Positions 1 through 64,000 of a DNA stretch of 64,000 nt are shown here, piece by piece. Under the pieces are notes generated by a model. That model saw nothing but the letters and a program-made list of their open reading frames with translations. It ran no database searches and was not told where the DNA came from. Both the position numbers and the translations under genes were made by a program. Location: NCBI GenBank assembly GCA_036570125.1, contig DATCPK010000161.1, positions 4,224 to 68,223 of the forward strand, written 5' to 3'. Each line of letters opens with the position of its first letter. Within the stretch, counting starts at the first letter, position 1. Source of the DNA: Candidatus Limnocylindria bacterium. Its GTDB lineage: Bacteria > Chloroflexota > Limnocylindria > P2-11E.

Positions 1-70
1 GGACGCAGCGCGCGGCGGCGGGGATGTCCATGAGCCGTGCCCAGACTTTGTCTTTGGGCGCCGCGACCAT
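1..70 (-). CDS. Partial CDS (3' part lies outside the window). N-terminus MVAAPKDKVWARLMDIPAAARCV resembles the start of SRPBCC/AHSA1-like small proteins.
   Basis: Read by eye from the reverse complement of bases 1-70, with an ATG at 70..68. Not present in the ORF track because it is truncated by the window edge. Confidence 0.2.
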   Translation of the reverse strand, partial: MVAAPKDKVWARLMDIPAAARCV

Positions 71-94
71 CGCCGTGTGCGTGAACTTCACGCG

Positions 95-1405
95 TTAGTT
101 GGCGGCTTCCTGACCCGATACCCAGCGGACCGACTTCGCACAGGGGCAACCGCCGCCCATGCGCGCCAGACGGGGCATCGAGTTGACGGCTTCCTTCAGC
201 GGCATCTCACCGCGACTGACCTTGCGTTGCAGATCGGCCCAGTGCTTCACGTCGATCGAAGCGCGGTACGCGTCCGGAAGGTTCGCGAGGACGTGGACGA
301 TGTACTGCTCGACGTCGGTGAAGGTCTCACCTTTGGTGCCGACCATCTGATACGCGTACTCGCCTCGCCTGCGGAAGAAGCGACGATCGGGAAGACGCAG
401 CAGGTCCTCCGGCCGAACGCCATCCACCGTCTCGCCGGCCTTGATCCGCGCGAACGCCTTCTCGGCCTCGTCGCGCGACAGCTTCGGCAGGCGAGCGCGC
501 ACGTACCGCTCGTTCAAGTCGTCGTACATGCGCTGGCACTCGTCGATGTACATGTCCTGCGCTTCGCGGTTCGCCATGTCCTTCAGGCCGTACTTCACGT
601 TCGTCTCGCCGCCGCGCTCGTCGCCGAACATCTCGAGCCCGCGCCCGAACCATTTCTGCGTCGCCTTCTGGATGTCCTGGACGGTGATGTACCCGTCGCC
701 GCGCGCGGCGGCCTCGACCCAGCGGCGCAGCGGGATGACGCCGGCCGCGAGGTGGAAGGCCTCCTCGCGCAGCATCGGCGGCATGCTCGACGCGTACGGC
801 TTGTAGGCGGAGATCTTCTGCATCGTGAGCTGGTACTTCCCCACCCGATCGATGAACGCGGCGAAGACCACGTTGTCCAGGAAGCTGTCGTACTCGAGGT
901 TGAACGCCGCGAGCACGTGTGACCCCGTTTGCATCGACAGGATCTCCTCGACCATGTCGGCGGCCTTCGTGTTCGTGACCGGCGACCAGTCGGCGCTCGT
1001 GAGGAGATGGACCATCTGATAGCCATGGCGCAGCTCCTCGGCCATGACGCGCAGAGCCCACGCGTGGTCCTGCGACTCCTGCGCGCGAGCGAGGGTGCCC
1101 TGATGCTGCTGGATGGAACCGAACTCGGTCGATGCCTGCGCTTTGATCTGCATCAGGAGGTGCTGCGCGGCCTCCTCGGGAAGGTCTCTTGGCGCGAGCG
1201 CCTTGTCCTGGCCCTTGCGGTCGCCGACCTCGATCTGGCTCGGGATGTCCTCCGCGATCTTGGCGCAGAGGCAGAACGGCTCGTCCTTTGGAAAGAAGCG
1301 GTCCCACTCTTCGGCGAGCTTTGGAAAGTCCGGGAAGTTGTGGCGCTGCCAGTGCTCGATCGCGTCGTGATATTGCTTCGGCAGCGTGCGGACTTCGTCT
1401 TTCAC
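95..1405 (-). CDS. Diiron carboxylate oxygenase of the BoxB/PaaA family (benzoyl-CoA 2,3-epoxidase subunit B-like).
   Basis: 436-aa ORF with a GTG start. ExxH diiron motifs (MAEELRHGYQMVHLL, LREEAFHLAAG) and overall resemblance to BoxB as recalled from memory. Confidence 0.5.
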   Translation of the reverse strand: MKDEVRTLPKQYHDAIEHWQRHNFPDFPKLAEEWDRFFPKDEPFCLCAKIAEDIPSQIEVGDRKGQDKALAPRDLPEEAAQHLLMQIKAQASTEFGSIQQHQGTLARAQESQDHAWALRVMAEELRHGYQMVHLLTSADWSPVTNTKAADMVEEILSMQTGSHVLAAFNLEYDSFLDNVVFAAFIDRVGKYQLTMQKISAYKPYASSMPPMLREEAFHLAAGVIPLRRWVEAAARGDGYITVQDIQKATQKWFGRGLEMFGDERGGETNVKYGLKDMANREAQDMYIDECQRMYDDLNERYVRARLPKLSRDEAEKAFARIKAGETVDGVRPEDLLRLPDRRFFRRRGEYAYQMVGTKGETFTDVEQYIVHVLANLPDAYRASIDVKHWADLQRKVSRGEMPLKEAVNSMPRLARMGGGCPCAKSVRWVSGQEAAN

Positions 1406-1480
1406 ATAACTAGGGTACGAGGTCGGCCGCAGATCGGTCGCACGTTGCAGGAGCGAACGAGCCTTAACTCTGGATAGGCC

Positions 1481-1993
1481 TCATTGGGGGGTTAGCCCGA
1501 TCGACCTGGCCCCGTCAACCGTCGGGGCCCTTACGACGCGTTCGATCAATCCGCAAATTCGCCTGATCTCTGCCCGCTGCCACCAGCCAATCAGAGCGTA
1601 GAAAGCGCCGAGAAGGAGAGTTCCAAGAACGATCGTGATCAATGCGAGTCCGCGACTGGAAGTCAGCGCGCTACCACCAGCAAGAACGATCGCAAAGACT
1701 GTTACGAAAAGCACGACCGGACTACGCGCGTTAAGGATGTTGCGAGCTTCGATATCGACTGCACTCTCGCCGTCAGCATCACGGATGTGACCGAAGAACA
1801 GTGGTTTGAAGCTGTTTCGCCCCGGGCGTCGAAACGCAAATGAGTATTCGCCGACCGTTCCAACGAAAGGCAACTCCGAGGTGCGTCCTCCTAAGCGGAC
1901 AATGCCCGAGTCTCGAGCGACCACCGCCCTGATGCGTTCGGCCACGTCGCTGGCCGGAAGAGACGTCGCGAAGTTGGCTACGTTGTTCGTCAA
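1481..1993 (-). CDS. Hypothetical membrane protein with C-terminal TM helices.
   Basis: In-frame TTG at 1993..1991 overlaps the upstream TGA (TTGA), with AAGGA 9 nt upstream. Hydrophobic segments VVLFVTVFAIVLAGG and LALITIVLGTLLLGAFYALIGWW. Confidence 0.45.
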   Translation of the reverse strand: MTNNVANFATSLPASDVAERIRAVVARDSGIVRLGGRTSELPFVGTVGEYSFAFRRPGRNSFKPLFFGHIRDADGESAVDIEARNILNARSPVVLFVTVFAIVLAGGSALTSSRGLALITIVLGTLLLGAFYALIGWWQRAEIRRICGLIERVVRAPTVDGARSIGLTPQ

Positions 1994-3018
1994 TACAGCT
2001 TTTCCTTGTCCAGGACGTTGCGGAGCGGTTGGCCACTCAGGTAGCGGCGCAGGTTGTCGCAAAAGATCTCGGTGATTCGCGCGTCCTCCTGCGCGACCGT
2101 GCTCGCGGAGTGCGGGCTCAGGATCACGTTCGGCATGTCCCAGAGCGGCGAGTCCTGCGGCGGCGGCTCGTCGCGAAGGACGTCGAGAGCAGCGCCGGCC
2201 AGGCGCTTTTCCTGAAGCGCGCGGATCAACGCGTCCTCATCGACCAGCGCGCCGCGGCCGATGTTGATGAAGACCGCGCTCGGCTTCAGCACGGCGAGCT
2301 CGCCCTCGCCGATGATCCCCTCGGTCTCGGGCGTGTGCGGCGCCGCGAGCACGAGGAAGTCCGCCTCCCGCAGCATCGCGTGCAGATCCGCGCGCTCAAA
2401 AAGCTTGTCGACGTCCGGCACCGGCGCGTCCGATCGCCGCATTCCGGTCACGTGCATATCCATCCGCTTCCCGTGGCGCGCGACCTCCTGGCCCACGCGG
2501 CCGATGCCGACGATCGCGAGCGTCTTTCCGGTCAGCTCCTCGCCCGAGTAACGCTCCGATCGCTTCGCCCTCTTGTCGCGTTCCATCCAGAGGTAGTTCT
2601 TGGCGAATATGAGCATTGCCATCAAGCAGAAGTCCGCGAGCGGCCGCGCGTGGACGCCGCTCGCCGTCGTGAAGGTGATGTCGGTGCGGTCCAGGCCGAA
2701 GCGTTTCACGGCCTGGCCGATGCCCGCGCTCGTCGCCTGCAACCAGCGGAGCCGCGGCGCGATGGCGGGAAGATCGCGCATGTGCCCGGCTGGAAAGTCG
2801 AAGACGACCTCGGCGCGCCCGAGCATCTCGAGGAACCGTGCTTCCTGCTCCGCCGTGCGCGTCATCGGAGCGCCGACGTGGTCTGCGACATAGCGCGTCC
2901 GCGGCAGAAGCTCGGGGTCGTGAAGCAGTTCGATCCGCGCGTCGACGGCACGGATCCGATCGACGTGCTCAGGCTCGAGCGGCGATGCAATGAGTACGAC
3001 GAGCGGGCCGGATGTCAC
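1990..3018 (-). CDS. D-isomer specific 2-hydroxyacid dehydrogenase (phosphoglycerate dehydrogenase-like, NAD-binding).
   Basis: GKTLAIVGIGRVGQEVARHG Rossmann motif and catalytic-domain layout. 342 aa. Confidence 0.85.
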   Translation of the reverse strand: MTSGPLVVLIASPLEPEHVDRIRAVDARIELLHDPELLPRTRYVADHVGAPMTRTAEQEARFLEMLGRAEVVFDFPAGHMRDLPAIAPRLRWLQATSAGIGQAVKRFGLDRTDITFTTASGVHARPLADFCLMAMLIFAKNYLWMERDKRAKRSERYSGEELTGKTLAIVGIGRVGQEVARHGKRMDMHVTGMRRSDAPVPDVDKLFERADLHAMLREADFLVLAAPHTPETEGIIGEGELAVLKPSAVFINIGRGALVDEDALIRALQEKRLAGAALDVLRDEPPPQDSPLWDMPNVILSPHSASTVAQEDARITEIFCDNLRRYLSGQPLRNVLDKEKLY

Positions 3019-3026
3019 TGTGCGAT

Positions 3027-3464
3027 CTAGAGCCGTTTCTCCAGTGCGGTGAGTGGCGCGGGCGCGAAGCCCATGGCCGTGATGAACGCGGCGATGTCCT
3101 TATCCTGCGCAGCGACCATCGTGCGCGCCACGTGTGCGCCCTTCGAGCGGAAATGGCCGAGCAGCGCCTCGATCAGGCCGCGGCCGACGCCCTTCTCGCG
3201 CGACGAGGGGTCGACGCCGAAGAACTCGACCCAACCGGTCGGCTCCTCAAGCCCGAATTCGCCGCCGCGCACCTCGCCAAGCATGAAGCCGACGACGCGT
3301 CCATCGACCTCCGCGATCTGCGATGAGTCCGGGTCGCGGCGGATGTAGTACGCGGCGCGCTGCTCCCAGACCTCCGGCCGATAGCGGCCGGTGATCTTTT
3401 CATCGATGCGGCAGATGCCCTCGATGTCGAGCTCGTTCATCGGCCGGATACGTACGCCGGTCAT
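3027..3464 (-). CDS. GNAT family N-acetyltransferase.
   Basis: Acetyl-CoA binding motif REKGVGRGLIEALL. Start chosen at the internal Met (MTGVRIRPM), which gives an ATGA overlap with the upstream gene. Confidence 0.7.
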   Translation of the reverse strand: MTGVRIRPMNELDIEGICRIDEKITGRYRPEVWEQRAAYYIRRDPDSSQIAEVDGRVVGFMLGEVRGGEFGLEEPTGWVEFFGVDPSSREKGVGRGLIEALLGHFRSKGAHVARTMVAAQDKDIAAFITAMGFAPAPLTALEKRL

Positions 3465-3961
3465 CGTCGGGATGTCGCCTCGACCGCTCCCCCGTTGGCC
3501 GCCTGCTCGAGCTGCGCAATATCGAGCTTGTTCATCTGCAGCATTGCATTCATGGCCCGTCCGGCTCTGGCCGGGTCGGGGTCGCTCAAGAGCTGGCTCA
3601 AGACACGCGGTACGACCTGCCAGGACACTCCGAACCGATCTGTGAGCCAACCGCAGCGGCCCGGCTCGCCACCCTCGGAGAGCTTCTCCCAAAACATATC
3701 GATCTCCGCCTGGGTCTCACAGTCGATGAGGAGCGAGAACCCTTGGGAGAAATCGAAAGGCGCACCGCCGTTGAGAGCAACGAACTCTTGCCCGTCGAGC
3801 TCGAAGTTCGCCGCCATCAAGCTTCCCTTCGGGCCTGGCCCGGCGTCACCGTAACGACTCGCGCTCGTGATCCGCGAGTTCTTGAAGATGGACGTGTACA
3901 CCTTCACGGCTTCTTCGGCTTGGTCCTTGAACGTGAGGAACGTGGTGATCTTCTTCTTCAT
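3461..3961 (-). CDS. VOC/PhnB-like protein (3-demethylubiquinone-9 3-methyltransferase domain family).
   Basis: N-terminus MKKKITTFLTFKDQAEEAVKVYTSIF is typical of the PhnB-like family. GGGAGA Shine-Dalgarno 6 nt upstream of the ATG. Confidence 0.65.
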   Translation of the reverse strand: MKKKITTFLTFKDQAEEAVKVYTSIFKNSRITSASRYGDAGPGPKGSLMAANFELDGQEFVALNGGAPFDFSQGFSLLIDCETQAEIDMFWEKLSEGGEPGRCGWLTDRFGVSWQVVPRVLSQLLSDPDPARAGRAMNAMLQMNKLDIAQLEQAANGGAVEATSRR

Positions 3962-4022
3962 TTCGAATCTCCCAATGCGCACTCATTGCAGCATGTTTGC
4001 TCTTCGGCTGCGCCGCGGCCGC

Positions 4023-5423
4023 TCAGCGCCGACTTTGAAGGAACGCGGTGAGGTCGTCGAGCTCGGCGGGCGTGAGGCTCCCCGCGAACGCGGGCATCCC
4101 GCCGCCACCGGTCGCGATGCGCGCCGTGATCTGGTCGCGATTCATGTGCGACGCGACGTGACTCAGGTCGGGTCCACGCCGGCCACCCGCGGCGTCGATC
4201 GCGTGGCAGGCGAAGCACGACTTCGACACGAAGAGGTCGGCGCCGCGGTGCTCCGCATCGCCAAGACCCTGCGTCACGCTCGCGGGTAGCGTCCCGCCAT
4301 CGAGCTTGGGCACCCACGGCGATTCGAACCCGGCCACCGTGAGGGACGCATATGCGATGAACGGCAGTGCGACCGCCGCGATCGCGGCGGGCCTGCGGGA
4401 CCAGTGCCGCTCGCCGTCGGGCCAGAGCAGCGGCACGAGGAACAGGAACGTGAAGGCGAAAAGTGGAAGCCCGACGATCACGAGCGCTTCAGTCGCCGGC
4501 GGGATGAGCGCGAGGATCGCGAAGTAGCCGAGGAAGTACCAGTCGGGCCGCGGGTCGGCGACGACATTTGTGGGGTCCGCGGGCTTGCTCAGATTCGGCG
4601 CGCCGACGATCGCGGCAAGGAGCACGACCGCGAGGACGACGACAGCGGCGGCGACGGCGTCGCGCCACGCGGAGTCGGGCCAGAACGGAATGCCGCGACG
4701 GAGCATCTCCGCGTAGCGCGCTCGGTACGAGGGCCGATCCACGGGGAGGCCAGGCACAGGTGGCTCGGAGATGCCGCGCTTCACCACGAGATAAAGGTGC
4801 ATGCCGATCAGGCCGAAGATCGCGGCAGGGATGAGGAACACGTGCGTCGCGTAGAAGCGCGTGAGCGTCGCCCCGCCGACGTTGTTCCCCGCCACGATGA
4901 GGTGCGTCAGCCACTCGCCGAGGATCGGCGCGCGCGCGGCCTGCTCGGCCGCGACGACGATCGCCCAGAACGCGTCCTGATCCCAGCGCAGAAGCTGACC
5001 GGTGAAGGCCATGGCGAGCGTCGCGAGGAGTAGGAGCGAGCCCGTGAGCCAGTTCGCCTCGCGCGGGAACTTGAACGCGCCGAAGAGATACACCTGCGTC
5101 ATGTGCGCGAGAACGAGGACGACCATCGCCCCCGCACCGAAGTAGTGCATACCGCGCACGACGGCGCCGAGCGTCGCGTCGTGGCTTATGAACTGGAGCG
5201 AGTCGTACGCGCTGTTCGGCGCGGGGACGTACGTCATCGCGAGGCCGACACCGGTCACGACCTGCATCACGAAGATCGCGAGCGTCGCGCTGCCGAGGAC
5301 GTACCACCACCCGATCGGACGCTCGAGCTCGCGCGGGACCGGATGGCGCAGGACCGCCATGACCGAGTCGTCGAGCTCGAAGCGCTCTCCGAGCCAGCTC
5401 GCGATCGCGCGCAGCCACCTCAC
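4023..5423 (-). CDS. qcrB: Cytochrome b of a bc-type complex with a fused C-terminal monohaem cytochrome c domain.
   Basis: Cytochrome b helices with conserved His; C-terminal CFACH haem-binding motif and a downstream Met (probable axial Met ligand). GTG start at 5423 overlaps the Rieske stop (GTGA). Confidence 0.85.
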   Translation of the reverse strand: MRWLRAIASWLGERFELDDSVMAVLRHPVPRELERPIGWWYVLGSATLAIFVMQVVTGVGLAMTYVPAPNSAYDSLQFISHDATLGAVVRGMHYFGAGAMVVLVLAHMTQVYLFGAFKFPREANWLTGSLLLLATLAMAFTGQLLRWDQDAFWAIVVAAEQAARAPILGEWLTHLIVAGNNVGGATLTRFYATHVFLIPAAIFGLIGMHLYLVVKRGISEPPVPGLPVDRPSYRARYAEMLRRGIPFWPDSAWRDAVAAAVVVLAVVLLAAIVGAPNLSKPADPTNVVADPRPDWYFLGYFAILALIPPATEALVIVGLPLFAFTFLFLVPLLWPDGERHWSRRPAAIAAVALPFIAYASLTVAGFESPWVPKLDGGTLPASVTQGLGDAEHRGADLFVSKSCFACHAIDAAGGRRGPDLSHVASHMNRDQITARIATGGGGMPAFAGSLTPAELDDLTAFLQSRR

Positions 5424-5920
5424 CCCTGCTTCACCGTCGGAAGTGGCTGCTGGCGCACCAGGAGGCGATCGCCGCTGACCTCCCACTCGCGCTCGAACAG
5501 CGGACGCGGCGGCGGGCCGCCGGCCACGGTGCCGTCGCCGTAGTACACGCCGCCGTGACAGGGGCAGAGAAAGAGCTTCGCTCCGGCCTGCCAGTTCACC
5601 GGACATCCGAGGTGCGTGCAGTTCACGTTGAAGACCTGGAACATGGCTGGCCCGGCGGCCTCGCGGCGGCGGACCCAGAGCGCCGTGTCCGCGGTCTGCC
5701 CCGCCCACGCGAGCGGGCTGGGGTCGCGGATCGAGACGAGCTTCGTCTCGCCGAGAGGGAAGTCCGTGATCGCGCCGACCGGCACGAGTTCATTCGTCGG
5801 CGCGCGGAAAAGTGGAGCCAGCAGGTAGCCCAGGATGGGAAGGCCGACGATCCCGCCGATGAACGCGGTGAGCGCCACCGTGATCCGCGAGAGGAACCGG
5901 CGTCGCGTGATCTCGTTCAC
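5420..5920 (-). CDS. qcrA: Rieske 2Fe-2S subunit of the bc complex, with a Tat signal.
   Basis: CTHLGC and CPCHGG boxes. RRRFL twin-arginine motif. GTG start overlaps the stop of the small upstream ORF (GTGA). Confidence 0.85.
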   Translation of the reverse strand: MNEITRRRFLSRITVALTAFIGGIVGLPILGYLLAPLFRAPTNELVPVGAITDFPLGETKLVSIRDPSPLAWAGQTADTALWVRRREAAGPAMFQVFNVNCTHLGCPVNWQAGAKLFLCPCHGGVYYGDGTVAGGPPPRPLFEREWEVSGDRLLVRQQPLPTVKQG

Positions 5921-6102
5921 GGGGCCGCCTCCTCGAGCGCCTGGCGGATCCATCCGACGAGGGCGCCCGCGATGATCAACACACCGGCGGCGATGACGAG
6001 CGGGCTCGTCAACGCGCCGACCGCGGCGAGACCGATGCCGGTGGCGAGCGTGACGGGCCAGATCGACGGCGCCGGCCCGTGGGCCGGGCCATGCTCTTTC
6101 AT
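5917..6102 (-). CDS. Small two-TM membrane protein, possibly a minor subunit (IV-like) of the caa3 oxidase.
   Basis: 61 aa, MKEHGPAHGPAPSIWPVTLATGIGLAAVGAL..., in a tight gap between ctaE and qcrA with a 1-nt stop/start junction. Confidence 0.4.
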   Translation of the reverse strand: MKEHGPAHGPAPSIWPVTLATGIGLAAVGALTSPLVIAAGVLIIAGALVGWIRQALEEAAP

Positions 6103-6647
6103 AGGAGCGTCCCCAGGTAGACGACGGTGAAGACGACGACCCAGACCGCGTCGACGAAGTGCCAGTAGAACCCCACCGCCTCCCACGCGACCGCCCGAAC
6201 CGCGCGTGGCCGTCCGAGATTCGCGGTGAAGAGCGCCGCGAGCGCCACGAGACCGGCGAGTACGTGGATCCCGTGAAGACCCGTGAGCGTGAAGAACGTC
6301 GTGCCGAAGAGCGCGCTGCCGGGACCGATGCCCTCGCCCAGAAGTCGCGCGTATTCGCTGCCCTGCCCTGTGAGGAAGATCGCGCCGAGGATCATGGTGG
6401 CCGCGAGCCACACGCCGCTTCGCGCGCGGGCCGCGAGCGCCATGGTCCCGCTGCTCGCGAAGAGCGCGATCGAGAAGATCGCGGTGCGGCCAACGTCGAG
6501 GTTCGCCCTCGCCGTCGCGAGCCCGGAATCGCGGTACGCGACATATGCGAGCACGATCGCGAGAAAGAACACCGACTCCGACGCGATGAAGACCGTGACG
6601 CCCAAAAGCGTTCGATCGTTCCTCAACGCGGGCCGCACCGCGATCAT
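6099..6647 (-). CDS. ctaE: Cytochrome c oxidase subunit III.
   Basis: YWHFVDAVWVVVF signature. ATGA overlap with ctaD. Confidence 0.85.
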   Translation of the reverse strand: MIAVRPALRNDRTLLGVTVFIASESVFFLAIVLAYVAYRDSGLATARANLDVGRTAIFSIALFASSGTMALAARARSGVWLAATMILGAIFLTGQGSEYARLLGEGIGPGSALFGTTFFTLTGLHGIHVLAGLVALAALFTANLGRPRAVRAVAWEAVGFYWHFVDAVWVVVFTVVYLGTLL

Positions 6648-8269
6648 CTTTGGTCCCTCGCTTCGGGGTGCTTGCGATCCCAGAGCGGCCGCCGCCCGGT
6701 AACTACGGGGATCCGCGCGAAATTCTCCGGCGGGGGCGGCGACGTCGTCGCCCACTCGAGCGTGAACGCGTCCCACGGGTCATCGCCCGCGATCTCGCCG
6801 GAGCGCAGGCTTCGCGCGAGATTCACGAAGAAGACGACCATCGCGATCGCGAGGATCGCGGCGCCGATCGTGGATATGAGATTGAGCGGACCCCAACCCG
6901 TGCTCGCGGCATACGTGAACACGCGCCGCGGCATCCCGACGGCGCCGAGCCAATGCTGCGGGAGGAACGTGAGATTGAAGCCGGCGAACGTCAACCAGAA
7001 GTGCCATCGACCGAGCGCCTCGCCGAGAAGACGGCCGGTCATCTTCGGGAACCAGTAATACGCGCCCGCGAAGATCCCGAGCATGGTTCCGCCGAACAGG
7101 ACGTAATGAAGGTGGGCCACGACGAAGTAGCTGTCGGTGACCGCGAGGTCGATCGGCACCACCGCGAGCGCGACCCCGGATAGGCCGCCGATCACGAACA
7201 TCGCGATGAAGCCCACGGCGAAGAGCATCGCGGTGGTCATGCGAAGACGGCCGCCGATCATGGTCGCGATCCAGTTGAAGATCTTCACGCCGGTCGGGAT
7301 CGCGATGAGCATGCTCGTCGCGGAGAAGATCGCGTTCTCGGTGTCGCCGAGTCCGACCGCGAACATGTGATGCGCCCACACGCCGAACGACAGGAACGCG
7401 ATGGCCACGCTCGACCCGGCGACGAACCCGTAGCCGAAGATCGGCTTCCGGCTGAAGACCGGGATGACCTCCGAGATCATCCCCATCGCGGGCAGCACCA
7501 TGATGTAGACCTCGGGATGGCCGAAGAACCAGAAGAGGTGCTGCCACAGCACGGCTTGTCCTCCGCCGCTCGGATCGAAGAAGTGGCCGCCGAGCTGTCT
7601 GTCGACGAAGAGCATCACGAGCGCCGCGGTGAGCGCTGGATAGGCGCCGAGGATGAGGATGCTGGTGACGAGCGTCATCCACACGAAGAGCGGCACGCGT
7701 GAGATCGCCATGCCCGGGCAGCGCATCAACAGGATCGTCACGGTGAGGTTGATCGCGCCGATGATCGTGCCAGCCCCGTTCACCGCGAGACCGAGGATGT
7801 AGTAGTCGACGCCGGTACCCGGCGCGAACGCGCGCTCCGAGAGCGGCGCGTACGAGAACCACCCGGTGTCGGGCGCACCGCCGGCGAGGAAGCTGAAATA
7901 CAGGACGAGGCCGCCGACGAGCGACAGCCAGAACGAGAGCGCGTTGAGCCGCGGGAACGCGACGTCCGGCGCGCCGATCATCAGCGGGACCATGTAGTTG
8001 GCGAATCCGACGAGCAGCGGAACGACGGCGAGCAGGATCATCGTGACCCCGTGCACGGTGAACGCCTGATTGAACGTCTCCGGGTCCACGAGGCTCGCCT
8101 CGGGCGTCGCGAGCTGCGCCCGCAGGAGCAACGCCTCGAGCCCGCCGATCGCGAAGAACGCGACGCCCATGCCGATGTAGAGGACGCCGATCTCCTTGTG
8201 ATCGACGGTGCGCAACCACCCGACGCGTTCGGCGGCCGGCCGCCGGACCCAGAGCGGGATCGCCGTCAT
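6644..8269 (-). CDS. ctaD: Cytochrome c oxidase subunit I (haem-copper oxidase catalytic subunit).
   Basis: WFFGHPEVYI, HHMF and the full 12-TM architecture. 541 aa. Confidence 0.95.
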   Translation of the reverse strand: MTAIPLWVRRPAAERVGWLRTVDHKEIGVLYIGMGVAFFAIGGLEALLLRAQLATPEASLVDPETFNQAFTVHGVTMILLAVVPLLVGFANYMVPLMIGAPDVAFPRLNALSFWLSLVGGLVLYFSFLAGGAPDTGWFSYAPLSERAFAPGTGVDYYILGLAVNGAGTIIGAINLTVTILLMRCPGMAISRVPLFVWMTLVTSILILGAYPALTAALVMLFVDRQLGGHFFDPSGGGQAVLWQHLFWFFGHPEVYIMVLPAMGMISEVIPVFSRKPIFGYGFVAGSSVAIAFLSFGVWAHHMFAVGLGDTENAIFSATSMLIAIPTGVKIFNWIATMIGGRLRMTTAMLFAVGFIAMFVIGGLSGVALAVVPIDLAVTDSYFVVAHLHYVLFGGTMLGIFAGAYYWFPKMTGRLLGEALGRWHFWLTFAGFNLTFLPQHWLGAVGMPRRVFTYAASTGWGPLNLISTIGAAILAIAMVVFFVNLARSLRSGEIAGDDPWDAFTLEWATTSPPPPENFARIPVVTGRRPLWDRKHPEARDQR

Positions 8270-9153
8270 TTCAGGGCACCGAGGTATGCGGCGAGGGCGT
8301 CGAGATCCGCGTCGGAGAGCGGGACGCGCGGCATGAGCGAGCCCGGTTTGTAGCGCTGCGGGTCCAGGAGCCAGGCGCGCATGTGCCCGACGTCGTTCGG
8401 AAGCACGCCCGCGCCGATCGTCGCGCGAGACGCGACGTGCGTGAGATCTGGCCCCGCCGTGCCCGCCGCGGCGGTGCCCGCGATGGTGTGGCAGTTCACG
8501 CAGATATTCGAGAGGAAAACACGCTCGCCGTCGGTACCTTTAACGGCGACGGGCAGCCGCTGCGCGCCAAGCCAAGCATCGAACTCGGCTTGCGACTCCA
8601 CGATCACGCGAATGCGCATCCAGGCGTGCTCGACGCCGCAGAACTCGGCGCACTGTCCGTCGAATGAACCGGCGCGCCGCGCGAAGAGCCGGAGATGGTT
8701 GGTCGTGCCGGGCAGCATGTCCATCTTCGGACCGAGCTCGGGTACCCAGAAGCTGTGGATGACGTCGACCGAGCTGAGGTCGAGATCGATCGGTGTGCTG
8801 ACGGGGATATGCAACTCGTTCGCGGTCTTCGTCCCGCCGTAGCTGAACTCCCACCACCACTGATGTCCCGTGGCCGCGATCCGCATCGCGGGCGCAACGC
8901 CGGCGCCGTTGATCTCCGCCATCGTGCCGAGGGTCAGGACGAAGATCACCGCGAGGATCAGAGCCGGCGCCGCGGTCCACGCGATCTCCAGTCGCTGGTT
9001 GCGCTCGAACGTTGCCGGCTCTCCCACGGCGCGCGACGCGCGATAGCGCCAGATCGCATACACGAGCGCGGCTTCGACGCCGATGAAGATGAGGAGCGCG
9101 ATAGCACCGACGATCAGCGAAAGCGTCCCGATCGCGTCAGCGGGCGGCCGCAC
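8266..9153 (-). CDS. ctaC: Cytochrome c oxidase subunit II fused to a C-terminal cytochrome c domain (caa3-type).
   Basis: CuA site CAEFCGVEHAWM plus CVNCH haem c motif. ATGA overlap with ctaD. Confidence 0.9.
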   Translation of the reverse strand: MRPPADAIGTLSLIVGAIALLIFIGVEAALVYAIWRYRASRAVGEPATFERNQRLEIAWTAAPALILAVIFVLTLGTMAEINGAGVAPAMRIAATGHQWWWEFSYGGTKTANELHIPVSTPIDLDLSSVDVIHSFWVPELGPKMDMLPGTTNHLRLFARRAGSFDGQCAEFCGVEHAWMRIRVIVESQAEFDAWLGAQRLPVAVKGTDGERVFLSNICVNCHTIAGTAAAGTAGPDLTHVASRATIGAGVLPNDVGHMRAWLLDPQRYKPGSLMPRVPLSDADLDALAAYLGALK

Positions 9154-9179
9154 GGTCGCAGGTTAGGACTGCACGCACC

Positions 9180-9220
9180 GAACGCAAACGAAGAGCCCGC
9201 CCCAGGAGGGCGGGCTCTTC
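9180..9220 (-). terminator. Intrinsic terminator-like hairpin downstream of the DUF4349-like gene.
   Basis: 13-bp perfect stem (GAAGAGCCCGCCC / GGGCGGGCTCTTC) with a 5-nt loop, followed on the minus-strand RNA by GUUUGCGUU. Confidence 0.5.
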
Positions 9221-9237
9221 ACGGGGAGGGAGCTTGG

Positions 9238-10122
9238 TCAGGCGGTCGGTGCGGTAGGAGACGCTGGCCGGCGAGTCCGGGCGGCGAAGATCACCGCGAC
9301 GAAGGCGAGGAGCGGGAGCCAACCGAAGACGATCAGCCAGATCACCGCATCGGCGAACACCTGGAGCATCGCGCCGAGCGCAGCGAGCGCGCGGCCGACG
9401 GTCTTGGCGGGGTCCCAGACCTTGCTGGTCGTGTCGCCGGGCAAGGCAGAGATCGTCGAGATGGACATCGAGATCGTCGAGAAGTCGGTACGCTGCTTGA
9501 TGCCGTTGATCTGAGCGGTGAGCTGCTCGATCTGTGTGCGAACGCTACCGAGTGACGCATCGACCTTGAGGATCTCGTCGATGGTGTTCGCGCGGTTCAG
9601 GATCGCGATGTAGCGCTGCTCTTCCGCCTGCTTCGCGGTGAGCCTCGCCTGCAGATCCACGAACTGATCGGTCACGTCCTGCGCGCTCACGCCCGAGGTC
9701 TGGACCTCACCCTCGAGGCTCTTGAGCTGCTGGAGCGCATCGCCGAACCGGCTCGACGGCACGCGGATGGTGAGGCTCGCGCTGCGCGAGTCGGCCGTGC
9801 CGCTCTGCGACAGGTTCAGGACATCGCCGCCGAGGCCGCTCGCGATCGCCTGCGCGCGGTCGCTCGTGGCCCACGGGTCCTTGGAGCGCATGTCTATCTT
9901 CGCGGTGAGGATCAGGTTGCGGTCGCCGCTGACGACGACCGTGGGGACGCCCGCATCGGGAGCGGTCGCCGCGATCCCGCTGTAGCCGGAAGCGGCATCC
10001 GCAGCCGGGGCCGGAGCGCCGACCTCGGTCTTGCCACCGACGGTGGCGGAGGGGCCGCTTGCCGTCTGCGAGCAGGCCACAAGGAGCAGCGGGGCCGCGA
10101 TGAGAAGGGCGAACTTACGCAT
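9238..10122 (-). CDS. Secreted lipoprotein with coiled-coil region and C-terminal TM anchor (DUF4349-like).
   Basis: Lipobox LLLVACSQ. Long Ala/Gln-rich helical region. C-terminal hydrophobic VIWLIVFGWLPLLAFVAVIFAA. Confidence 0.55.
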   Translation of the reverse strand: MRKFALLIAAPLLLVACSQTASGPSATVGGKTEVGAPAPAADAASGYSGIAATAPDAGVPTVVVSGDRNLILTAKIDMRSKDPWATSDRAQAIASGLGGDVLNLSQSGTADSRSASLTIRVPSSRFGDALQQLKSLEGEVQTSGVSAQDVTDQFVDLQARLTAKQAEEQRYIAILNRANTIDEILKVDASLGSVRTQIEQLTAQINGIKQRTDFSTISMSISTISALPGDTTSKVWDPAKTVGRALAALGAMLQVFADAVIWLIVFGWLPLLAFVAVIFAARTRRPASPTAPTA

Positions 10123-10173
10123 CGTTTCACCAGCTTTCGGCGGTCTTGTGTGCGTAGACGTCAGGCAGGCTGG

Positions 10174-10977
10174 CTAGGTTCCCCAGCGGTCCCCAAAGAG
10201 CTTTCTGGCGTTCTGGGCGATCTCTGCGGCCAGGTCGCCGATCTCGGCGCCGCGCTCGCGGGCCAAGGCTGCGTGGGTCGCCGCCACGTACAGGGGTTCA
10301 TTCCGGCGGCCCCGGGCGTTCTGGGGCGCCAGGTAGGGAGCGTCGGTTTCGGCGAGGAGCCGATCCGCCGGGACCAGCGCCGCGGCGGCGCGGAGCCGGT
10401 CGCTGCCGGGATACGTGAGCGTTCCGGCGAACGAGACGTGGAGGCCGAGCTCGAGCCACCGCGGAAGCTCCTGCGGACCCTCGCTGTAGCAATGGATCAT
10501 GCCGCGAACCTGGACACCCTCGCCGAGGATCGCCCGCACGCGATCGCCGGCATCGCGCACGTGAATGACGACCGGAAGATCGAGAAGCGCCGCGAGCCCG
10601 AGCTGAGCGCGGAAGGCGGCCTCCTGCGCGTCGGGTGACGCGCTGCGTCCCGAGAAATCCATACCGATCTCGCCGATCGCGACGACGCGCGGATCGCGCG
10701 CGAGCTCCATGAGTCGATCAAGCGCGTCCGGTCCCCACGAGTCGGCGCGATGCGGGTGAACACCGACCGCGACACGAAGATCGCCGTGATGTGCCGCGAG
10801 CGTGAGAGCCTCCTCGCTCGACGCGACGTCCTCTCCCGCCGTGAGGACGCGTTCGATGCCCGCCTTCCGCGCGCGTTCGAGCACCTCCGCCACATCGGCC
10901 GCGAACCGGCGATCGGTGAGATGTGCGTGCGCGTCGATCACGGCGGGAGGGTAACGTTCACTGATGGCGGAGCGCAT
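10174..10977 (-). CDS. tatD: TatD-family metal-dependent hydrolase (DNase).
   Basis: [17 protein letters not shown] and HCYSEG motifs. Start uncertain (divergent from metG, minor overlap). Confidence 0.8.
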
Positions 10978-12757
10978 TTTTGTCGCGGTGGCGTGGCCGT
11001 ACACGAACGGCCCGCGGCATCTCGGGCATGTCGCCGGCTTCGGCGTGCCGTCGGACGTCTTCGCTCGCTACCACCGCCTGGTGGGCAACGACGTGCTCAT
11101 GGTGAGCGGAACCGATGAGCACGGGACACCGAATCTGATCCAGGCCGACGCCGAGGGCCTGACCGCGAAGGAAGCCGTCGATAAGTACAGCCGCATCATC
11201 AGCGAGGATCTGCGGTCGCTCGGGTTGTCGTACGACCTCTTCACTCGGACGACCACGGACAACCATCGGGTCGTCGTCCAGGACGTCTTCAAGACGCTCT
11301 TCGACAAGGGCTACCTCATCAAGAAGACCGCGATGGGCGCGTTCCAGGAGGCCACGGGACGCACGCTTCCCGACCGCTACATCGAGGGCACGTGCCCGAT
11401 CTGCGGATATCCGAGCGCGCGCGGCGATCAGTGCGACAACTGCGGCAACCAGCTCGATCCCGACCAGCTCATCGATCCGCGCTCACGCATCGACGGGTCG
11501 AAGCCGATCTTCAAACAGACCGAGCACTTCTATCTCGACCTGCCGGCGTTCACCGAGCCGCTCACGAAGTGGATCTCCAAGCAGGACCACTGGCGACCGA
11601 ACGTGCGGAACTTCTCGCTCAACTACATCGCGGACCTCAAGCCGCGCGCGATCACTCGCGACATCGACTGGGGCGTGCCGATCCCGCTCCCCGGCTGGCA
11701 GGAGCGGCCCGACAAACGGATGTACGTGTGGTTCGACGCGGTGATCGGTTATTTCTCGGCCGCGGTCGAGTGGGCGGGCATGGTCGGACGGCCCGACGCC
11801 TGGCGCGACTGGTGGCAGGACCCGAAGTCGCGGCACTTTTATTTCATGGGCAAGGACAACATCGTCTTTCATACGACGATCTGGCCAGCGATCTTGCTCG
11901 GGTACGGGAACGGCGGCACCATCGCGGGCGGCAAGGGCGAGCCCCTTCAGCTTCCGTACAACGTCGTGTCGAGCGAGTTCCTGACGATGGAGGGCCGCAA
12001 GTTCTCGACGAGCCGCGGCGTGTCCATCTACGTGAACGATTTCCTCTCGCGTTACGACCCCGACGCGCTCCGGTTCTATCTGATGCTCGCCGGGCCCGAG
12101 ACGCAGGACACCGACTTCACGTGGGCCGACTTCGTCCGCCGCAACAACGACGAGCTCGTCGCGACATGGGGAAACCTCGCGCATCGAACGCTCGTCAACG
12201 CACATCGTCGGTTCGGCGAGGTGCCACGTCCTGGCGAGCTCACGGCCGCCGACAAGACGTTGATCGAGACGGTCGAGTCCGGATTCGAGAAGGTCGGCGA
12301 CCATCTCGAGGGCGCGCGTTTTCGCGCGGCGCTGCAGGAATTGCTTCACCTCTCGGCGCTCGTCAATCAGTACCTGACCGAGACGGAGCCGTGGAAGCTG
12401 ATCACGACAGATCGCGAGAGGGCGGGGACCGTCCTTTATGTAGCGCTCCGGAGCGTCGACGCGCTCAAGGTGATGTTCGCGCCCTTCCTGCCGTTCTCCA
12501 GCCAGAAGCTTCACGAGTACCTGGGCTACGACAGCCAGATCGCGGGCGCCCCAGAGCGCCGCACGGTCCGTGAATCCGACGGCTCCTCGCATGACGTGCT
12601 CACCGGTGACTACACGAAGTGGGCCGGCTCGTGGAAGCCGCCGACGCTGCCCGTCGGGCAGAAGCTCCGCACGCCGGAGCCCCTGTTCAAGAAGCTCGAC
12701 CCCGACGTCGTGATCGCCGAGGAGCTCCGGCGTATGGAGGAGCGCGGCGGGAAGTGA
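10964..12757 (+). CDS. metG: Methionyl-tRNA synthetase.
   Basis: HLGH (HIGH) motif, KFSTSRG (KMSKS) motif, zinc knuckle CPICGYP...CDNCG. Confidence 0.95.
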
Positions 12758-14193
12758 GACGCCTCTGGGCGTTCGCGGTCACCGCCTCACTAGCGCTCGG
12801 TGCTTGCTCCTCGGCCGGTCCAGCCGCGACCTCGCCGACCGCGTCCTCATCCGCGGTCCTCGTCGCGCCCGCGACCGCGTTCGACGCGGCGAAGGCGAAG
12901 GCGCACGTCGACTATCTCGCCGACCCGGCGCGAGGCGGGCGCTACTCCGGTTCCGCCGGGTACCGCGACGCGGCCACATACGTCGCCGACCGCTTCCGTG
13001 ACATAGGGCTCGAGCCCCTCGGCGACAACGGCACGTTCTTCCAGCACTTCACGATGCCCATCGTCGATCTGACCGAGATGTCGACGCTCACGGGTCCCGG
13101 CGGGAGGACCTACCGGCCGCGCGTCGACTTCACGGAAAGCGTCGGCGGTCGATCGGGCTCGGGCAAAGTGGAGGCCGAGATCGCGGCGGTCGGAGGCGCC
13201 GCGCGCGGCGGTGGATTGGATGACTTCGCCGGCGCGAACGTGCGCGGGAAGATCGCGCTCGTGACCGGGCCCTCGGCGCCGAACGGCGGCAGCTCCGTCG
13301 AAAACGCGTACCAGGAGGGTGCGATCGGCGTGCTCATCGTCGGCGGCGCGACGCTTCGGTACTCGTACATCCCGCGCCTGCAGAGCGAGACCGTCCCGAC
13401 GTTCGTGATCAGCCAGGAGGTCGCGGATCAGCTGCTCGGGCCGAGCGGAAGGACGGTGGCGACCGCGCAGGATCTCGTGCGCGCGCGCCGATCCAATACG
13501 AGCGCGCCCGCGTCGGGATTCGACGTGCCGACAACCGTGCGTATGACCGTGTCGCTCGGGCCGGTGCACGACGTCGACGCGATCAACGTCGTCGGGCTGT
13601 TGCGCTCACCCGATCCGAACAACGCGCAGCGCGCGGTCCTCGTCGGCGGGCACCTGGACGGCGTCGGCACCGACCCCGACGGCGCGATCTTCCAGGCCGC
13701 CAACGACAACGCGTCTGGGCCTGCAGTGACGATCGAGGTCGCGCGGGCGCTCGCCGGATCGCGCGCATCGCTCAGCCATTCCGTGGTCTTCGTCGCGTTC
13801 GCCGGCGAGGAAGAGGGCTACTACGGCTCGGAGGCATACATCGCGCAGATGGCGGTCGCCCCCGGCCGGGTCGAAAGCCTCGTGGCGGTGTTGAACCTCG
13901 ACGTGATCGGCTGCTGCAGCGACACGCTGCTCGTGTCGAACGAAGCGCCGGATCTGCAGCGCCGAGTTCGCGACGCCGCGACGAAGCTGGGCGTCGCAAG
14001 CGATGCGACCGGGTCCGGCGGGAGCGATCAGCAGAGCTTCGCGCGCCGCCGGGTTCCGGCCGTGTTCATCGGCGCCGCCGATTTCATCCTGCATGTGTAC
14101 GCGGACAAGCCTTCGGTGGTCCTTGAGAGCCGTCTCCAGAAGGCCGGCGACGTCGTCACCGCGGTCGCGAAGGACATCGCCAGCGCGCCTTAG
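12754..14193 (+). CDS. M28 family aminopeptidase with PA domain; lipoprotein.
   Basis: [26 protein letters not shown] zinc-binding region. GTG start overlaps the metG stop (GTGA). Signal peptide [17 protein letters not shown]. Confidence 0.8.
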
Positions 14194-15014
14194 GTCGCGG
14201 CGATCTCCGCAGCGCGTTCGCCGATCGTCTTCGCCACCTCGTCGCGCTCGCGCTGTCCGAATCCGTCAGACGAAAGCATCTCGACCGCGGCGAGGTCGCG
14301 GTACAGGACGCGCACCAGGCGCCTCGCCTCCGTCGGCGCGCGGCCGAGCCACTCGAGCGTCTTATCCACCTGGACCGTGTGCTGGATCATGTGCGCCTCG
14401 AACCGGTGCAGGCGGAAGCGGATCGGCTTGAGGCCGTCCCAGAACCCGGCGAGCTTCTCAAGATCCTCGTCGCGTAGATCGCCGAGCTCGCGAAGCACGC
14501 GGCGGTGGATCTCGAAGATCGCGTTGCGTACGTCCGAGATGCCGCCCGGAAGCGAGTCGGGCGCGGCGTATCCGTGCTCCTTGCGCCACGAGGGCCAGCG
14601 GTCGCCGGCCTCATCCTCATCCGCCGGCCGGCCCGGGTCGCGCGCGTATTGAACGGTGCCGAGAAAGCCGTACTCGGCGCCGAGCATGTGCGCGATCACC
14701 TCGCGTAGCGGCCACTCCCGCTCTTTCGGGACGCGGTCAAGGTCGTCGTCGTGGACGCCGGCCAGCGCGCCGGTCAGATCGCGATAGGCATGGTGGTACT
14801 GGCCGAGGATGCGTTGCGCCTGCGTTGGTGGCGCCGGTCGCATCGCGGCGAGCCGAACCGCGAGGTCGCGCACCTCGTGCTGCGCCATGAGAAGGGCGAA
14901 CCGCAGTCCTTCCTCGTCGTACTCCCGCCACACCCACGTCCGGTCCATTTCGGAGTCGGGCAGATCGACGGTCGTGCGGACCAGCGCCTCGACGGCCTGC
15001 GTGACGGTCAGCAT
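14190..15014 (-). CDS. DinB_2/MDMPI-like four-helix-bundle metalloprotein (the family that includes thiol S-transferases and maleylpyruvate isomerase).
   Basis: 274 aa with conserved His-rich helices (MAQHEVRD, VIAHMLGAEYGF, RFEAHMIQH). Start codon overlaps the stop of the GCS2 gene by 1 nt. Confidence 0.55.
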   Translation of the reverse strand: MLTVTQAVEALVRTTVDLPDSEMDRTWVWREYDEEGLRFALLMAQHEVRDLAVRLAAMRPAPPTQAQRILGQYHHAYRDLTGALAGVHDDDLDRVPKEREWPLREVIAHMLGAEYGFLGTVQYARDPGRPADEDEAGDRWPSWRKEHGYAAPDSLPGGISDVRNAIFEIHRRVLRELGDLRDEDLEKLAGFWDGLKPIRFRLHRFEAHMIQHTVQVDKTLEWLGRAPTEARRLVRVLYRDLAAVEMLSSDGFGQRERDEVAKTIGERAAEIAAT

Positions 15015-16138
15015 TACAGCGCGACGACCGGCACGCCGGCGATCGTCTCCGCGGCGACGCTGTCGACGACCGCATGGAGGTGGCCCGTTTCCTTCCACAC
15101 ACGGATCTGGCGGTCCGCGCTCGTCCCTTCGCGGACGATCGTCTCGAGGTACTCCACTTCTTTGCGCGAGCCTAGCGCGTCCACCACGTCGTCGATGAAC
15201 TCGAGCAGCTCGACGGCGAGCTCCCTCATGGGCACCTCGGTCTGCTTGCCGAAGTCGATCAGCTTGGCGTCCATACCGCCGCGCATGGCGCGCCACTTGT
15301 TCTCCTGGATGAGGCTCGGCAGGTAGCGGCGGAAGCCCAGGTTCTTCTCGCGAAGGACGAGAAGCTTCGCGGAGATGGCCTGGATGAGCGCCGCGATGCA
15401 CAGGGTCTCCTCGACGCGCGTGGCCGCATCGCACACGCGGAACTCGATCGTGGGGAAGAACGCGTGCGGCCGCAGGTCCCACCAGATCTTGCGTCCGTTG
15501 TCGATCGACTTCGTCTTCACGAGAAGCTCGACGAAGTTCTCGTACTCGTCGTAGCTCGAGAATTGCGGCGGGATCCCAGTGCGCGGGAAGCGGCCCCAGA
15601 TGACCTGGCGGTACGACTTCAAGCCGGTGTTGCGCGCGAGCCAGAACGGCGACGACGTCGAGATCGCGAGGAGATGCGGAAGGAAATACCGCGCCTCGTT
15701 CATCACCTCGACGCGGCCCTCGCGATCCGGAATGCCAACGTGCACGTGCAGTCCGAAGATCAGCAGCTCGCGGATGACGTCCTGCAGCTCGTCCTCGAGG
15801 ATCTTGTAGCGCTCCGCCTCGGTGACCTGCTGGTCCTGCCAGTGCGAGAACGGGTGCGTTCCGGCCGACGCGATGCGCAGGCCGGCCGGCGCGAGCAGCG
15901 CGGCGAGCGTCCCGCGAAGGGTCGTGATCTCGGCGCGCGCCTCGCTGATGTCGGCGCAGATCTTCGTGCCCGCCTCGATGACCGACTGCATCATCTCGGC
16001 CTTGATTTGATCGCCGAGTCGCGGAGCCGCGGCCGCGAGAAGCGTCTCGCTGTGGCTCTTCAGCTGCCCCTCGCCGTCGACGATCTGGAACTCTTCCTCG
16101 ATCCCGATGGTGAGACGCGGGACGTTCGTCTGTCTCAT
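15014..16138 (-). CDS. Carboxylate-amine ligase of the GCS2 family (YbdK-like gamma-glutamyl:cysteine ligase type).
   Basis: N-terminus LTIGIEEEFQIVD plus conserved GTHPFS and FWLARNTG blocks. 374 aa. Confidence 0.85.
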   Translation of the reverse strand: MRQTNVPRLTIGIEEEFQIVDGEGQLKSHSETLLAAAAPRLGDQIKAEMMQSVIEAGTKICADISEARAEITTLRGTLAALLAPAGLRIASAGTHPFSHWQDQQVTEAERYKILEDELQDVIRELLIFGLHVHVGIPDREGRVEVMNEARYFLPHLLAISTSSPFWLARNTGLKSYRQVIWGRFPRTGIPPQFSSYDEYENFVELLVKTKSIDNGRKIWWDLRPHAFFPTIEFRVCDAATRVEETLCIAALIQAISAKLLVLREKNLGFRRYLPSLIQENKWRAMRGGMDAKLIDFGKQTEVPMRELAVELLEFIDDVVDALGSRKEVEYLETIVREGTSADRQIRVWKETGHLHAVVDSVAAETIAGVPVVAL

Positions 16139-17463
16139 CGCCGGCCACCCGCGATGACGTAGGTTGGCACGACGCTGCCGGCGCCCGCGGTCACGTTGAG
16201 CAGGGCGCTCGACGACACGCGCGCGAGGCAGCCCGAGACCGTGCCCCAGAAGAGATACGGGTTGTGGTCGATCGAAAGATCGAGGAAATGGACGCCGCCG
16301 AGGACGACCGGGAACGGGTGGCGCGGCACGTCGACGCGCTCCTGCACCACATACGAGCTCGCGAGCGCCGCGAGAAAGGATTGCTCCCACTCGTGCTGAT
16401 CGATCGTCCAGCCGAGCACCACGCCCTTGCCGCCGTACTCGTCGTTGGGCTTCAACACCAGCCGGTCGCGGTGCGCGATGACGAAGTCGCCAAGGTCGAT
16501 GACCTTTCCGCCGTACGTCGTGTGGCCCTCGCGGATCTTCCGCGTCCACGGGATGTGCTTCGCGATCGCCGCGCGCTGGGGCGGCGTGTAGAGCGCGGCG
16601 TAGCGGTCGTCTGAAAGGAGCGCGAGGCTCATCTTCTTGTGGAGGAGCTTGGCGCGGAAGCTGTTCACGACGGTCACCGCGCCCTCGAGATACGCGCGAA
16701 CGAGAGGCCGCGAGACGTCGTCCTTCGCGAGGAGCTCGCTCGTCAGCACGCGCCGATATACGAGGTTGATCGGCTTTCCGCGCGCGCGAAGCGTGCCGCG
16801 CGAATAGGTCAGATCGTCCGGCGCGCAGATCACGGTCGGCACGCCGCGCGACTCGAAGTACCGCTGAAACATCTCGAACTCGGTGAGGGTCGGCAGACCG
16901 CGCCAGTCGACGATCGCGATCGAGGGCGAGCGCTCCGACCGCGACCGATGGGCGCGCAGCATCGCCGTGAGCTGGCGCCCGCGCGTCGGGACGACGCTGC
17001 ACGAAAACTTCTTGCGGAACAGCTTCATCACCGGCAGCGATGCGAAGACCTGCGCGAGCTCGTCGTTGTATGCCATGCCCGCCGGCGATTCCGCGTTGTA
17101 TTCGACGAACCGAATCACGCCGTCCTCTCCGATGAAGCCATCGAGGCGCGCCGAGGGAGATGCCGCGCGGAAGCCGGGATCGCGCACCGCGAGCGCCTCT
17201 TCCTGCGGGTCGAGGTCGAGCTCGCGTCGCAGGTCCTCGTCGGCGAGCAGCGCCCGCTCGAGCCGCCCGAGAGCCGCGTAGATCGTCTGCGACGCTTCGT
17301 TCACGGCCGCGTACTGCCAGTCGCTGACGAGATTGGGCCGCAGCGAGACGCAGAGGGGCCGATCGCCGAAGACGAGCCTGCGTTTCCGCTGGCCTTCGGT
17401 GAGCACGGACGCGCTCGCCTCAGCGAGCTCCGGATCCTCCAGGAGCTCGTGGTACGCGACCAC
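16135..17463 (-). CDS. Circularly permuted ATP-grasp amidoligase (type 2; glutathionylspermidine-synthase-like).
   Basis: VNSFRAKLLHKKMSLALLSD and VLKPNDEYGGKGVVLGW blocks resemble the GspS/CP-ATP-grasp family. GTG start chosen to avoid a 160-nt overlap with the upstream gene. Confidence 0.55.
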   Translation of the reverse strand: MVAYHELLEDPELAEASASVLTEGQRKRRLVFGDRPLCVSLRPNLVSDWQYAAVNEASQTIYAALGRLERALLADEDLRRELDLDPQEEALAVRDPGFRAASPSARLDGFIGEDGVIRFVEYNAESPAGMAYNDELAQVFASLPVMKLFRKKFSCSVVPTRGRQLTAMLRAHRSRSERSPSIAIVDWRGLPTLTEFEMFQRYFESRGVPTVICAPDDLTYSRGTLRARGKPINLVYRRVLTSELLAKDDVSRPLVRAYLEGAVTVVNSFRAKLLHKKMSLALLSDDRYAALYTPPQRAAIAKHIPWTRKIREGHTTYGGKVIDLGDFVIAHRDRLVLKPNDEYGGKGVVLGWTIDQHEWEQSFLAALASSYVVQERVDVPRHPFPVVLGGVHFLDLSIDHNPYLFWGTVSGCLARVSSSALLNVTAGAGSVVPTYVIAGGRR

Positions 17464-17498
17464 GGGGTCGCGCGCCGTCGAGGCCGGCCGCCGTCGCG

Positions 17499-18464
17499 CT
17501 AGCGCACGTGCCGCCACCACCGATGCTCCCCCTTCCACGGCGGCTCCGCCTGCCCCGTGGCGTATGCGATGACGAGATCGCTCATCTTCTCGAGGACCCA
17601 CGCGAAGTTGTCCTCTTTGATCGAGAAACTGTCGAAGTCCGGAGCGGGATTGAGCCAATCGATCGCGTAGAGCTCACCGTCGCGAATCGCGAACTCGACA
17701 GTGTCCATGTCATAGCCGAGCGCGTCGGTGAGGCGGATCGCGTTGAGGATGGCGCGGGTGCGCAGATCACCCTCGACCGGACGGCTGATGACGTACCGCT
17801 CGTGGAATGGCGCGGTCGGGTCGTATCGGATCGGAAGAACATCCTTGCGGCCGATCGCGATGCAGCGGATGTAGTCCTCCCACTTGATGAACTCCTGAAG
17901 GATCATCGTCTTCGGCCGGTACCCCGGCGAGAGCCCGCCAGACTGGTCGTAGGCCCAGATGAGCTCCTCTTTCGTGTCGACGCGATAGACGTCCTTCCAT
18001 CCGCCGCCGGTGTTCGGCTTGAGGATGGCGGGCAGTCCCGTGTACGCGATGAGCGAGTCCCAATCGAGCGGGTACTGCAGGTTGCGCAGCGACTGGTCGG
18101 AGATGTCCGGGATGTACGCCTTGTTCGGCAGGGCCACGGTCTTCGGCACCGATACGCCGAGCATGCGCGCGAGCGTGCACTCGAAGAACTTCTCGTCGGC
18201 TTCCCACCAGAACGGGTCGTTCACGACCACCGTCCCCTGGAGGACCGCGCTTTTCAGGTGAGCCCGGTAATACGGGACCTCGTGGCTGATCCGATCGACG
18301 ATCACCGCGTACCGCTGAAGCTCGATCTCGCGCGCGCCGCCCAGGACGGCCATCTCGGCGCGCACGCCCTTGGCGGCGCCCTTGCGATTGACCGTTTCGA
18401 TGAACGGGCCGGGGAACGTGTTCTCGCGGCCGATGAGAAGGCCGACAACTTTTTCGTCGCTCAT
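17499..18464 (-). CDS. Classical ATP-grasp domain ligase (RimK/GshB-like fold).
   Basis: ILKPNTGGGWKDVYRV phosphate loop, MILQEFI hinge, EFAIRDGELYAIDWLNPAPD. Start at MSDEKVVGLL. Confidence 0.6.
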   Translation of the reverse strand: MSDEKVVGLLIGRENTFPGPFIETVNRKGAAKGVRAEMAVLGGAREIELQRYAVIVDRISHEVPYYRAHLKSAVLQGTVVVNDPFWWEADEKFFECTLARMLGVSVPKTVALPNKAYIPDISDQSLRNLQYPLDWDSLIAYTGLPAILKPNTGGGWKDVYRVDTKEELIWAYDQSGGLSPGYRPKTMILQEFIKWEDYIRCIAIGRKDVLPIRYDPTAPFHERYVISRPVEGDLRTRAILNAIRLTDALGYDMDTVEFAIRDGELYAIDWLNPAPDFDSFSIKEDNFAWVLEKMSDLVIAYATGQAEPPWKGEHRWWRHVR

Positions 18465-19168
18465 ATGTACCTGTCCACCATGTCCTTCCAGTACGGCCAA
18501 TCGTGCGCCCAGCCGTCCCAGATATCGAGTTCGGCCGGCACGCCCTTCTCCTGCAGCACGGCCGCGAGGCGCTTCGATTCGTCGACGTTCGCATCGTCGC
18601 GGCCGGTTGCGATGATGATCTCCGTCGCCCGGAGGGGCGCGAGATAGCGATCGTCGTTCAGATTCGCGAGGAACGCGAGTGGATTCACGAAGTACGCCTC
18701 TCCACTCCGATCGCCGTCCAGCCAACGTGCGGTGTCGTACGCGCCGGACATGCCGACGGCCTTTCGCGCGATGCCCGGGCGCCGTGTCACGAACGAGAGC
18801 GCGTGAAACGCGCCGAACGAGGCTCCGGCAACGATGAGCTGATCGACCGCGTTCGTGAAGCGGATCGCGGGCAGGACCTCGTCGACGAGATATCGCTCGT
18901 ACGCGAGATGCCGGCGCGCGCGGTCCTGCGGCGCCGCCGTTTTGTTGTAGAAGGACTCGCCATCGATCGAGTCGACACACCAGAGCTGGACCCAACCGGC
19001 TTCGATCCGCGGCGCCATGTGCGCCACGATGCCGAAGTCCTCCCATTGGTAGAACCGGCCCATCGAGGTCGGAAACACGAGCACGGGCGCGCCGCGGTCG
19101 CCGAAGACGAGCAGCTCCATGTCACGTCCGAGCGCGGGGCTCCACCATTTCCGGTACTCGCGGTTCAC
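18461..19168 (-). CDS. Putative esterase (esterase D / alpha-beta hydrolase family).
   Basis: VAGASFGAFHAL nucleophile elbow region. ATGA overlap with the ATP-grasp gene; GTG start (GTGA) overlaps the ppa stop. Confidence 0.55.
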   Translation of the reverse strand: MNREYRKWWSPALGRDMELLVFGDRGAPVLVFPTSMGRFYQWEDFGIVAHMAPRIEAGWVQLWCVDSIDGESFYNKTAAPQDRARRHLAYERYLVDEVLPAIRFTNAVDQLIVAGASFGAFHALSFVTRRPGIARKAVGMSGAYDTARWLDGDRSGEAYFVNPLAFLANLNDDRYLAPLRATEIIIATGRDDANVDESKRLAAVLQEKGVPAELDIWDGWAHDWPYWKDMVDRYI

Positions 19169-19677
19169 GACGTCCTCCGTGCGCGGCCGCGTGCGTCGCC
19201 GATCAGCTTCCACGCCACATCGGCATCGTGCCAGCCTTTCACTTCGGACGACTTGTTGCTCTCGAGCTCCTTGTAGGTGGCGAAGAACGTCTCGATCTCG
19301 CGCAGCCAGTGCTTCCCCAGATCGCCGAGGGCCTGGACCTCGTCGAACCGCGGATCGCCGACGGGTACGGCGAGGATTTTCTCGTCGTCGCCGTGCTCGT
19401 CGCGCATAAGGAGCGTGCCGATCGGCCGAGAGGGCACCACGCAACCTGGGAACGTCGGCTCCTCGACCACGATGAGGGCATCGAGCGGATCGCCGTCTCC
19501 GCCGATCGTGTCCATGACGAAGCCGTAGTCGGCGGGGTAGTGCACCGAAGAGAAGAGGACGCGGTCGAGGCGGATTCGGCCGGTCTTCTGGTCCATCTCG
19601 TATTTGGCGCGCGAGCCTTTTGGGATCTCTACGAGGACGTCAACGCTCTGATCCTGGCTCCCGCTCCTCACGCACAT
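19165..19677 (-). CDS. ppa: Inorganic pyrophosphatase.
   Basis: Family I PPase blocks: PADYGFV, DGDPLDALIV, DEKILAV. Confidence 0.9.
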   Translation of the reverse strand: MCVRSGSQDQSVDVLVEIPKGSRAKYEMDQKTGRIRLDRVLFSSVHYPADYGFVMDTIGGDGDPLDALIVVEEPTFPGCVVPSRPIGTLLMRDEHGDDEKILAVPVGDPRFDEVQALGDLGKHWLREIETFFATYKELESNKSSEVKGWHDADVAWKLIGDARGRARRTS

Positions 19678-20362
19678 GCTCCCCCGCGTCTTTGGCCGGC
19701 GCCACGACCACCGTGATCTCGCCTTTTGGGCGGTCGGAAGCATAGTGCGCCGCCAGTTCCGACGCCGACCCGCGGACGATCTCCTCGTGCAGCTTCGTCA
19801 TCTCGCGGGCCACCGCGACTAGCGCATCAGGTGCGACCGCGGCGAGGTCTGCCAGCAGGTCGCCGACGCGAAACGGGCTCTCGTACAGAACGACCGTGCG
19901 GCCCGCCGCGAGGAGCTCGGTGAGCTCGCGCCGCCGTGCGCCGCTCTTCTTCTCAAGAAAACCGACGAACGTGAACTCGCGTGTTGGCAACCCCGACGCC
20001 ACGAGCGCCGCGATCGCCGCGGCCGGGCCCGGGATCGGCACCACCTCGTGACCTGCCGCGATCGCGGCGACGACGAGCTGCTCGCCGGGATCGGACAGAC
20101 CGGGCGTGCCGGCATCGGTCACGAGCGCCACATCCCATCCGCGGTCCATCTGACCCACCAGCTCGGCAACCTTGCGACGGTGATTGAATTCTGTATAGCT
20201 CGTCAGATGCTTCGCGCGGATCTCATGCTTGCGCAGAAGGATCTGCGTATGTCGCGTGTCCTCGCACGCGACCATGTGGACCTCCTGCAGGATCCGCAGC
20301 GCGCGCAGCGAGACGTCCTCGAGATTGCCGATCGGCGTCGCTACGAGATAGAGCTTGCCTAT
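19640..20362 (-). CDS. rsmI: 16S rRNA (cytidine1402-2'-O)-methyltransferase RsmI.
   Basis: Conserved N-terminus GKLYLVATPIGNLEDVSLRALRILQEVHMVACEDTRHT is encoded in frame upstream of the ATG given in the ORF track. No ATG/GTG/TTG precedes it; a non-canonical ATA at 20362..20360 overlaps the NIPSNAP stop (ATAG). Confidence 0.75.
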   Translation of the reverse strand: MGKLYLVATPIGNLEDVSLRALRILQEVHMVACEDTRHTQILLRKHEIRAKHLTSYTEFNHRRKVAELVGQMDRGWDVALVTDAGTPGLSDPGEQLVVAAIAAGHEVVPIPGPAAAIAALVASGLPTREFTFVGFLEKKSGARRRELTELLAAGRTVVLYESPFRVGDLLADLAAVAPDALVAVAREMTKLHEEIVRGSASELAAHYASDRPKGEITVVVAPAKDAGEHVREEREPGSER

Positions 20363-20694
20363 GCGATGGGGACCTTCGGCGCGTAGGGGGCGGCGACGAG
20401 CACGCGATCTTCGATCTCGCCGACCAGGTCACCGTGCTCGGCGTTGGTCACGCGCTTGATCTCTTTCCACTCCTCGTCGGCCCTGAACTGGCGCCAGGCT
20501 GTTTCCATCGTCGCCACATCCGGCCAGCTCAGCAGGTAGACGAACTCCAAGCGCCGGGCGGTCTTGGATTCCCACATGGCGACGAACTCGAAGCCGTACG
20601 TCCGCATGATGCGCATCGCCTGGTCGCGGAAACGAGCGTGGAAAGCGGCCTTGTTACGTTCGAAGATCTCGTACACGCGGAGCTGATGGATCAA
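20359..20694 (-). CDS. NIPSNAP-family (dimeric alpha/beta barrel) protein.
   Basis: 111 aa. MIHQLRVYEIF...FVAMWES pattern typical of NIPSNAP. Confidence 0.5.
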   Translation of the reverse strand: MIHQLRVYEIFERNKAAFHARFRDQAMRIMRTYGFEFVAMWESKTARRLEFVYLLSWPDVATMETAWRQFRADEEWKEIKRVTNAEHGDLVGEIEDRVLVAAPYAPKVPIA

Positions 20695-20744
20695 CCCGCA
20701 CCTCCACCCTCGATTCTGGCAGGGACGGCTGCCATCATCCGCCC

Positions 20745-21425
20745 GTGAGCTCGCAACGGCGGATCCTCGTGGTCGACGACGACGATCGTCTCGCAGCGTC
20801 GCTCCGCCGAGCGCTTATCTATGAGGGCCATACCGTCGACATCGCCGGCGATGGTCCGGGCGCGCTGGTCGCCGCGCGCGATCGCCCGCCGGACCTGGTC
20901 GTGCTCGACGTCATGCTGCCGGGGATGGACGGCGTAGAAGTCTGCCGACGATTACGGGATGGATCGGACCTCCCGATCCTGATGCTGACCGCGCGCGACG
21001 CCGTCTCCGATCGCGTCGCCGGGCTTGACGCTGGAGCGGACGACTACCTCGTGAAGCCATTCGCGTACGACGAGCTCCTGGCGCGCGTGCGCGCGCTCCT
21101 GCGGCGGCGGGAGCCAGGCGGCCGCGGGATCCTGCAGTGCGCGGACCTCGTCATGGACGTATCGCGACACGAGGTCCGGCGCGGGGATCGCGCGATCGAG
21201 CTGACCGCGCTCCAATTCGATGTCCTCGAGCATTTCCTCAGGCATCAGGATCAGGTGCTCGATCGCGATCGGCTGCTCGTCGCCGTGTGGGGGATCGACA
21301 GCGACGCCGTCTCGAACGTCGTCGACGTTACCGTTGCCGGGCTCCGCGCTCGGATCGAGTCCGACGACCGTCCGCGACTGCTGCACACGGTGCGCGGCGT
21401 CGGCTACGTCCTGCGGGAGCGATAG
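20745..21425 (+). CDS. OmpR-family response regulator (receiver plus winged-helix).
   Basis: ILVVDDD, DLVVLDVMLPGMDG, C-terminal VRGVGYVL. Confidence 0.9.
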   Translation: MSSQRRILVVDDDDRLAASLRRALIYEGHTVDIAGDGPGALVAARDRPPDLVVLDVMLPGMDGVEVCRRLRDGSDLPILMLTARDAVSDRVAGLDAGADDYLVKPFAYDELLARVRALLRRREPGGRGILQCADLVMDVSRHEVRRGDRAIELTALQFDVLEHFLRHQDQVLDRDRLLVAVWGIDSDAVSNVVDVTVAGLRARIESDDRPRLLHTVRGVGYVLRER

Positions 21426-22844
21426 ATGCCACTCCGACGACAGCTCGCACTCTACGGGACCAGCGTCGCGGCAGCCGGAATGTTGGTGTTCATCCTCCTG
21501 CTGTCCGGCCTCGGGGCGAACGGCGTCCGCGAAGATCAGGACCGCAACCTGACCGCGATGGCCGATGCGGCCGCGACCGCGCTGCAGCGCGGCGACGCCA
21601 CACCGAACGCGGCGCGGTCGCTTCTGGTGACCGATCTGGCCATCAGCACCGATCCGTTCATCCTCCTGCTGACGCCCGACGGATCGGTTCGGTACACGTC
21701 GGGGCTGCTCGGTGGCGTGCCGCCGCGTATTCCGGCCGCCGTGATCGTCGAGGCGAACGAGCGGGGTCGCTCGGTAGCGACCATCTCGGCCGCCGGCGCG
21801 GCCGGCGGTGGCGCGGATGCCGGTCTGCGCGTGGTGGCGCGCAAATGGACGAGCGCGTCGGACAGCGGGATCGTCGTCGCGGGCCAATCGACCGCGTTTC
21901 CGGCAAATCAGATCACCGGGCTACGGACATTTCTGGTGATCGCCGCGATCGTGACGCTCATCGTCGTCGCGATCGTGTCATGGCTCGTCGCGGGACGCGC
22001 CGTCCGGCCGCTCGTGACTCTCGCGCAGACGACCGAAGCGATCGGCGCGACCGGAGATCTCTCGCGGCGTCTCGCGCTCAGCAAGAACCGCGACGAGGTC
22101 GGCCGGCTCACGACGAGCTTCAACGCGATGATCGAGCGGCTGCAGTCGTCGCAGGCCGACCTTGGCGCGGCGCTCGCCGCTCAGCAGCGATTCGTCGCTG
22201 ACGCATCGCATGAGCTCCGGACGCCGCTCTCGACCATTCGCACGAACGCGGAGTTCCTGCGCGAGCGACCCGATGCGACGGTGGACGATCGAAGCGCCGC
22301 GATCGGCGACATCGTGAGCGAAGCGGAGCGCATGAGTAAGCTCGTCGAGGGCCTTCTCGTCCTCGCGCGCGCCGACGCCGGCATCGCCATCGAACGTCGA
22401 CCCGTGGACCTTCGAGCGGTCGCGGCAGAGGAGGCGCGGCGCGTTCGGCCACCCGGGCGTGTCCGCGACGAGACAGAGACGGTTCGCGTCACGGCGGATG
22501 GATCGGCCCTCGTCTCGGGCGATGCCGAGGCCCTGGGTCGGGTCGTCAGATCCCTCCTCGACAACGCGTTTCGGCACGGCAAGCCGCCGGTCGCGATCAC
22601 CATCGGCCGACGCGATGGTCGTATCCAGCTCGAGGTCAGCGACGCCGGGACCGGGCTGCCCCAGGGCAGCGAGGAGCGGATCTTCGAGCGCTTCTATCGC
22701 GCCGATCCCGCGCGAAGCGGAGAGGGCACGGGCCTCGGGCTGTCGATCGCTCAGGCGATCGTCAAATCGCACGGCGGCACGATCCGAGCTGCAAACATTG
22801 ATGGCGGCGGCACGACAGTGACGATTGAGCTTCCGGCGCTCTAA
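21426..22844 (+). CDS. Sensor histidine kinase (2 TM, HAMP, HisKA, HATPase_c).
   Basis: H-box ASHELRTPLSTI. N and G boxes (DNAFRHG, GTGLGLSIA). Confidence 0.9.
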   Translation: MPLRRQLALYGTSVAAAGMLVFILLLSGLGANGVREDQDRNLTAMADAAATALQRGDATPNAARSLLVTDLAISTDPFILLLTPDGSVRYTSGLLGGVPPRIPAAVIVEANERGRSVATISAAGAAGGGADAGLRVVARKWTSASDSGIVVAGQSTAFPANQITGLRTFLVIAAIVTLIVVAIVSWLVAGRAVRPLVTLAQTTEAIGATGDLSRRLALSKNRDEVGRLTTSFNAMIERLQSSQADLGAALAAQQRFVADASHELRTPLSTIRTNAEFLRERPDATVDDRSAAIGDIVSEAERMSKLVEGLLVLARADAGIAIERRPVDLRAVAAEEARRVRPPGRVRDETETVRVTADGSALVSGDAEALGRVVRSLLDNAFRHGKPPVAITIGRRDGRIQLEVSDAGTGLPQGSEERIFERFYRADPARSGEGTGLGLSIAQAIVKSHGGTIRAANIDGGGTTVTIELPAL

Positions 22845-22863
22845 GCGCAGCGGTCTAAGGAGC

Positions 22864-22942
22864 GTCGGGGTCTTCTGAGCGAGCGGCCCCTGCGAACGGT
22901 CCATCGCGATCCCACGAGGGGCCGAGCGAAGAAGACCCCGGC
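22864..22942 (+). other. Nested inverted-repeat RNA structure in the intergenic region downstream of the kinase.
   Basis: Outer 11-bp stem CGGGGTCTTCT / AGAAGACCCCG encloses an inner 7-bp stem GGCCCCT / AGGGGCC. Confidence 0.35.
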
Positions 22943-23038
22943 GCTCCGGCAACTCTGAGACGGGTGCGCTACCGAGCGCTCATCAAGGCCTCATCTTCCG
23001 GCCATCCAGCCCTCATGCGCGCGTTCGAGGATTGCCCC

Positions 23039-23467
23039 ATGGAAACAACTCGACGACCTAGCGACGACCTTCTCGATGTCGCGCGAGCTCTCCTGCTCTT
23101 TCAAGGAGCGATCCTCGTTGCGACGACGATCGAAGCCCTCGTGTGGGCCGTGCTCTTTCCCGGCGCGAACGCTTCGCCCGCGCTGATGAGTGGCGCGTCG
23201 GCGGTGGTCATCCTCGTCGGGCGCGTTCGGCTGCGGGCCGATCGGCGCTGGGCACGGCGGCTCATCTACTTCGTCGAAGGGCTCATCCTCGTGACCGCGG
23301 CCGTTAACGTCGCGATCGGACTGGTGCTCGCGCACGCGCTCCCGCCGATCGTCGCCATCGGGACCCAGGTGGTCCTCCCTGTTGCGGCGATCGCGCTGCT
23401 TCGCCGCTCGGCTCGCCTCCCGCGGACCGCGGCGCCGATGACTCCCGTTCTGGAAGGTGCGGCATGA
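23039..23467 (+). CDS. Hypothetical membrane protein (3-4 TM).
   Basis: Start at METTRRP with GAGG 8 nt upstream; the longer 22964 start would add a non-membrane leader. Confidence 0.4.
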   Translation: METTRRPSDDLLDVARALLLFQGAILVATTIEALVWAVLFPGANASPALMSGASAVVILVGRVRLRADRRWARRLIYFVEGLILVTAAVNVAIGLVLAHALPPIVAIGTQVVLPVAAIALLRRSARLPRTAAPMTPVLEGAA

Positions 23468-24645
23468 ATGTGGCGCTCCTCGCGCACATCGGACACGTCG
23501 CGGGCGGCAACCCGCTCTATCAGATCGGCGCCGAGCACGTGGCCGGGCTGATCGCCCTCGGCGCGCTGCCGGTCGTCTGGTGGCTCTTCCTCCGACGGGG
23601 CATTCCCGCGCTCGCACCTATCGAGTGGCTTCTCGCCGGTCTGCTCGGTGCGTCGGCCGCGATCCACGCCGGGCTCGCCATCGTCGCCGACCACGGTTTC
23701 GTCCTCAGCGTCCTCTTCGCCGTCGATGCGCTCTTGCTCACGGTCGTCGCGCGACGAGTGCTCCTCGGGTCATCGGTGGGGCGCCTCGGCGTCGCGGTGC
23801 TCGTGGGGTCGATCGTGGCGTACTGGGGATCGGCCGTGAGCGGCGAGGCGCCCGACCAGGTCGGCCTCGCCACAAAGCTCTGCGAGATCCTCGCCCTCGC
23901 GATCGTCTTGCGGCCCACGGTGGCGCCGACCTCCAGGTGGCGCGTCGCGCTCTCGCTCGGGCGATCGCTCGCCGTCATCGTGCTCGTCGTCGGCACCGGC
24001 GCGACCTCGTGGATCGGCGCGTTCCGCGCCTCCGCCGCCGATCCCGCTGCGCTGTCCGGACACCAGATCCACGGCGGCCCGGTCGCGCCTCCAGGCATGG
24101 TCATGCCCGTCGTCCCGACACGGGATGCCACGCCCGCCGAACGCGTCGCGGCGAACGATCTGATCATGGCCGCACGGAAGGCTCTCGCGCCCTACGCCGA
24201 CATCAGTGTCGCCGCGGCCGACGGCTACAACGTGAAGGGCATCGTCGGGATCGACTTCCACGCCGGTAACCCGGCGAACGAGAACGACGGCCGCATCCTC
24301 GACGTCGCCCACCCCGAGACACTCGTGTATGCGGTCGCGCCGAATGGACAGCCCGTTCTCATGGGCGCGATGTTCCTCATGCCGAAGATCGGCGAACCCG
24401 GGCCAACGATCGGTGGCCCGCTGACCGTTTGGCACGCCCATCAGCACGTCTGCATCTCGCTGACGCCGCCCGGGCTCGCAGGCCTGCTCAGCCCACTCGG
24501 GATGTGTCCGGTCGGCACGATCGATCTCGCGCTGACCGCGGAGATGATCCACATCTGGATCGTGCCCGGCGCACCCGAACCCTTCGGCGACCTCGACGAC
24601 GCGTGGAAGCGCGCGTACCTGCAAGCCGTCGCCGCGCGACCCTGA
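23464..24645 (+). CDS. Hypothetical polytopic membrane protein with a C-terminal soluble His-rich domain.
   Basis: ATGA overlap with the upstream ORF. 6-7 TM segments. C-terminal WHAHQHVCISL. Confidence 0.45.
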   Translation: MNVALLAHIGHVAGGNPLYQIGAEHVAGLIALGALPVVWWLFLRRGIPALAPIEWLLAGLLGASAAIHAGLAIVADHGFVLSVLFAVDALLLTVVARRVLLGSSVGRLGVAVLVGSIVAYWGSAVSGEAPDQVGLATKLCEILALAIVLRPTVAPTSRWRVALSLGRSLAVIVLVVGTGATSWIGAFRASAADPAALSGHQIHGGPVAPPGMVMPVVPTRDATPAERVAANDLIMAARKALAPYADISVAAADGYNVKGIVGIDFHAGNPANENDGRILDVAHPETLVYAVAPNGQPVLMGAMFLMPKIGEPGPTIGGPLTVWHAHQHVCISLTPPGLAGLLSPLGMCPVGTIDLALTAEMIHIWIVPGAPEPFGDLDDAWKRAYLQAVAARP

Positions 24646-24667
24646 CTAGCGCGCGTCCGCCGGTGGG

Positions 24668-25414
24668 CTAGACGCTACCGGCCGTGGGTCTAAGCGACTG
24701 CGCGATCGCGATGCCCACGAGAACGACGGCGCCGCCCGCGATCTGCAGCGGGTCGAGATGCTCGCCGAGCGCGATCCACGCGGCGACCGCCGCAACCACG
24801 GGCTCGAACGTCGCCGCGAGACCAACGCGCGCCGCGGGAATGAGCCGAACGGCAGCGAGCGTCAACGCGAACGGGATCACCGTCGCGATCACCACGACCG
24901 CGGCGATCTGAACGTAGCCTTCCGCGCTCGTCTCGGCCCACGGGAGAAGCCACGGCGGCCGAATCACGCTCCAGCCGGCCAGCGCGAAGCCGAAGCCCCA
25001 TACCAGGAGCGTCGGTGTGCCATACGTCTTGCCCAGCCGTTCACCGAGCGCGAAGTACAGCGCGAAGATGAATGAGTCCATCGCGGCCAGCGCGAGACCG
25101 AGCGCGTTGAGCTCGCGCAATCGCGCGTCGTATGCCCCCGCGGCGAAGAAGCATCCGAGGACCGCGAGCGCGGCGGCGATCCACAGGCGCCTCCCGACCG
25201 CGCGCCCGCGAAGCCGCGCATAGATAAGGAGCAGGACCGGTCCGGTGTATTCGATGACGAGCGCAACGCCGACTGGGATGCGCTTGATCGCCTCGTAATA
25301 GATGAGCGACACACCTGCGAGGCCCACCACACCGAAGATCGCGAAGAGCGGCAGGTCGGATCGACGAATGCGTAGATCAACCCTCAGAGCAGCAAAGATC
25401 GAAACGAAAACCAA
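24668..25414 (-). CDS. EamA/DMT superfamily transporter.
   Basis: Repeated EamA-type TM helices. The ORF track starts at a TTG, but a further conserved TM1 (YTFALTAAAFFGIGGIIAKAAF) is encoded in frame upstream with no canonical start; a possible CTG at 25552. Confidence 0.7.
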   Translation of the reverse strand: MVFVSIFAALRVDLRIRRSDLPLFAIFGVVGLAGVSLIYYEAIKRIPVGVALVIEYTGPVLLLIYARLRGRAVGRRLWIAAALAVLGCFFAAGAYDARLRELNALGLALAAMDSFIFALYFALGERLGKTYGTPTLLVWGFGFALAGWSVIRPPWLLPWAETSAEGYVQIAAVVVIATVIPFALTLAAVRLIPAARVGLAATFEPVVAAVAAWIALGEHLDPLQIAGGAVVLVGIAIAQSLRPTAGSV

Positions 25415-25704
25415 GAAAGCGAAGAGGACACGCCACTCCGCGAGAATCGACGGAGCTACACCAGAGTTGAATGCCGCCTTCGCAATGATTCCTCCGATAC
25501 CGAAGAAAGCGGCTGCTGTGAGCGCGAATGTGTAGCCGAGTCCGACGCGCAGCGGCGGCGCTGCGACGGCACCCGCGGGGTCGACCGAGGGCCCCCGCGC
25601 GCTGGGGTGCCGGCCGAGGCGTCCGAGGCCGGGGGGACCCCGGCGCGAAGAGAGGGTATCGGTCGACCCCGCGGAGTCCGACCCCGCGTCCCCAGGCGTG
25701 GAGC

Positions 25705-26580
25705 TCAGTCAGCTTCCCAGTCGCGCGGATAGAGGAAATCGTGTCCGACGGTGCGGAGGCTGAGCTTCGCGATGAGCGGCATCACGCGCTTGTAGTGGTT
25801 GCGGCGGACCATCTCGCGAATGCGCGTGACCAGCTGAGCGTTGAATCCGTGTTCGATGAGCTCTGCGGGCCGCAGGCGGCGATCGACCATGTGATACAGG
25901 ACGAGATCGGCGTCGGCGTAGGTGAAGCCGAGCTCGCCCTCGTCGGTCTGCCCCTCCCAGAGCTCCGCGGTCGGCGGTTTGCGCACGATCGCTTCGGGGA
26001 TGCCGATCGAGAGCGCGAGCTCGCGAAGCTGCGTCTTGTACAGGTCGCCGACCGGATTGATGCCGCACGCCATATCGCCGAATTGCGTGCCGTAGCCCAG
26101 CAGCAGCTCGGTCTTGTTGCTCGTGCCGAGGACGATCCCGTCCGGCCACGATCGGTCGTACTCGATGCTTTTGCGCTCGCGCGCCATCTTGTTCCCGATG
26201 CGCACCCGGTCGACCTTCTTGCCGAGCTGCGCGAAGTACGCGTCGACCTGCTCGGTGATCGGAACCTCCTCGAGCGTGAAGCCGAACTTCCGCGATAGCT
26301 CGCGCGCGTGCTCGCGCGACTCGCCGGAGGACGATCGATAGGGCGTGAACAGTCCGAGCACGTTCTCCGCCCCGAGCGCCAGCGTCGCGAGCGCGACGGT
26401 CACCGCGCTGTCCACACCGCCGGAAACGCCGACGACGGCGCGCGCAAGGCGCGCCTTCGCGATCTCGTCGCGGATGAAGAGGACGAGCATCTTTCGGACG
26501 AGCGCTTCGTCGATCCGCAGCGGCGATGGATCCTTCGGGTCCGGGTGGATGACTCCCGTCCGCACGAAAGCGCTAGTCAC
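25705..26580 (-). CDS. nadE: NH3-dependent NAD+ synthetase.
   Basis: P-loop VVGVSGGVDS, core blocks and C-terminal region. GTG start 2 nt after the stop of the CN-hydrolase gene. Confidence 0.9.
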   Translation of the reverse strand: MTSAFVRTGVIHPDPKDPSPLRIDEALVRKMLVLFIRDEIAKARLARAVVGVSGGVDSAVTVALATLALGAENVLGLFTPYRSSSGESREHARELSRKFGFTLEEVPITEQVDAYFAQLGKKVDRVRIGNKMARERKSIEYDRSWPDGIVLGTSNKTELLLGYGTQFGDMACGINPVGDLYKTQLRELALSIGIPEAIVRKPPTAELWEGQTDEGELGFTYADADLVLYHMVDRRLRPAELIEHGFNAQLVTRIREMVRRNHYKRVMPLIAKLSLRTVGHDFLYPRDWEAD

Positions 26581-27433
26581 GGCGATCGAACGGAAGACCG
26601 AGGCGCCCGGCGATATTTCGCAGCACGATGTCCTCGCGCTCGTCGCGCAACAGCGGATTGCGCGCACGTTCGCGAGCGACGAGCTCCGGATCGATCTCGC
26701 CGATGAGAAGCTCCTCGTCGAACTCGGGCGCGCGCGCGGCGACGGTCCCGTCCGGCGCGACGATCTCAGACCCGCCCCAGAACGCGATCCCGTCCTCGTG
26801 CCCGACGCGATTCACGTAGACGACGTACACCGTGAGATACGACGCGTAGAAGCGATCCATCAGCCGGCAGGACTCGGCGGTCCCGAGATCGCCGCCCTCA
26901 GCCACGCCGCGCCCCGGACTCGCAGACGGCGCGAGCACGATCGTCGCGCCGGCCGCCGCGTAGAGGTACGGCGTCGAGACGTGCCACAGGTCCTCGCAGA
27001 TCGCCACGCCGGTCGTACCTCCCGCCCACTGGTATGTCTCGAACCGGTCGCCAGGCCCGAAGTAGCGGCCGTCGTCGAAGATGCCATAGGTCGGCAGGTA
27101 GACCTTGCGATGCACGTGGACGAGCTTCCCGCCCGACCAGTGCCCCTGCGCGATATGCAGCTTCGCGTCGGCGGAGCGCTCGACGAATCCGGCGCTGATG
27201 TCGATGTCGCGCGAGGCCTCCGCGATGCGCGCGAGCTGCGGATCGTCGGCGGCGCACGCCACGTCCGCGGCCAGATCCTTTAGGTAATACCCGGTCAGTG
27301 AAAGCTCGGGAAAGATCACCAGGCGCGCGCCCGCCGCTCTGGCGCGGGCGATCCATTTGTCGTGCATGTCGAGATTGCGTTTCACGGCGCCGAGCGCCGG
27401 CGCGCATTGTGCGATTGCTATGCGGATGCTCAA
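26573..27433 (-). CDS. Carbon-nitrogen hydrolase (nitrilase superfamily); likely the glutaminase partner of NadE.
   Basis: E-K-C triad context: [10 protein letters not shown] and CEDLWH. Co-oriented and overlapping with nadE. Confidence 0.8.
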
Positions 27434-29925
27434 GGGGCGCGCATCCGCTCGAGCTTGTCGGCGTACTCATGAACGAGCATCGAAGCGCGGTCGTCGTCCT
27501 TCGCCTCCGCGTACACGTTGAAAAGTGGCCGATCCGCGTCCGGCAGCACGAGGACCCACTCGCCGTCGTTCTGGTGCTTCACACCGTCGACCTGACGGGT
27601 GCGTTCCGTCTGCGGGTCCTGCGCGAGCATCCGCATCACGCGGCCCTTCTCCTCCCACGGGCAGACCACCTGGAGGCGCGCGACATGGGCTGGTGGAATC
27701 TGATCGATGACCTGGCTGAGCGTCTGCTTCGCCGCGACGAGAAGCTCGATCAGCCGCACCGTCGCGAAGAGGCCGTCGAACGACGGATGGAATCGCGAGA
27801 AGATGAAACCGCCGACGCCATCGCCGACGAGGAGCGGATGCTCGCGCGCCGCGAGGCTCATCTGCGCTTCGGCTGATGCGCGCACCCGCTGCACGCGGCC
27901 TCCATAAGAGGCCACGATCTCCTCGATCGAAGACGGCGCGTAGACCGGTACCGCTACCACGCCAGGCGCGTGCCTCATCGTGAGAGAGACGAACGCGGCA
28001 AGGAAATGCATGTCGTTGATCACGCGTCCGCGATCGTCGACCACGAAGATCTTTTCCCCGCCGGCATCGAGGATCACGCCGAGCGACGCGCCGAGCGCGG
28101 GCACGAGGACCGCGAGCTGTCGCTGCTCCTCCTGGAACTCTTCGAACGAGCGCGACCCGATGTTCTCGGACACCACGCCGTTGACGGCGACGGCTTCGAC
28201 GTCAAGCGCATTCAGGAGCTGCGGGAGGAACTGCGCGGGCGTGCCATGCGAGTAGTTGACGACGATCTTCGGTTTCGCTTCGGCGATCTCCTTGCGATGC
28301 GCGACCTCGGCCAGGAAGGCCTCGCTGTACGCCTCGCCGACGCGCTGCGACTCGAAGATGCGCCCGACGTCGTCATACGAGACGCGGCGGAGGTCCTCTC
28401 GGAAGAAGATCGTCTCGACCTTCCGCTCCTGCGTCTTGTCCATATCGAGAGCCTGACGATCGAAGAACTTCACATCGCAGACGCGGACGTCGAAGGGCGA
28501 GACGCGCACGTGCACCCCACCCGCGGCGCCCATGCGCCGAGTGTGATGGCGGCCGATCGGGAGCGGCACCTGGGAGAGATCGGCGACGTCAATGCCGGCG
28601 CTCACGATGCCGCTCATGAGGCCGCGTTTCAGCATCCGGCTCGAGCGATGCTGATCGCGGTTCATGGTGATCGTCGCACCCTGCTTCAGCGTCGAGGCAT
28701 AGGCGGCCCCGAGGCGGGCGACGAATTCGGGCGTGAGGTCGATGTTGACGATGCCGGTGACACCGAAGCGGCCGAACAGCGCCCGTCGTCCCTGCGCTCC
28801 CCAGATGAGGCTCGACCCGATCACGGCGCCGGATTCGATCTGCTTGTCTGGCCACACCTTCACCTGCGCTCGCACGCGGGCTTGATCGCCGACGATCGTG
28901 TGATCGCCAATGACGCTGCCTTCCTCGAGAATGACGCGCGACTTCAGCGCGCACTGCCGGCCGACGATCGTGCCGTGGAGCTCCGAGCGCTCGCCGATGT
29001 ACGTGTTGCGCCAGACGATGGAGCTGTCGACGACCGCGCCGACGTCGACGGAGACGTAGTCGCGAAGGACGGTCGGTCCGATGATCTCGGCGTGCGGGCC
29101 GATCTTCACGCCCTCGCCGAGGAAGATGGGCCCGGTGAGCTTGGCAGACTCGTTGATGTCGACGTCGCCCGCGGTCCAGACGCCCGGCATGAGCTCGTTG
29201 CCGAGGTCCCCGGCTTTCACTTTCCCACGGAGGAGATCGGCGTTCGCTCGCGCGTATTCGGCGATGGAGCCCACGTCGGTCCAGTACCCCTCCGCGACGT
29301 AGCCGTAGAGCGGTTCGCCTTCGGCGAGCAGGCGCGGGAAGAGGTCCTTGCTGAAATCGAAGACCTCGCCCACCGCGAAACGCTCGAGGACGCGCGGCTC
29401 GATCACGTAGATACCGGTGTTGATCGTGTCGCTGAATACCTCGCCCCAGGACGGCTTCTCGAGGAACTTCGTGATCCGCCCGTCGTCGTCGGTGATCACG
29501 ACGCCGTACTCCAGCGGGTGTGGCACGCGCACCAGGGTGAGCGTCACGGCCGCATTGCGTTCGCGGTGGAACGCGATGACCTTCGAGAGGTCGATGTCCG
29601 TGAGGGCGTCGCCCGAGATGACGAGGAACGTGCCATCGAGGTCCGCCGCGAGCTGCCGCACCGAACCGCCGGTGCCCAGCGGAGTCTCCTCGACGCTGTA
29701 GCGGAGCTGCATTCCGATCCCGCCGCCGTCGCCGTAGCTGTCCTGGATGACCGACGCGAGGTACTGCAGGGTGACGAACGATTCCTCGATGCCGTGCCGC
29801 TTGAGGAGCTCGAAGATGTGGCCGAGGCAGGGCTTGTCGACGATGGGCACCATCGGTTTGGGACGGTTGATCGTCAGAGGTCGAAGACGGCTTCCCTCGC
29901 CGCCCGCCATGACGACGGCCTGCAT
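27430..29925 (-). CDS. Large fusion: sugar-1-phosphate nucleotidylyltransferase (GMPP-like) + left-handed beta-helix + phosphomannomutase/phosphoglucomutase-like domains.
   Basis: N-terminus [13 protein letters not shown] (G-x-G-T/S-R-x-P-L nucleotidyltransferase motif). C-terminal PMM-like domains with FGVTGIVN. Active-site loops are divergent (RVSPFD in place of TASHNP; DAGGEK in place of DGDGDR). Confidence 0.75.
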
Positions 29926-29940
29926 CAGCGCGAGTCTAGT

Positions 29941-30225
29941 TCAGCCCTGCTCCGCGCCGATCGCGAACAGAGCCTCGAGATCGTGGCGCGAATACGCCTT
30001 GAAAGCCACGTGCGTCTGAGTGCGAGCGACACCGCCGACCTGCGCGATCCGTCGAGTCACGATGTCGGCGAGCTCGTCGTGCTCCCGTGCGCGAACCATC
30101 GCCACGAAGTCGAAATCGCCAGTGACCGAGTAGACCTCGGACACGCCGGGGACCGCAGCAAGGGCCTCGCCCAGCTTCGGCAGCGCGCCCTTCTCAGCGG
30201 TGATGAGAACGACGGCCGTAATCAC
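29941..30225 (-). CDS. Stand-alone Lrp/AsnC-type ligand-binding (RAM) domain protein.
   Basis: 94 aa. VYSVTGDFDFVAMVRAREHDELADIV is the typical AsnC C-terminal domain; no HTH. Confidence 0.65.
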   Translation of the reverse strand: MITAVVLITAEKGALPKLGEALAAVPGVSEVYSVTGDFDFVAMVRAREHDELADIVTRRIAQVGGVARTQTHVAFKAYSRHDLEALFAIGAEQG

Positions 30226-30425
30226 AAGCTCTTGACGTCGATGTCGTGCAGGGCCGACTTCACGTAGTGCGCGGCTTCCTGAAAGGCCATGGCCCTGCCG
30301 CGATTGAGCGCCGCCTCGTACGAGTCGAGGCTGTCCTGGCTCGATTTCTCGTCAAAGACATGGAACTGCTCTTCGCAGAGGTCGATCGCGAGCTTGACGC
30401 GGTCGCGTGCGGCCGTGCTGATCAA
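30222..30425 (-). CDS. Small hypothetical protein (67 aa), translationally coupled to the RAM-domain gene.
   Basis: TTG start with GGAGG 7 nt upstream. ATGA overlap with the downstream RAM gene. Confidence 0.45.
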   Translation of the reverse strand: MISTAARDRVKLAIDLCEEQFHVFDEKSSQDSLDSYEAALNRGRAMAFQEAAHYVKSALHDIDVKSL

Positions 30426-30445
30426 AAGATGTCCTCCGAACGCAA

Positions 30446-31924
30446 GTGTCTCTGGGCGTGAGAATAACTCCGTTGCTCGAGCGGTACGAAGGGCGCCTGG
30501 CGGTCGCGATGGTGCTTCTCTACGTGGCGCTCTTCGGCACGCTCTCGCTTGTGCGTCATTGGGCCTTCCACTCGACGGCGCTCGACCTTGGCGTGTTCGA
30601 CCAGGTGCTGTGGAACACCGTGCACGGCCGCTTCATGGAATCGACCCTGAGCCTCGAGCGGTGCGATCCGCATTCCTTCTTCCTCGATCACTTCTCTCCG
30701 GCGCTCCTGGTCATCGTCCCCTTTTACGCGCTCTTGCCGAGGCCCGAGACGCTCATCGTCTTTCAGACCGTCGCGCTGGCCCTCGGTGCGTGGCCCGTGT
30801 ATCTCCTCGCGCGCCGCTTCCTAGACCGAAGCGACGAGCGTCTGGTGTGGGTCGCTGCGTATGTGCTCTCCGCGCCCCTTGCGTGGGTCACCTTCTACGA
30901 CTTCCACGAAATCAGCCTCGCCGTCTTGCCCCTCGGCCTCGCTGTCTATTTCTACGCGACCCGCCGAACGGTGCCCCTCCTCTTGAGCCTCGGCGCTTCG
31001 TTTCTCGTCAAGGAGGAGCTCCCGCTGATCGCCGTCGGATTCGGGATCGCGCTTCTCGCGCAGCGCCGCTGGAAGCTCGGTGCATTCGTGATCGCCGCGA
31101 GCGTCGTCGTATTCCTCGTCACGCTCCAGGTGATCATCCCGGCGTTCGCGGGCGGCGCGCCGTGGCAATACCTCGGCCGGTACGCGGGCCTCGGAGCGAA
31201 CGAGGCCGAGATCGTTCGCACGCTGCTGCTCGACCCGCTGCGCGTGCTGCGCGTGCTATTCAGCGGCGAGATCGGCGGGAAGATCGTGTTCGTCCTCACG
31301 CTCTTCGCACCGGGCCTCTTTCTCGCGTTGCGATCGAAGTGGGCGCTCGTCCCATCGATCATTCCGCTCGGATACCTGCTCCTCTCGGACTATCCCGGGG
31401 AGCACACGCATCACAATCAGTACGGCGCTCCGCTGATCCCCCTCGCGCTCGGCGCATCGATCCTCGGATTCGCGACGCTGCCGCAGAACCGTCTGCGCCG
31501 CCGGCTCACCCTCGCGATCCTGCTGTCGACGATCGGCTTCACCATCGTGCACGGCGCCATCCCGTTCACGCCCGACTTCACCGACGCGTTCCTGCGGGGC
31601 AACCGCGACCGCGCGCCAGCGGAGGGGTCGATCCTCGCACGCGAGCCGCGGTACGACCCGTTCCTCCCGGCGGTGAAGGCCATCCCGGCCGACGCATCCA
31701 TCTCGTCTCGCGACTTCTTCACGACCCAGGTGCCCGAGCGGCGGTTCAACTACCACCTGAACGCGCTCGACCCATGCGGCGCCGAGTACGTGATCCTCGA
31801 CTACGCCGATCCGAGCGTGAACCGCGACGAGCAAAAGCACCTCGCCGAGATCGCGACGCTCGAGGCGCAGGGGTACGACGAGATCGCGTCCGGAAAAGGA
31901 CTCTCGCTACTGCATCGTCGCTAG
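30446..31924 (+). CDS. Polytopic membrane protein, DUF2079-like (putative glycosyltransferase-like membrane protein).
   Basis: RHWAFHSTALDLGVFDQVLWN block. More than 10 TM helices. The GTG start is uncertain; an alternative ATG lies 63 nt downstream. Confidence 0.5.
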   Translation: MSLGVRITPLLERYEGRLAVAMVLLYVALFGTLSLVRHWAFHSTALDLGVFDQVLWNTVHGRFMESTLSLERCDPHSFFLDHFSPALLVIVPFYALLPRPETLIVFQTVALALGAWPVYLLARRFLDRSDERLVWVAAYVLSAPLAWVTFYDFHEISLAVLPLGLAVYFYATRRTVPLLLSLGASFLVKEELPLIAVGFGIALLAQRRWKLGAFVIAASVVVFLVTLQVIIPAFAGGAPWQYLGRYAGLGANEAEIVRTLLLDPLRVLRVLFSGEIGGKIVFVLTLFAPGLFLALRSKWALVPSIIPLGYLLLSDYPGEHTHHNQYGAPLIPLALGASILGFATLPQNRLRRRLTLAILLSTIGFTIVHGAIPFTPDFTDAFLRGNRDRAPAEGSILAREPRYDPFLPAVKAIPADASISSRDFFTTQVPERRFNYHLNALDPCGAEYVILDYADPSVNRDEQKHLAEIATLEAQGYDEIASGKGLSLLHRR

Positions 31925-31934
31925 AGCGCGCGGC

Positions 31935-32108
31935 CTATGGGTGCCGGTGCTCCTCGACGACGTGCTCCTCTTCGACGACCGGGTCCTGGCCCGACTCCTG
32001 AATATTGGTCGTCCCATCGGGACCGACGCTAACGTTCGTCGTCTTGTCGACCGGCTCCTGGCCAACCACGGTGGTCCGCTTCTCGACGGTGACTTCTTTC
32101 TCGTCCAT
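31935..32108 (-). CDS. Small acidic hydrophilic protein (57 aa), not present in the ORF track.
   Basis: ATG preceded by GGAGG 7 nt upstream. Sequence MDEKEVTVEKRTTVVGQEPVDKTTNVSVGPDGTTNIQESGQDPVVEEEHVVEEHRHP. Confidence 0.35.
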   Translation of the reverse strand: MDEKEVTVEKRTTVVGQEPVDKTTNVSVGPDGTTNIQESGQDPVVEEEHVVEEHRHP

Positions 32109-32168
32109 GGGAGGGCCTCCTTCGGTTAGTGGGCGACCGAAGTGCAGGACGTCTGCCAGCGCGGTTCT

Positions 32169-33737
32169 CTAGCGAAGACCGTGATTCCCGCCTCGGATCG
32201 GCGGATACGTGCGGAGCTCGTCGACCAGCGCAAGGAGAGCCTGACGAGCGCGCTCGCGATCGAGGCTGAAGCCCGGGCCCACCGTCGGCGTGAGATCGCG
32301 GCCCTGGAGCACGGACAATCGGAGGGCGAAGCCGAGCGCCTCGCGATCCGACCCGCCGAGCCGTGGAAGATATTCGACAAGGGTCGGCAGCGCGCCGTCG
32401 CCGAGCGACGCCAGGTACAGGGCATCGAGCGCGCGGCTCGCGTCCGCCGGGAGGCCGCTCGGATCGACGACCCGCTCGAGGTTCTGGCGCGCGACGAACG
32501 CGCTCGGGCCGATGAGATTGACCGCGATCGCGACGGCCAGAGCGATCAGACCGCCGGCGTGGAGGAGCCAGCGCGTCGCGTTACGCCAGACGAGAACGCC
32601 AGCGCAGGCGCCGCTCGCCCCGAGCCAGGCGATCCCGGCGAGCCCGTAAAACCGCTGCTCGGTCCACCCATACGCGAGCTGGTAGAGCTGCATGCGGTAT
32701 GTGGCCGACACGACGATGACGAGCGTCGCGATGGCGAGCATGAGCGCCGCGCCGACGTAGAGCCGAGTGCGTCTGGCTACGACGAGCTCGACCGCGAAGA
32801 GAAGACCGCCCGCGAGCACGGCGACCGCGATCAGCTCGAAAAAGCCGCGGCGCGCGTACGCGGAATACGTCAGCCCGGTCGCATTCAGCGTGTCGACTCC
32901 GCCGAACAGATACGCGATCTGCAGGGCCACGAAGAACAGGAAGAGCGCATCGATCGCGAGAAGCGTCGTGGTCCCGGCGGTCGAGCTCAGGATGCCTCGT
33001 AGGCGCGGCAGCACCGCCGGCATCGTCGTGTCCGTGCGGCGCCCCGCGACGATGAAGAGTCCCCCTCCGACCCACGCGAAGACGCCACCCAGAAGGACAC
33101 GGCCAATGAAGTCGCCGATCGACCATTTGCGGAAGTCGAACACGTTCGTGACCGCGCTCGAGAACACAGCGTCGGCGCTGGCGAAGAGGAGCGCGAACAC
33201 GACGAGGAACGGGAAGGCGACCGCGATGCCGACACCTATTGATGCGATCCGTCCCCCACCCCCTCGTGCGAGCGGGCGCCCGAGATCCGGAAGCGCCGCG
33301 ACGAGGAGTGCGCCGCCGGCCACGATCCGTCCCAGGACGACCAGGCCGAGGATGACGAGGATGTCCACGGCGCGCCGCGTGAGCGGGACGCCGGCGAACG
33401 AGATCGCGGCCATCGTGACGAGAGCCGCCGTCGCGGGCACGTCGAACAGCAGAAGCATGAGATCGACGCGTAGTGCCGGGAGAAACGCGAAAACGATGGC
33501 GGCTGGAACGATCCAGCGATCCGCATGGTCGATGCGCGCGCCAGTCGGCCGGAGCCGCCATGCGACGGCGAGGACCACCGCCGCAGCGATGCCGACGTTG
33601 ATCCCGAGCGCGGTTCGATAGAAGAGGTACTGCGCGATGATCCCGAAGAGGAACGCCAGCGACAGCAGGACCGCAGGTGAGTACCGGTCGAGTGAGCCAA
33701 CGCGCGGCGCGGTGTGTTCGATGACGTGATCGGCCAT
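32169..33737 (-). CDS. Large polytopic membrane protein of unknown function (DUF4173-like).
   Basis: 522 aa, 12 or more TM helices, LYQLAYGWTEQRFYGLAGIAWL block. Confidence 0.45.
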   Translation of the reverse strand: MADHVIEHTAPRVGSLDRYSPAVLLSLAFLFGIIAQYLFYRTALGINVGIAAAVVLAVAWRLRPTGARIDHADRWIVPAAIVFAFLPALRVDLMLLLFDVPATAALVTMAAISFAGVPLTRRAVDILVILGLVVLGRIVAGGALLVAALPDLGRPLARGGGGRIASIGVGIAVAFPFLVVFALLFASADAVFSSAVTNVFDFRKWSIGDFIGRVLLGGVFAWVGGGLFIVAGRRTDTTMPAVLPRLRGILSSTAGTTTLLAIDALFLFFVALQIAYLFGGVDTLNATGLTYSAYARRGFFELIAVAVLAGGLLFAVELVVARRTRLYVGAALMLAIATLVIVVSATYRMQLYQLAYGWTEQRFYGLAGIAWLGASGACAGVLVWRNATRWLLHAGGLIALAVAIAVNLIGPSAFVARQNLERVVDPSGLPADASRALDALYLASLGDGALPTLVEYLPRLGGSDREALGFALRLSVLQGRDLTPTVGPGFSLDRERARQALLALVDELRTYPPIRGGNHGLR

Positions 33738-33811
33738 GTGCCGATCGTGTCATCGTCGCGGGCGGTTTACGTATGAGTTAGAGGGCCTGCTAGTAGTTAG
33801 CGCGCGCGATG

Positions 33812-34153
33812 TCAGCCGATCTCGAGCTCTTTGGTCGGGACGCCGACATCCACCTGCACGACGCCGTCGACGATGCGCACCGGATACGCGTTCACCGGAA
33901 AGACGGCGGGCAACGCACGCACCTCACCGGTCAAGAGGTCGAATCGCGCCCCGTGGCGCGGGCACTCGACCAAGCAGTCCTCGAGCTCGCCCTCGCCGAG
34001 GACACCGCCGTCGTGGGTGCAGACGTTGTCGATCGCGCCCCACGTGCCATCCTCGCAGTGCCCGAGCGCAAGACTCTTGTCCCGTGCGTGGACGACCTTC
34101 ACCTCGCCGACCGGGACCTCGTCCTCGCGAGCGACCGGCACGAACTCGGTCAA
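33812..34153 (-). CDS. Rieske [2Fe-2S] domain ferredoxin; last gene of the suf operon.
   Basis: CTHDGG and CPRHG ligand boxes. ATGA overlap with sufD. Confidence 0.75.
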   Translation of the reverse strand: MTEFVPVAREDEVPVGEVKVVHARDKSLALGHCEDGTWGAIDNVCTHDGGVLGEGELEDCLVECPRHGARFDLLTGEVRALPAVFPVNAYPVRIVDGVVQVDVGVPTKELEIG

Positions 34154-35424
34154 ACGAGGACGCCCATCTCCGCGATGTTGCCGATGCGAGGACGGAGGGC
34201 GTTCAGCACACGCTGGCGAACATGCTCGTCGTCGAGTCGATTGATCACGCGGCGGAAGAATCCGTGGACCATGAGCTGCTGCGCCTGGTCGCGGTCGAAG
34301 CCGCGCGACATCGCGTAGAAGAGCTCCTCGTCCCCGAGCGCCCCTGCGGTGGCACCGTGGCCGCAGCGGACGACGTCATTCGTGAGGATCTCGAGCACCG
34401 GGATCGGGTCCGCACCCGCGTGCTTCGACAGGAGCATGTTGCGGCATTCCTGATAGCTGCCGGTCCCGCTCGAGGTCGCCTCCACCCGGATCTTGCCGTA
34501 GAAGATGGCCTTGGCGTGGTCGTAGAGAGCAGAGAGGTAGAGGAGGTCACTCTGCGAGCCCTTGCCGTCCACTTGCTGAAAGCTGTTCACGTCGATGCGC
34601 TGGTTGTCGCCGGCCGCGACGAGCCCGTAGAGCTTCACGGTCGCACCGTTGCCTTCCATGTCCGACTGGATGCCGACCTTCGACCTGCCCTCACCCGCGA
34701 ACACGTTGTGGACGGCGAGGTCGCTGTCGTTCGCGGAACGGAACCGCTGAAAGCCGAGGTCGAGCACGCCCGGTGCGAAACGACGGATCGCGACGTAGCG
34801 CACCCGCGCGCCCGGGCCGGCGTACACGTCGACGTGCGGGATCGCGATACGGGGCGTCGCGCCTTCGGACGAGAGGTCCTCGACGATCGTCACGGTCGAC
34901 CCGCGCTCCGCGACCACGATCGTTCGCGAGAGCATCGCGTCGCCACCGGCAGGCCAGACCTTGTCGACGACGATCGGCATCTCGACGGCAACGTCCGCGG
35001 GAACGTGAACGAACGTGCTTCCGGCCGACCAGAGCGCGTCAGCGATCGCGCGGAATGCGGCATGGGACGGGATCCCGTCCCCCGGGGCGATGTGCGGACG
35101 GACGAGATCGGGATTGTCGAGCGAGGCGCGCAATAGACCCTTGAAGATCACGCCCTGTGCCGCTGCTTGGGGCTCGAGCTTGAACTGGATACCTGGAAGG
35201 CGGTCGACCGACGAGACGAGCGAACCTTCGGGGAGGTCCGTCAACGGGAACCGCCGCCACTCCTCTTCCTGACCGGTCGGCCAGCTCTCCGGCGTGAATC
35301 CTTCAAGTGCGCTCAGGCGCGCGGCGCGCAGCCACTCGGGCTCGTTGCGCCGAAGACTGTGCTGCTCGACCGTTTCGCGGTCGAGCAGCAGCGGGACCGG
35401 TGTGAGTGTTGGCGCGCTAGCCAA
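34150..35424 (-). CDS. sufD: Fe-S cluster assembly protein SufD.
   Basis: SufBD-family beta-helix C-terminal region. 8-nt overlap with sufB. Confidence 0.9.
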
Positions 35425-36823
35425 GGGCGCCTTGCATCTGCAGCGTGATCAGCCGGTTCATCTCGATCGCGTAGTCCATCGGGAGCGTCTTGACGATCGG
35501 CTCGATGAAACCGTTCACGACCATCGCGGTACCCTCGGCCTCGGAGAGTCCACGGCTCATCAGGTAGAAGAGCTGCTCCTCGCCGACCTTCGAAACAGAT
35601 GCCTCGTGGCCGATGGTGACGTCCTCCTCGTCGATCTCCATGTACGGGTACGTGTCACTTCGCGCGGTCTGGTCGAGGATGAGCGCATCGCACCGGACGG
35701 TGCTCTTGGCGCCATGCGCACCGGGATAGATCTTTACCAGACCGCGGTAGGTCTGCTGCCCGGTTCCTTTGCTGATGCCCTTGCTCTGGATGATGCTCGT
35801 CGTGTTCGGCGCGGCGTGGATCATCTTGGCGCCGGCGTCCTGGTGCTGGTCGTTCCCCGCGAATGCCACCGAGAGCACTTCGCCGTGGGCGCGCTCGCCG
35901 ACGAGGTACACGCTCGGGTATTTCATCGTGACCTTTGAACCGAGGTTCGCGTCGATCCAGGTCATCCGGGCGTCCTCGTGAACGACCGCGCGCTTGGTCA
36001 CGAGGTTGTAGACGTTGTGACTCCAGTTCTGGATCGTCGTGTATCGCACGTCGGCGCCCTTCTTGACGATGATCTCGACGACCGCGCTGTGCAACGTGTT
36101 CGTCGTGAACACCGGCGCGGTGCATCCCTCGACGTAGTGAACGCTCGAGCCTTCCTCGGCGATGATGAGCGTCCGCTCGAACTGGCCGGCGTTCTCGCTG
36201 TTGATGCGGAAGTACGCCTGCAGCGGGATCTCCACCTTGACTCCAGGCGGGACCCACACGAACGAGCCGCCCGACCACACCGCGGTGTTGAGCGCGGCGA
36301 GCTTGTTGTCGTTCGCGGGAATGACCGTGCCGAAGTACTGCTTGACGATGTCGGGGTGCTCCTTCAGCGCGGTGTCCGTGTCCATGAAGATGACGCCGAG
36401 CTTCTCGAGGTCCTTGCGGATGTTGTGATAGACGGACTCGCTGTCGTACTGCGCGCCGACGCCGGCGAGGTACTTCTGCTCTGCCTGCGGGATGCCCAGC
36501 TGATCGAACGTGCGCTTCACGTAGTCGGGCACGTCCTCCCAGCTCTTTGCGGACTTATCGGAGGCGCGCAGGTAGTAATAGATGTCCTCGAAGTCGATGC
36601 CCGAAAGGTCCGCGCCCCACGTCGGCATCGAGCGCGTGCGGTAGTGCTTGAGCGCCTTGAGGCGCCGCTGGAGCATCCAGTCCGGCTCCTGCTTGTAGGT
36701 CTGGCTGATCTCGCGGACGACGTCCTCCGAGAGGCCCTTGTGCTTCTTGTTCCGGTAGACGGCGTCCTTGTCTTCCCAGCCGTACTGGTAGTCCTTGGGA
36801 AGGTCCGCAACTTGGGTTGTCAT
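35417..36823 (-). CDS. sufB: Fe-S cluster assembly protein SufB.
   Basis: Highly conserved SufB blocks ([11 protein letters not shown]...). ATGA overlap with sufU. Confidence 0.95.
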
Positions 36824-37218
36824 TTCGCTTTCACCTCTTCGCCGGGCCACGCCGTGAGTCCCCAGGCCGCGCCTTTCAACGCTTTCAACCCAAGGAGCGC
36901 GCACTTGATGCGCGCCGGACTGATCGGAATGCCGAGATTCGCGAGCACGTGATCGCGGTCGATCGCCTTCACCTCCCCAAGCGTCTTGCCTTTCACCTCT
37001 TCGGTGAGGATTGAGGCCGATGCCTGGCTGATCGCGCAGCCCTTGCCGGTGAAGTGCACGTCGTCGACGTTGCCGCCATCGATCTTGAGCTGCATCGTCA
37101 TCTCGTCGCCGCAGAGCGGGTTCGAGTCGTGGTACGTGTGAGTCGCGCCCTCGAGCTCGCCGAAGTTCCGCGGGTTCTTGTAGTGGTCGAGGATGTAGTC
37201 CCGGTACATGTCATCCAT
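36820..37218 (-). CDS. sufU: SufU-type (IscU/NifU-like) sulfur transfer protein.
   Basis: NPLCGD, GKGCAIS and ARIKCALLG motifs. ATGA overlap with sufS. Confidence 0.85.
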
Positions 37219-37220
37219 GG

Positions 37221-38486
37221 CTAAATCCCGAACACTTTCTTCGCGGTGTGGATGGCACTCACCAGAGCATCCATCTCGTCCGTCGTGTTGTACAGATACA
37301 CGCTGGCGCGCGTCGTCGCTGGAACACCGAGCCGATTCATGAGCGGCTGGTTGCAATGGTGCCCGGCGCGCACGCACACGCCCTCGCTGTCGAAGATCGT
37401 CGCGACGTCGTGCGGGTGGATGCCTTCGATGTTGAACGACACGACGCCGACGCGAGACTCCAGATCCTTCGGCCCGTAGATCGTCACGCCAGGGATCTCA
37501 CGAAGGCGCGGCAACAGGTACTCGACGAGCGAGAGCTCGTGCGCATGGACCTTCGCGATGCCGACGTCGTTCAGGTAGTCGACCGCCGCTCCGAGTGCGA
37601 TCGCGTCGACGTACGAGCTCGTCCCGGCCTCGAACTTCCACGGGAGCTCGTTCCACTCGGTGAGCTTCACGGTGACACGGCTGATCATGTCGCCGCCGTA
37701 CAGGAACGGACGCATCTTCTCGAGGGTCTCCGCGCGGCCCCAGAGCGCACCAGACCCGGGAGGCGCGAGCATCTTGTGGCCACTGAAGGCCACGAAGTCG
37801 GCGCCCAGGTCCTGCACGTCGACCGGCGTGTGCGGCACAGCCTGCGCGACGTCCACGAGAACGGTCGCGCCGGCGGCGTGGGCCTCCGCCGCGATCTCCT
37901 TGACCGGGTTCACGGTGCCAAGGCCGTTCGAGGTGTGCGTGATCGCGAGGAGCTTGGCGCCCTTGCGCAGCTCGGCGGACATCTGATCGCGCCGGAGACG
38001 GCCGTCGTCATCGACGTCGACCACGGCGATCTCCGCGCCGACCTCCGTCGCGAGCTGCTGCCAAGGGACGAAGTCGGAGTGATGCTCGAGCACCGTCGTC
38101 ACGATCCGGTCGCCGCGCTTGATGTTGTCTCTGCCCCAGGCGTACGCGACGAGGTTCAAGCCTTCGGTCGCGTTGCGCACGAAGATGACCTCGCGCTCGC
38201 TCGGCGCGTTGATGAAGCGCGCGACTTTGGCACGGGCTTCCTCGAACGCGGCGGTGGTGCGCTCGCTGAACTCGTACACACCGCGATGGATGTTCGCGTT
38301 GTGCTCCTCGAAGACGCGCGTCATCGAGTCGATGACCTGGCGAGGCTTCTGGCTGGTCGCGGCGTTGTCGAGGTAGACGAGCTTCTTCCCCCGCACCGTC
38401 TGCGCGAGGATCGGGAAGTCCTTGCGGATGCGCCCGACGTCGAGCGGCGCCGCCTTGATAACCGGGGTCTTGACCGTCACAGCCAC
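37221..38486 (-). CDS. sufS: Cysteine desulfurase, SufS class.
   Basis: PLP-Lys region SGHKM and RAGHHCNQP active-site Cys loop. GTG start 5 nt after the sufC stop. Confidence 0.9.
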   Translation of the reverse strand: MAVTVKTPVIKAAPLDVGRIRKDFPILAQTVRGKKLVYLDNAATSQKPRQVIDSMTRVFEEHNANIHRGVYEFSERTTAAFEEARAKVARFINAPSEREVIFVRNATEGLNLVAYAWGRDNIKRGDRIVTTVLEHHSDFVPWQQLATEVGAEIAVVDVDDDGRLRRDQMSAELRKGAKLLAITHTSNGLGTVNPVKEIAAEAHAAGATVLVDVAQAVPHTPVDVQDLGADFVAFSGHKMLAPPGSGALWGRAETLEKMRPFLYGGDMISRVTVKLTEWNELPWKFEAGTSSYVDAIALGAAVDYLNDVGIAKVHAHELSLVEYLLPRLREIPGVTIYGPKDLESRVGVVSFNIEGIHPHDVATIFDSEGVCVRAGHHCNQPLMNRLGVPATTRASVYLYNTTDEMDALVSAIHTAKKVFGI

Positions 38487-38490
38487 TGCT

Positions 38491-39282
38491 CTACGCCTTC
38501 CCCGCGTACAGCGCATCGCGCACGAAGTCGTAGCCCTTCGACTCGAGCTCGGCCGCGAGCTCGGGGCCACCGGTTCGCACAATGCGTCCGTCGACGAGCA
38601 CGTGGACGAAGTCCGGGTGCACGTAGCGAAGGATCCGCTCGTAGTGCGTGATGAGGAGCATCCCGACCTCGGCCCCGCGCATGGCGTCGATGCCCTCGGC
38701 GACCACTTTGAGCGCGTCGATGTCGAGCCCAGAGTCCGTCTCGTCGAGGATCGCGAAGCGCGGCTGGAACATGTGCATCTGCAGTATCTCGAGGCGCTTC
38801 TTCTCTCCGCCGGAGAACCCGTCGTTCACCGAGCGCGTGATGAACGAGTCGTCGACGCCGAGAAGCTTCATCTTCTCGGCAAGGAGCTTGCGGAACTGCG
38901 GGATGGGCATGTCGTTCTTCTTGACCTCGCCCGTGCCGTCGGCGCTCGGGGCGGCGCGCCGCGCGTTGATGGCGGTGCGCAGGAAGTTCGCGACCGACAC
39001 GCCCGGGATCGCGGACGGGTACTGGAACGCGAGGAAGACGCCGGCGCGGGCGCGCGCGTCGACGGCGAGCTTCAGGAGGTCGATGCCGTCGAGCAGGACC
39101 TGGCCGCGCTCCACCTTGTACTTGGGGTGACCCATGATCGCGAGCGATAGCGTGCTCTTGCCGGAACCGTTCGGTCCCATGATCGCGTGCACCGAACCGC
39201 TCTCGACGACGAGATCGATCCCGTTGAGGATCGTCTTGCCTTCAACGCTCACGACGAGGTCTTTGATCTCGAGGCTAGACAT
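38491..39282 (-). CDS. sufC: SufC ABC-type ATPase.
   Basis: Walker A GPNGSGKST, signature FSGGEKKR, Walker B ILDETDSGLD. Confidence 0.95.
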   Translation of the reverse strand: MSSLEIKDLVVSVEGKTILNGIDLVVESGSVHAIMGPNGSGKSTLSLAIMGHPKYKVERGQVLLDGIDLLKLAVDARARAGVFLAFQYPSAIPGVSVANFLRTAINARRAAPSADGTGEVKKNDMPIPQFRKLLAEKMKLLGVDDSFITRSVNDGFSGGEKKRLEILQMHMFQPRFAILDETDSGLDIDALKVVAEGIDAMRGAEVGMLLITHYERILRYVHPDFVHVLVDGRIVRTGGPELAAELESKGYDFVRDALYAGKA

Positions 39283-39730
39283 TCACACGCTCCCGCGTCG
39301 TGGTCGTCGCGACCTCCGCGAGAGTCATGCCATCAAGTGCCTTCACGATGCTGTCCTGGAGCTTGAGCCACACAGCCCTCGTTCCGCAGCCGGGCTCACG
39401 TACGCAGTTCACGACGGGCTCACCTTCAGCGGTGCAGATCTGCGGCTCGATCGGACCCTCCAGCGCGCGCACGACGTCACCGGCCGTGATGTCACGCGGC
39501 TCGCGCGCGAGAACGTAGCCGCCGCCCGCGCCGCGTTTGCCGTTCACTAGACCGGCCTTGCGGAGAGCGGCGACGAGCTGCTCGAGGTACGCCTCAGGCA
39601 GGTCCTCACGCTGTGCGACGGCGTGCAGGGAGACGGTGCCCTGGCCCCAGTGTCTTGCGAGGTCGACCATGAGACGCATCCCGTATTCGCCGCGGGTGGA
39701 TACGTGGAAGGCGGTGGAATTTCCGAGCAC
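39275..39730 (-). CDS. Rrf2-family transcriptional regulator (IscR/SufR-like) heading the suf operon.
   Basis: N-terminus STRGEYGMRLMVDLA and HTH region. A single Cys near the C-terminus (ICTAEGEPVVNCVREPGCG has three Cys). GTG start. Confidence 0.8.
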   Translation of the reverse strand: MLGNSTAFHVSTRGEYGMRLMVDLARHWGQGTVSLHAVAQREDLPEAYLEQLVAALRKAGLVNGKRGAGGGYVLAREPRDITAGDVVRALEGPIEPQICTAEGEPVVNCVREPGCGTRAVWLKLQDSIVKALDGMTLAEVATTTTRERVNV

Positions 39731-39801
39731 TTCACTCGGAATTGTACGCGTTCGATACCGCTCCGTGAACCCCGTCAATCCGCCTCGATTAGGGTCCCCG
39801 C

Positions 39802-40335
39802 GTGCCCCTTCCCTTCCGCACGGCGGCTGTCGGATCGACCAATCCGGCGAAGGTCGAGGCAGTACGGCGGATCCTCGGAAAACTCGCCCCGGCGTGCGCT
39901 CTGGAGGCTATCGACGTCCCGAGTGGCGTCGGCGCGATGCCGCTTGGCGAGGCGGCGGTGCGGACCGGCGCCCTCGCGCGGGCGCGCGCGGCACTCGAGC
40001 GAACGGGCGCTGATGCCGCGTTCGGCCTCGAGGGCGGCGCGATCCTCGACGGCCCGGACGCGTGGCTCACCGGCTACGTCGTCGCGGTGACGCGCGACGG
40101 AAGGCTCGGCGAGGCCGCGTGGGGACGGATGCTGCTGCCGCGCGTCGCCGCGGAACGACTGCGCGGCGGCGAAGAGCTCGGGGACATCATCGACGATCTC
40201 TTCGCGCGCAAAGAATCCAAGCGTCAGGCGGGCGCGATCGGCATCCTCACGGACGGCGCGATGTCACGGACAGATGCGTTCGCGGACCTCGTCGCGATGG
40301 CCTGCGCGCCGTTCCTTCATCCGGAGCTGTATTAG
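39802..40335 (+). CDS. Inosine/xanthosine triphosphatase-like protein (YjjX/DUF84 family).
   Basis: VGSTNPAKVEAVRRILG and IDVPSGVGAMPLGEA blocks. Confidence 0.65.
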   Translation: MPLPFRTAAVGSTNPAKVEAVRRILGKLAPACALEAIDVPSGVGAMPLGEAAVRTGALARARAALERTGADAAFGLEGGAILDGPDAWLTGYVVAVTRDGRLGEAAWGRMLLPRVAAERLRGGEELGDIIDDLFARKESKRQAGAIGILTDGAMSRTDAFADLVAMACAPFLHPELY

Positions 40336-42173
40336 CCCGGCCCGAACCGCCGCATGCGCACGCCGGCGAGCTCCGGTGGCGGAGGTGCCTCGGCCGGCGG
40401 AACGGCGCTCTCGTCGACGAAGTTCCGCGTGTAGAGACGGTGGTAGAGGCCACCGCGAGTAAGAAGCTCCGCGTGCGTGCCCTCCTCGACGATGCGGCCT
40501 CTGTCGAGCACGAGGATCCGGTCCGCGCGCTCGACCGTCGAGAGGCGATGCGCGATGACGATCGTGGTGCGGCCGCGCATGAGCCGGTCCAGCGCCTGCT
40601 GCACCAGGAACTCGCTCTCGTTGTCGAGCGAGCTCGTGGCCTCGTCGAGCAACAGGATCCGCGCGTTGCGGAGGATCGCGCGCGCGATCGCGATCCGCTG
40701 CCGCTGTCCGACCGAAAGCCTGACGCCGCGCTCGCCGACGATCGTCTCCATGCCCTTCGGCATTCGCGAGATGAACTCCGTCGCGTTCGCGGCCTTCGCG
40801 GCGTCATCGATCTCCGCCTGTGTGGCATCGAGCCGGCCGTAGCGGATGTTCTCGCGGATCGTGTCGCCGAAGAGGATCGGCTCCTGCGGCACGACCGCGA
40901 TCTGCTCGCGTAGCGATCGAATGGTGACCTCGCGAATATCCCGCCCGTCGACGCACACCCGGCCGGCGACCGGGTCGTAGAACCGACCGACGAGGTTCAC
41001 GAGCGTCGTCTTCCCCGCCCCTGACGGTCCCACGAGCGCGGTCGTCTTCCCCTCCGCGAACGAGGTGGAGAGCGACTCGAAGATCAAGGGACCCTCACCG
41101 TACTTGAAGGAGACGTGGTCGAACTCGATCTCGCCGCGGACCGGGCCGATCGGCACCGCGCCGGGCAGGTCGCGAATGTCGGCTTCGGTGTCGAGGAGCG
41201 CGAAGATCCGATCCGCCGCGCCGAACGCCTGCTGGATGCCGGTCCACTGGCTGGCGAGACCGCCCACCGGCCCCGCGACCATCCCCATATAGAGGAGGAA
41301 GGCGACGAGCTCTCCCTGGGTGAGCTCCCCGGTGGCGACCTGATGGCCGCCGTACCAGAGCACCACGATCGACGACGCAAAGCCGAGGAAGCCGATGGCC
41401 GGGAACATGATCGCGCCGATGCGCGAGCGGTCGATGCTCTTCGAGAACATCACGAGAAGCTTCTCGTGGAACCGCTTGGCCTCGTAGTCCTCGCGCGTGA
41501 ACGCTTGCACGACCCGGACCTCCGCGAGAGCCTCCTGCAAAACCCCGACGGCCTCGCCCTGCGCATCCTGAGCGGCGCGGGAGATGTCCCGGATCTTTCG
41601 GCCGAGGTACTGACCGATGATGCCGATCGGCGGAGCGACGACGAGCGTGAGCAGCGCGAGCTTCCAGTTCATGAGGAGGATGATCGTGACACCGCCGACG
41701 AGCGTGAGGACCTGACCGAGGACCTGGATGATCGTTTGCGTCACGACGCCATGCACGAGGGTCGCGTCGCTGGTGACGTGCGACATGAGGTCGCCTGTCT
41801 TGCGTACGTTGAAGAACGACAGGGACATCGACTGGAGGTGGTTCACGATCGCCATGCGGAGATCGAAGATGACCTTCTCGCCGGTCCACGCCATCACGAA
41901 CTGACGGACCCCATCGACGACCGCTCGCACCAGCAACACCGCGACGAGAACGACCACGAGCTGGTCGAGCAACCCTGGCTCCTTGAAGCCGAGGTCGAGC
42001 ACCAGCTGCACGATCTTCGGCCATACCAGGCCGAGCGAGGTGGAGACGATGAGGAGCGCCGCCGCGATCGCGAGGTTCCAGCGATACGGGCCGACGAACC
42101 GCAGGAGCCTGCGGTACATCGCGATCGAGGGTCGTTTCTTGGCCGCGTCGCCGCGCGAACCCCACATGAACAT
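40332..42173 (-). CDS. ABC exporter, fused permease-ATPase (MsbA-like).
   Basis: 6 TM plus NBD: Walker A GPSGAGKTT, LSVGQRQR, Walker B LLLDEATSSLD. Confidence 0.9.
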   Translation of the reverse strand: MFMWGSRGDAAKKRPSIAMYRRLLRFVGPYRWNLAIAAALLIVSTSLGLVWPKIVQLVLDLGFKEPGLLDQLVVVLVAVLLVRAVVDGVRQFVMAWTGEKVIFDLRMAIVNHLQSMSLSFFNVRKTGDLMSHVTSDATLVHGVVTQTIIQVLGQVLTLVGGVTIILLMNWKLALLTLVVAPPIGIIGQYLGRKIRDISRAAQDAQGEAVGVLQEALAEVRVVQAFTREDYEAKRFHEKLLVMFSKSIDRSRIGAIMFPAIGFLGFASSIVVLWYGGHQVATGELTQGELVAFLLYMGMVAGPVGGLASQWTGIQQAFGAADRIFALLDTEADIRDLPGAVPIGPVRGEIEFDHVSFKYGEGPLIFESLSTSFAEGKTTALVGPSGAGKTTLVNLVGRFYDPVAGRVCVDGRDIREVTIRSLREQIAVVPQEPILFGDTIRENIRYGRLDATQAEIDDAAKAANATEFISRMPKGMETIVGERGVRLSVGQRQRIAIARAILRNARILLLDEATSSLDNESEFLVQQALDRLMRGRTTIVIAHRLSTVERADRILVLDRGRIVEEGTHAELLTRGGLYHRLYTRNFVDESAVPPAEAPPPPELAGVRMRRFGPG

Positions 42174-42227
42174 GTGCACGCCGCCGCCGCCCGGAATCAT
42201 CACTTCCTTACACGTTAGCCGACGCTG

Positions 42228-43727
42228 TCAGGGCCGCAGCCACACCGTGCCGAAATACTCGATACCGGTGTACCCGACCAGGCGCGCTGTCACGGCGTTT
42301 GGCCGGTCGGCGAACAGGAGCGGCACGCGGAGGGCGTCGGTCCGCGCGATCTTCGACACCTGCTTGTAGAGCTCGGCGCGCTTGCTCGGATCCGCCTCGG
42401 CGCGGGCCTTCTTGACCAGACCGACGATCAGCGACGCGCCGGACGGATCATTGAGGCCGTACAGCGGCCAGAACACATCGTCGGGGTCGAGCCCGATCGG
42501 GGTGGTGTCGAGCGTGAACGTCGCCTTCGCATCGGCGAGTGCCGTCGGGTCGACCGCGCGGAGTCGAGCGACGATGCCGATCTTGCTGAGGTCCGCGGCG
42601 ATCGACTGAGCGATCCGCTGCGGGTCCGGGTATGCGGCCGTGGGGGTATTCGGGTAGGCGAGGTCGGCGGCGATCGGCGTGGTGACGTGAGCGTCGGCGA
42701 GCGCCTTGCGCGCGGCGTCCGTGTCGAGCGGCGCGAACTCGACCACGCTCTCGTCGTAACCGAGAACGCCAGGCGGTACGACCTGGGTCGCCGGCCGCGA
42801 GGTGCCGGCGTAGACCGCGGATAGAGCGTTCCGGTTAACGGCCATGGCCACCGCGCGCCGGACCTCGGGACGATCGAACGGCGCCGTGATGGCGTCGATC
42901 CCGAGCGAAGCGAGCGCGGCATCCTTTCGTGGACTGACGACGAGGCTCGGGTCGCTGCGCGCGCTCGAGGCTTGCGCGACGGGAAGATCAAGCGCCGCGT
43001 CGACGCGGCCGGCCCGCAGCTCCGCGAGCCGCGAGGTCGGGTCGCGCACCGGCCGCAGGACGAGCCCGTCGAGATACGGAAGCTGCTTACCCGCGGCATC
43101 GCGGCGCCAGTAGAACTCGTTGCGCCCGAGCGTGAGGGTCCCATCCGGTGCGAGCGCGCCCGCCGACGCCGTGAAGGGACCTGTGCCGGCCCCGTTTGCG
43201 CGTGCGATCGCGGTCTGCGGCGCGGCGAGGTGCGCGAGGAACGGACCGAACGGAGTGCGGAGGTCGAAGCGGACCGTCCTCGGGTCGACCGCGACCACGT
43301 TCACGATCGCCGGCGGGTTGTCGAAGAGCGCCCGGTATGCGGCTCCGCGACCCGTCCGGCCGCGCTCGAAGCTCGCGACGACTGACGCCGCGTCGAAGGC
43401 GACGCTGTCGTGGAAGAGAACGCCCTCGCGAAGCGTGAACGTCCACGACGCGCCGTCGTTGGTCATCTGCCACGAGGAGGCGAGGCCCGGCGTGATCCGC
43501 GACGTCGCTGGATCGATCTCGACGAGCGTCTCGAAGATCTGCCGCGTCGCCATGAGCGACGCTGGGTCCGCGTTCCAGGGGTCGAACGCCGTGACCTCGG
43601 CCGGCAATGCGACGCGAAGGGTTCCGCCCTGCTGCGCCCCGGTCGGCGCCGGCGTGGCGCTCGCGGGAGGCACCTGGCAGGCGACACCGAACAGGAACGC
43701 GAGCGCCAGAACGGACGCGCGACGCAT
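42228..43727 (-). CDS. ABC transporter substrate-binding protein, family 5 (peptide/nickel).
   Basis: SBP_bac_5 architecture. Signal peptide MRRASVLALAFLFGVACQ. Confidence 0.8.
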   Translation of the reverse strand: MRRASVLALAFLFGVACQVPPASATPAPTGAQQGGTLRVALPAEVTAFDPWNADPASLMATRQIFETLVEIDPATSRITPGLASSWQMTNDGASWTFTLREGVLFHDSVAFDAASVVASFERGRTGRGAAYRALFDNPPAIVNVVAVDPRTVRFDLRTPFGPFLAHLAAPQTAIARANGAGTGPFTASAGALAPDGTLTLGRNEFYWRRDAAGKQLPYLDGLVLRPVRDPTSRLAELRAGRVDAALDLPVAQASSARSDPSLVVSPRKDAALASLGIDAITAPFDRPEVRRAVAMAVNRNALSAVYAGTSRPATQVVPPGVLGYDESVVEFAPLDTDAARKALADAHVTTPIAADLAYPNTPTAAYPDPQRIAQSIAADLSKIGIVARLRAVDPTALADAKATFTLDTTPIGLDPDDVFWPLYGLNDPSGASLIVGLVKKARAEADPSKRAELYKQVSKIARTDALRVPLLFADRPNAVTARLVGYTGIEYFGTVWLRP

Positions 43728-43732
43728 GACGC

Positions 43733-44659
43733 CTAGTGCGTCTTGAGGCGGGGGTCGAGCGCGTCGCGCAGGCCGTCGCCGATGAGGTACAGGCAGAGCA
43801 CGGTAAGGAAGATCATCGCGCCCGGCGAGACGACCAGCCACCAGGCCCGAACGAAGTAGGACACGGCGTTCGTCAGCAGGTTTCCCCACGTCGGCGTCGG
43901 CGGGAGGATGCCGAGCCCGAGAAAGCTGAGGGCCGACTCGAGAAGGATGATCGCGCCAACGTCGATCGCCGCGAGGACGAAGATCAGCGGAAGCACGTTC
44001 GGAAGGATGTGCTTGAACATGATCCGGCGATCGCGCGCCCCGATGGTCCGCGCCGCCGTCACGAACTCCCGCTCGCGGAGCGCGAACGTCTGACCGCGCA
44101 CGTAGAGGGAGATGCCGGTCCAGTTCAGGAGACCGATGATCACAATGAGCGAGAGCGGGCCGGGAGTCCAGAGCGCGGCGATGATGAGAAGCAGGTAGAG
44201 CTGCGGGATGCCGTTCAGCGTCGTGATGATCCACGTGATTGCATCGTCGAGCGGGCCGCGGAAGTAGCCCGCAGCGAGGCCGAGCGAAACGCCGACCGTG
44301 AGATTGACGAAGGCTGCGACGAAACCGACGAGGAGCGAGATCTGGCCTCCGTACAAGAGGCGCACCACCTGACTACGGCCGATCTCATCCGAGCCGAGAA
44401 GGTAGGCCGGGTTCGCGAACGTCGGCTTCTCGTAGGTGTGAAGTAGGTCCTGCTGCTCGAACTTGTAATGGAAGAGGTATTCGGAAAAAAGCGGTGCAGC
44501 GAGCGAGAGAAGAGCGAGGACGACGAGAATGCAGGACGCCGCGATCGTGAGCTTGTCCTGACGGAGCTTCCACAGAGCGTTGTCCCACAGGCTCCGCGAC
44601 GGCCGAGCGAGGGCCGGAACTCCCGGTACGATCCGTGCGGTGGCGGCTGTGGTCGCCAT
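43733..44659 (-). CDS. Peptide ABC transporter permease (DppC/OppC-like).
   Basis: EAA-loop region ALSFLGLG in a BPD_transp_1 fold. Confidence 0.9.
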   Translation of the reverse strand: MATTAATARIVPGVPALARPSRSLWDNALWKLRQDKLTIAASCILVVLALLSLAAPLFSEYLFHYKFEQQDLLHTYEKPTFANPAYLLGSDEIGRSQVVRLLYGGQISLLVGFVAAFVNLTVGVSLGLAAGYFRGPLDDAITWIITTLNGIPQLYLLLIIAALWTPGPLSLIVIIGLLNWTGISLYVRGQTFALREREFVTAARTIGARDRRIMFKHILPNVLPLIFVLAAIDVGAIILLESALSFLGLGILPPTPTWGNLLTNAVSYFVRAWWLVVSPGAMIFLTVLCLYLIGDGLRDALDPRLKTH

Positions 44660-45618
44660 CAGCCGGCCTTGATCCGCGGGTCGACGATCGCGTAGGTCAG
44701 GTCGCGGAGCAGGTAGCTGATCACGAGAAGCGTGCTCGTGAACATCACGCCGGCCTGCACGATCGGGTAGTCCTTCGCGATAGCGGCCTGAAAGGTGAAC
44801 TGACCGACACCCGGCCAGCTGAAGACCTGCTCGATGACCAGCGCGCCGCCGACGAGCCCGGCGAGGATCCCGCCGAGCGTGGTGACGACCGGGATGAGTG
44901 CGTTGCGTAGCGCGTGCGTGAAGACGACCGTGCGGTCCTTGAGCCCTTTCGCGTGTGCGGTTCGAACGAAGTCCTGTGAGAGGACGTCAAGCGTCTCTGT
45001 CCGCAGGATGCGCGAGTAGTTGGCGATCCCCGTGAGGGCAAGGACGAACGAGGGAAGGATCAAGTGCTTGAAGCGGTCGAGGATGTCCAGTTGATCGTGT
45101 CCGACGGTCAGCACTCCGATGCTCGGCAGCCACCGAAGCTGCACGGCGAACACGATGATCAGGATGAGGCCGAGCCAGAAGGCGGGCACAGCGTGCCCGA
45201 CGACGCCGAAGACGCGGATCGCGCCGTCGACCCAGGTTCCACGCTTGAAGGCGGCGAGCACCCCAAGGGGGACGCCGATGACGAGCTGGAGCAACAGCGC
45301 CGCACCGGCGAGCACGAGGGTGTTCGGAACCCGCTCCAGCAGCATGGTGAACGACTCCCGGTGATAGATGAGCGACTCGCCGAAATTTCCATGAAGGGCG
45401 CCCCAGATCCAGTTGAGGTACTGGACCGGCATCGGCTGGTCGAGGCCGTAGACGTGGAGCAGACGCTCGTAATCGGCCTGCGTGAAGTCTCTGATCCCGA
45501 AAGTGAAGAGCCGGATCGGATCGCCTGGTGCGAGGCGCGCTATCGCGAACGTGATTATCGAGATGCCGATGAGGGTGGGGATCGCATATAGGAGCCGTCG
45601 GATGATGAAGTCGCGCAA
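44659..45618 (-). CDS. Peptide ABC transporter permease (DppB/OppB-like).
   Basis: N-terminus MRDFIIRRLLYAIPTLIGISIITF. 6 TM. Confidence 0.9.
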   Translation of the reverse strand: MRDFIIRRLLYAIPTLIGISIITFAIARLAPGDPIRLFTFGIRDFTQADYERLLHVYGLDQPMPVQYLNWIWGALHGNFGESLIYHRESFTMLLERVPNTLVLAGAALLLQLVIGVPLGVLAAFKRGTWVDGAIRVFGVVGHAVPAFWLGLILIIVFAVQLRWLPSIGVLTVGHDQLDILDRFKHLILPSFVLALTGIANYSRILRTETLDVLSQDFVRTAHAKGLKDRTVVFTHALRNALIPVVTTLGGILAGLVGGALVIEQVFSWPGVGQFTFQAAIAKDYPIVQAGVMFTSTLLVISYLLRDLTYAIVDPRIKAG

Positions 45619-45674
45619 CGCTCCTCCATCGGAAGAGGGGAGCGCCCCAAGGCGCTCCCCTCGACCTCAGACCG

Positions 45675-47411
45675 TTATTGCTTGATCCACCACTCGTGAA
45701 TGTTGTAGACGGTCGCGAACGGTGCGGGGGCGAAGCCCTGCAGCGACGACTGCGATGCCGCGAGCACGTTCGGGACATAGCCGAAGTTGTAGGGCTGGTT
45801 GTCGTTCAGGATCTTGTTGAACGTCTCGTAGTTCTTCTTGCGCGTCGCGATGGAGCAGTCGCCGTTGGTTGGGTTACGCGCCGCCTCGATCGCGGAGTCC
45901 ATCGCGGGGTCCTTGAAGAACGTGAAGCCGAATCCGGTGGTGCCTTTTGCGCGATCGGGGATCTGGCTGGAGTGCCAGATCTGATACGGGTCGGGCTCGG
46001 TGCCGAGCGACCAGCCGATGATCGTCGCGTCGAGGACCGGGTCGCCGGTCGTGAGCTTGGTGACGAGTCCCTGGAACGCTTCCGGCGCGGCCGTCGCCTG
46101 GATCCCGAGCTGCTTGTATTGCTCGGCGGCGACCTGCGCAACGGTGACGCGCTCCTGGCTGTCGCTGTGGGTCGAGATCGTAAGCGTGAACTTCTTGCCG
46201 TCCTTCTGGAGGATCCCGTCAGCGCCCGCGGTCCAACCGGCGGCGGCGAGGAGCGACTTCGCCTTTGCCTGGTCGAACTTGTAAGGCTCGAGCGTCACGT
46301 CGGGATATGCCCACTGGACGGGAACGTGGTGCGCCACGTGAGCCGTCGCCTCACCGAAGACGACCGCTTTGATGATCGCGTCCATGTCGAGTCCGTACGC
46401 GAGCGCCTGACGTACTCGCTTGTCGGCGAGGCCGGGCGCCTGCGGGCTGGTCGTATTCCAGCCGATGAACGTGTAGCCGAGGCTCGGGTACTTCGTGATC
46501 TTGACGGTGTTGACCGTCTGCATGTCCGCGAGATCCTTCGCCTGGATCACACCGAATGTGATCTCGCCGGTCTTGAGACCGTTCGCGATCGCGGTCGCGT
46601 TAGCGACGATCTTGAAGATGTACTGGTCCACGTTGGGAGCGCCCTGCCAGTAGTCGGCGTTCTTGGTGAGGATGATCTGGTCACCCTTACGCCACTCGCT
46701 GAACTTGAACGGCCCGCTGAAAACGGTCGGGTTCAGGTTCTCCGGCGCCGTGTCGATCTCGTCCTTCGACGCGTCGGTCACGTACTTGCCGAAGACCTGG
46801 GTCGGGAGAACGTAGCCGGTCAGGTCGATGATCGCGGCGCAGCTGACCTTGGTCATGGAAAGGCTGAACTTCTTGGGGTTCGCGGAATCGATCTTGACGC
46901 CGGAGATCGACTTCGCCGTACCCTTGCAGCCGGACGTCGCCGAGCCGGTGCAGTAGTCGAGGAATCCCTGGACATCCTGGAAGAGCGACTTGCGCACCGT
47001 CTTCTGCGACTTGCCGACGGCCATCATCCCGGTCAGATAGTCCTGCGCGATGACGGGCTTGCCGTCCGACCAATTGGCCTTCGCGTTGATCTCGTAGGAG
47101 TACGTGAGGCCGTCCTGCGAGATGCTGAACGTCGCCAGGCGCGATTTCGGTTCACCGGTCTTTGGGTCGGCCTGGATGAGGTCGTCGTAGATGAGCTGGG
47201 TGATACGGCGTGAGGCCGTGTCGGCCACAAGGATCGGGTTCATCGTCGCGATGTCGGTGGTGCTGCCCTCGATGATCTTTCCGCCTTGCTGTGGCTTCTC
47301 GGACGCTGCCGGCGTCTGACTTGCCGACTGACCGCCCGGAGATGTGCAGGCGGTCGCGACGAGCACGACGCCGGCGAAGCCTGCGATGAGCGCTCGGAAA
47401 CGTTTCGTCAT
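45675..47411 (-). CDS. ABC transporter substrate-binding lipoprotein, family 5.
   Basis: Signal peptide MTKRFRALIAGFAGVVLVATACTS. AAGGAG upstream of the ATG. Confidence 0.85.
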   Translation of the reverse strand: MTKRFRALIAGFAGVVLVATACTSPGGQSASQTPAASEKPQQGGKIIEGSTTDIATMNPILVADTASRRITQLIYDDLIQADPKTGEPKSRLATFSISQDGLTYSYEINAKANWSDGKPVIAQDYLTGMMAVGKSQKTVRKSLFQDVQGFLDYCTGSATSGCKGTAKSISGVKIDSANPKKFSLSMTKVSCAAIIDLTGYVLPTQVFGKYVTDASKDEIDTAPENLNPTVFSGPFKFSEWRKGDQIILTKNADYWQGAPNVDQYIFKIVANATAIANGLKTGEITFGVIQAKDLADMQTVNTVKITKYPSLGYTFIGWNTTSPQAPGLADKRVRQALAYGLDMDAIIKAVVFGEATAHVAHHVPVQWAYPDVTLEPYKFDQAKAKSLLAAAGWTAGADGILQKDGKKFTLTISTHSDSQERVTVAQVAAEQYKQLGIQATAAPEAFQGLVTKLTTGDPVLDATIIGWSLGTEPDPYQIWHSSQIPDRAKGTTGFGFTFFKDPAMDSAIEAARNPTNGDCSIATRKKNYETFNKILNDNQPYNFGYVPNVLAASQSSLQGFAPAPFATVYNIHEWWIKQ

Positions 47412-47570
47412 GCCCCTCTGTGGCTCCTTTCCCAATGCGAGAACTTCGCGAGTCTAGGCATAGTCCGACCGCCAGGCTGGCGGACGTCCGTCGCCTCCTA
47501 TACCGGCCTACGGTCGAAGCCGTTCGGCCGATCAGAGCAGGCCGCTGCGGCGCGCATACTCGCCGACCGG

Positions 47571-48602
47571 ATGCGTGTGCCTGCCGCCGCAGCACTCACG
47601 GCGCTCCTGGTGATCGGCGGCTGCTCGCCGCAGACCGCCTCAGGCCCGGTCACTTTGCCTCACGAGCACGGCGTCGAAGCAACACTCTCGTGCCCGGACG
47701 CGACGCCTCCCCTCGGAGCGCTCCCGCCAGCCGTTCCGGCTTGGTGCATCGAGCTGACGGCGGGTGTGGATAGCGCGGTTCGAGGGGTGAACAACTGGAG
47801 TGATGAATTCAGGAGCGGCGCGGTGAACGCCCGCATCTCGAACTCCTACCGCGTGTTCGAGCTCGGCCGGAGTCGCACGTCGTCCGTCTTTGAGACCGAG
47901 CACTTCGCGCACAACGGCCACTGGATGGTCGATGTCGCGGGCCACGGCGCGCCGCTCGGCATCTATCCCGATTCCGTCGACGATTTCGCGATCGGCCCGA
48001 ACAATGGCGGCGCGCTCATGCGTCCGGATGCTGCATTCCATTTCGTCGAGGGGCGCCTGGTCGTCGAGGTCGATGTCGCCGCGGGGATGGATTCCTACGG
48101 CGACCATGCGTGGCCGGAGATCGTGATCACGACCGCGGACGCGCCCACGCCCTATGAGACCAACGGGTGGTACGCCGCGGGGATCTTCGGCGGCTACCCG
48201 GTCGTCGCGTGCGGACTACCGGCGGATCGACTCTCCGAGTGCCGGATCTACGACCGCGACACGATCACTGCGCATCTGAACGCCGCCTCGTCCGCAGGCG
48301 CCGCGTTCGTCGAGGGCGGCGCGCCGACGACGCCCGCGCGCGATGCGGCGTGGCGTACGTGCACCGCGGCTCAGGCCGACGAGCTCTGCCGCGATCGGTT
48401 CCGACTCGTCCTCGAACAGGACGCGGTCACCCTCTCCGTGAACGGCGTGCCCTACATGGAGCACCGCGGGTTACCGCAGGCGGCCCGCCTACCGGACGAG
48501 CTTCTGCGCTCGAGCGTGTACGTGTACTTCGCGAGCTGGACCTACCTCGGCGAGCCGGCCGTGGTCCGGTTCCACTGGGGCCGTATCGCGATCAATCCCT
48601 GA
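47571..48602 (+). CDS. Secreted lipoprotein of unknown function, inserted on the opposite strand between the two peptide ABC systems.
   Basis: Signal peptide MRVPAAAALTALLVIGGCSP. No recognised domain; several conserved Cys and Trp residues. Confidence 0.45.
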   Translation: MRVPAAAALTALLVIGGCSPQTASGPVTLPHEHGVEATLSCPDATPPLGALPPAVPAWCIELTAGVDSAVRGVNNWSDEFRSGAVNARISNSYRVFELGRSRTSSVFETEHFAHNGHWMVDVAGHGAPLGIYPDSVDDFAIGPNNGGALMRPDAAFHFVEGRLVVEVDVAAGMDSYGDHAWPEIVITTADAPTPYETNGWYAAGIFGGYPVVACGLPADRLSECRIYDRDTITAHLNAASSAGAAFVEGGAPTTPARDAAWRTCTAAQADELCRDRFRLVLEQDAVTLSVNGVPYMEHRGLPQAARLPDELLRSSVYVYFASWTYLGEPAVVRFHWGRIAINP

Positions 48603-49655
48603 TCACGCACCCGGGAAGTGACACGCGGCCCAGTGGCGAGTCTCGTGCTCGATGAACTCGGGGTCGACCTCCGAGCAGATCTGCTGAGCTTTCCAGCAGC
48701 GCGTGTGGAAGCGGCAGCCCGACGGCGGGTTCACCGGTGACGGCACGTCGCCGGTCAGGATGATCCGCTTGCGCTTCGACTCGATCGCCGGGTCCGGGAT
48801 CGGCACCGCGGAGAGCAGCGCCTGACTGTACGGATGGAGCGGGTGCTCGTAGAGGTCGACCCGGTCCGCGAGCTCGACGATCTTCCCGAGGTACATCACC
48901 GCGACGCGGTCGCTGATGTGCCGCACGACCGAGAGGTCGTGGGCGATGAACAGATACGTCAGCTTGAACCGGTCCTGGAGCTCCTCGAGAAGGTTGATGA
49001 CCTGCGCCTGGATGGACACGTCGAGCGCCGAGATCGGCTCGTCGCACACGATGAACTCCGGCTCGACCGCGAGCGCGCGGGCGATCCCGATGCGCTGACG
49101 CTGGCCCCCCGAGAACTCGTGTGGATAGCGGTTCGTGAAGTACGGGTTGAGACCGACGACGCGCAGGAGCTCCTGCACGCGCTCGGTCTTCTCCTTGCCC
49201 TTCGCCAGGTTATGGACCTCGAGCGGCTCGCCGATGATGTTTCCGACGGTCATACGCGGATTCAATGAGGCGTACGGATCCTGAAAGATCATCTGCATTC
49301 GGCGGCGCATCTTGCGCATCTGCTCGCCGCCCAGCTTCGTGAGCTCGACGCCGTCGAACTTCACCTCGCCTGCCGTCGGCTTGTAGAGCTGGAGGATCGC
49401 GCGTCCGGTCGTCGACTTGCCGCATCCGGATTCGCCGACCAAGCCGAGCGTTTCGCTCTTCTCGACGAAGAAGTCGATCCCGTCGACCGCCCGCACCGCG
49501 CCGACCTGGCGCTGGAAGATGATCCCCTGCGTCAGCGGGAAGTGCATCTTCAGCGCTTTGACGTCGAGGAGGTTCTTGCCGCTGTCGAAGGTCGCCGTGC
49601 TCCGGACGCGGACCATGTCCGGATCTTCCGGCCTCGCCGGTGTGTTTACGGCCAT
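48603..49655 (-). CDS. Peptide ABC transporter ATPase (DppF/OppF-like).
   Basis: Walker [10 protein letters not shown], signature FSGGQRQR, C-terminal oligopeptide-transporter extension. Confidence 0.9.
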
Positions 49656-49666
49656 CTCTGCACCTC

Positions 49667-50785
49667 TTACACCGCCGCCGCTGGGGGCGGGACATCGCCG
49701 GGCTTGGGCTCGGGCGGAAGCTGCGCGACTTCCTGCTTGATCTCCTCGATGACACGCGTGTCACCGACCTCTTTGTGCCAATCCGTGTCGACGAGCCAGC
49801 CGCCCTGCTGCGTGCCCCAGCAGCGGGCCTCGTGGTCCGGCTTGGAGTTCGGGATGTGCTCGAGCTCCGGCTCCTTCTCCTTGCAGATGTCGCGGCGGTA
49901 CTGGCAGCGCGGCTCGAACCGGCAACCGGGTGGCGGCGCGATGAGGTCCGGCGGCAGGCCCTCGATCGGGACGAGCTTGGCCTTGCGGCGCTCGTCGAGG
50001 CGCGGGATGGAACGCAGCAGGCCCCACGTGTACGGCATCTTCGGATTCGCGAAGAGCTCGGCGGTGTCGGCCTTCTCCACGATCTTGCCGCCGTACATGA
50101 CGTGAATGCGCTGGGTCATGCCCGCGACGACGCCGAGGTCGTGCGTGATGAGGATGAACGCGGTCCGGAACTCGCGTGCGAGGTTCTTCAGAAGGTCCAA
50201 GATCTGCGCCTGGATCGTCACGTCGAGCGCGGTCGTCGGCTCGTCCGCGAGGATGAGCTTCGGATTGCACGAGAGCGCCATGGCGATCATGACGCGCTGA
50301 CGCATACCGCCGGAGAACTGGTGGGGGTAATCGTCCACACGCTTCTTGGCGCTGGGAATGCCGACGAGATCGAGGAGCTCGATGGTCCGCTTGCGCGCCT
50401 CGCTCTTGTCCATCTTGAGGTGCAGCTCGAGCGCTTCCGAGATCTGGCGGCTGATGGTGAGGACGGGGTTGAGGCTCGTCATGGGGTCCTGGAAGATCAT
50501 CGCGATGTTGTTGCCGCGGATCCCGCGCACTTCGTCGTCGTCCATCTTCAGGACGTCCGCACCATCGAACATGATCTTGCCCTTGACGATCTTGCCCGGC
50601 GGCTGCGGGATGAGACGCATGAGCGAGAGCGCGGTCACGGACTTGCCGCAGCCGGACTCGCCCACGATCCCCAGCGTTTCACCCGCCGCGACCTCGAACG
50701 AGACACCGTCGACCGCGCGGACGACACCGTCGCGCGTGAAGAACTGCGTGTGGAGGTCAGTGACCTCCAGAAGCTGCTGTGCCAC
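49667..50785 (-). CDS. Peptide ABC transporter ATPase (DppD/OppD-like).
   Basis: Walker [10 protein letters not shown], signature FSGGMRQR. Confidence 0.9.
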
Positions 50786-50839
50786 CCGGTCTCCCCCTAG
50801 CCCCGCTTGAGTTCCGCGGAGTCTATCAACGGCACGTCA

Positions 50840-51802
50840 TCACATCTTGGACCGCGGATCGAGCGCGTCCCGGAGCCCGTCCCCGACGAACGTGAACGCC
50901 AGCAGGACGATCGAAATGCAGAGCGAGGGAAGAAGCACGGGCCACGGGGTCGTCGAAAAGACGACGAATCCCTCGTTGATCATGACCCCCCAGGTCGGGG
51001 TCGGCGGCCGGATGCCGATACCCAGGAACGAGAGCACGGCTTCGGTCAGCATGGCGCCGGGTATCGCAAAGGCCGCCGTCACGATGACCGGCGCGAGGAT
51101 GTTCGGGAAGATGTGCTTTCGCATGATCCGGCCCGGCCCGGCGCCGATCGATCGAGCCGCCTCGACGAACTCGCGGTTCTTCGTTGCGAGAACTTGCCCG
51201 CGGACAAGTCGGGCCACCCCGACCCAGTTCACGACCGCGATCCCGACGAAGATGATGAGAAGTCCGTCGAACGCTTCGCCGAGACCCGTCCCGCGGAGGG
51301 TCGCCACGATGATGATGACGAACAGCAGGTCCGGGAAGGCGTAGACGACGTCGGTCACTCGCATGAGGACGTCATCGACGACGCCGCCGACATACCCGGC
51401 GAGCATCCCGACGCTTATCCCGATGAAGAGCACGATCGAGACCGGTACGAAGCCGATGATCAGGCTCACTCGCGAGGAATATATGAGGCGGCTCAGAATG
51501 TCACGACCCAGCTCGTCGGAGCCGAAGATGTAAGCGGGATCGGTGAACTTGCTGCCGAAGAACTTCGTCCAGATGGGCTCCATGAGCTGCTTCGGTCCGT
51601 TCTGCGCGAGCGGGTCGTAGGGCGCGAGCACCGAGGCGAAGATCGCGACCAGCGCCGCTAGTGCGATCACGACGAGACCCACAAGCGCGGCGCGGTTTCG
51701 GATCAGCCGGTAGACCGCGTCGCCCCAGAGCGAGCGCTGCTTGCGCGAGATGACATTCAGGTCCGCGGCGGGCTTGTCCTGCGCCGTTACTGCCGTTGCC
51801 AT
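50840..51802 (-). CDS. Peptide ABC transporter permease (DppC-like).
   Basis: BPD_transp_1 fold with an N-terminal OppC-type region. Confidence 0.9.
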   Translation of the reverse strand: MATAVTAQDKPAADLNVISRKQRSLWGDAVYRLIRNRAALVGLVVIALAALVAIFASVLAPYDPLAQNGPKQLMEPIWTKFFGSKFTDPAYIFGSDELGRDILSRLIYSSRVSLIIGFVPVSIVLFIGISVGMLAGYVGGVVDDVLMRVTDVVYAFPDLLFVIIIVATLRGTGLGEAFDGLLIIFVGIAVVNWVGVARLVRGQVLATKNREFVEAARSIGAGPGRIMRKHIFPNILAPVIVTAAFAIPGAMLTEAVLSFLGIGIRPPTPTWGVMINEGFVVFSTTPWPVLLPSLCISIVLLAFTFVGDGLRDALDPRSKM

Positions 51803-52722
51803 CAGCGCACCTTGATCCGCGGATCGAGGACGCCGTACATGATGTCGACGGTGAGGTTGGCGATCATGATCAGGAACGCGTAGAGCAGCGTGGTCGCCAT
51901 GATCGTCGGGTAATCCCGCTGACCGATGCTGATGATGTACAACCGCCCCATCCCGGGGACGTTGAAGAGCGACTCGATGATGAAGGACCCGGTGATCAGG
52001 CCGGCCGTCGCCGGGCCGATGATGGTCGCGACCGGGATGAGCGCGTTCTTCAAAGCGTGACCGACGATCACGGCGCGCTCAGGTAGCCCTTTGCTCCGCG
52101 CCGTCCGGACATAGTCCTGCCGGATCGCCTCGAGCATGCTGGCTCGGGTGATTCGTGTGAGAAAGCCCCCAGCGCCGAGACTCAGGACGAAGATCGGCAT
52201 GACCATGTGTTGCCAGCTTCCCCACCCTACGAACGGCAGCAAATGGAGCGAGACGCCGAAGATGTAGATGAGGAAGATGGCGATGACGAACCCGGGGATG
52301 GTCGTGCCGATGGTCGCGACGAGCATGCTGAGGTAGTCGACGATGGTGTTCTGCTTCAGGGCGCTCACGATCCCGAGCGGGATCGAGAACGCGAGCGCGA
52401 GTGCCAGCGCGCCAACGCCGAGCTGGAATGTCGTGCCGATCCCCTGGCCGATGATTTCCACGACCGGACGTTGACGGGTGAAGCTCGTGCCGAGGTCGCC
52501 CTTCAAAAGATTGCCCATATAGGTCACGAACTGCTCTGGGATCGGCTTGTCGACCCCGTAATAGCGATTGATCCGGTCGATCGTCTCCTGTGTCATAGGG
52601 CGGTTCGCGTTGCGGTCGAACGGACTGCCGGGCGCCATGTGCGCGAGCGAGAAGGTGATCAGCGCCACGAAAAACATCGTGGGGATGATCAATAGGAGTC
52701 GGCGAATTACGTACCTAAGCAC
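51802..52722 (-). CDS. Peptide ABC transporter permease (DppB-like).
   Basis: N-terminus MLRYVIRRLLLIIPTMFFVALITF. Confidence 0.9.
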   Translation of the reverse strand: MLRYVIRRLLLIIPTMFFVALITFSLAHMAPGSPFDRNANRPMTQETIDRINRYYGVDKPIPEQFVTYMGNLLKGDLGTSFTRQRPVVEIIGQGIGTTFQLGVGALALALAFSIPLGIVSALKQNTIVDYLSMLVATIGTTIPGFVIAIFLIYIFGVSLHLLPFVGWGSWQHMVMPIFVLSLGAGGFLTRITRASMLEAIRQDYVRTARSKGLPERAVIVGHALKNALIPVATIIGPATAGLITGSFIIESLFNVPGMGRLYIISIGQRDYPTIMATTLLYAFLIMIANLTVDIMYGVLDPRIKVR

Positions 52723-52757
52723 TACGCACTGGTCTCGAAGCGAGTGTATAACGCGAC

Positions 52758-52812
52758 GCTTTCGGAATGCGTCGCCCGAAACAGACGGGGCCGGCTCTCG
52801 CCGGCCCCCTCA
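52758..52812 (-). terminator. Two hairpins between the SBP gene and the permease genes; candidate intra-operon attenuator or terminator.
   Basis: 9-bp stem GGGGCCGGC-tctc-GCCGGCCCC followed on the RNA by GUCUGUUUC. Second hairpin GACGC...GCGTC. Confidence 0.4.
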
Positions 52813-52834
52813 TTGCGACTCGCGCGCGCGATCG

Positions 52835-54523
52835 CTAGCTCTTCTTGGTCACGTAGGGATCGGTCCAGCGTGCTTCCTCGAAGCCAAGTGAGGTCAGGTA
52901 GAAGTTCTTGACCCAGGGCTTCTCGAGTACCGGGTTCGCGTCGTAGTAGATCCACGCGGCCGGCGCGTCCTGTGAGAGGAGGCGCGAGGCCTGCTGGTAC
53001 AGGTCGTCGCGCTTCTTCGGGTCGGGTTCCTTGTCTGCGTTGGTCACGAGCTGGTCGAATTGGGGATTCTTGTACCCGATCTGCGTCACCGTTGACTGCG
53101 AGCTGAAGACGGTCGTCAGCCAGTCCTGCTGGTCGTAGTAGTCGGCGCACCAGCCGAGAAGAAACAGGGCCGGCGTCGTGTCCGCTTTCTTGACGAGCTG
53201 CGTGTAGGTGGTGGAGTCGACCGGGTCGAGGCCGACGTTGAGGCCGAGGTTGGTCTTCCATTGATTCTGGAACCATTCGAGACGCGTCTTATTGCGCGCG
53301 CTCGATGCATACGTGATCTTGACTCCCGCGAGCGCTGCCTGCGCCGCCGGAGTGGCCTGAGCGAGCGCGGCCTTCGCCGCAGTCGCGTCGAACTTCTGGA
53401 AGGTGTCACCGGCGTCGTAGCCCGGGATGCCCGGCGTTATGAACGCCAGCGCCGGCTTGCCGATCTTGGCGATGTCATTGATGTAGGCGTCGCGGTCGAA
53501 CGACTTGGCGAAAGCGACGCGAACGTTCTTGTCGGTGAACGGATCCTTCTTCGTGTTGAAGCCGATGTAGAACGTGCACTGGCCCGGGCCTTCGACGCGC
53601 TGGGACTTGAGGTCCGCGTCGGCGTCGATCGTGCGAAGGTCCTCTGCCGCGATGCCGTAGACGTCCAGCTCGTTATTGCGGTACGCCGCGAACGCGACGG
53701 CACCTTCGTTGATCATGACCTGGGTCCACTTCGCGAGCTTGGGCGTCGCGCCCGACGCTGTCTTGAAGTTCGGGTTACGGGTGAAAACCATCTTCTCGTT
53801 GTGCTTCCACTCGCTAAGAATGAATGGACCGTTGCCGATGAACGTGGCCGGCTCGGTCCACTTCTCGGCGCCCTTGGTGACCATGTCTTCGCGAGCGGGA
53901 ACGCCCACCCAGAGCGCCGCGATCGAGTTGAAGTACGGCGCCTGGTCGGTGAGCGTGAACGAGATGTCGTTCCCGTTGACCTTGATGTTGTTCAGGAAGT
54001 TGGTCTTCGCTGCCGCGAGCTTCGCGGGATCGTCCTTCTTCGGATCCATGCCGTTCCACTCGCCGCATCCGGCCACGATGTAGCCGGTGAATGCGTAACC
54101 GCCGGCGGTGGCCGGGTCGCAGAGCCGCTGCCAACCGTACTTGAAGTCGTTGGCCGTGAGGGCCTTGCCGTCCGAGTACTTGAGCCCGTCGCGGAGCGTA
54201 TAGGTGTACGTCTTGCCGTCGGCGCTGACCTTCGGCTGGTCCTTCGCCGCCGCGGGGATCGGCTTACCGGTCTTGACGTCGAAGGTCATTAAAGCCTCGA
54301 AGACCTTCATGTTCACGCCGATCTCCTGCACGAACTGGGACTGCTGGGGGTCGATGTTGTCGGGTTCAGCGCCCATGTTCGTGACGAGCTCTCCGTTGGG
54401 GTCCGCCTCACCTCCGCCGCTGGCGTTTGGTCCGCCGCCCTGCTGTGTGCAGGCACCGACGACCATCGCCAGGAGCGTCATGAGCGATAAGAGTGGCCAG
54501 ACGCGATTGCGAGCTTGGGTCAA
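52835..54523 (-). CDS. ABC transporter substrate-binding lipoprotein, family 5.
   Basis: TTG start with GGGAGG 7 nt upstream. Lipobox LLAMVVGACTQ. Confidence 0.85.
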   Translation of the reverse strand: MTQARNRVWPLLSLMTLLAMVVGACTQQGGGPNASGGGEADPNGELVTNMGAEPDNIDPQQSQFVQEIGVNMKVFEALMTFDVKTGKPIPAAAKDQPKVSADGKTYTYTLRDGLKYSDGKALTANDFKYGWQRLCDPATAGGYAFTGYIVAGCGEWNGMDPKKDDPAKLAAAKTNFLNNIKVNGNDISFTLTDQAPYFNSIAALWVGVPAREDMVTKGAEKWTEPATFIGNGPFILSEWKHNEKMVFTRNPNFKTASGATPKLAKWTQVMINEGAVAFAAYRNNELDVYGIAAEDLRTIDADADLKSQRVEGPGQCTFYIGFNTKKDPFTDKNVRVAFAKSFDRDAYINDIAKIGKPALAFITPGIPGYDAGDTFQKFDATAAKAALAQATPAAQAALAGVKITYASSARNKTRLEWFQNQWKTNLGLNVGLDPVDSTTYTQLVKKADTTPALFLLGWCADYYDQQDWLTTVFSSQSTVTQIGYKNPQFDQLVTNADKEPDPKKRDDLYQQASRLLSQDAPAAWIYYDANPVLEKPWVKNFYLTSLGFEEARWTDPYVTKKS

Positions 54524-54603
54524 AATTTCGCCTCCCTGTCCTTTTTATTCGGGTATGACGCGATTCTGGGCCATTCTTTGTACCGTCGCCACCCCGCCCC
54601 GGT

Positions 54604-56274
54604 TCAGCGGACCGAAAAACTCCACTCGAAGGCGTTCCACGACAGTGCCGAACCTGATGGAGTAGGTTGAATTCCGGCGAGGGTTTGCGGCGCGACGTCG
54701 ACTCGTAGCTCCTGATAGAGCGGGAGCGCGGGTAGCGCGATCGTCCATATCCGCTCCATCTCGGCGTAGATCGCGCGCTTCTCGGCGCGATCCGGCGCCT
54801 GGGCCGCGAGGCCCGCGAGCGCGTCGAACCACGGGTCGACAAGACCGGCCCATCGGTCCGACGCAAGCTGTGGGTCGGCCGCCTCCTCTGATGTGAGGGC
54901 CAGATCGAACTGGCCGCCGCGTACCTCGTTCAATAGGTCCGCCAGCGGTCGTTCGCGCACCTCGACGGCGATCCCGATCGCCGCGAGATCGCCGGCGACC
55001 CTTCGCGCGACGTCGATGCGCGCCTGCGAGCCGGCGGCGACGCCGAGTGTCGCGGTCATGCGCTCGCCCGCGCGTTCCACGATGCCGAACTCACCTTTGG
55101 TGAATCCGGCTTCAGCCAGAAGAGCGCGCGCGCGATCACGATCCGGTCGCGCAGCAGGCACGTCCTCGGCCGCGGCCCACTGCGGTGGAAGGAGATAGGT
55201 GCGCGGCACACGCGCTCGACCGACGAACACATCGTCGACGATCGACTGACGGTCCACGGTGAGCTCGATGGCCTTTCGGACGAGAGGATCGCCGAAACGT
55301 TTCGGATCGGATCCGAAGCGAAGAAGCGTCCCCGTCTCGGTCGGGACGTAGTGGGCGAGAAGATGCGTGCCGTCGGCGAACCGGTCGAGGGTCTTCGCGA
55401 GATCGGCCTCGAGCACCGGCCAGGGCGCGATGTCGACGTCGCCGCGCAAGAGGGCTTGCAGGGCGGCCGCGCGAGTGGCGAAGAAGCGGATCTCGAGCCG
55501 GCCGAGCTTCGGCGCTCCGAGGACATAGCCAGGGTACGCGGAGAGGGTGATGCTCCCGGGGAGCCAGGCCGCGATCGCGAAGGCACCCGCGTGGACCGGC
55601 TCGCGTCCGTACGCGGCGCGCTGCTCAGCCGTCGCCTGCGCCAGACGCAGGCTCGGCATCACGTGAGGACCGAGTGCGTAATCGTCCCATCGCTCGCCGT
55701 TCCGGTAGCGAACGCGAACGTCGCGCACACCGAGCACCTCTACGTCGGAGATACGGTCCGCGTACCAGCGCGCGAGCGTGCCGGGCGCCGCCGCCTGATC
55801 TTGCTGCCACGCGAACCGAACGTCCGCGGCGGTGATCGGGACTCCGTCCTGCCACTTCGCGTCGCGCAATCGGAACGTCGCGACGAGGCGGCCATCCGGC
55901 GCGTCGGCGTCGTCGGTCACGACGCGCAGGCCGCCGTTCTCCAACGTCGGGACCGACTCGGCGAGTCGCGGGACGAGCTCGTCGTGCGCGTCTCGGCGCA
56001 CGAGCGTTTCGGTGACCGCGGCGGCGATGAAGCGCGCGGACGGATCGTCGTCAAAGACGCTGCGCGGCTCGCCGACGAGGCCAACGACGACGTCACGTCG
56101 CGTCGGCGGCGTCGAGGCGCATGCCGTGATCAGGCCAACGACGATCACGAGCACGAGGGAAAGGGCGGCGCGCGGGGTCAGATCAGCGCGGTGAGGCGCT
56201 CGGTCCCTGCGAGTACTCGACGGGGTCGTAATCGAAGCGGCCGCCCATCGGAAGACGCGTGGGGTCCGAGACAT
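54604..56274 (-). CDS. ABC transporter substrate-binding lipoprotein, family 5.
   Basis: SBP_bac_5 architecture. Lipobox VGLITACAS. Start uncertain. Confidence 0.8.
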   Translation of the reverse strand: MSRTPRVFRWAAASITTPSSTRRDRAPHRADLTPRAALSLVLVIVVGLITACASTPPTRRDVVVGLVGEPRSVFDDDPSARFIAAAVTETLVRRDAHDELVPRLAESVPTLENGGLRVVTDDADAPDGRLVATFRLRDAKWQDGVPITAADVRFAWQQDQAAAPGTLARWYADRISDVEVLGVRDVRVRYRNGERWDDYALGPHVMPSLRLAQATAEQRAAYGREPVHAGAFAIAAWLPGSITLSAYPGYVLGAPKLGRLEIRFFATRAAALQALLRGDVDIAPWPVLEADLAKTLDRFADGTHLLAHYVPTETGTLLRFGSDPKRFGDPLVRKAIELTVDRQSIVDDVFVGRARVPRTYLLPPQWAAAEDVPAARPDRDRARALLAEAGFTKGEFGIVERAGERMTATLGVAAGSQARIDVARRVAGDLAAIGIAVEVRERPLADLLNEVRGGQFDLALTSEEAADPQLASDRWAGLVDPWFDALAGLAAQAPDRAEKRAIYAEMERIWTIALPALPLYQELRVDVAPQTLAGIQPTPSGSALSWNAFEWSFSVR

Positions 56275-56758
56275 TCGAGGAAGCATCGGCCTTGACGAGT
56301 CTGAGCCAACGGACGTAATCGATGTCGCCGAAAGGCGGCTGAGCGCGGAAATACTCCTGAACGACCGAGTGCGTCGGCGTGAGCGAGGTCGACTGGCGCG
56401 TCCCCGGATCCAGCGACGACCCGACCGCGAAGAGCGTCACCCCGACCATGACCGAGATCTCCGCCAGACGTCCGAAGAAACGCGGCGCGCGGAGCCACGG
56501 ATTCGTCTTCGCGGCGCTTCTCGGACCGACCGCAAGGCGAACGCGGCCGGGCGCGATGATCGTCCGGCGCTCTCGCAGCGGAGCAAAGGCGCCGCGAAGA
56601 GCGAGGTCGACGGGTCGAGCGTTGCGCAGCACGTCGGCGCACTCGGCGCACGACGTGGCGTGCGCCTCGAGCGCGATCCGCTCGCGCGCACTCAGCCGGT
56701 CGGCAGCGACCAGGTACGCGGCCTGACGAGATTCACATCCGTGCGAGAAGAGCCTCAT
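56183..56758 (-). CDS. Anti-sigma factor with zinc-finger motif and one TM helix.
   Basis: HATSCAECADVL (HxxxCxxC). TM helix ISVMVGVTLFAVG. ATGA overlap with the sigma gene. Confidence 0.7.
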   Translation of the reverse strand: MRLFSHGCESRQAAYLVAADRLSARERIALEAHATSCAECADVLRNARPVDLALRGAFAPLRERRTIIAPGRVRLAVGPRSAAKTNPWLRAPRFFGRLAEISVMVGVTLFAVGSSLDPGTRQSTSLTPTHSVVQEYFRAQPPFGDIDYVRWLRLVKADASSNVSDPTRLPMGGRFDYDPVEYSQGPSASPR

Positions 56759-57420
56759 TCGCCCTCGATGGGCACAGGTGCCGTGATCGGCTTGGGTGCC
56801 CGAAGTCCAGTAGCGATAAGCGGGCGGCTCGGTTCGATGCCCAGCTCGGGGTGTGCCGCAAGATGCGTTCGAAGACGGCGGAGCGCGTAGTGCAGACGGG
56901 ATTTCACCGTTCCCACCGGACAGCCGACGATCTCCGCGATCTCGGTGAGGTTCAGACCGTTCAGGTAGTGCAGCACCACCACGAGCCGGTGCTTGGCCCC
57001 GAGCTCGTCGACAGCCCCGAGAACGAACCTTCGGAGCTCCGCCTGCTCGGCGACGCGCGAGGGCGAACCTTCCTCGTTCGCCGTGGCTTCGTCGACGGCG
57101 TCGTCGAGAGAGGAGAGGACGATGCCTTTCCGGGGGCGCCGGTTGTATGACAGGTTGACCGCGACGCGATACAGCCAGGGACGCAGCGAAGCATCGGGCT
57201 CGAGGCGGGCGAGCGCGCGGTGCGCCCGGGCGAACGTGTCGACGACGATCTCTTCCGCGGCGGACGGATCCTTCGTGATCGCGAGACCGAGACGGAAGAT
57301 CCCGTCGCGGTACCGGTAAAAGAGCGCGTCGAACGCGAGCGTGTCCCCATCGCGCGCGGCGTACACGAGATCGTGGTCGCTTCGGATGTCGCCTGCCGCC
57401 GGGTCGCGCTGGGTCTTCAT
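56755..57420 (-). CDS. ECF-type RNA polymerase sigma-70 factor.
   Basis: Region 2 (RPWLYRVAVN) and region 4 (LTEIAEIVGCPVGTVKSRLHYAL). Confidence 0.9.
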   Translation of the reverse strand: MKTQRDPAAGDIRSDHDLVYAARDGDTLAFDALFYRYRDGIFRLGLAITKDPSAAEEIVVDTFARAHRALARLEPDASLRPWLYRVAVNLSYNRRPRKGIVLSSLDDAVDEATANEEGSPSRVAEQAELRRFVLGAVDELGAKHRLVVVLHYLNGLNLTEIAEIVGCPVGTVKSRLHYALRRLRTHLAAHPELGIEPSRPLIATGLRAPKPITAPVPIEGE

Positions 57421-58253
57421 GAGGCGGAGACATCCGGAAGGTAGCGGCGGATCCCGAGAAGGTTGCGGTCGCCGCCGAGCCGGCTGTGCTCGACCACGCC
57501 GCCTTTCATCGGGGCGTGGATGAACTCGCTGGCGCTCGTGGCGAGCGCGACGTGGGTAACCCCCTGGGCTCCGAAGAACATGAGGTCGCCTGCTCGCGCC
57601 TCTTCCACCCTTCGGCCGAGCATGGCCTGTTGATCCGCGTCCCGCGGCAGGGCCACCCGGTTAAGACGGTACACCTGCTGAACGAGTCCGGAACAGTCCA
57701 AACCTAGTGCCGTAGTACCGCCCCACATGTACGGAACGCCGATGAACGATTCCGCGGTTTTCAGGTAGTCATCGGCGGTCGGGTACCGGTGTGGCAGCTG
57801 GCGAACGTCGACGAGGTCGGCCAGAGCGACGAACCCCGTGCGCCACCCCGGTCCGATGTGGATCTCGCGCCAGCCATCGGGGCTCGCCACGTTCGGCGGC
57901 ACGTTCGTCCCGGCCGGCAGCCGCGCGATCACCTCGGCTTCCGGCCGCGGCGCGCCTCGGACGTCGCACAGAACCACAGCGACCACGTGGCTCTCGACGT
58001 ACCCCGTGAACACGACCAGGTCGTCGAGGTGGAGCCAGCCGAAGTATTGATCGGCGCCCTGAACGTACCGCCAATCGTCGCGTTCGCCGAGCACCGTGAC
58101 GTCCTCTCCGTAGTGCGCCTGATCGACCAGCTCCGAATCCGCAGAAGGCGTCACGCGCACGTCGGCAAGGTCGCGCCGCACGATGGCCGCCTGCGGCCAG
58201 ACCATCGCGACGCGGGTCGAGGCCCGAACTACGTCGGCCGCTCTCGATGCCAT
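57417..58253 (-). CDS. NlpC/P60 (C40) cell-wall peptidase with an N-terminal SH3-like region.
   Basis: YMWGGTTALGLDCSGLVQQVY catalytic Cys region; His later (VTHVALA). Confidence 0.8.
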   Translation of the reverse strand: MASRAADVVRASTRVAMVWPQAAIVRRDLADVRVTPSADSELVDQAHYGEDVTVLGERDDWRYVQGADQYFGWLHLDDLVVFTGYVESHVVAVVLCDVRGAPRPEAEVIARLPAGTNVPPNVASPDGWREIHIGPGWRTGFVALADLVDVRQLPHRYPTADDYLKTAESFIGVPYMWGGTTALGLDCSGLVQQVYRLNRVALPRDADQQAMLGRRVEEARAGDLMFFGAQGVTHVALATSASEFIHAPMKGGVVEHSRLGGDRNLLGIRRYLPDVSAS

Positions 58254-59751
58254 TTGAGCTTCGGACTCCGAGCCGCGTGTACTTCGTCGAGTCGGGCGAG
58301 GGGCGCGTTCTTGGGTGCGGCCTTGACGGCTGCGGGGTCGGTCTTCGCCTTCTCGGCGATGCGGATCATCGCGGCGGCGAACGCGTCCAACGTCTCGCGC
58401 GGCTCGGTCTCAGTCGGCTCGATCATCAACGCCTCGGGGACGACGAGGGGGAAGTAGACCGTCGGCGGATGGAACCCTTCGTCGATCAGCGCCTTTCCGA
58501 CATCGAGCGCGGACACGCCGAGCTTCTTCTGCCGCGTTGCGGAGAGCACGAACTCGTGCATGCACGGGCGATCGAACGCGACGTCGTACGACCCGCGGAG
58601 CTGAGCCAGGAGGTAGTTCGCCGCGAGGATCGCGTCGTTCGAGGCCTCCGCGAGCCCCTCCTCTCCGAGCGTTCGCATGTAGGTGTACGCGCGGACGAGC
58701 ACGCCGAAGTTGCCGAGGAACGTTCGCACGCGTCCGATCGAATCGCCGAGGCCGGCCGGCGCCTGATCGTCGCGCGCCGTGTCGAGGTGATAGCGGCCTT
58801 GGTCATCACGAACGATCCACGGTTTCGGCAGGAACGCGCGCAGCGGCTCCTTGACGCAGAGCGGGCCCGCTCCGGGACCACCCGCGCCATGCGGCGTCGA
58901 GAACGTCTTGTGGACGTTGATGTGGATGCAGTCGAATCCGAGATCGCCGGGACGCGCGACGCCGAGCAGCGCGTTCATGTTCGCGCCGTCGCCGTAGACA
59001 AGGCCGCCGACCGCGTGCACCGCGTCGCACACCTCGCGCAGGCGCTCCTCGAAGAGGCCGAGCGTATTCGGGTTGGTCAGCATGAGTCCTACGACGTCGT
59101 CGCCCAGCGCGGTCTTGAGAGACGCGAGGTCGATGTTGCCGTGCGCATCGCTCTTGACGGTCGTCACTTCGAACCCGCACATCGCGGCCGACGCCGGATT
59201 GGTGCCGTGCGCTGTGTCGGGGACGATCACGCGACGGCGCTTCGCACCTTCACCGCGCTTTTGGTGGTAGGCCTTGAACATCAGGATCGCGGTGAACTCA
59301 GCCTGAGCGCCGGCTGCGGGTTGCAGCGTGACCGCCTCCATGCCCGTGAGCTTGGCAAGCATCAGTTCGAGATCCGCGAGCAGCGTGAGCGCTCCCTGCA
59401 CCGTGCTCTGCGGCTGCTGCGGGTGCAGGTCCGCGAAGAGGGATGCGACGCGGTCGTTGATCTTGGGGTTGTACTTCATGGTGCAGGAGCCCAGCGGATA
59501 CATGCCTGTGTCGACCGAGTAGTTGAGCTGCGCGAGGTGCGTGAAGTGACGCACCACCTGCGGCTCGGTGAGCTCGGGCAGGCCCAGCGGCGCTTTCCGT
59601 GCGAACGCGGCAGGGATCTGCGCGTCGGCCTCCTCGCCACCGCGCACGTGTCTGCCGGCGCGGCCCTCCTCGTGGATCTCGACGAGCAGCGGCTCGAGCG
59701 CCGGCACCTCGGTCTTCACGCCGGAGTCCGGGATGACCTGTGTACGAAGCG

Positions 59752-59755
<4 letters not shown>
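58229..59755 (-). CDS. gcvPB: Glycine dehydrogenase (decarboxylating) subunit 2.
   Basis: Conserved PLP region INVHKTFSTPHGAGGPG. ATGA overlap with gcvPA. Confidence 0.95.
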
Positions 59756-61119
<1,364 letters not shown>

Positions 61120-61194
61120 GGTCAAGCAGCTCGTCCCGTCGGCGGCGCCTCCGTGACTCGCCACGGGCTCAGGGCTGACCACGCCTCGCTACGC

Positions 61195-61210
61195 TCGGCT
61201 AACGGGGGCC
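61195..61210 (-). other. GC-only hairpin in the 147-nt gcvH-gcvPA intergenic region.
   Basis: GGGGGC-CCCT-GCCCCC perfect 6-bp stem; no U-tract. Confidence 0.3.
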
Positions 61211-61266
61211 CCTGCCCCCTCGCTCGTCGCGAGTGAATCGCTCCTCGCTTCAGCCTCAAGTCGTTT

Positions 61267-61671
61267 CTAGTCCCCGCCGGCGCCGGCCGTCTCGCCGATG
61301 TGCGAGCGATAGTCGGCCGACGAGAGAAGCTGCCCGAGCTCGGCCTTGTCGGAGAGCCGCACCTTTACCAACCACCCGTCCCCATACGGCACGGTGTTGA
61401 CGAGCTCGGGCTTCTCGATGACCTTCATGTTGCGTTCGACGACTTCGCCGGAGATCGGCGCGTAGATGTCGGATGCCGCCTTCACCGACTCGACGACGCC
61501 GAGGCTCGAGAACTGACGCACCGTCGCGCCCTTCTCCGGTAGCTCGACGAAGACGACGTCCCCGAGCTGCTCCTGCGCGAAGTGCGTGATGCCGATCGTG
61601 GCGACGTCGCCGTCGGCGCGCACCCACTCGTGCTCCTTTGAATACTTGAGATCGTCGGGAACGGTGCTCAC
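61267..61671 (-). CDS. gcvH: Glycine cleavage system H protein.
   Basis: Lipoyl-Lys motif [14 protein letters not shown]-terminal block. Confidence 0.95.
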
Positions 61672-61726
61672 GCTTTTTTCACCCTGCTGTACCTCCGGCT
61701 CGCTCCGCTCGCCTCCGGCAGTCTCG

Positions 61727-62830
61727 TCACTTCGTTCCTCGACTGTAGAAAGGTGTCTTCACTACCGTAGCGGGAACGTCCTTGCCGCGAATGCGGACCC
61801 CGAGTGTCGTTCCAACCTTCGAAAGTGGCGTCGGGACGTAGGCGAGAGCGATGTTCTTTTCGACCGTCGGTCCATAGGTCCCGCTCGTGACGCGACCCAC
61901 GACCTCTCCGTTCTCTGTGACCTCGTGGCCGTGGCGGGCCACCCCGCCCTCGACGACGAGACCGGCGATCTTCCGCTTCGGTCCCGCCGCCTTTTTCGCG
62001 GCGATCACGTCGCGGCCGGTGAAGTCCTTGTCCAGCTTGCAGGTCCATCCGAGTCCCGCCTCGATGGGGTCGGTGGTCTCGTCGATGTCGTTGCCGTAGA
62101 GCGAAAAGCGCGCCTCGAGGCGGAGCGTGTCGCGCGCGCCGAGGCCGATGGGCTTGATGCCGTTCTGGCGCCCGGTCTCGAGGAGGGCGTCCCAGACCTT
62201 CGGCGCGTCGGCGTTCGCCACGAAGACCTCGAAGCCGTCCTCGCCCGTGTAGCCGGTTCGGGCCAGCGTCGCGCGGGCACCGGCCACGCGGCCGTGCGTC
62301 ACGCCGAACGACGGGAGCGACTTCACGTCCGCGTCGGTCTGCGACGCAAGGATCTCCGCGGCGCGTGGCCCTTGGATCGCGACGAGGGCCGTGGCGTAGG
62401 AGCGATCGTCGAGCGCGACATCTTGATCGAGATGCGCGAGCACATGCGCGCGGTCCTTCGCGATGTTCGCCGCGTTCACGACCATCATGTATTCGCCGTC
62501 GCTGATCCGGTAGACGATGACGTCATCGACGATCGTCCCGCGTTCGTTCGTCAGCAGGCCGTAGCGGGCCTGGCCGACCGCGAGACCGGCGATGTCGCTC
62601 GACACAAGCCGGTCCAGCGTCGAACCGGCGCCGCGACCTTTGAAGAAGAACTCACCCATGTGGGAGAGGTCGAACAGGCCGGCGCTGTTCCGGACCGCTC
62701 GATGCTCCGCGACGATCCCCTCGTATTGGATCGGCATCTCGTAACCCGCGAACGGGACCATCTTCGCGCCGAGCTCGGCATGCTTGTCGAACAGCGGGGT
62801 GCGCCGCATGGTCGGCGCCTCGGTCGCCAT
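61727..62830 (-). CDS. gcvT: Glycine cleavage system aminomethyltransferase T.
   Basis: Conserved GcvT blocks ([15 protein letters not shown]). 1-nt start/stop overlap with the Nudix gene. Confidence 0.95.
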
Positions 62831-63282
62831 CAAGCGGCCTCTTCGGCCGCCGCGAGAGCGCGATCGAGGATCTCGCGGTACGTATCGAACGAAAGCAGGC
62901 GACGCGCTTCGTCCGCGGGCACCCACCGGACCTCGTCGTACTCCTGATCGTGCGCGGAGGTGTCGCCGCCGGTGGGCTCCATCAAGAAGAAGTGCACGAA
63001 CTTGTGGACGCGCTCGCCCGGCGCCGCAAACCAGTAATCGGTGGTGCCAAGGTCGCGAAGGATTCGGACCTTGAGGCCGGTCTCTTCCTCGACCTCGCGG
63101 AGCGCGGTGTCCTCGATCTCCTCGCCCTGATCGGGCGTCCCTTTCGGAAATACCCAGCTCCCGTCGGCGTAGCGGCCGGTGAGGACGACCTCGCGCTTTC
63201 CGTCACGATCGCGAAAGACAACGCCACCTGCGGCGATCGCGTCGCGGACACGTGAAGGCCGGCGGGTACGGATCGTCGGCAT
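62830..63282 (-). CDS. Nudix hydrolase.
   Basis: Nudix box GTPDQGEEIEDTALREVEEETG. Confidence 0.8.
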   Translation of the reverse strand: MPTIRTRRPSRVRDAIAAGGVVFRDRDGKREVVLTGRYADGSWVFPKGTPDQGEEIEDTALREVEEETGLKVRILRDLGTTDYWFAAPGERVHKFVHFFLMEPTGGDTSAHDQEYDEVRWVPADEARRLLSFDTYREILDRALAAAEEAA

Positions 63283-63324
63283 AACGGATGGATCCTCCCG
63301 GAAACGTGAGGAGTCGAAGTCTAA

Positions 63325-64000
63325 CTAAAGCAAACGCGTGTTGTTGATGACGAGGGCGAAGTTGCAGTGGAGGAACTCGGCGGCGCGGCGCGACAGCATC
63401 ATGCGCGGCAGGAAGATCTCGAAGTACTCCATGATCGGCGAGACCTCCGTGTCGACGGAGAGCTCGAGCGTGATGAGCTTCTCCTTGCGGCTGACTTTGA
63501 TCTCCGAGGCCGTTACCGCGTAGTTGACGCGGTCGTGGATATCGAACGAGGTCGACTTTGGGTTTCGCACGCGACTGCGGTGCACGTCGCTCTTGTCGGC
63601 GATGATGACCGCGGCGGACACGGCGCTCACGGGGAGCCCACCCTCATCCTCCTCATGGTTGGCGATCGCGCCCATCATCGTTGCGATCTCTTCGAGCGGA
63701 AACCCGAGGTCGGTCAGGATGTCCTTCGCGAGCAGTGCTCCCGTCTGCGCGTGCTTCTCCCTCGTCACGACGTTGCCCATGTCGTGCAGGTACGCGGCGA
63801 CCGCGGCGATCTCGCAGCGTCGCGCGTCATGGCCCAGCGACTTGAGGATGAACCGGGCGCCGTCGGCTGACGTGTTCGCGTGGCGCTCGCCGTGCTCGGT
63901 GTAGCCGATCGCTCCGGTCTGCTGGTTCGCGGAGCGGATGAAGACCTTCACGCGCTCGTCGGACTTGATGACGTCGAGCGTCGGACCCTCGCGTTTCGCC
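63325..64000 (-). CDS. HD-domain phosphohydrolase, probably 5'-truncated by the window edge.
   Basis: HD motif AAYLHDMG. The reading frame stays open upstream of the GTG at 63951 to the end of the window. Confidence 0.65.
   Translation of the reverse strand, partial: AKREGPTLDVIKSDERVKVFIRSANQQTGAIGYTEHGERHANTSADGARFILKSLGHDARRCEIAAVAAYLHDMGNVVTREKHAQTGALLAKDILTDLGFPLEEIATMMGAIANHEEDEGGLPVSAVSAAVIIADKSDVHRSRVRNPKSTSFDIHDRVNYAVTASEIKVSRKEKLITLELSVDTEVSPIMEYFEIFLPRMMLSRRAAEFLHCNFALVINNTRLL

Follow-up and report, generated by a model that had tools for sequence, protein, structure and literature searches.

Gene neighbourhoods centred on a circularly permuted (CP) ATP-grasp ligase of type 2 were reportedly predicted by comparative genomics by Iyer, Abhiman, Burroughs and Aravind in Mol Biosyst in 2009. 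The prototype is RoseRS_2616 of Roseiflexus. Pfam reportedly describes the family, PF14403 (CP_ATPgrasp_2), as predicted to make small peptides and as associated with GCS2, with peptidases of the alpha/beta-hydrolase and M20 types and with a GAT-like amidohydrolase. The window analysed here, the whole stretch of 64,000 nucleotides, comes from a soil Chloroflexota genome. Its amidoligase cassette is like the predicted neighbourhood in having a CP_ATPgrasp_2 protein above the gathering score, a GCS2-like ligase and an alpha/beta-hydrolase; further likenesses are a GAT-type amidohydrolase, found in the related loci L092, L094 and L098, the M28 metallopeptidase beside the Limnocylindria loci, which also matches M20 faintly, and the presence of Chloroflexota among the hosts. 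An extra classical ATP-grasp, nearly universal here and adjoining the permuted one in 73/76 testable loci, and the DinB-fold accessories are not known to belong to the published description; the amidohydrolase of the present loci is of the class-I GATase/C26 type. Both the neighbourhood and the present cassette are known from sequence alone. A preliminary description of this DNA proposed a novel metabolite pathway; the small-molecule ligase relatives reported below agree with a metabolite, but the novelty would be lower than implied because this neighbourhood type had reportedly already been predicted in silico by Iyer and colleagues and in PF14403.

Several other described systems share one or another of its enzymes. 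The characterised enzymes of the DinB superfamily, among them the S-transferases of mycothiol (MST) and bacillithiol (BstA/YfiT), the N-domain of EgtB and MDMPI, are mostly thiol-dependent. In glutathione biosynthesis a Glu-Cys ligase acts with a glutathione synthetase (GS), permuted in eukaryotes (2hgs, 1m0w, 3kal), whereas here two more enzymes, a hydrolase and a third ligase, are near-constant partners. From the glutathionylspermidine and trypanothione synthetases (GspS, TryS) and YgiC and YjfC of E. coli (2io7, 2vpm, 7uka, 7uk6), the window protein differs in lacking a CHAP amidase domain, the hydrolase here being a separate alpha/beta-fold enzyme. E-64 is assembled stepwise by NRPS-independent amide formation, by the fungal GS-like ATP-grasp Cp1B and an amide-bond synthetase (PMC12568646; PDB 9cjn); that pathway has other partner enzymes, a warhead oxygenase and no GCS2 ligase. 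Ligases of the GCS2 superfamily usually phosphorylate the glutamate gamma-carboxylate, and the Pup ligase PafA is derived from their fold (PMC2588565).

Table. Features of the cassette and its surroundings in the window
Feature	Coordinates	Strand	Remarks
Alpha/beta serine hydrolase, PF00756 'putative esterase' family, 235 aa	18461..19168	-	first gene of the four-gene core
Classical (non-permuted) ATP-grasp ligase, no named family, 321 aa	17499..18464	-	second core gene
Circularly permuted ATP-grasp ligase (Pfam CP_ATPgrasp_2), 442 aa, glutathione-synthetase-like fold	16135..17463	-	third core gene
YbdK-type GCS2 carboxylate-amine ligase (glutamine-synthetase fold), 374 aa	15014..16138	-	fourth core gene
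DinB_2 metal-binding four-helix-bundle protein, 274 aa	14190..15014	-	lineage-specific accessory, TAATG-coupled to GCS2
PA-domain M28 aminopeptidase	12619..14193	+	Peptidase_M28 E 1e-28 and PA domain; convergent, its end meets the DinB_2 end
Inorganic pyrophosphatase (ppa)	19165-19671	-	Pfam; upstream context
rsmI-type methyltransferase	about 19640-20428	-	Pfam; upstream context
NIPSNAP protein	20359-20694	-	Pfam; upstream context
ppa-rsmI-NIPSNAP upstream block	19165..20694	-	outside the module

The five tightly packed minus-strand genes of the preliminary description, running from esterase to DinB_2, all translate without stops. Direct reading of the sequence gives ATGA at the esterase/ATP-grasp and permuted ATP-grasp/GCS2 junctions and TAATG between GCS2 and DinB_2; ppa overlaps the esterase by GTGA, with a Shine-Dalgarno-like GGAGGA 6 nt upstream. 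Because this motif is present and esterase residues 1-16 are conserved across phyla, the sequence supports GTG at 19168 as the esterase start. The two ATP-grasp genes are separated by 35 nt, a gap that becomes an overlap if the permuted ATP-grasp starts at GTG 17538, which another gene caller picked and which may be the true start; its homologues have 444-478 aa. A scan for consensus matches found no terminator-like site on their strand between one cassette gene and the next, the sole minus-strand match (19096-19082) lying within the esterase ORF. As had been noted for precursor peptides, the gaps hold no small ORF; no conserved intergenic element or Rfam match was found in them either. Taken together, the sequence supports a real, co-oriented, translationally coupled amidoligase gene set.

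Comparison of loci indicates that the functional unit consists of four genes rather than the five first proposed. The order esterase, ATP-grasp, permuted ATP-grasp, GCS2 is kept in Limnocylindria, Actinomycetota, Dormibacterota and more distant lineages, the latter at about 45% identity. The esterase adjoins the cassette in 67/71 testable loci, and GCS2 directly follows the permuted ATP-grasp in all but one of 66 (65/66). The arrangement lies far outside chance expectation, dozens of genomes of several phyla showing this order, and in homologue alignments the catalytic signatures are invariant in 4/4 core enzymes. Two distant loci (L090, L097) carry the permuted ATP-grasp and GCS2 only and in a third (L089) the cassette is split; therefore the four enzymes need not form an obligate set. 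The cassette had also been said to continue into ppa, rsmI and NIPSNAP. They do lie on the same strand, but these genes accompany it solely in Limnocylindria-type loci and, like metG and tatD downstream, were not found at the Actinomycetota, Dormibacterota or distant loci; all five are housekeeping synteny outside the module.

The Pfam labels first given to the esterase, permuted ATP-grasp, GCS2 and DinB_2 proteins hold, all four scoring above the cutoffs. GCS2 matches PF04107 (214.6 bits), the NCBIfam carboxylate-amine ligase model NF010039 (511 bits, cutoff 371) and the YbdK structures 1r8g and 1tt4 (E about 1e-45), and its GhExE signature (G12-I-E14-E-E16; defined in PMC2588565) is invariant among homologues. 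The YbdK-type assignment is thereby upheld; the suggested GshA/EgtA type is not, the protein passing the generic model only and falling below the cutoff of every curated Glu-Cys ligase equivalog. The permuted ATP-grasp scores 41.2 bits against CP_ATPgrasp_2 (cutoff 32), with ExN and KPxxExGG invariant in homologues. Its best fold matches are glutathione and homoglutathione synthetases; eukaryotic GS comes top, with the GspS/TryS/YgiC group a close second, in a model of moderate confidence (pLDDT 69; the C-terminal 50 residues below 50). The likeness to GspS claimed at first is seen in the predicted fold, but the model places the protein marginally nearer to eukaryotic-type GS, and membership of GSP_synth was rejected (2/28 homologues match, E 0.04). 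Sequence comparison with GS was not significant (hhalign probability 1.7%, pairwise z about 3). All structural neighbours with known substrates are small-molecule carboxylate-amine ligases, most of which (GS, homoglutathione synthetase, GspS, TryS) act on gamma-Glu-Cys or glutathione.

The classical ATP-grasp has no Pfam match, and no Pfam ATP-grasp model reaches E 0.01. A profile search of PDB nevertheless found the ATP-grasp domains of pyruvate carboxylase and Ddl (E 5e-5 to 6e-4), and the AF2 model (pLDDT 82) retrieved Ddl, ArgX/LysX, RimK and PsnB with Foldseek (probability 1.0, E about 1e-10 to 1e-11), so that the predicted fold bears out its first designation. It shares fold and ATP-binding residues with RimK, LysX/ArgX and Ddl, but identity is about 15% and the score lies below the LysX family cutoff; membership of the RimK family is ruled out (TIGR00768, 27.5 bits, cutoff 143.4). 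In the homologue set 149/321 residues are invariant, including K149, Q190-E191, E257, D269 and N272, and this protein and GCS2 are very strongly conserved, with 67-80% identity between phyla. The esterase matches PF00756 (32.4 bits, cutoff 22), and its G115-x-S117-x-G119, D192 and H222 are invariant in 67 homologues and in a 15-sequence alignment. Its profile finds ferulic-acid esterases and 'esterase family' proteins in PDB (E 7e-9 to 5e-7), and S-formylglutathione hydrolase at E 2e-3 only.

The accessory genes differ between lineages. The DinB_2 protein (PF12867, 50.2 bits, cutoff 24.8) has an invariant His triad, H109, H208 and H212, in 26 homologues. It differs from the DinB-superfamily S-transferases in a 70 aa N-terminal extension and in a score below the MST cutoff (PF04978, 22.3 bits against 27); its sequence is not similar to that of any solved DinB structure. 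It comes after GCS2 in 26/33 Limnocylindria-type loci and, by tblastn, is missing from all 25 of the others, a distribution that marks it as a lineage-restricted add-on. Two further DinB-fold genes, unrelated to it and to each other, occur at the cassette in different lineages: a DinB_2 gene of about 195 aa between the permuted ATP-grasp and GCS2 (L010, L014), and, two genes past GCS2, a DinB/MST-type gene of 173 aa (L095, L096). Among some 145 Pfam-annotated non-core genes, by our own count from the gene tables of 12 distinct loci, DinB-fold genes appear only one or two genes past GCS2. In L092 and L094 GCS2 is followed by a Peptidase_C26/GATase gene nearest to the gamma-glutamyl-GABA hydrolase PuuD (E 1e-32 to 1e-34, below cutoff), and in L098 by one with the same Pfam domains; some distant cassettes gain an S9 peptidase of oligopeptidase type. 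Most Limnocylindria-type loci have the M28 aminopeptidase after the cassette, and no other lineage does; a functional tie is speculative. The PLP enzyme beside L093 is of the threonine/serine-dehydratase type rather than a cysteine synthase. Genes for cysteine supply or disulfide reduction show no consistent linkage to the cassette loci.

Three other readings of the cassette have to be weighed. That five genes of unrelated function lie together through common descent within one class is hardly credible: while the adjacencies of DinB_2, M28, ppa and rsmI are confined to Limnocylindria-type loci, the core is unchanged in gene order, orientation and close spacing from phylum to phylum as all the flanking genes vary, and start and stop codons overlap. 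On this comparison mere synteny is effectively refuted for the four-gene core; for DinB_2 it is possible. We consider it improbable that a protein or carrier whose gene lies elsewhere receives amino acids at its C-terminus or on a side chain from one or more of the ligases, as happens with RimK, LysX/ArgX, tubulin-tyrosine ligase or the Pup ligase, with the hydrolase reversing the reaction. A conserved macromolecular substrate would suit the high identity of the classical ATP-grasp and GCS2 between phyla, a ligase with a hydrolase resembles tag/de-tag systems, and PafA arose from the GCS2 fold (PMC2588565). However, none of the lineages has a conserved small carrier, tag or precursor ORF within or next to the cassette, the RimK-family score is far below the cutoff, and the accessory genes encode small-substrate hydrolases (PuuD-like C26, S9 oligopeptidase type). 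The nearest folds of the classical ATP-grasp model include the protein and peptide enzymes RimK, LysX/ArgX and the RiPP macrocyclase PsnB; some step of the pathway could therefore take as substrate a macromolecule whose gene lies outside the cassette.

A cysteine-containing thiol is a possible product, though we hold it doubtful; its identity as a thiol has as its whole basis family analogy and the recurrent DinB-fold neighbours. In the full scheme, which we regard as rather unlikely, GCS2 would make gamma-Glu-Cys, the permuted ATP-grasp would add a third residue and the classical ATP-grasp would add or prepare a fourth, the DinB-fold proteins being S-transferases and the hydrolase a thioesterase or amidase of the conjugates. 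The fold of the permuted ATP-grasp and the substrates of most of its clan are consistent with this, as are the recruitment of three unrelated DinB-fold genes, their position close to GCS2, the thiol dependence of most characterised DinB enzymes and the membership of S-formylglutathione hydrolase in PF00756. Gamma-Glu-Cys ligases also occur within the GCS2 family, YbdK being credited with weak activity of this kind (Lehmann 2004, as cited in PMC2588565). Against it stand the GCS2 and MST scores, the restriction of DinB_2 to one lineage type, a hydrolase profile nearer to ferulic-acid esterases and the lack of linked cysteine-supply or disulfide-reductase genes; DinB paralogues are, moreover, abundant in these phyla, and some chance adjacency is expected.

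We propose instead that the four-gene module probably builds a small gamma-glutamyl peptide or amide in successive ATP-dependent steps and turns it over by hydrolysis. How many ligation steps there are, and in which order, we infer throughout. In the model, GCS2 would activate a carboxylate, most probably the glutamate gamma-carboxylate, as an acyl phosphate and couple it to an amine or amino acid. The permuted ATP-grasp would then attach another amine or amino acid to the free carboxylate of this product, much as gamma-Glu-Cys is extended by glutathione synthetase, and the classical ATP-grasp would make a third amide bond, either preparing a dipeptide block beforehand, as Ddl does, or adding one more residue. 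The co-translated hydrolase would trim, edit or turn over the product, comparably to the pairing of synthetase and amidase in GspS, a role that the PuuD-like gamma-glutamyl hydrolase or the S9 peptidase may have in other lineages. DinB-fold proteins of some lineages may take the product as cosubstrate, which would be compatible with a thiol. The operon, which is conserved in several soil phyla of uncultured bacteria, would then provide them with a small non-ribosomal peptide or amide containing no more than three amide bonds made at the expense of ATP, of which one or more would be gamma-glutamyl.

The five genes of the cassette are placed on the minus strand in the order esterase, classical ATP-grasp, circularly permuted ATP-grasp, GCS2 ligase and DinB_2 protein, and all the reading frames proposed in the preliminary description are present and translate cleanly. 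Four of the five family labels given there agree with Pfam and NCBIfam profiles; the fifth gene (17499-18464) has no Pfam match, and its assignment to the ATP-grasp proteins comes from PDB profile search and fold. The junctions are GTGA (between ppa and the esterase), ATGA, ATGA and TAATG, with one gap of 35 nt, and the permuted ATP-grasp starts at 17463 or may start at a GTG at 17538. No terminator-like site was found between the cassette genes on the minus strand, the sole match to the terminator consensus on that strand lying within the esterase reading frame. Situated on one strand, with overlaps or very short gaps and without an internal terminator, the genes form a predicted single operon. 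Identical proteins are encoded in permafrost and soil metagenome contigs, and the closest named homologues belong to 'Candidatus Limnocylindria', a Chloroflexota class.

The surroundings of the cassette are listed in the table. The OmpR-type response regulator and histidine kinase, divergent from the NIPSNAP-rsmI-ppa-cassette strand, are likewise paired in the identical contigs. In its longest form the M28 peptidase frame shares ~139 nt with the 3′ end of metG; a later start is used by other gene callers and yields 479 aa, and translation probably begins near 12754. An ordinary housekeeping SUF iron-sulfur assembly cluster, ~15-25 kb away from the cassette, comprises SufB/SufD-type proteins, an ABC ATPase that is likely SufC, and a class-V aminotransferase that is likely the cysteine desulfurase SufS.

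Coordinates and orientation of the cassette genes, their neighbours and accessory genes at homologous loci (L-numbers) in other genomes
Feature	Location	Strand or orientation	Remark
Esterase/hydrolase	window 18461-19168	-	
Classical ATP-grasp	window 17499-18464	-	321 aa
Permuted ATP-grasp	window 16135-17463	-	
GCS2 ligase	window 15014-16138	-	
DinB_2 protein	window 14190-15014	-	274 aa
NIPSNAP protein, rsmI, ppa	upstream of cassette	same strand	housekeeping
PA-domain M28 peptidase, metG, tatD	downstream of cassette	convergent	housekeeping
M28 longest frame/metG overlap	window 12619-12757		
OmpR-type regulator, HAMP/HisKA histidine kinase	window 20745-22844	+	
SUF cluster	window 34150-39282	-	housekeeping
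~170 aa insert	L007 3688-4239		
~170 aa insert	L011 9317-9888		
~170 aa insert	L022 9326-9903		
~170 aa insert	L056 9305-9826		
~170 aa insert	L063 8168-8704		
~170 aa insert	L019, L020, L045, L054		
Second PF00756 esterase	L092 12944-13834	convergent	
Second PF00756 esterase	L094 10563-11405	convergent	
Second PF00756 esterase	L098 9696-10598	convergent	
Multi-pass membrane protein	L090 9777-10505	downstream	
Multi-pass membrane protein	L097 8539-9399	downstream	

A scan of 185,579 species-representative genomes revealed at least 231 encoding a relative of the permuted ATP-grasp. The best 80 of these loci, nearly all from uncultured soil and permafrost lineages, were examined by tblastn with all the window proteins, and adjacency was counted where the flank sufficed. 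The classical ATP-grasp is located directly upstream of the permuted one in 73 of 76 loci and is preceded by the esterase in 67 of 71, while GCS2 directly follows the permuted ATP-grasp in all except one of 66 (65/66). This adjacency holds in Limnocylindria, Actinomycetota and Dormibacterota, and the flanking genes all differ between phyla. With a wider net (full HMMER scan, 563 clusters at 50% identity, E < 1e-30), looking up relatives at ~45% identity, the same order was found in L091, L092, L093, L094, L095/L096 and L098; of the core genes, L090 and L097 have the permuted ATP-grasp and GCS2 alone, which a conserved membrane protein accompanies, and in L089 the esterase and ATP-grasp are 4 kb apart from the permuted ATP-grasp. 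The GC3-based gene caller sometimes picked antisense frames in the flanks, and conclusions on flanks were taken from precomputed gene tables where possible. The genes ppa, rsmI, NIPSNAP and M28 accompany the core only in Limnocylindria-type loci. Since the four-gene order recurs across lineages while its flanks change, the functional unit is the four-gene core. Hence, the conservation of gene order on which the initial reading was made to depend exists, across related genomes and phyla, but the extent of the unit has to be corrected: the five co-oriented genes are real, but DinB_2 is limited to Limnocylindria-type loci, and the continuation into ppa-rsmI-NIPSNAP, correct as to strand and GTGA overlap, is a feature of those same loci.

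Five loci (L007, L018, L031, L051 and L021), 69-95% identical to the window and with the same rsmI, ppa, metG synteny, are filed as Candidatus Udaeobacter, Bathyarchaeia, Saccharimonadales, Acidiferrales and Gaiellaceae metagenome-assembled genomes; this filing is most likely due to binning contamination by Limnocylindria contigs. The downstream multi-pass membrane proteins of L090 and L097 have no family match and are 55% identical to each other, and both loci are flanked by BNR-repeat and multihaem cytochrome genes.

The catalytic signatures are kept in all four core proteins along 60 to 77 homologues. GCS2 matches PF04107 with 214.6 bits (cutoff 21) over profile positions 2-290 of 291 and the NCBIfam 'carboxylate-amine ligase' NF010039 with 511.3 bits (cutoff 371), as well as the structures of E. 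coli YbdK, 1r8g and 1tt4 (E ~1e-45). The Mg/ATP signature of carboxylate-amine ligases, GhExE (PMC2588565), is represented by G12-I-E14-E15-E16, with G12, E14, E15 and E16 invariant in 61 homologues; that 2008 pupylation paper is all that the literature search for a YbdK function returned. Assignment as a bona fide glutamate-cysteine ligase of the GshA/EgtA equivalogs is not supported by the curated profiles, the protein scoring under every cutoff of NF010041-45, TIGR02048 and TIGR03444: the best of them, NF010043, gave 356 bits against 409, TIGR02048 61.5 against 249, and the EgtA model TIGR03444 21.5 against 371.

The permuted ATP-grasp exceeds the cutoff of PF14403 (41.2 bits against 32, profile positions 78-373 of 374), and CP_ATPgrasp_2 is matched by 28 of 28 aligned homologues. 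The signatures R-x-D, E-x-N-x-x-S, K-P-x-x-E-x-G-G, Q-E and a C-terminal Arg are kept. In its predicted model, of moderate confidence (pLDDT 69), the full-length fold is that of eukaryotic-type glutathione synthetases (GS): the top Foldseek matches are the human, yeast and plant glutathione/homoglutathione synthetases (E 5e-10 to 1e-7; TM 0.52-0.57 over ~430 aligned columns), followed by the fungal E-64 ligase Cp1B, and by GspS, YjfC and YgiC at E ~1e-3. PDB sequence searches with the single sequence or the profile gave no matches. Comparison with human GS (a sequence verified as identical to 2hgs) revealed no significant sequence or profile similarity, with an hhalign probability of 1.7% for the homologue alignment and a pairwise z of ~3; agreement is local only, the K-P-x-x-E-G-G and S-Y-x-x-x-E segments being aligned. 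From these fold neighbours, together with local segment agreement but no significant sequence link, the protein is therefore a member of the permuted ATP-grasp clan, yet falls outside both the GS and the GspS families. The earlier label 'GspS-like' is right as to the clan and finds GspS among the fold matches, but the GSP_synth profile (PF03738) stays below threshold. Permuted ATP-grasp domains occur also inside giant multidomain homologues, P0331 (3684 aa) and P0360 (990 aa), one of which has five stretches matched by the permuted ATP-grasp; these proteins could be fused multi-ligase assembly lines.

The classical ATP-grasp, modelled with a pLDDT of 82, is related by Foldseek to Ddl, ArgX/LysX, RimK and PsnB with probability 1.0 at ~15% identity, and PDB profile search also leads to ATP-grasp domains. 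Its invariant residues K149, E191, E257, D269 and N272 would be those that bind ATP and Mg. The hydrolase belongs to PF00756 (32.4 bits, cutoff 22), with an invariant triad formed by S117 (in G115-A-S117-F-G119), D192 and H222. In profile search it is closest to ferulic-acid and generic esterases (E 7e-9 to 5e-7), and S-formylglutathione hydrolase/esterase D, tried as a candidate, appears only at E 2e-3 to 2e-2. Because the protein is nearer to ferulic-acid esterases, S-formylglutathione hydrolase was rejected as a specific link; the enzyme is a generic PF00756 member.

The DinB_2 protein matches PF12867 with 50.2 bits (cutoff 24.8) and has the His triad expected to bind metal, with H109, H208 and H212 invariant in 26 homologues; the mycothiol S-transferase profile MST (PF04978) gave 22.3 bits, under its cutoff of 27. 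Its gene follows GCS2 in 26 of 33 Limnocylindria-type loci and in none of 25 others. Two more DinB-fold genes, both without detectable similarity to the 274 aa protein, are found at the cassette: a DinB_2 of ~195 aa, which in L010 and L014 sits precisely at the junction of the permuted ATP-grasp and GCS2 and is present in decayed form in L016, and a DinB/MST-type gene of 173 aa two genes past GCS2 in L095 and L096. Among ~145 non-core genes with Pfam annotation in precomputed gene tables of 12 distinct loci, DinB-fold genes occur only adjacent to the cassette. This repeated recruitment suggests a functional link but, with DinB paralogues so numerous in these phyla, does not prove one. The junction between permuted ATP-grasp and GCS2 looks like a hot spot for insertions inside the operon: in nine Limnocylindria-type loci it holds a protein of ~170 aa that matches no Pfam family and is predicted to have two membrane helices, and in L016 a metallo-beta-lactamase-fold gene accompanies the decayed DinB_2. 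Alignment of this gap from five distant loci, in search of a hidden precursor or RNA, revealed no conservation, and in keeping with the first reading no precursor peptide, small reading frame or conserved intergenic element was found in the gaps. Nor did Rfam models, run over the window and five loci, reveal a riboswitch by which the metabolite might be named.

In other lineages GCS2 is followed by hydrolases of a different kind. A Peptidase_C26/GATase gene takes this place in L092, L094 and L098; the first two are closest to the gamma-glutamyl-GABA hydrolase PuuD (E 1e-32 to 1e-34, under the curated cutoff), and that of L098 is assigned from Pfam domains only. In L091 and L095/L096 a beta-propeller plus S9 peptidase follows. 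The C26 and S9 enzymes cleave small gamma-glutamyl or oligopeptide substrates, and their presence beside the core speaks for a small product that contains a gamma-glutamyl group and undergoes active turnover. Just downstream in each C26/GATase locus is a second, convergent PF00756 esterase of 280-300 aa, which suggests that a longer version of the cassette recurs. A PLP enzyme beside the L093 cassette, considered as a cysteine synthase, is of the threonine/serine-dehydratase type, and a cysteine-desulfurase-like gene is confined to L094; both were discarded as evidence for cysteine.

The cassette is a genuine and widely conserved operon, whose existence had already been anticipated. The Pfam text on CP_ATPgrasp_2, said to go back to Iyer et al. 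2009, reportedly describes a neighbourhood of GCS2-like ligase, alpha/beta-hydrolase peptidase, GAT-like amidohydrolase and M20 peptidase, for which small-peptide synthesis is said to be predicted. The present loci conform to it, with GCS2 (65/66), the hydrolase (67/71), C26/GATase in L092, L094 and L098, and M28 at Limnocylindria loci. Full-text literature searches for PF14403, CP_ATPgrasp_2 and RoseRS_2616 gave nothing relevant and no experimental work on the family; the sole match, PP_2688 of P. putida, was discarded as part of another system, one in which the neighbour is proteasome-beta-like. The present analysis adds the definition of the core as four genes, including a near-universal second ATP-grasp, the quantified GS-like fold of the modelled permuted ATP-grasp, the repeated recruitment of DinB-fold genes, and the PuuD-like and S9 hydrolases as variable partners.

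An operon that holds together three ligases forming amide bonds at the expense of ATP, along with a hydrolase, points to a small peptide metabolite that nobody has yet observed. We propose, as a reasonably probable reading, the stepwise ATP-dependent synthesis of a small gamma-glutamyl peptide or amide with hydrolytic turnover. Following family chemistry, GCS2 would form an acyl phosphate, probably on the gamma-carboxylate of glutamate, and ligate it to an amine or amino acid; the GS-like permuted ATP-grasp would extend a carboxylate of this product; the classical ATP-grasp would make the third amide bond, either by Ddl-like pre-formation of a dipeptide or by addition of a residue; and the co-translated serine hydrolase would edit or recycle the product, as the C26 or S9 enzymes may do elsewhere.

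The thiol-specific version of this pathway is doubtful. Characterised members of the permuted clan are small-molecule carboxylate-amine ligases, most of which act on gamma-Glu-Cys or glutathione, and the DinB-fold genes would provide S-transferases; the remainder of the window contained, in a survey for other thiol-pathway genes, only housekeeping ones (NAD synthase, the SUF system, ABC transporters), and a literature search for a low-molecular-weight thiol of Chloroflexi with a link to DinB gave nothing on this cassette. Thus the thiol or peptide interpretation offered earlier gains a conserved multi-ligase operon, but its new thiol is unproven: an unknown glutathione-like, Cys-containing tri- or tetrapeptide, serving Limnocylindria, Dormibacterota and some Actinomycetota as redox buffer or detoxification cofactor, is unlikely. 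A role of the ligases in protein modification is more improbable still. RimK is among the fold neighbours of the classical ATP-grasp, but this protein stays far from the RimK-family profile TIGR00768 (27.5 bits against 143.4) and LysX TIGR02144 (17.9 against 275.6), so that ribosomal modification, the case named beforehand as fatal to the pathway, does not apply; no conserved carrier or tag protein was found near the cassette. That the core would be mere synteny is hardly credible with an order retained while the flanks change. The synthesis of a gamma-glutamyl peptide or amide stays the preferred reading.

The analysis narrows the experiment to the four-gene core, and the natural variants, with or without DinB, C26 gamma-glutamyl hydrolase or S9 peptidase, can guide identification of the product. 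Bacterial redox buffers form a short list of glutathione, mycothiol, bacillithiol and ergothioneine. Should the product prove to be a thiol, it would be a new entry among them, substrates would be assigned to the DinB-fold enzymes of these phyla, and the permuted ATP-grasp would be a counterpart in function, among bacteria, of eukaryotic-type GS and possibly its relative in evolution. If it is not, the core would constitute a compact NRPS-independent peptide pathway, reconstitutable from four genes, and the YbdK and CP_ATPgrasp_2 families would gain their first defined physiological reaction.
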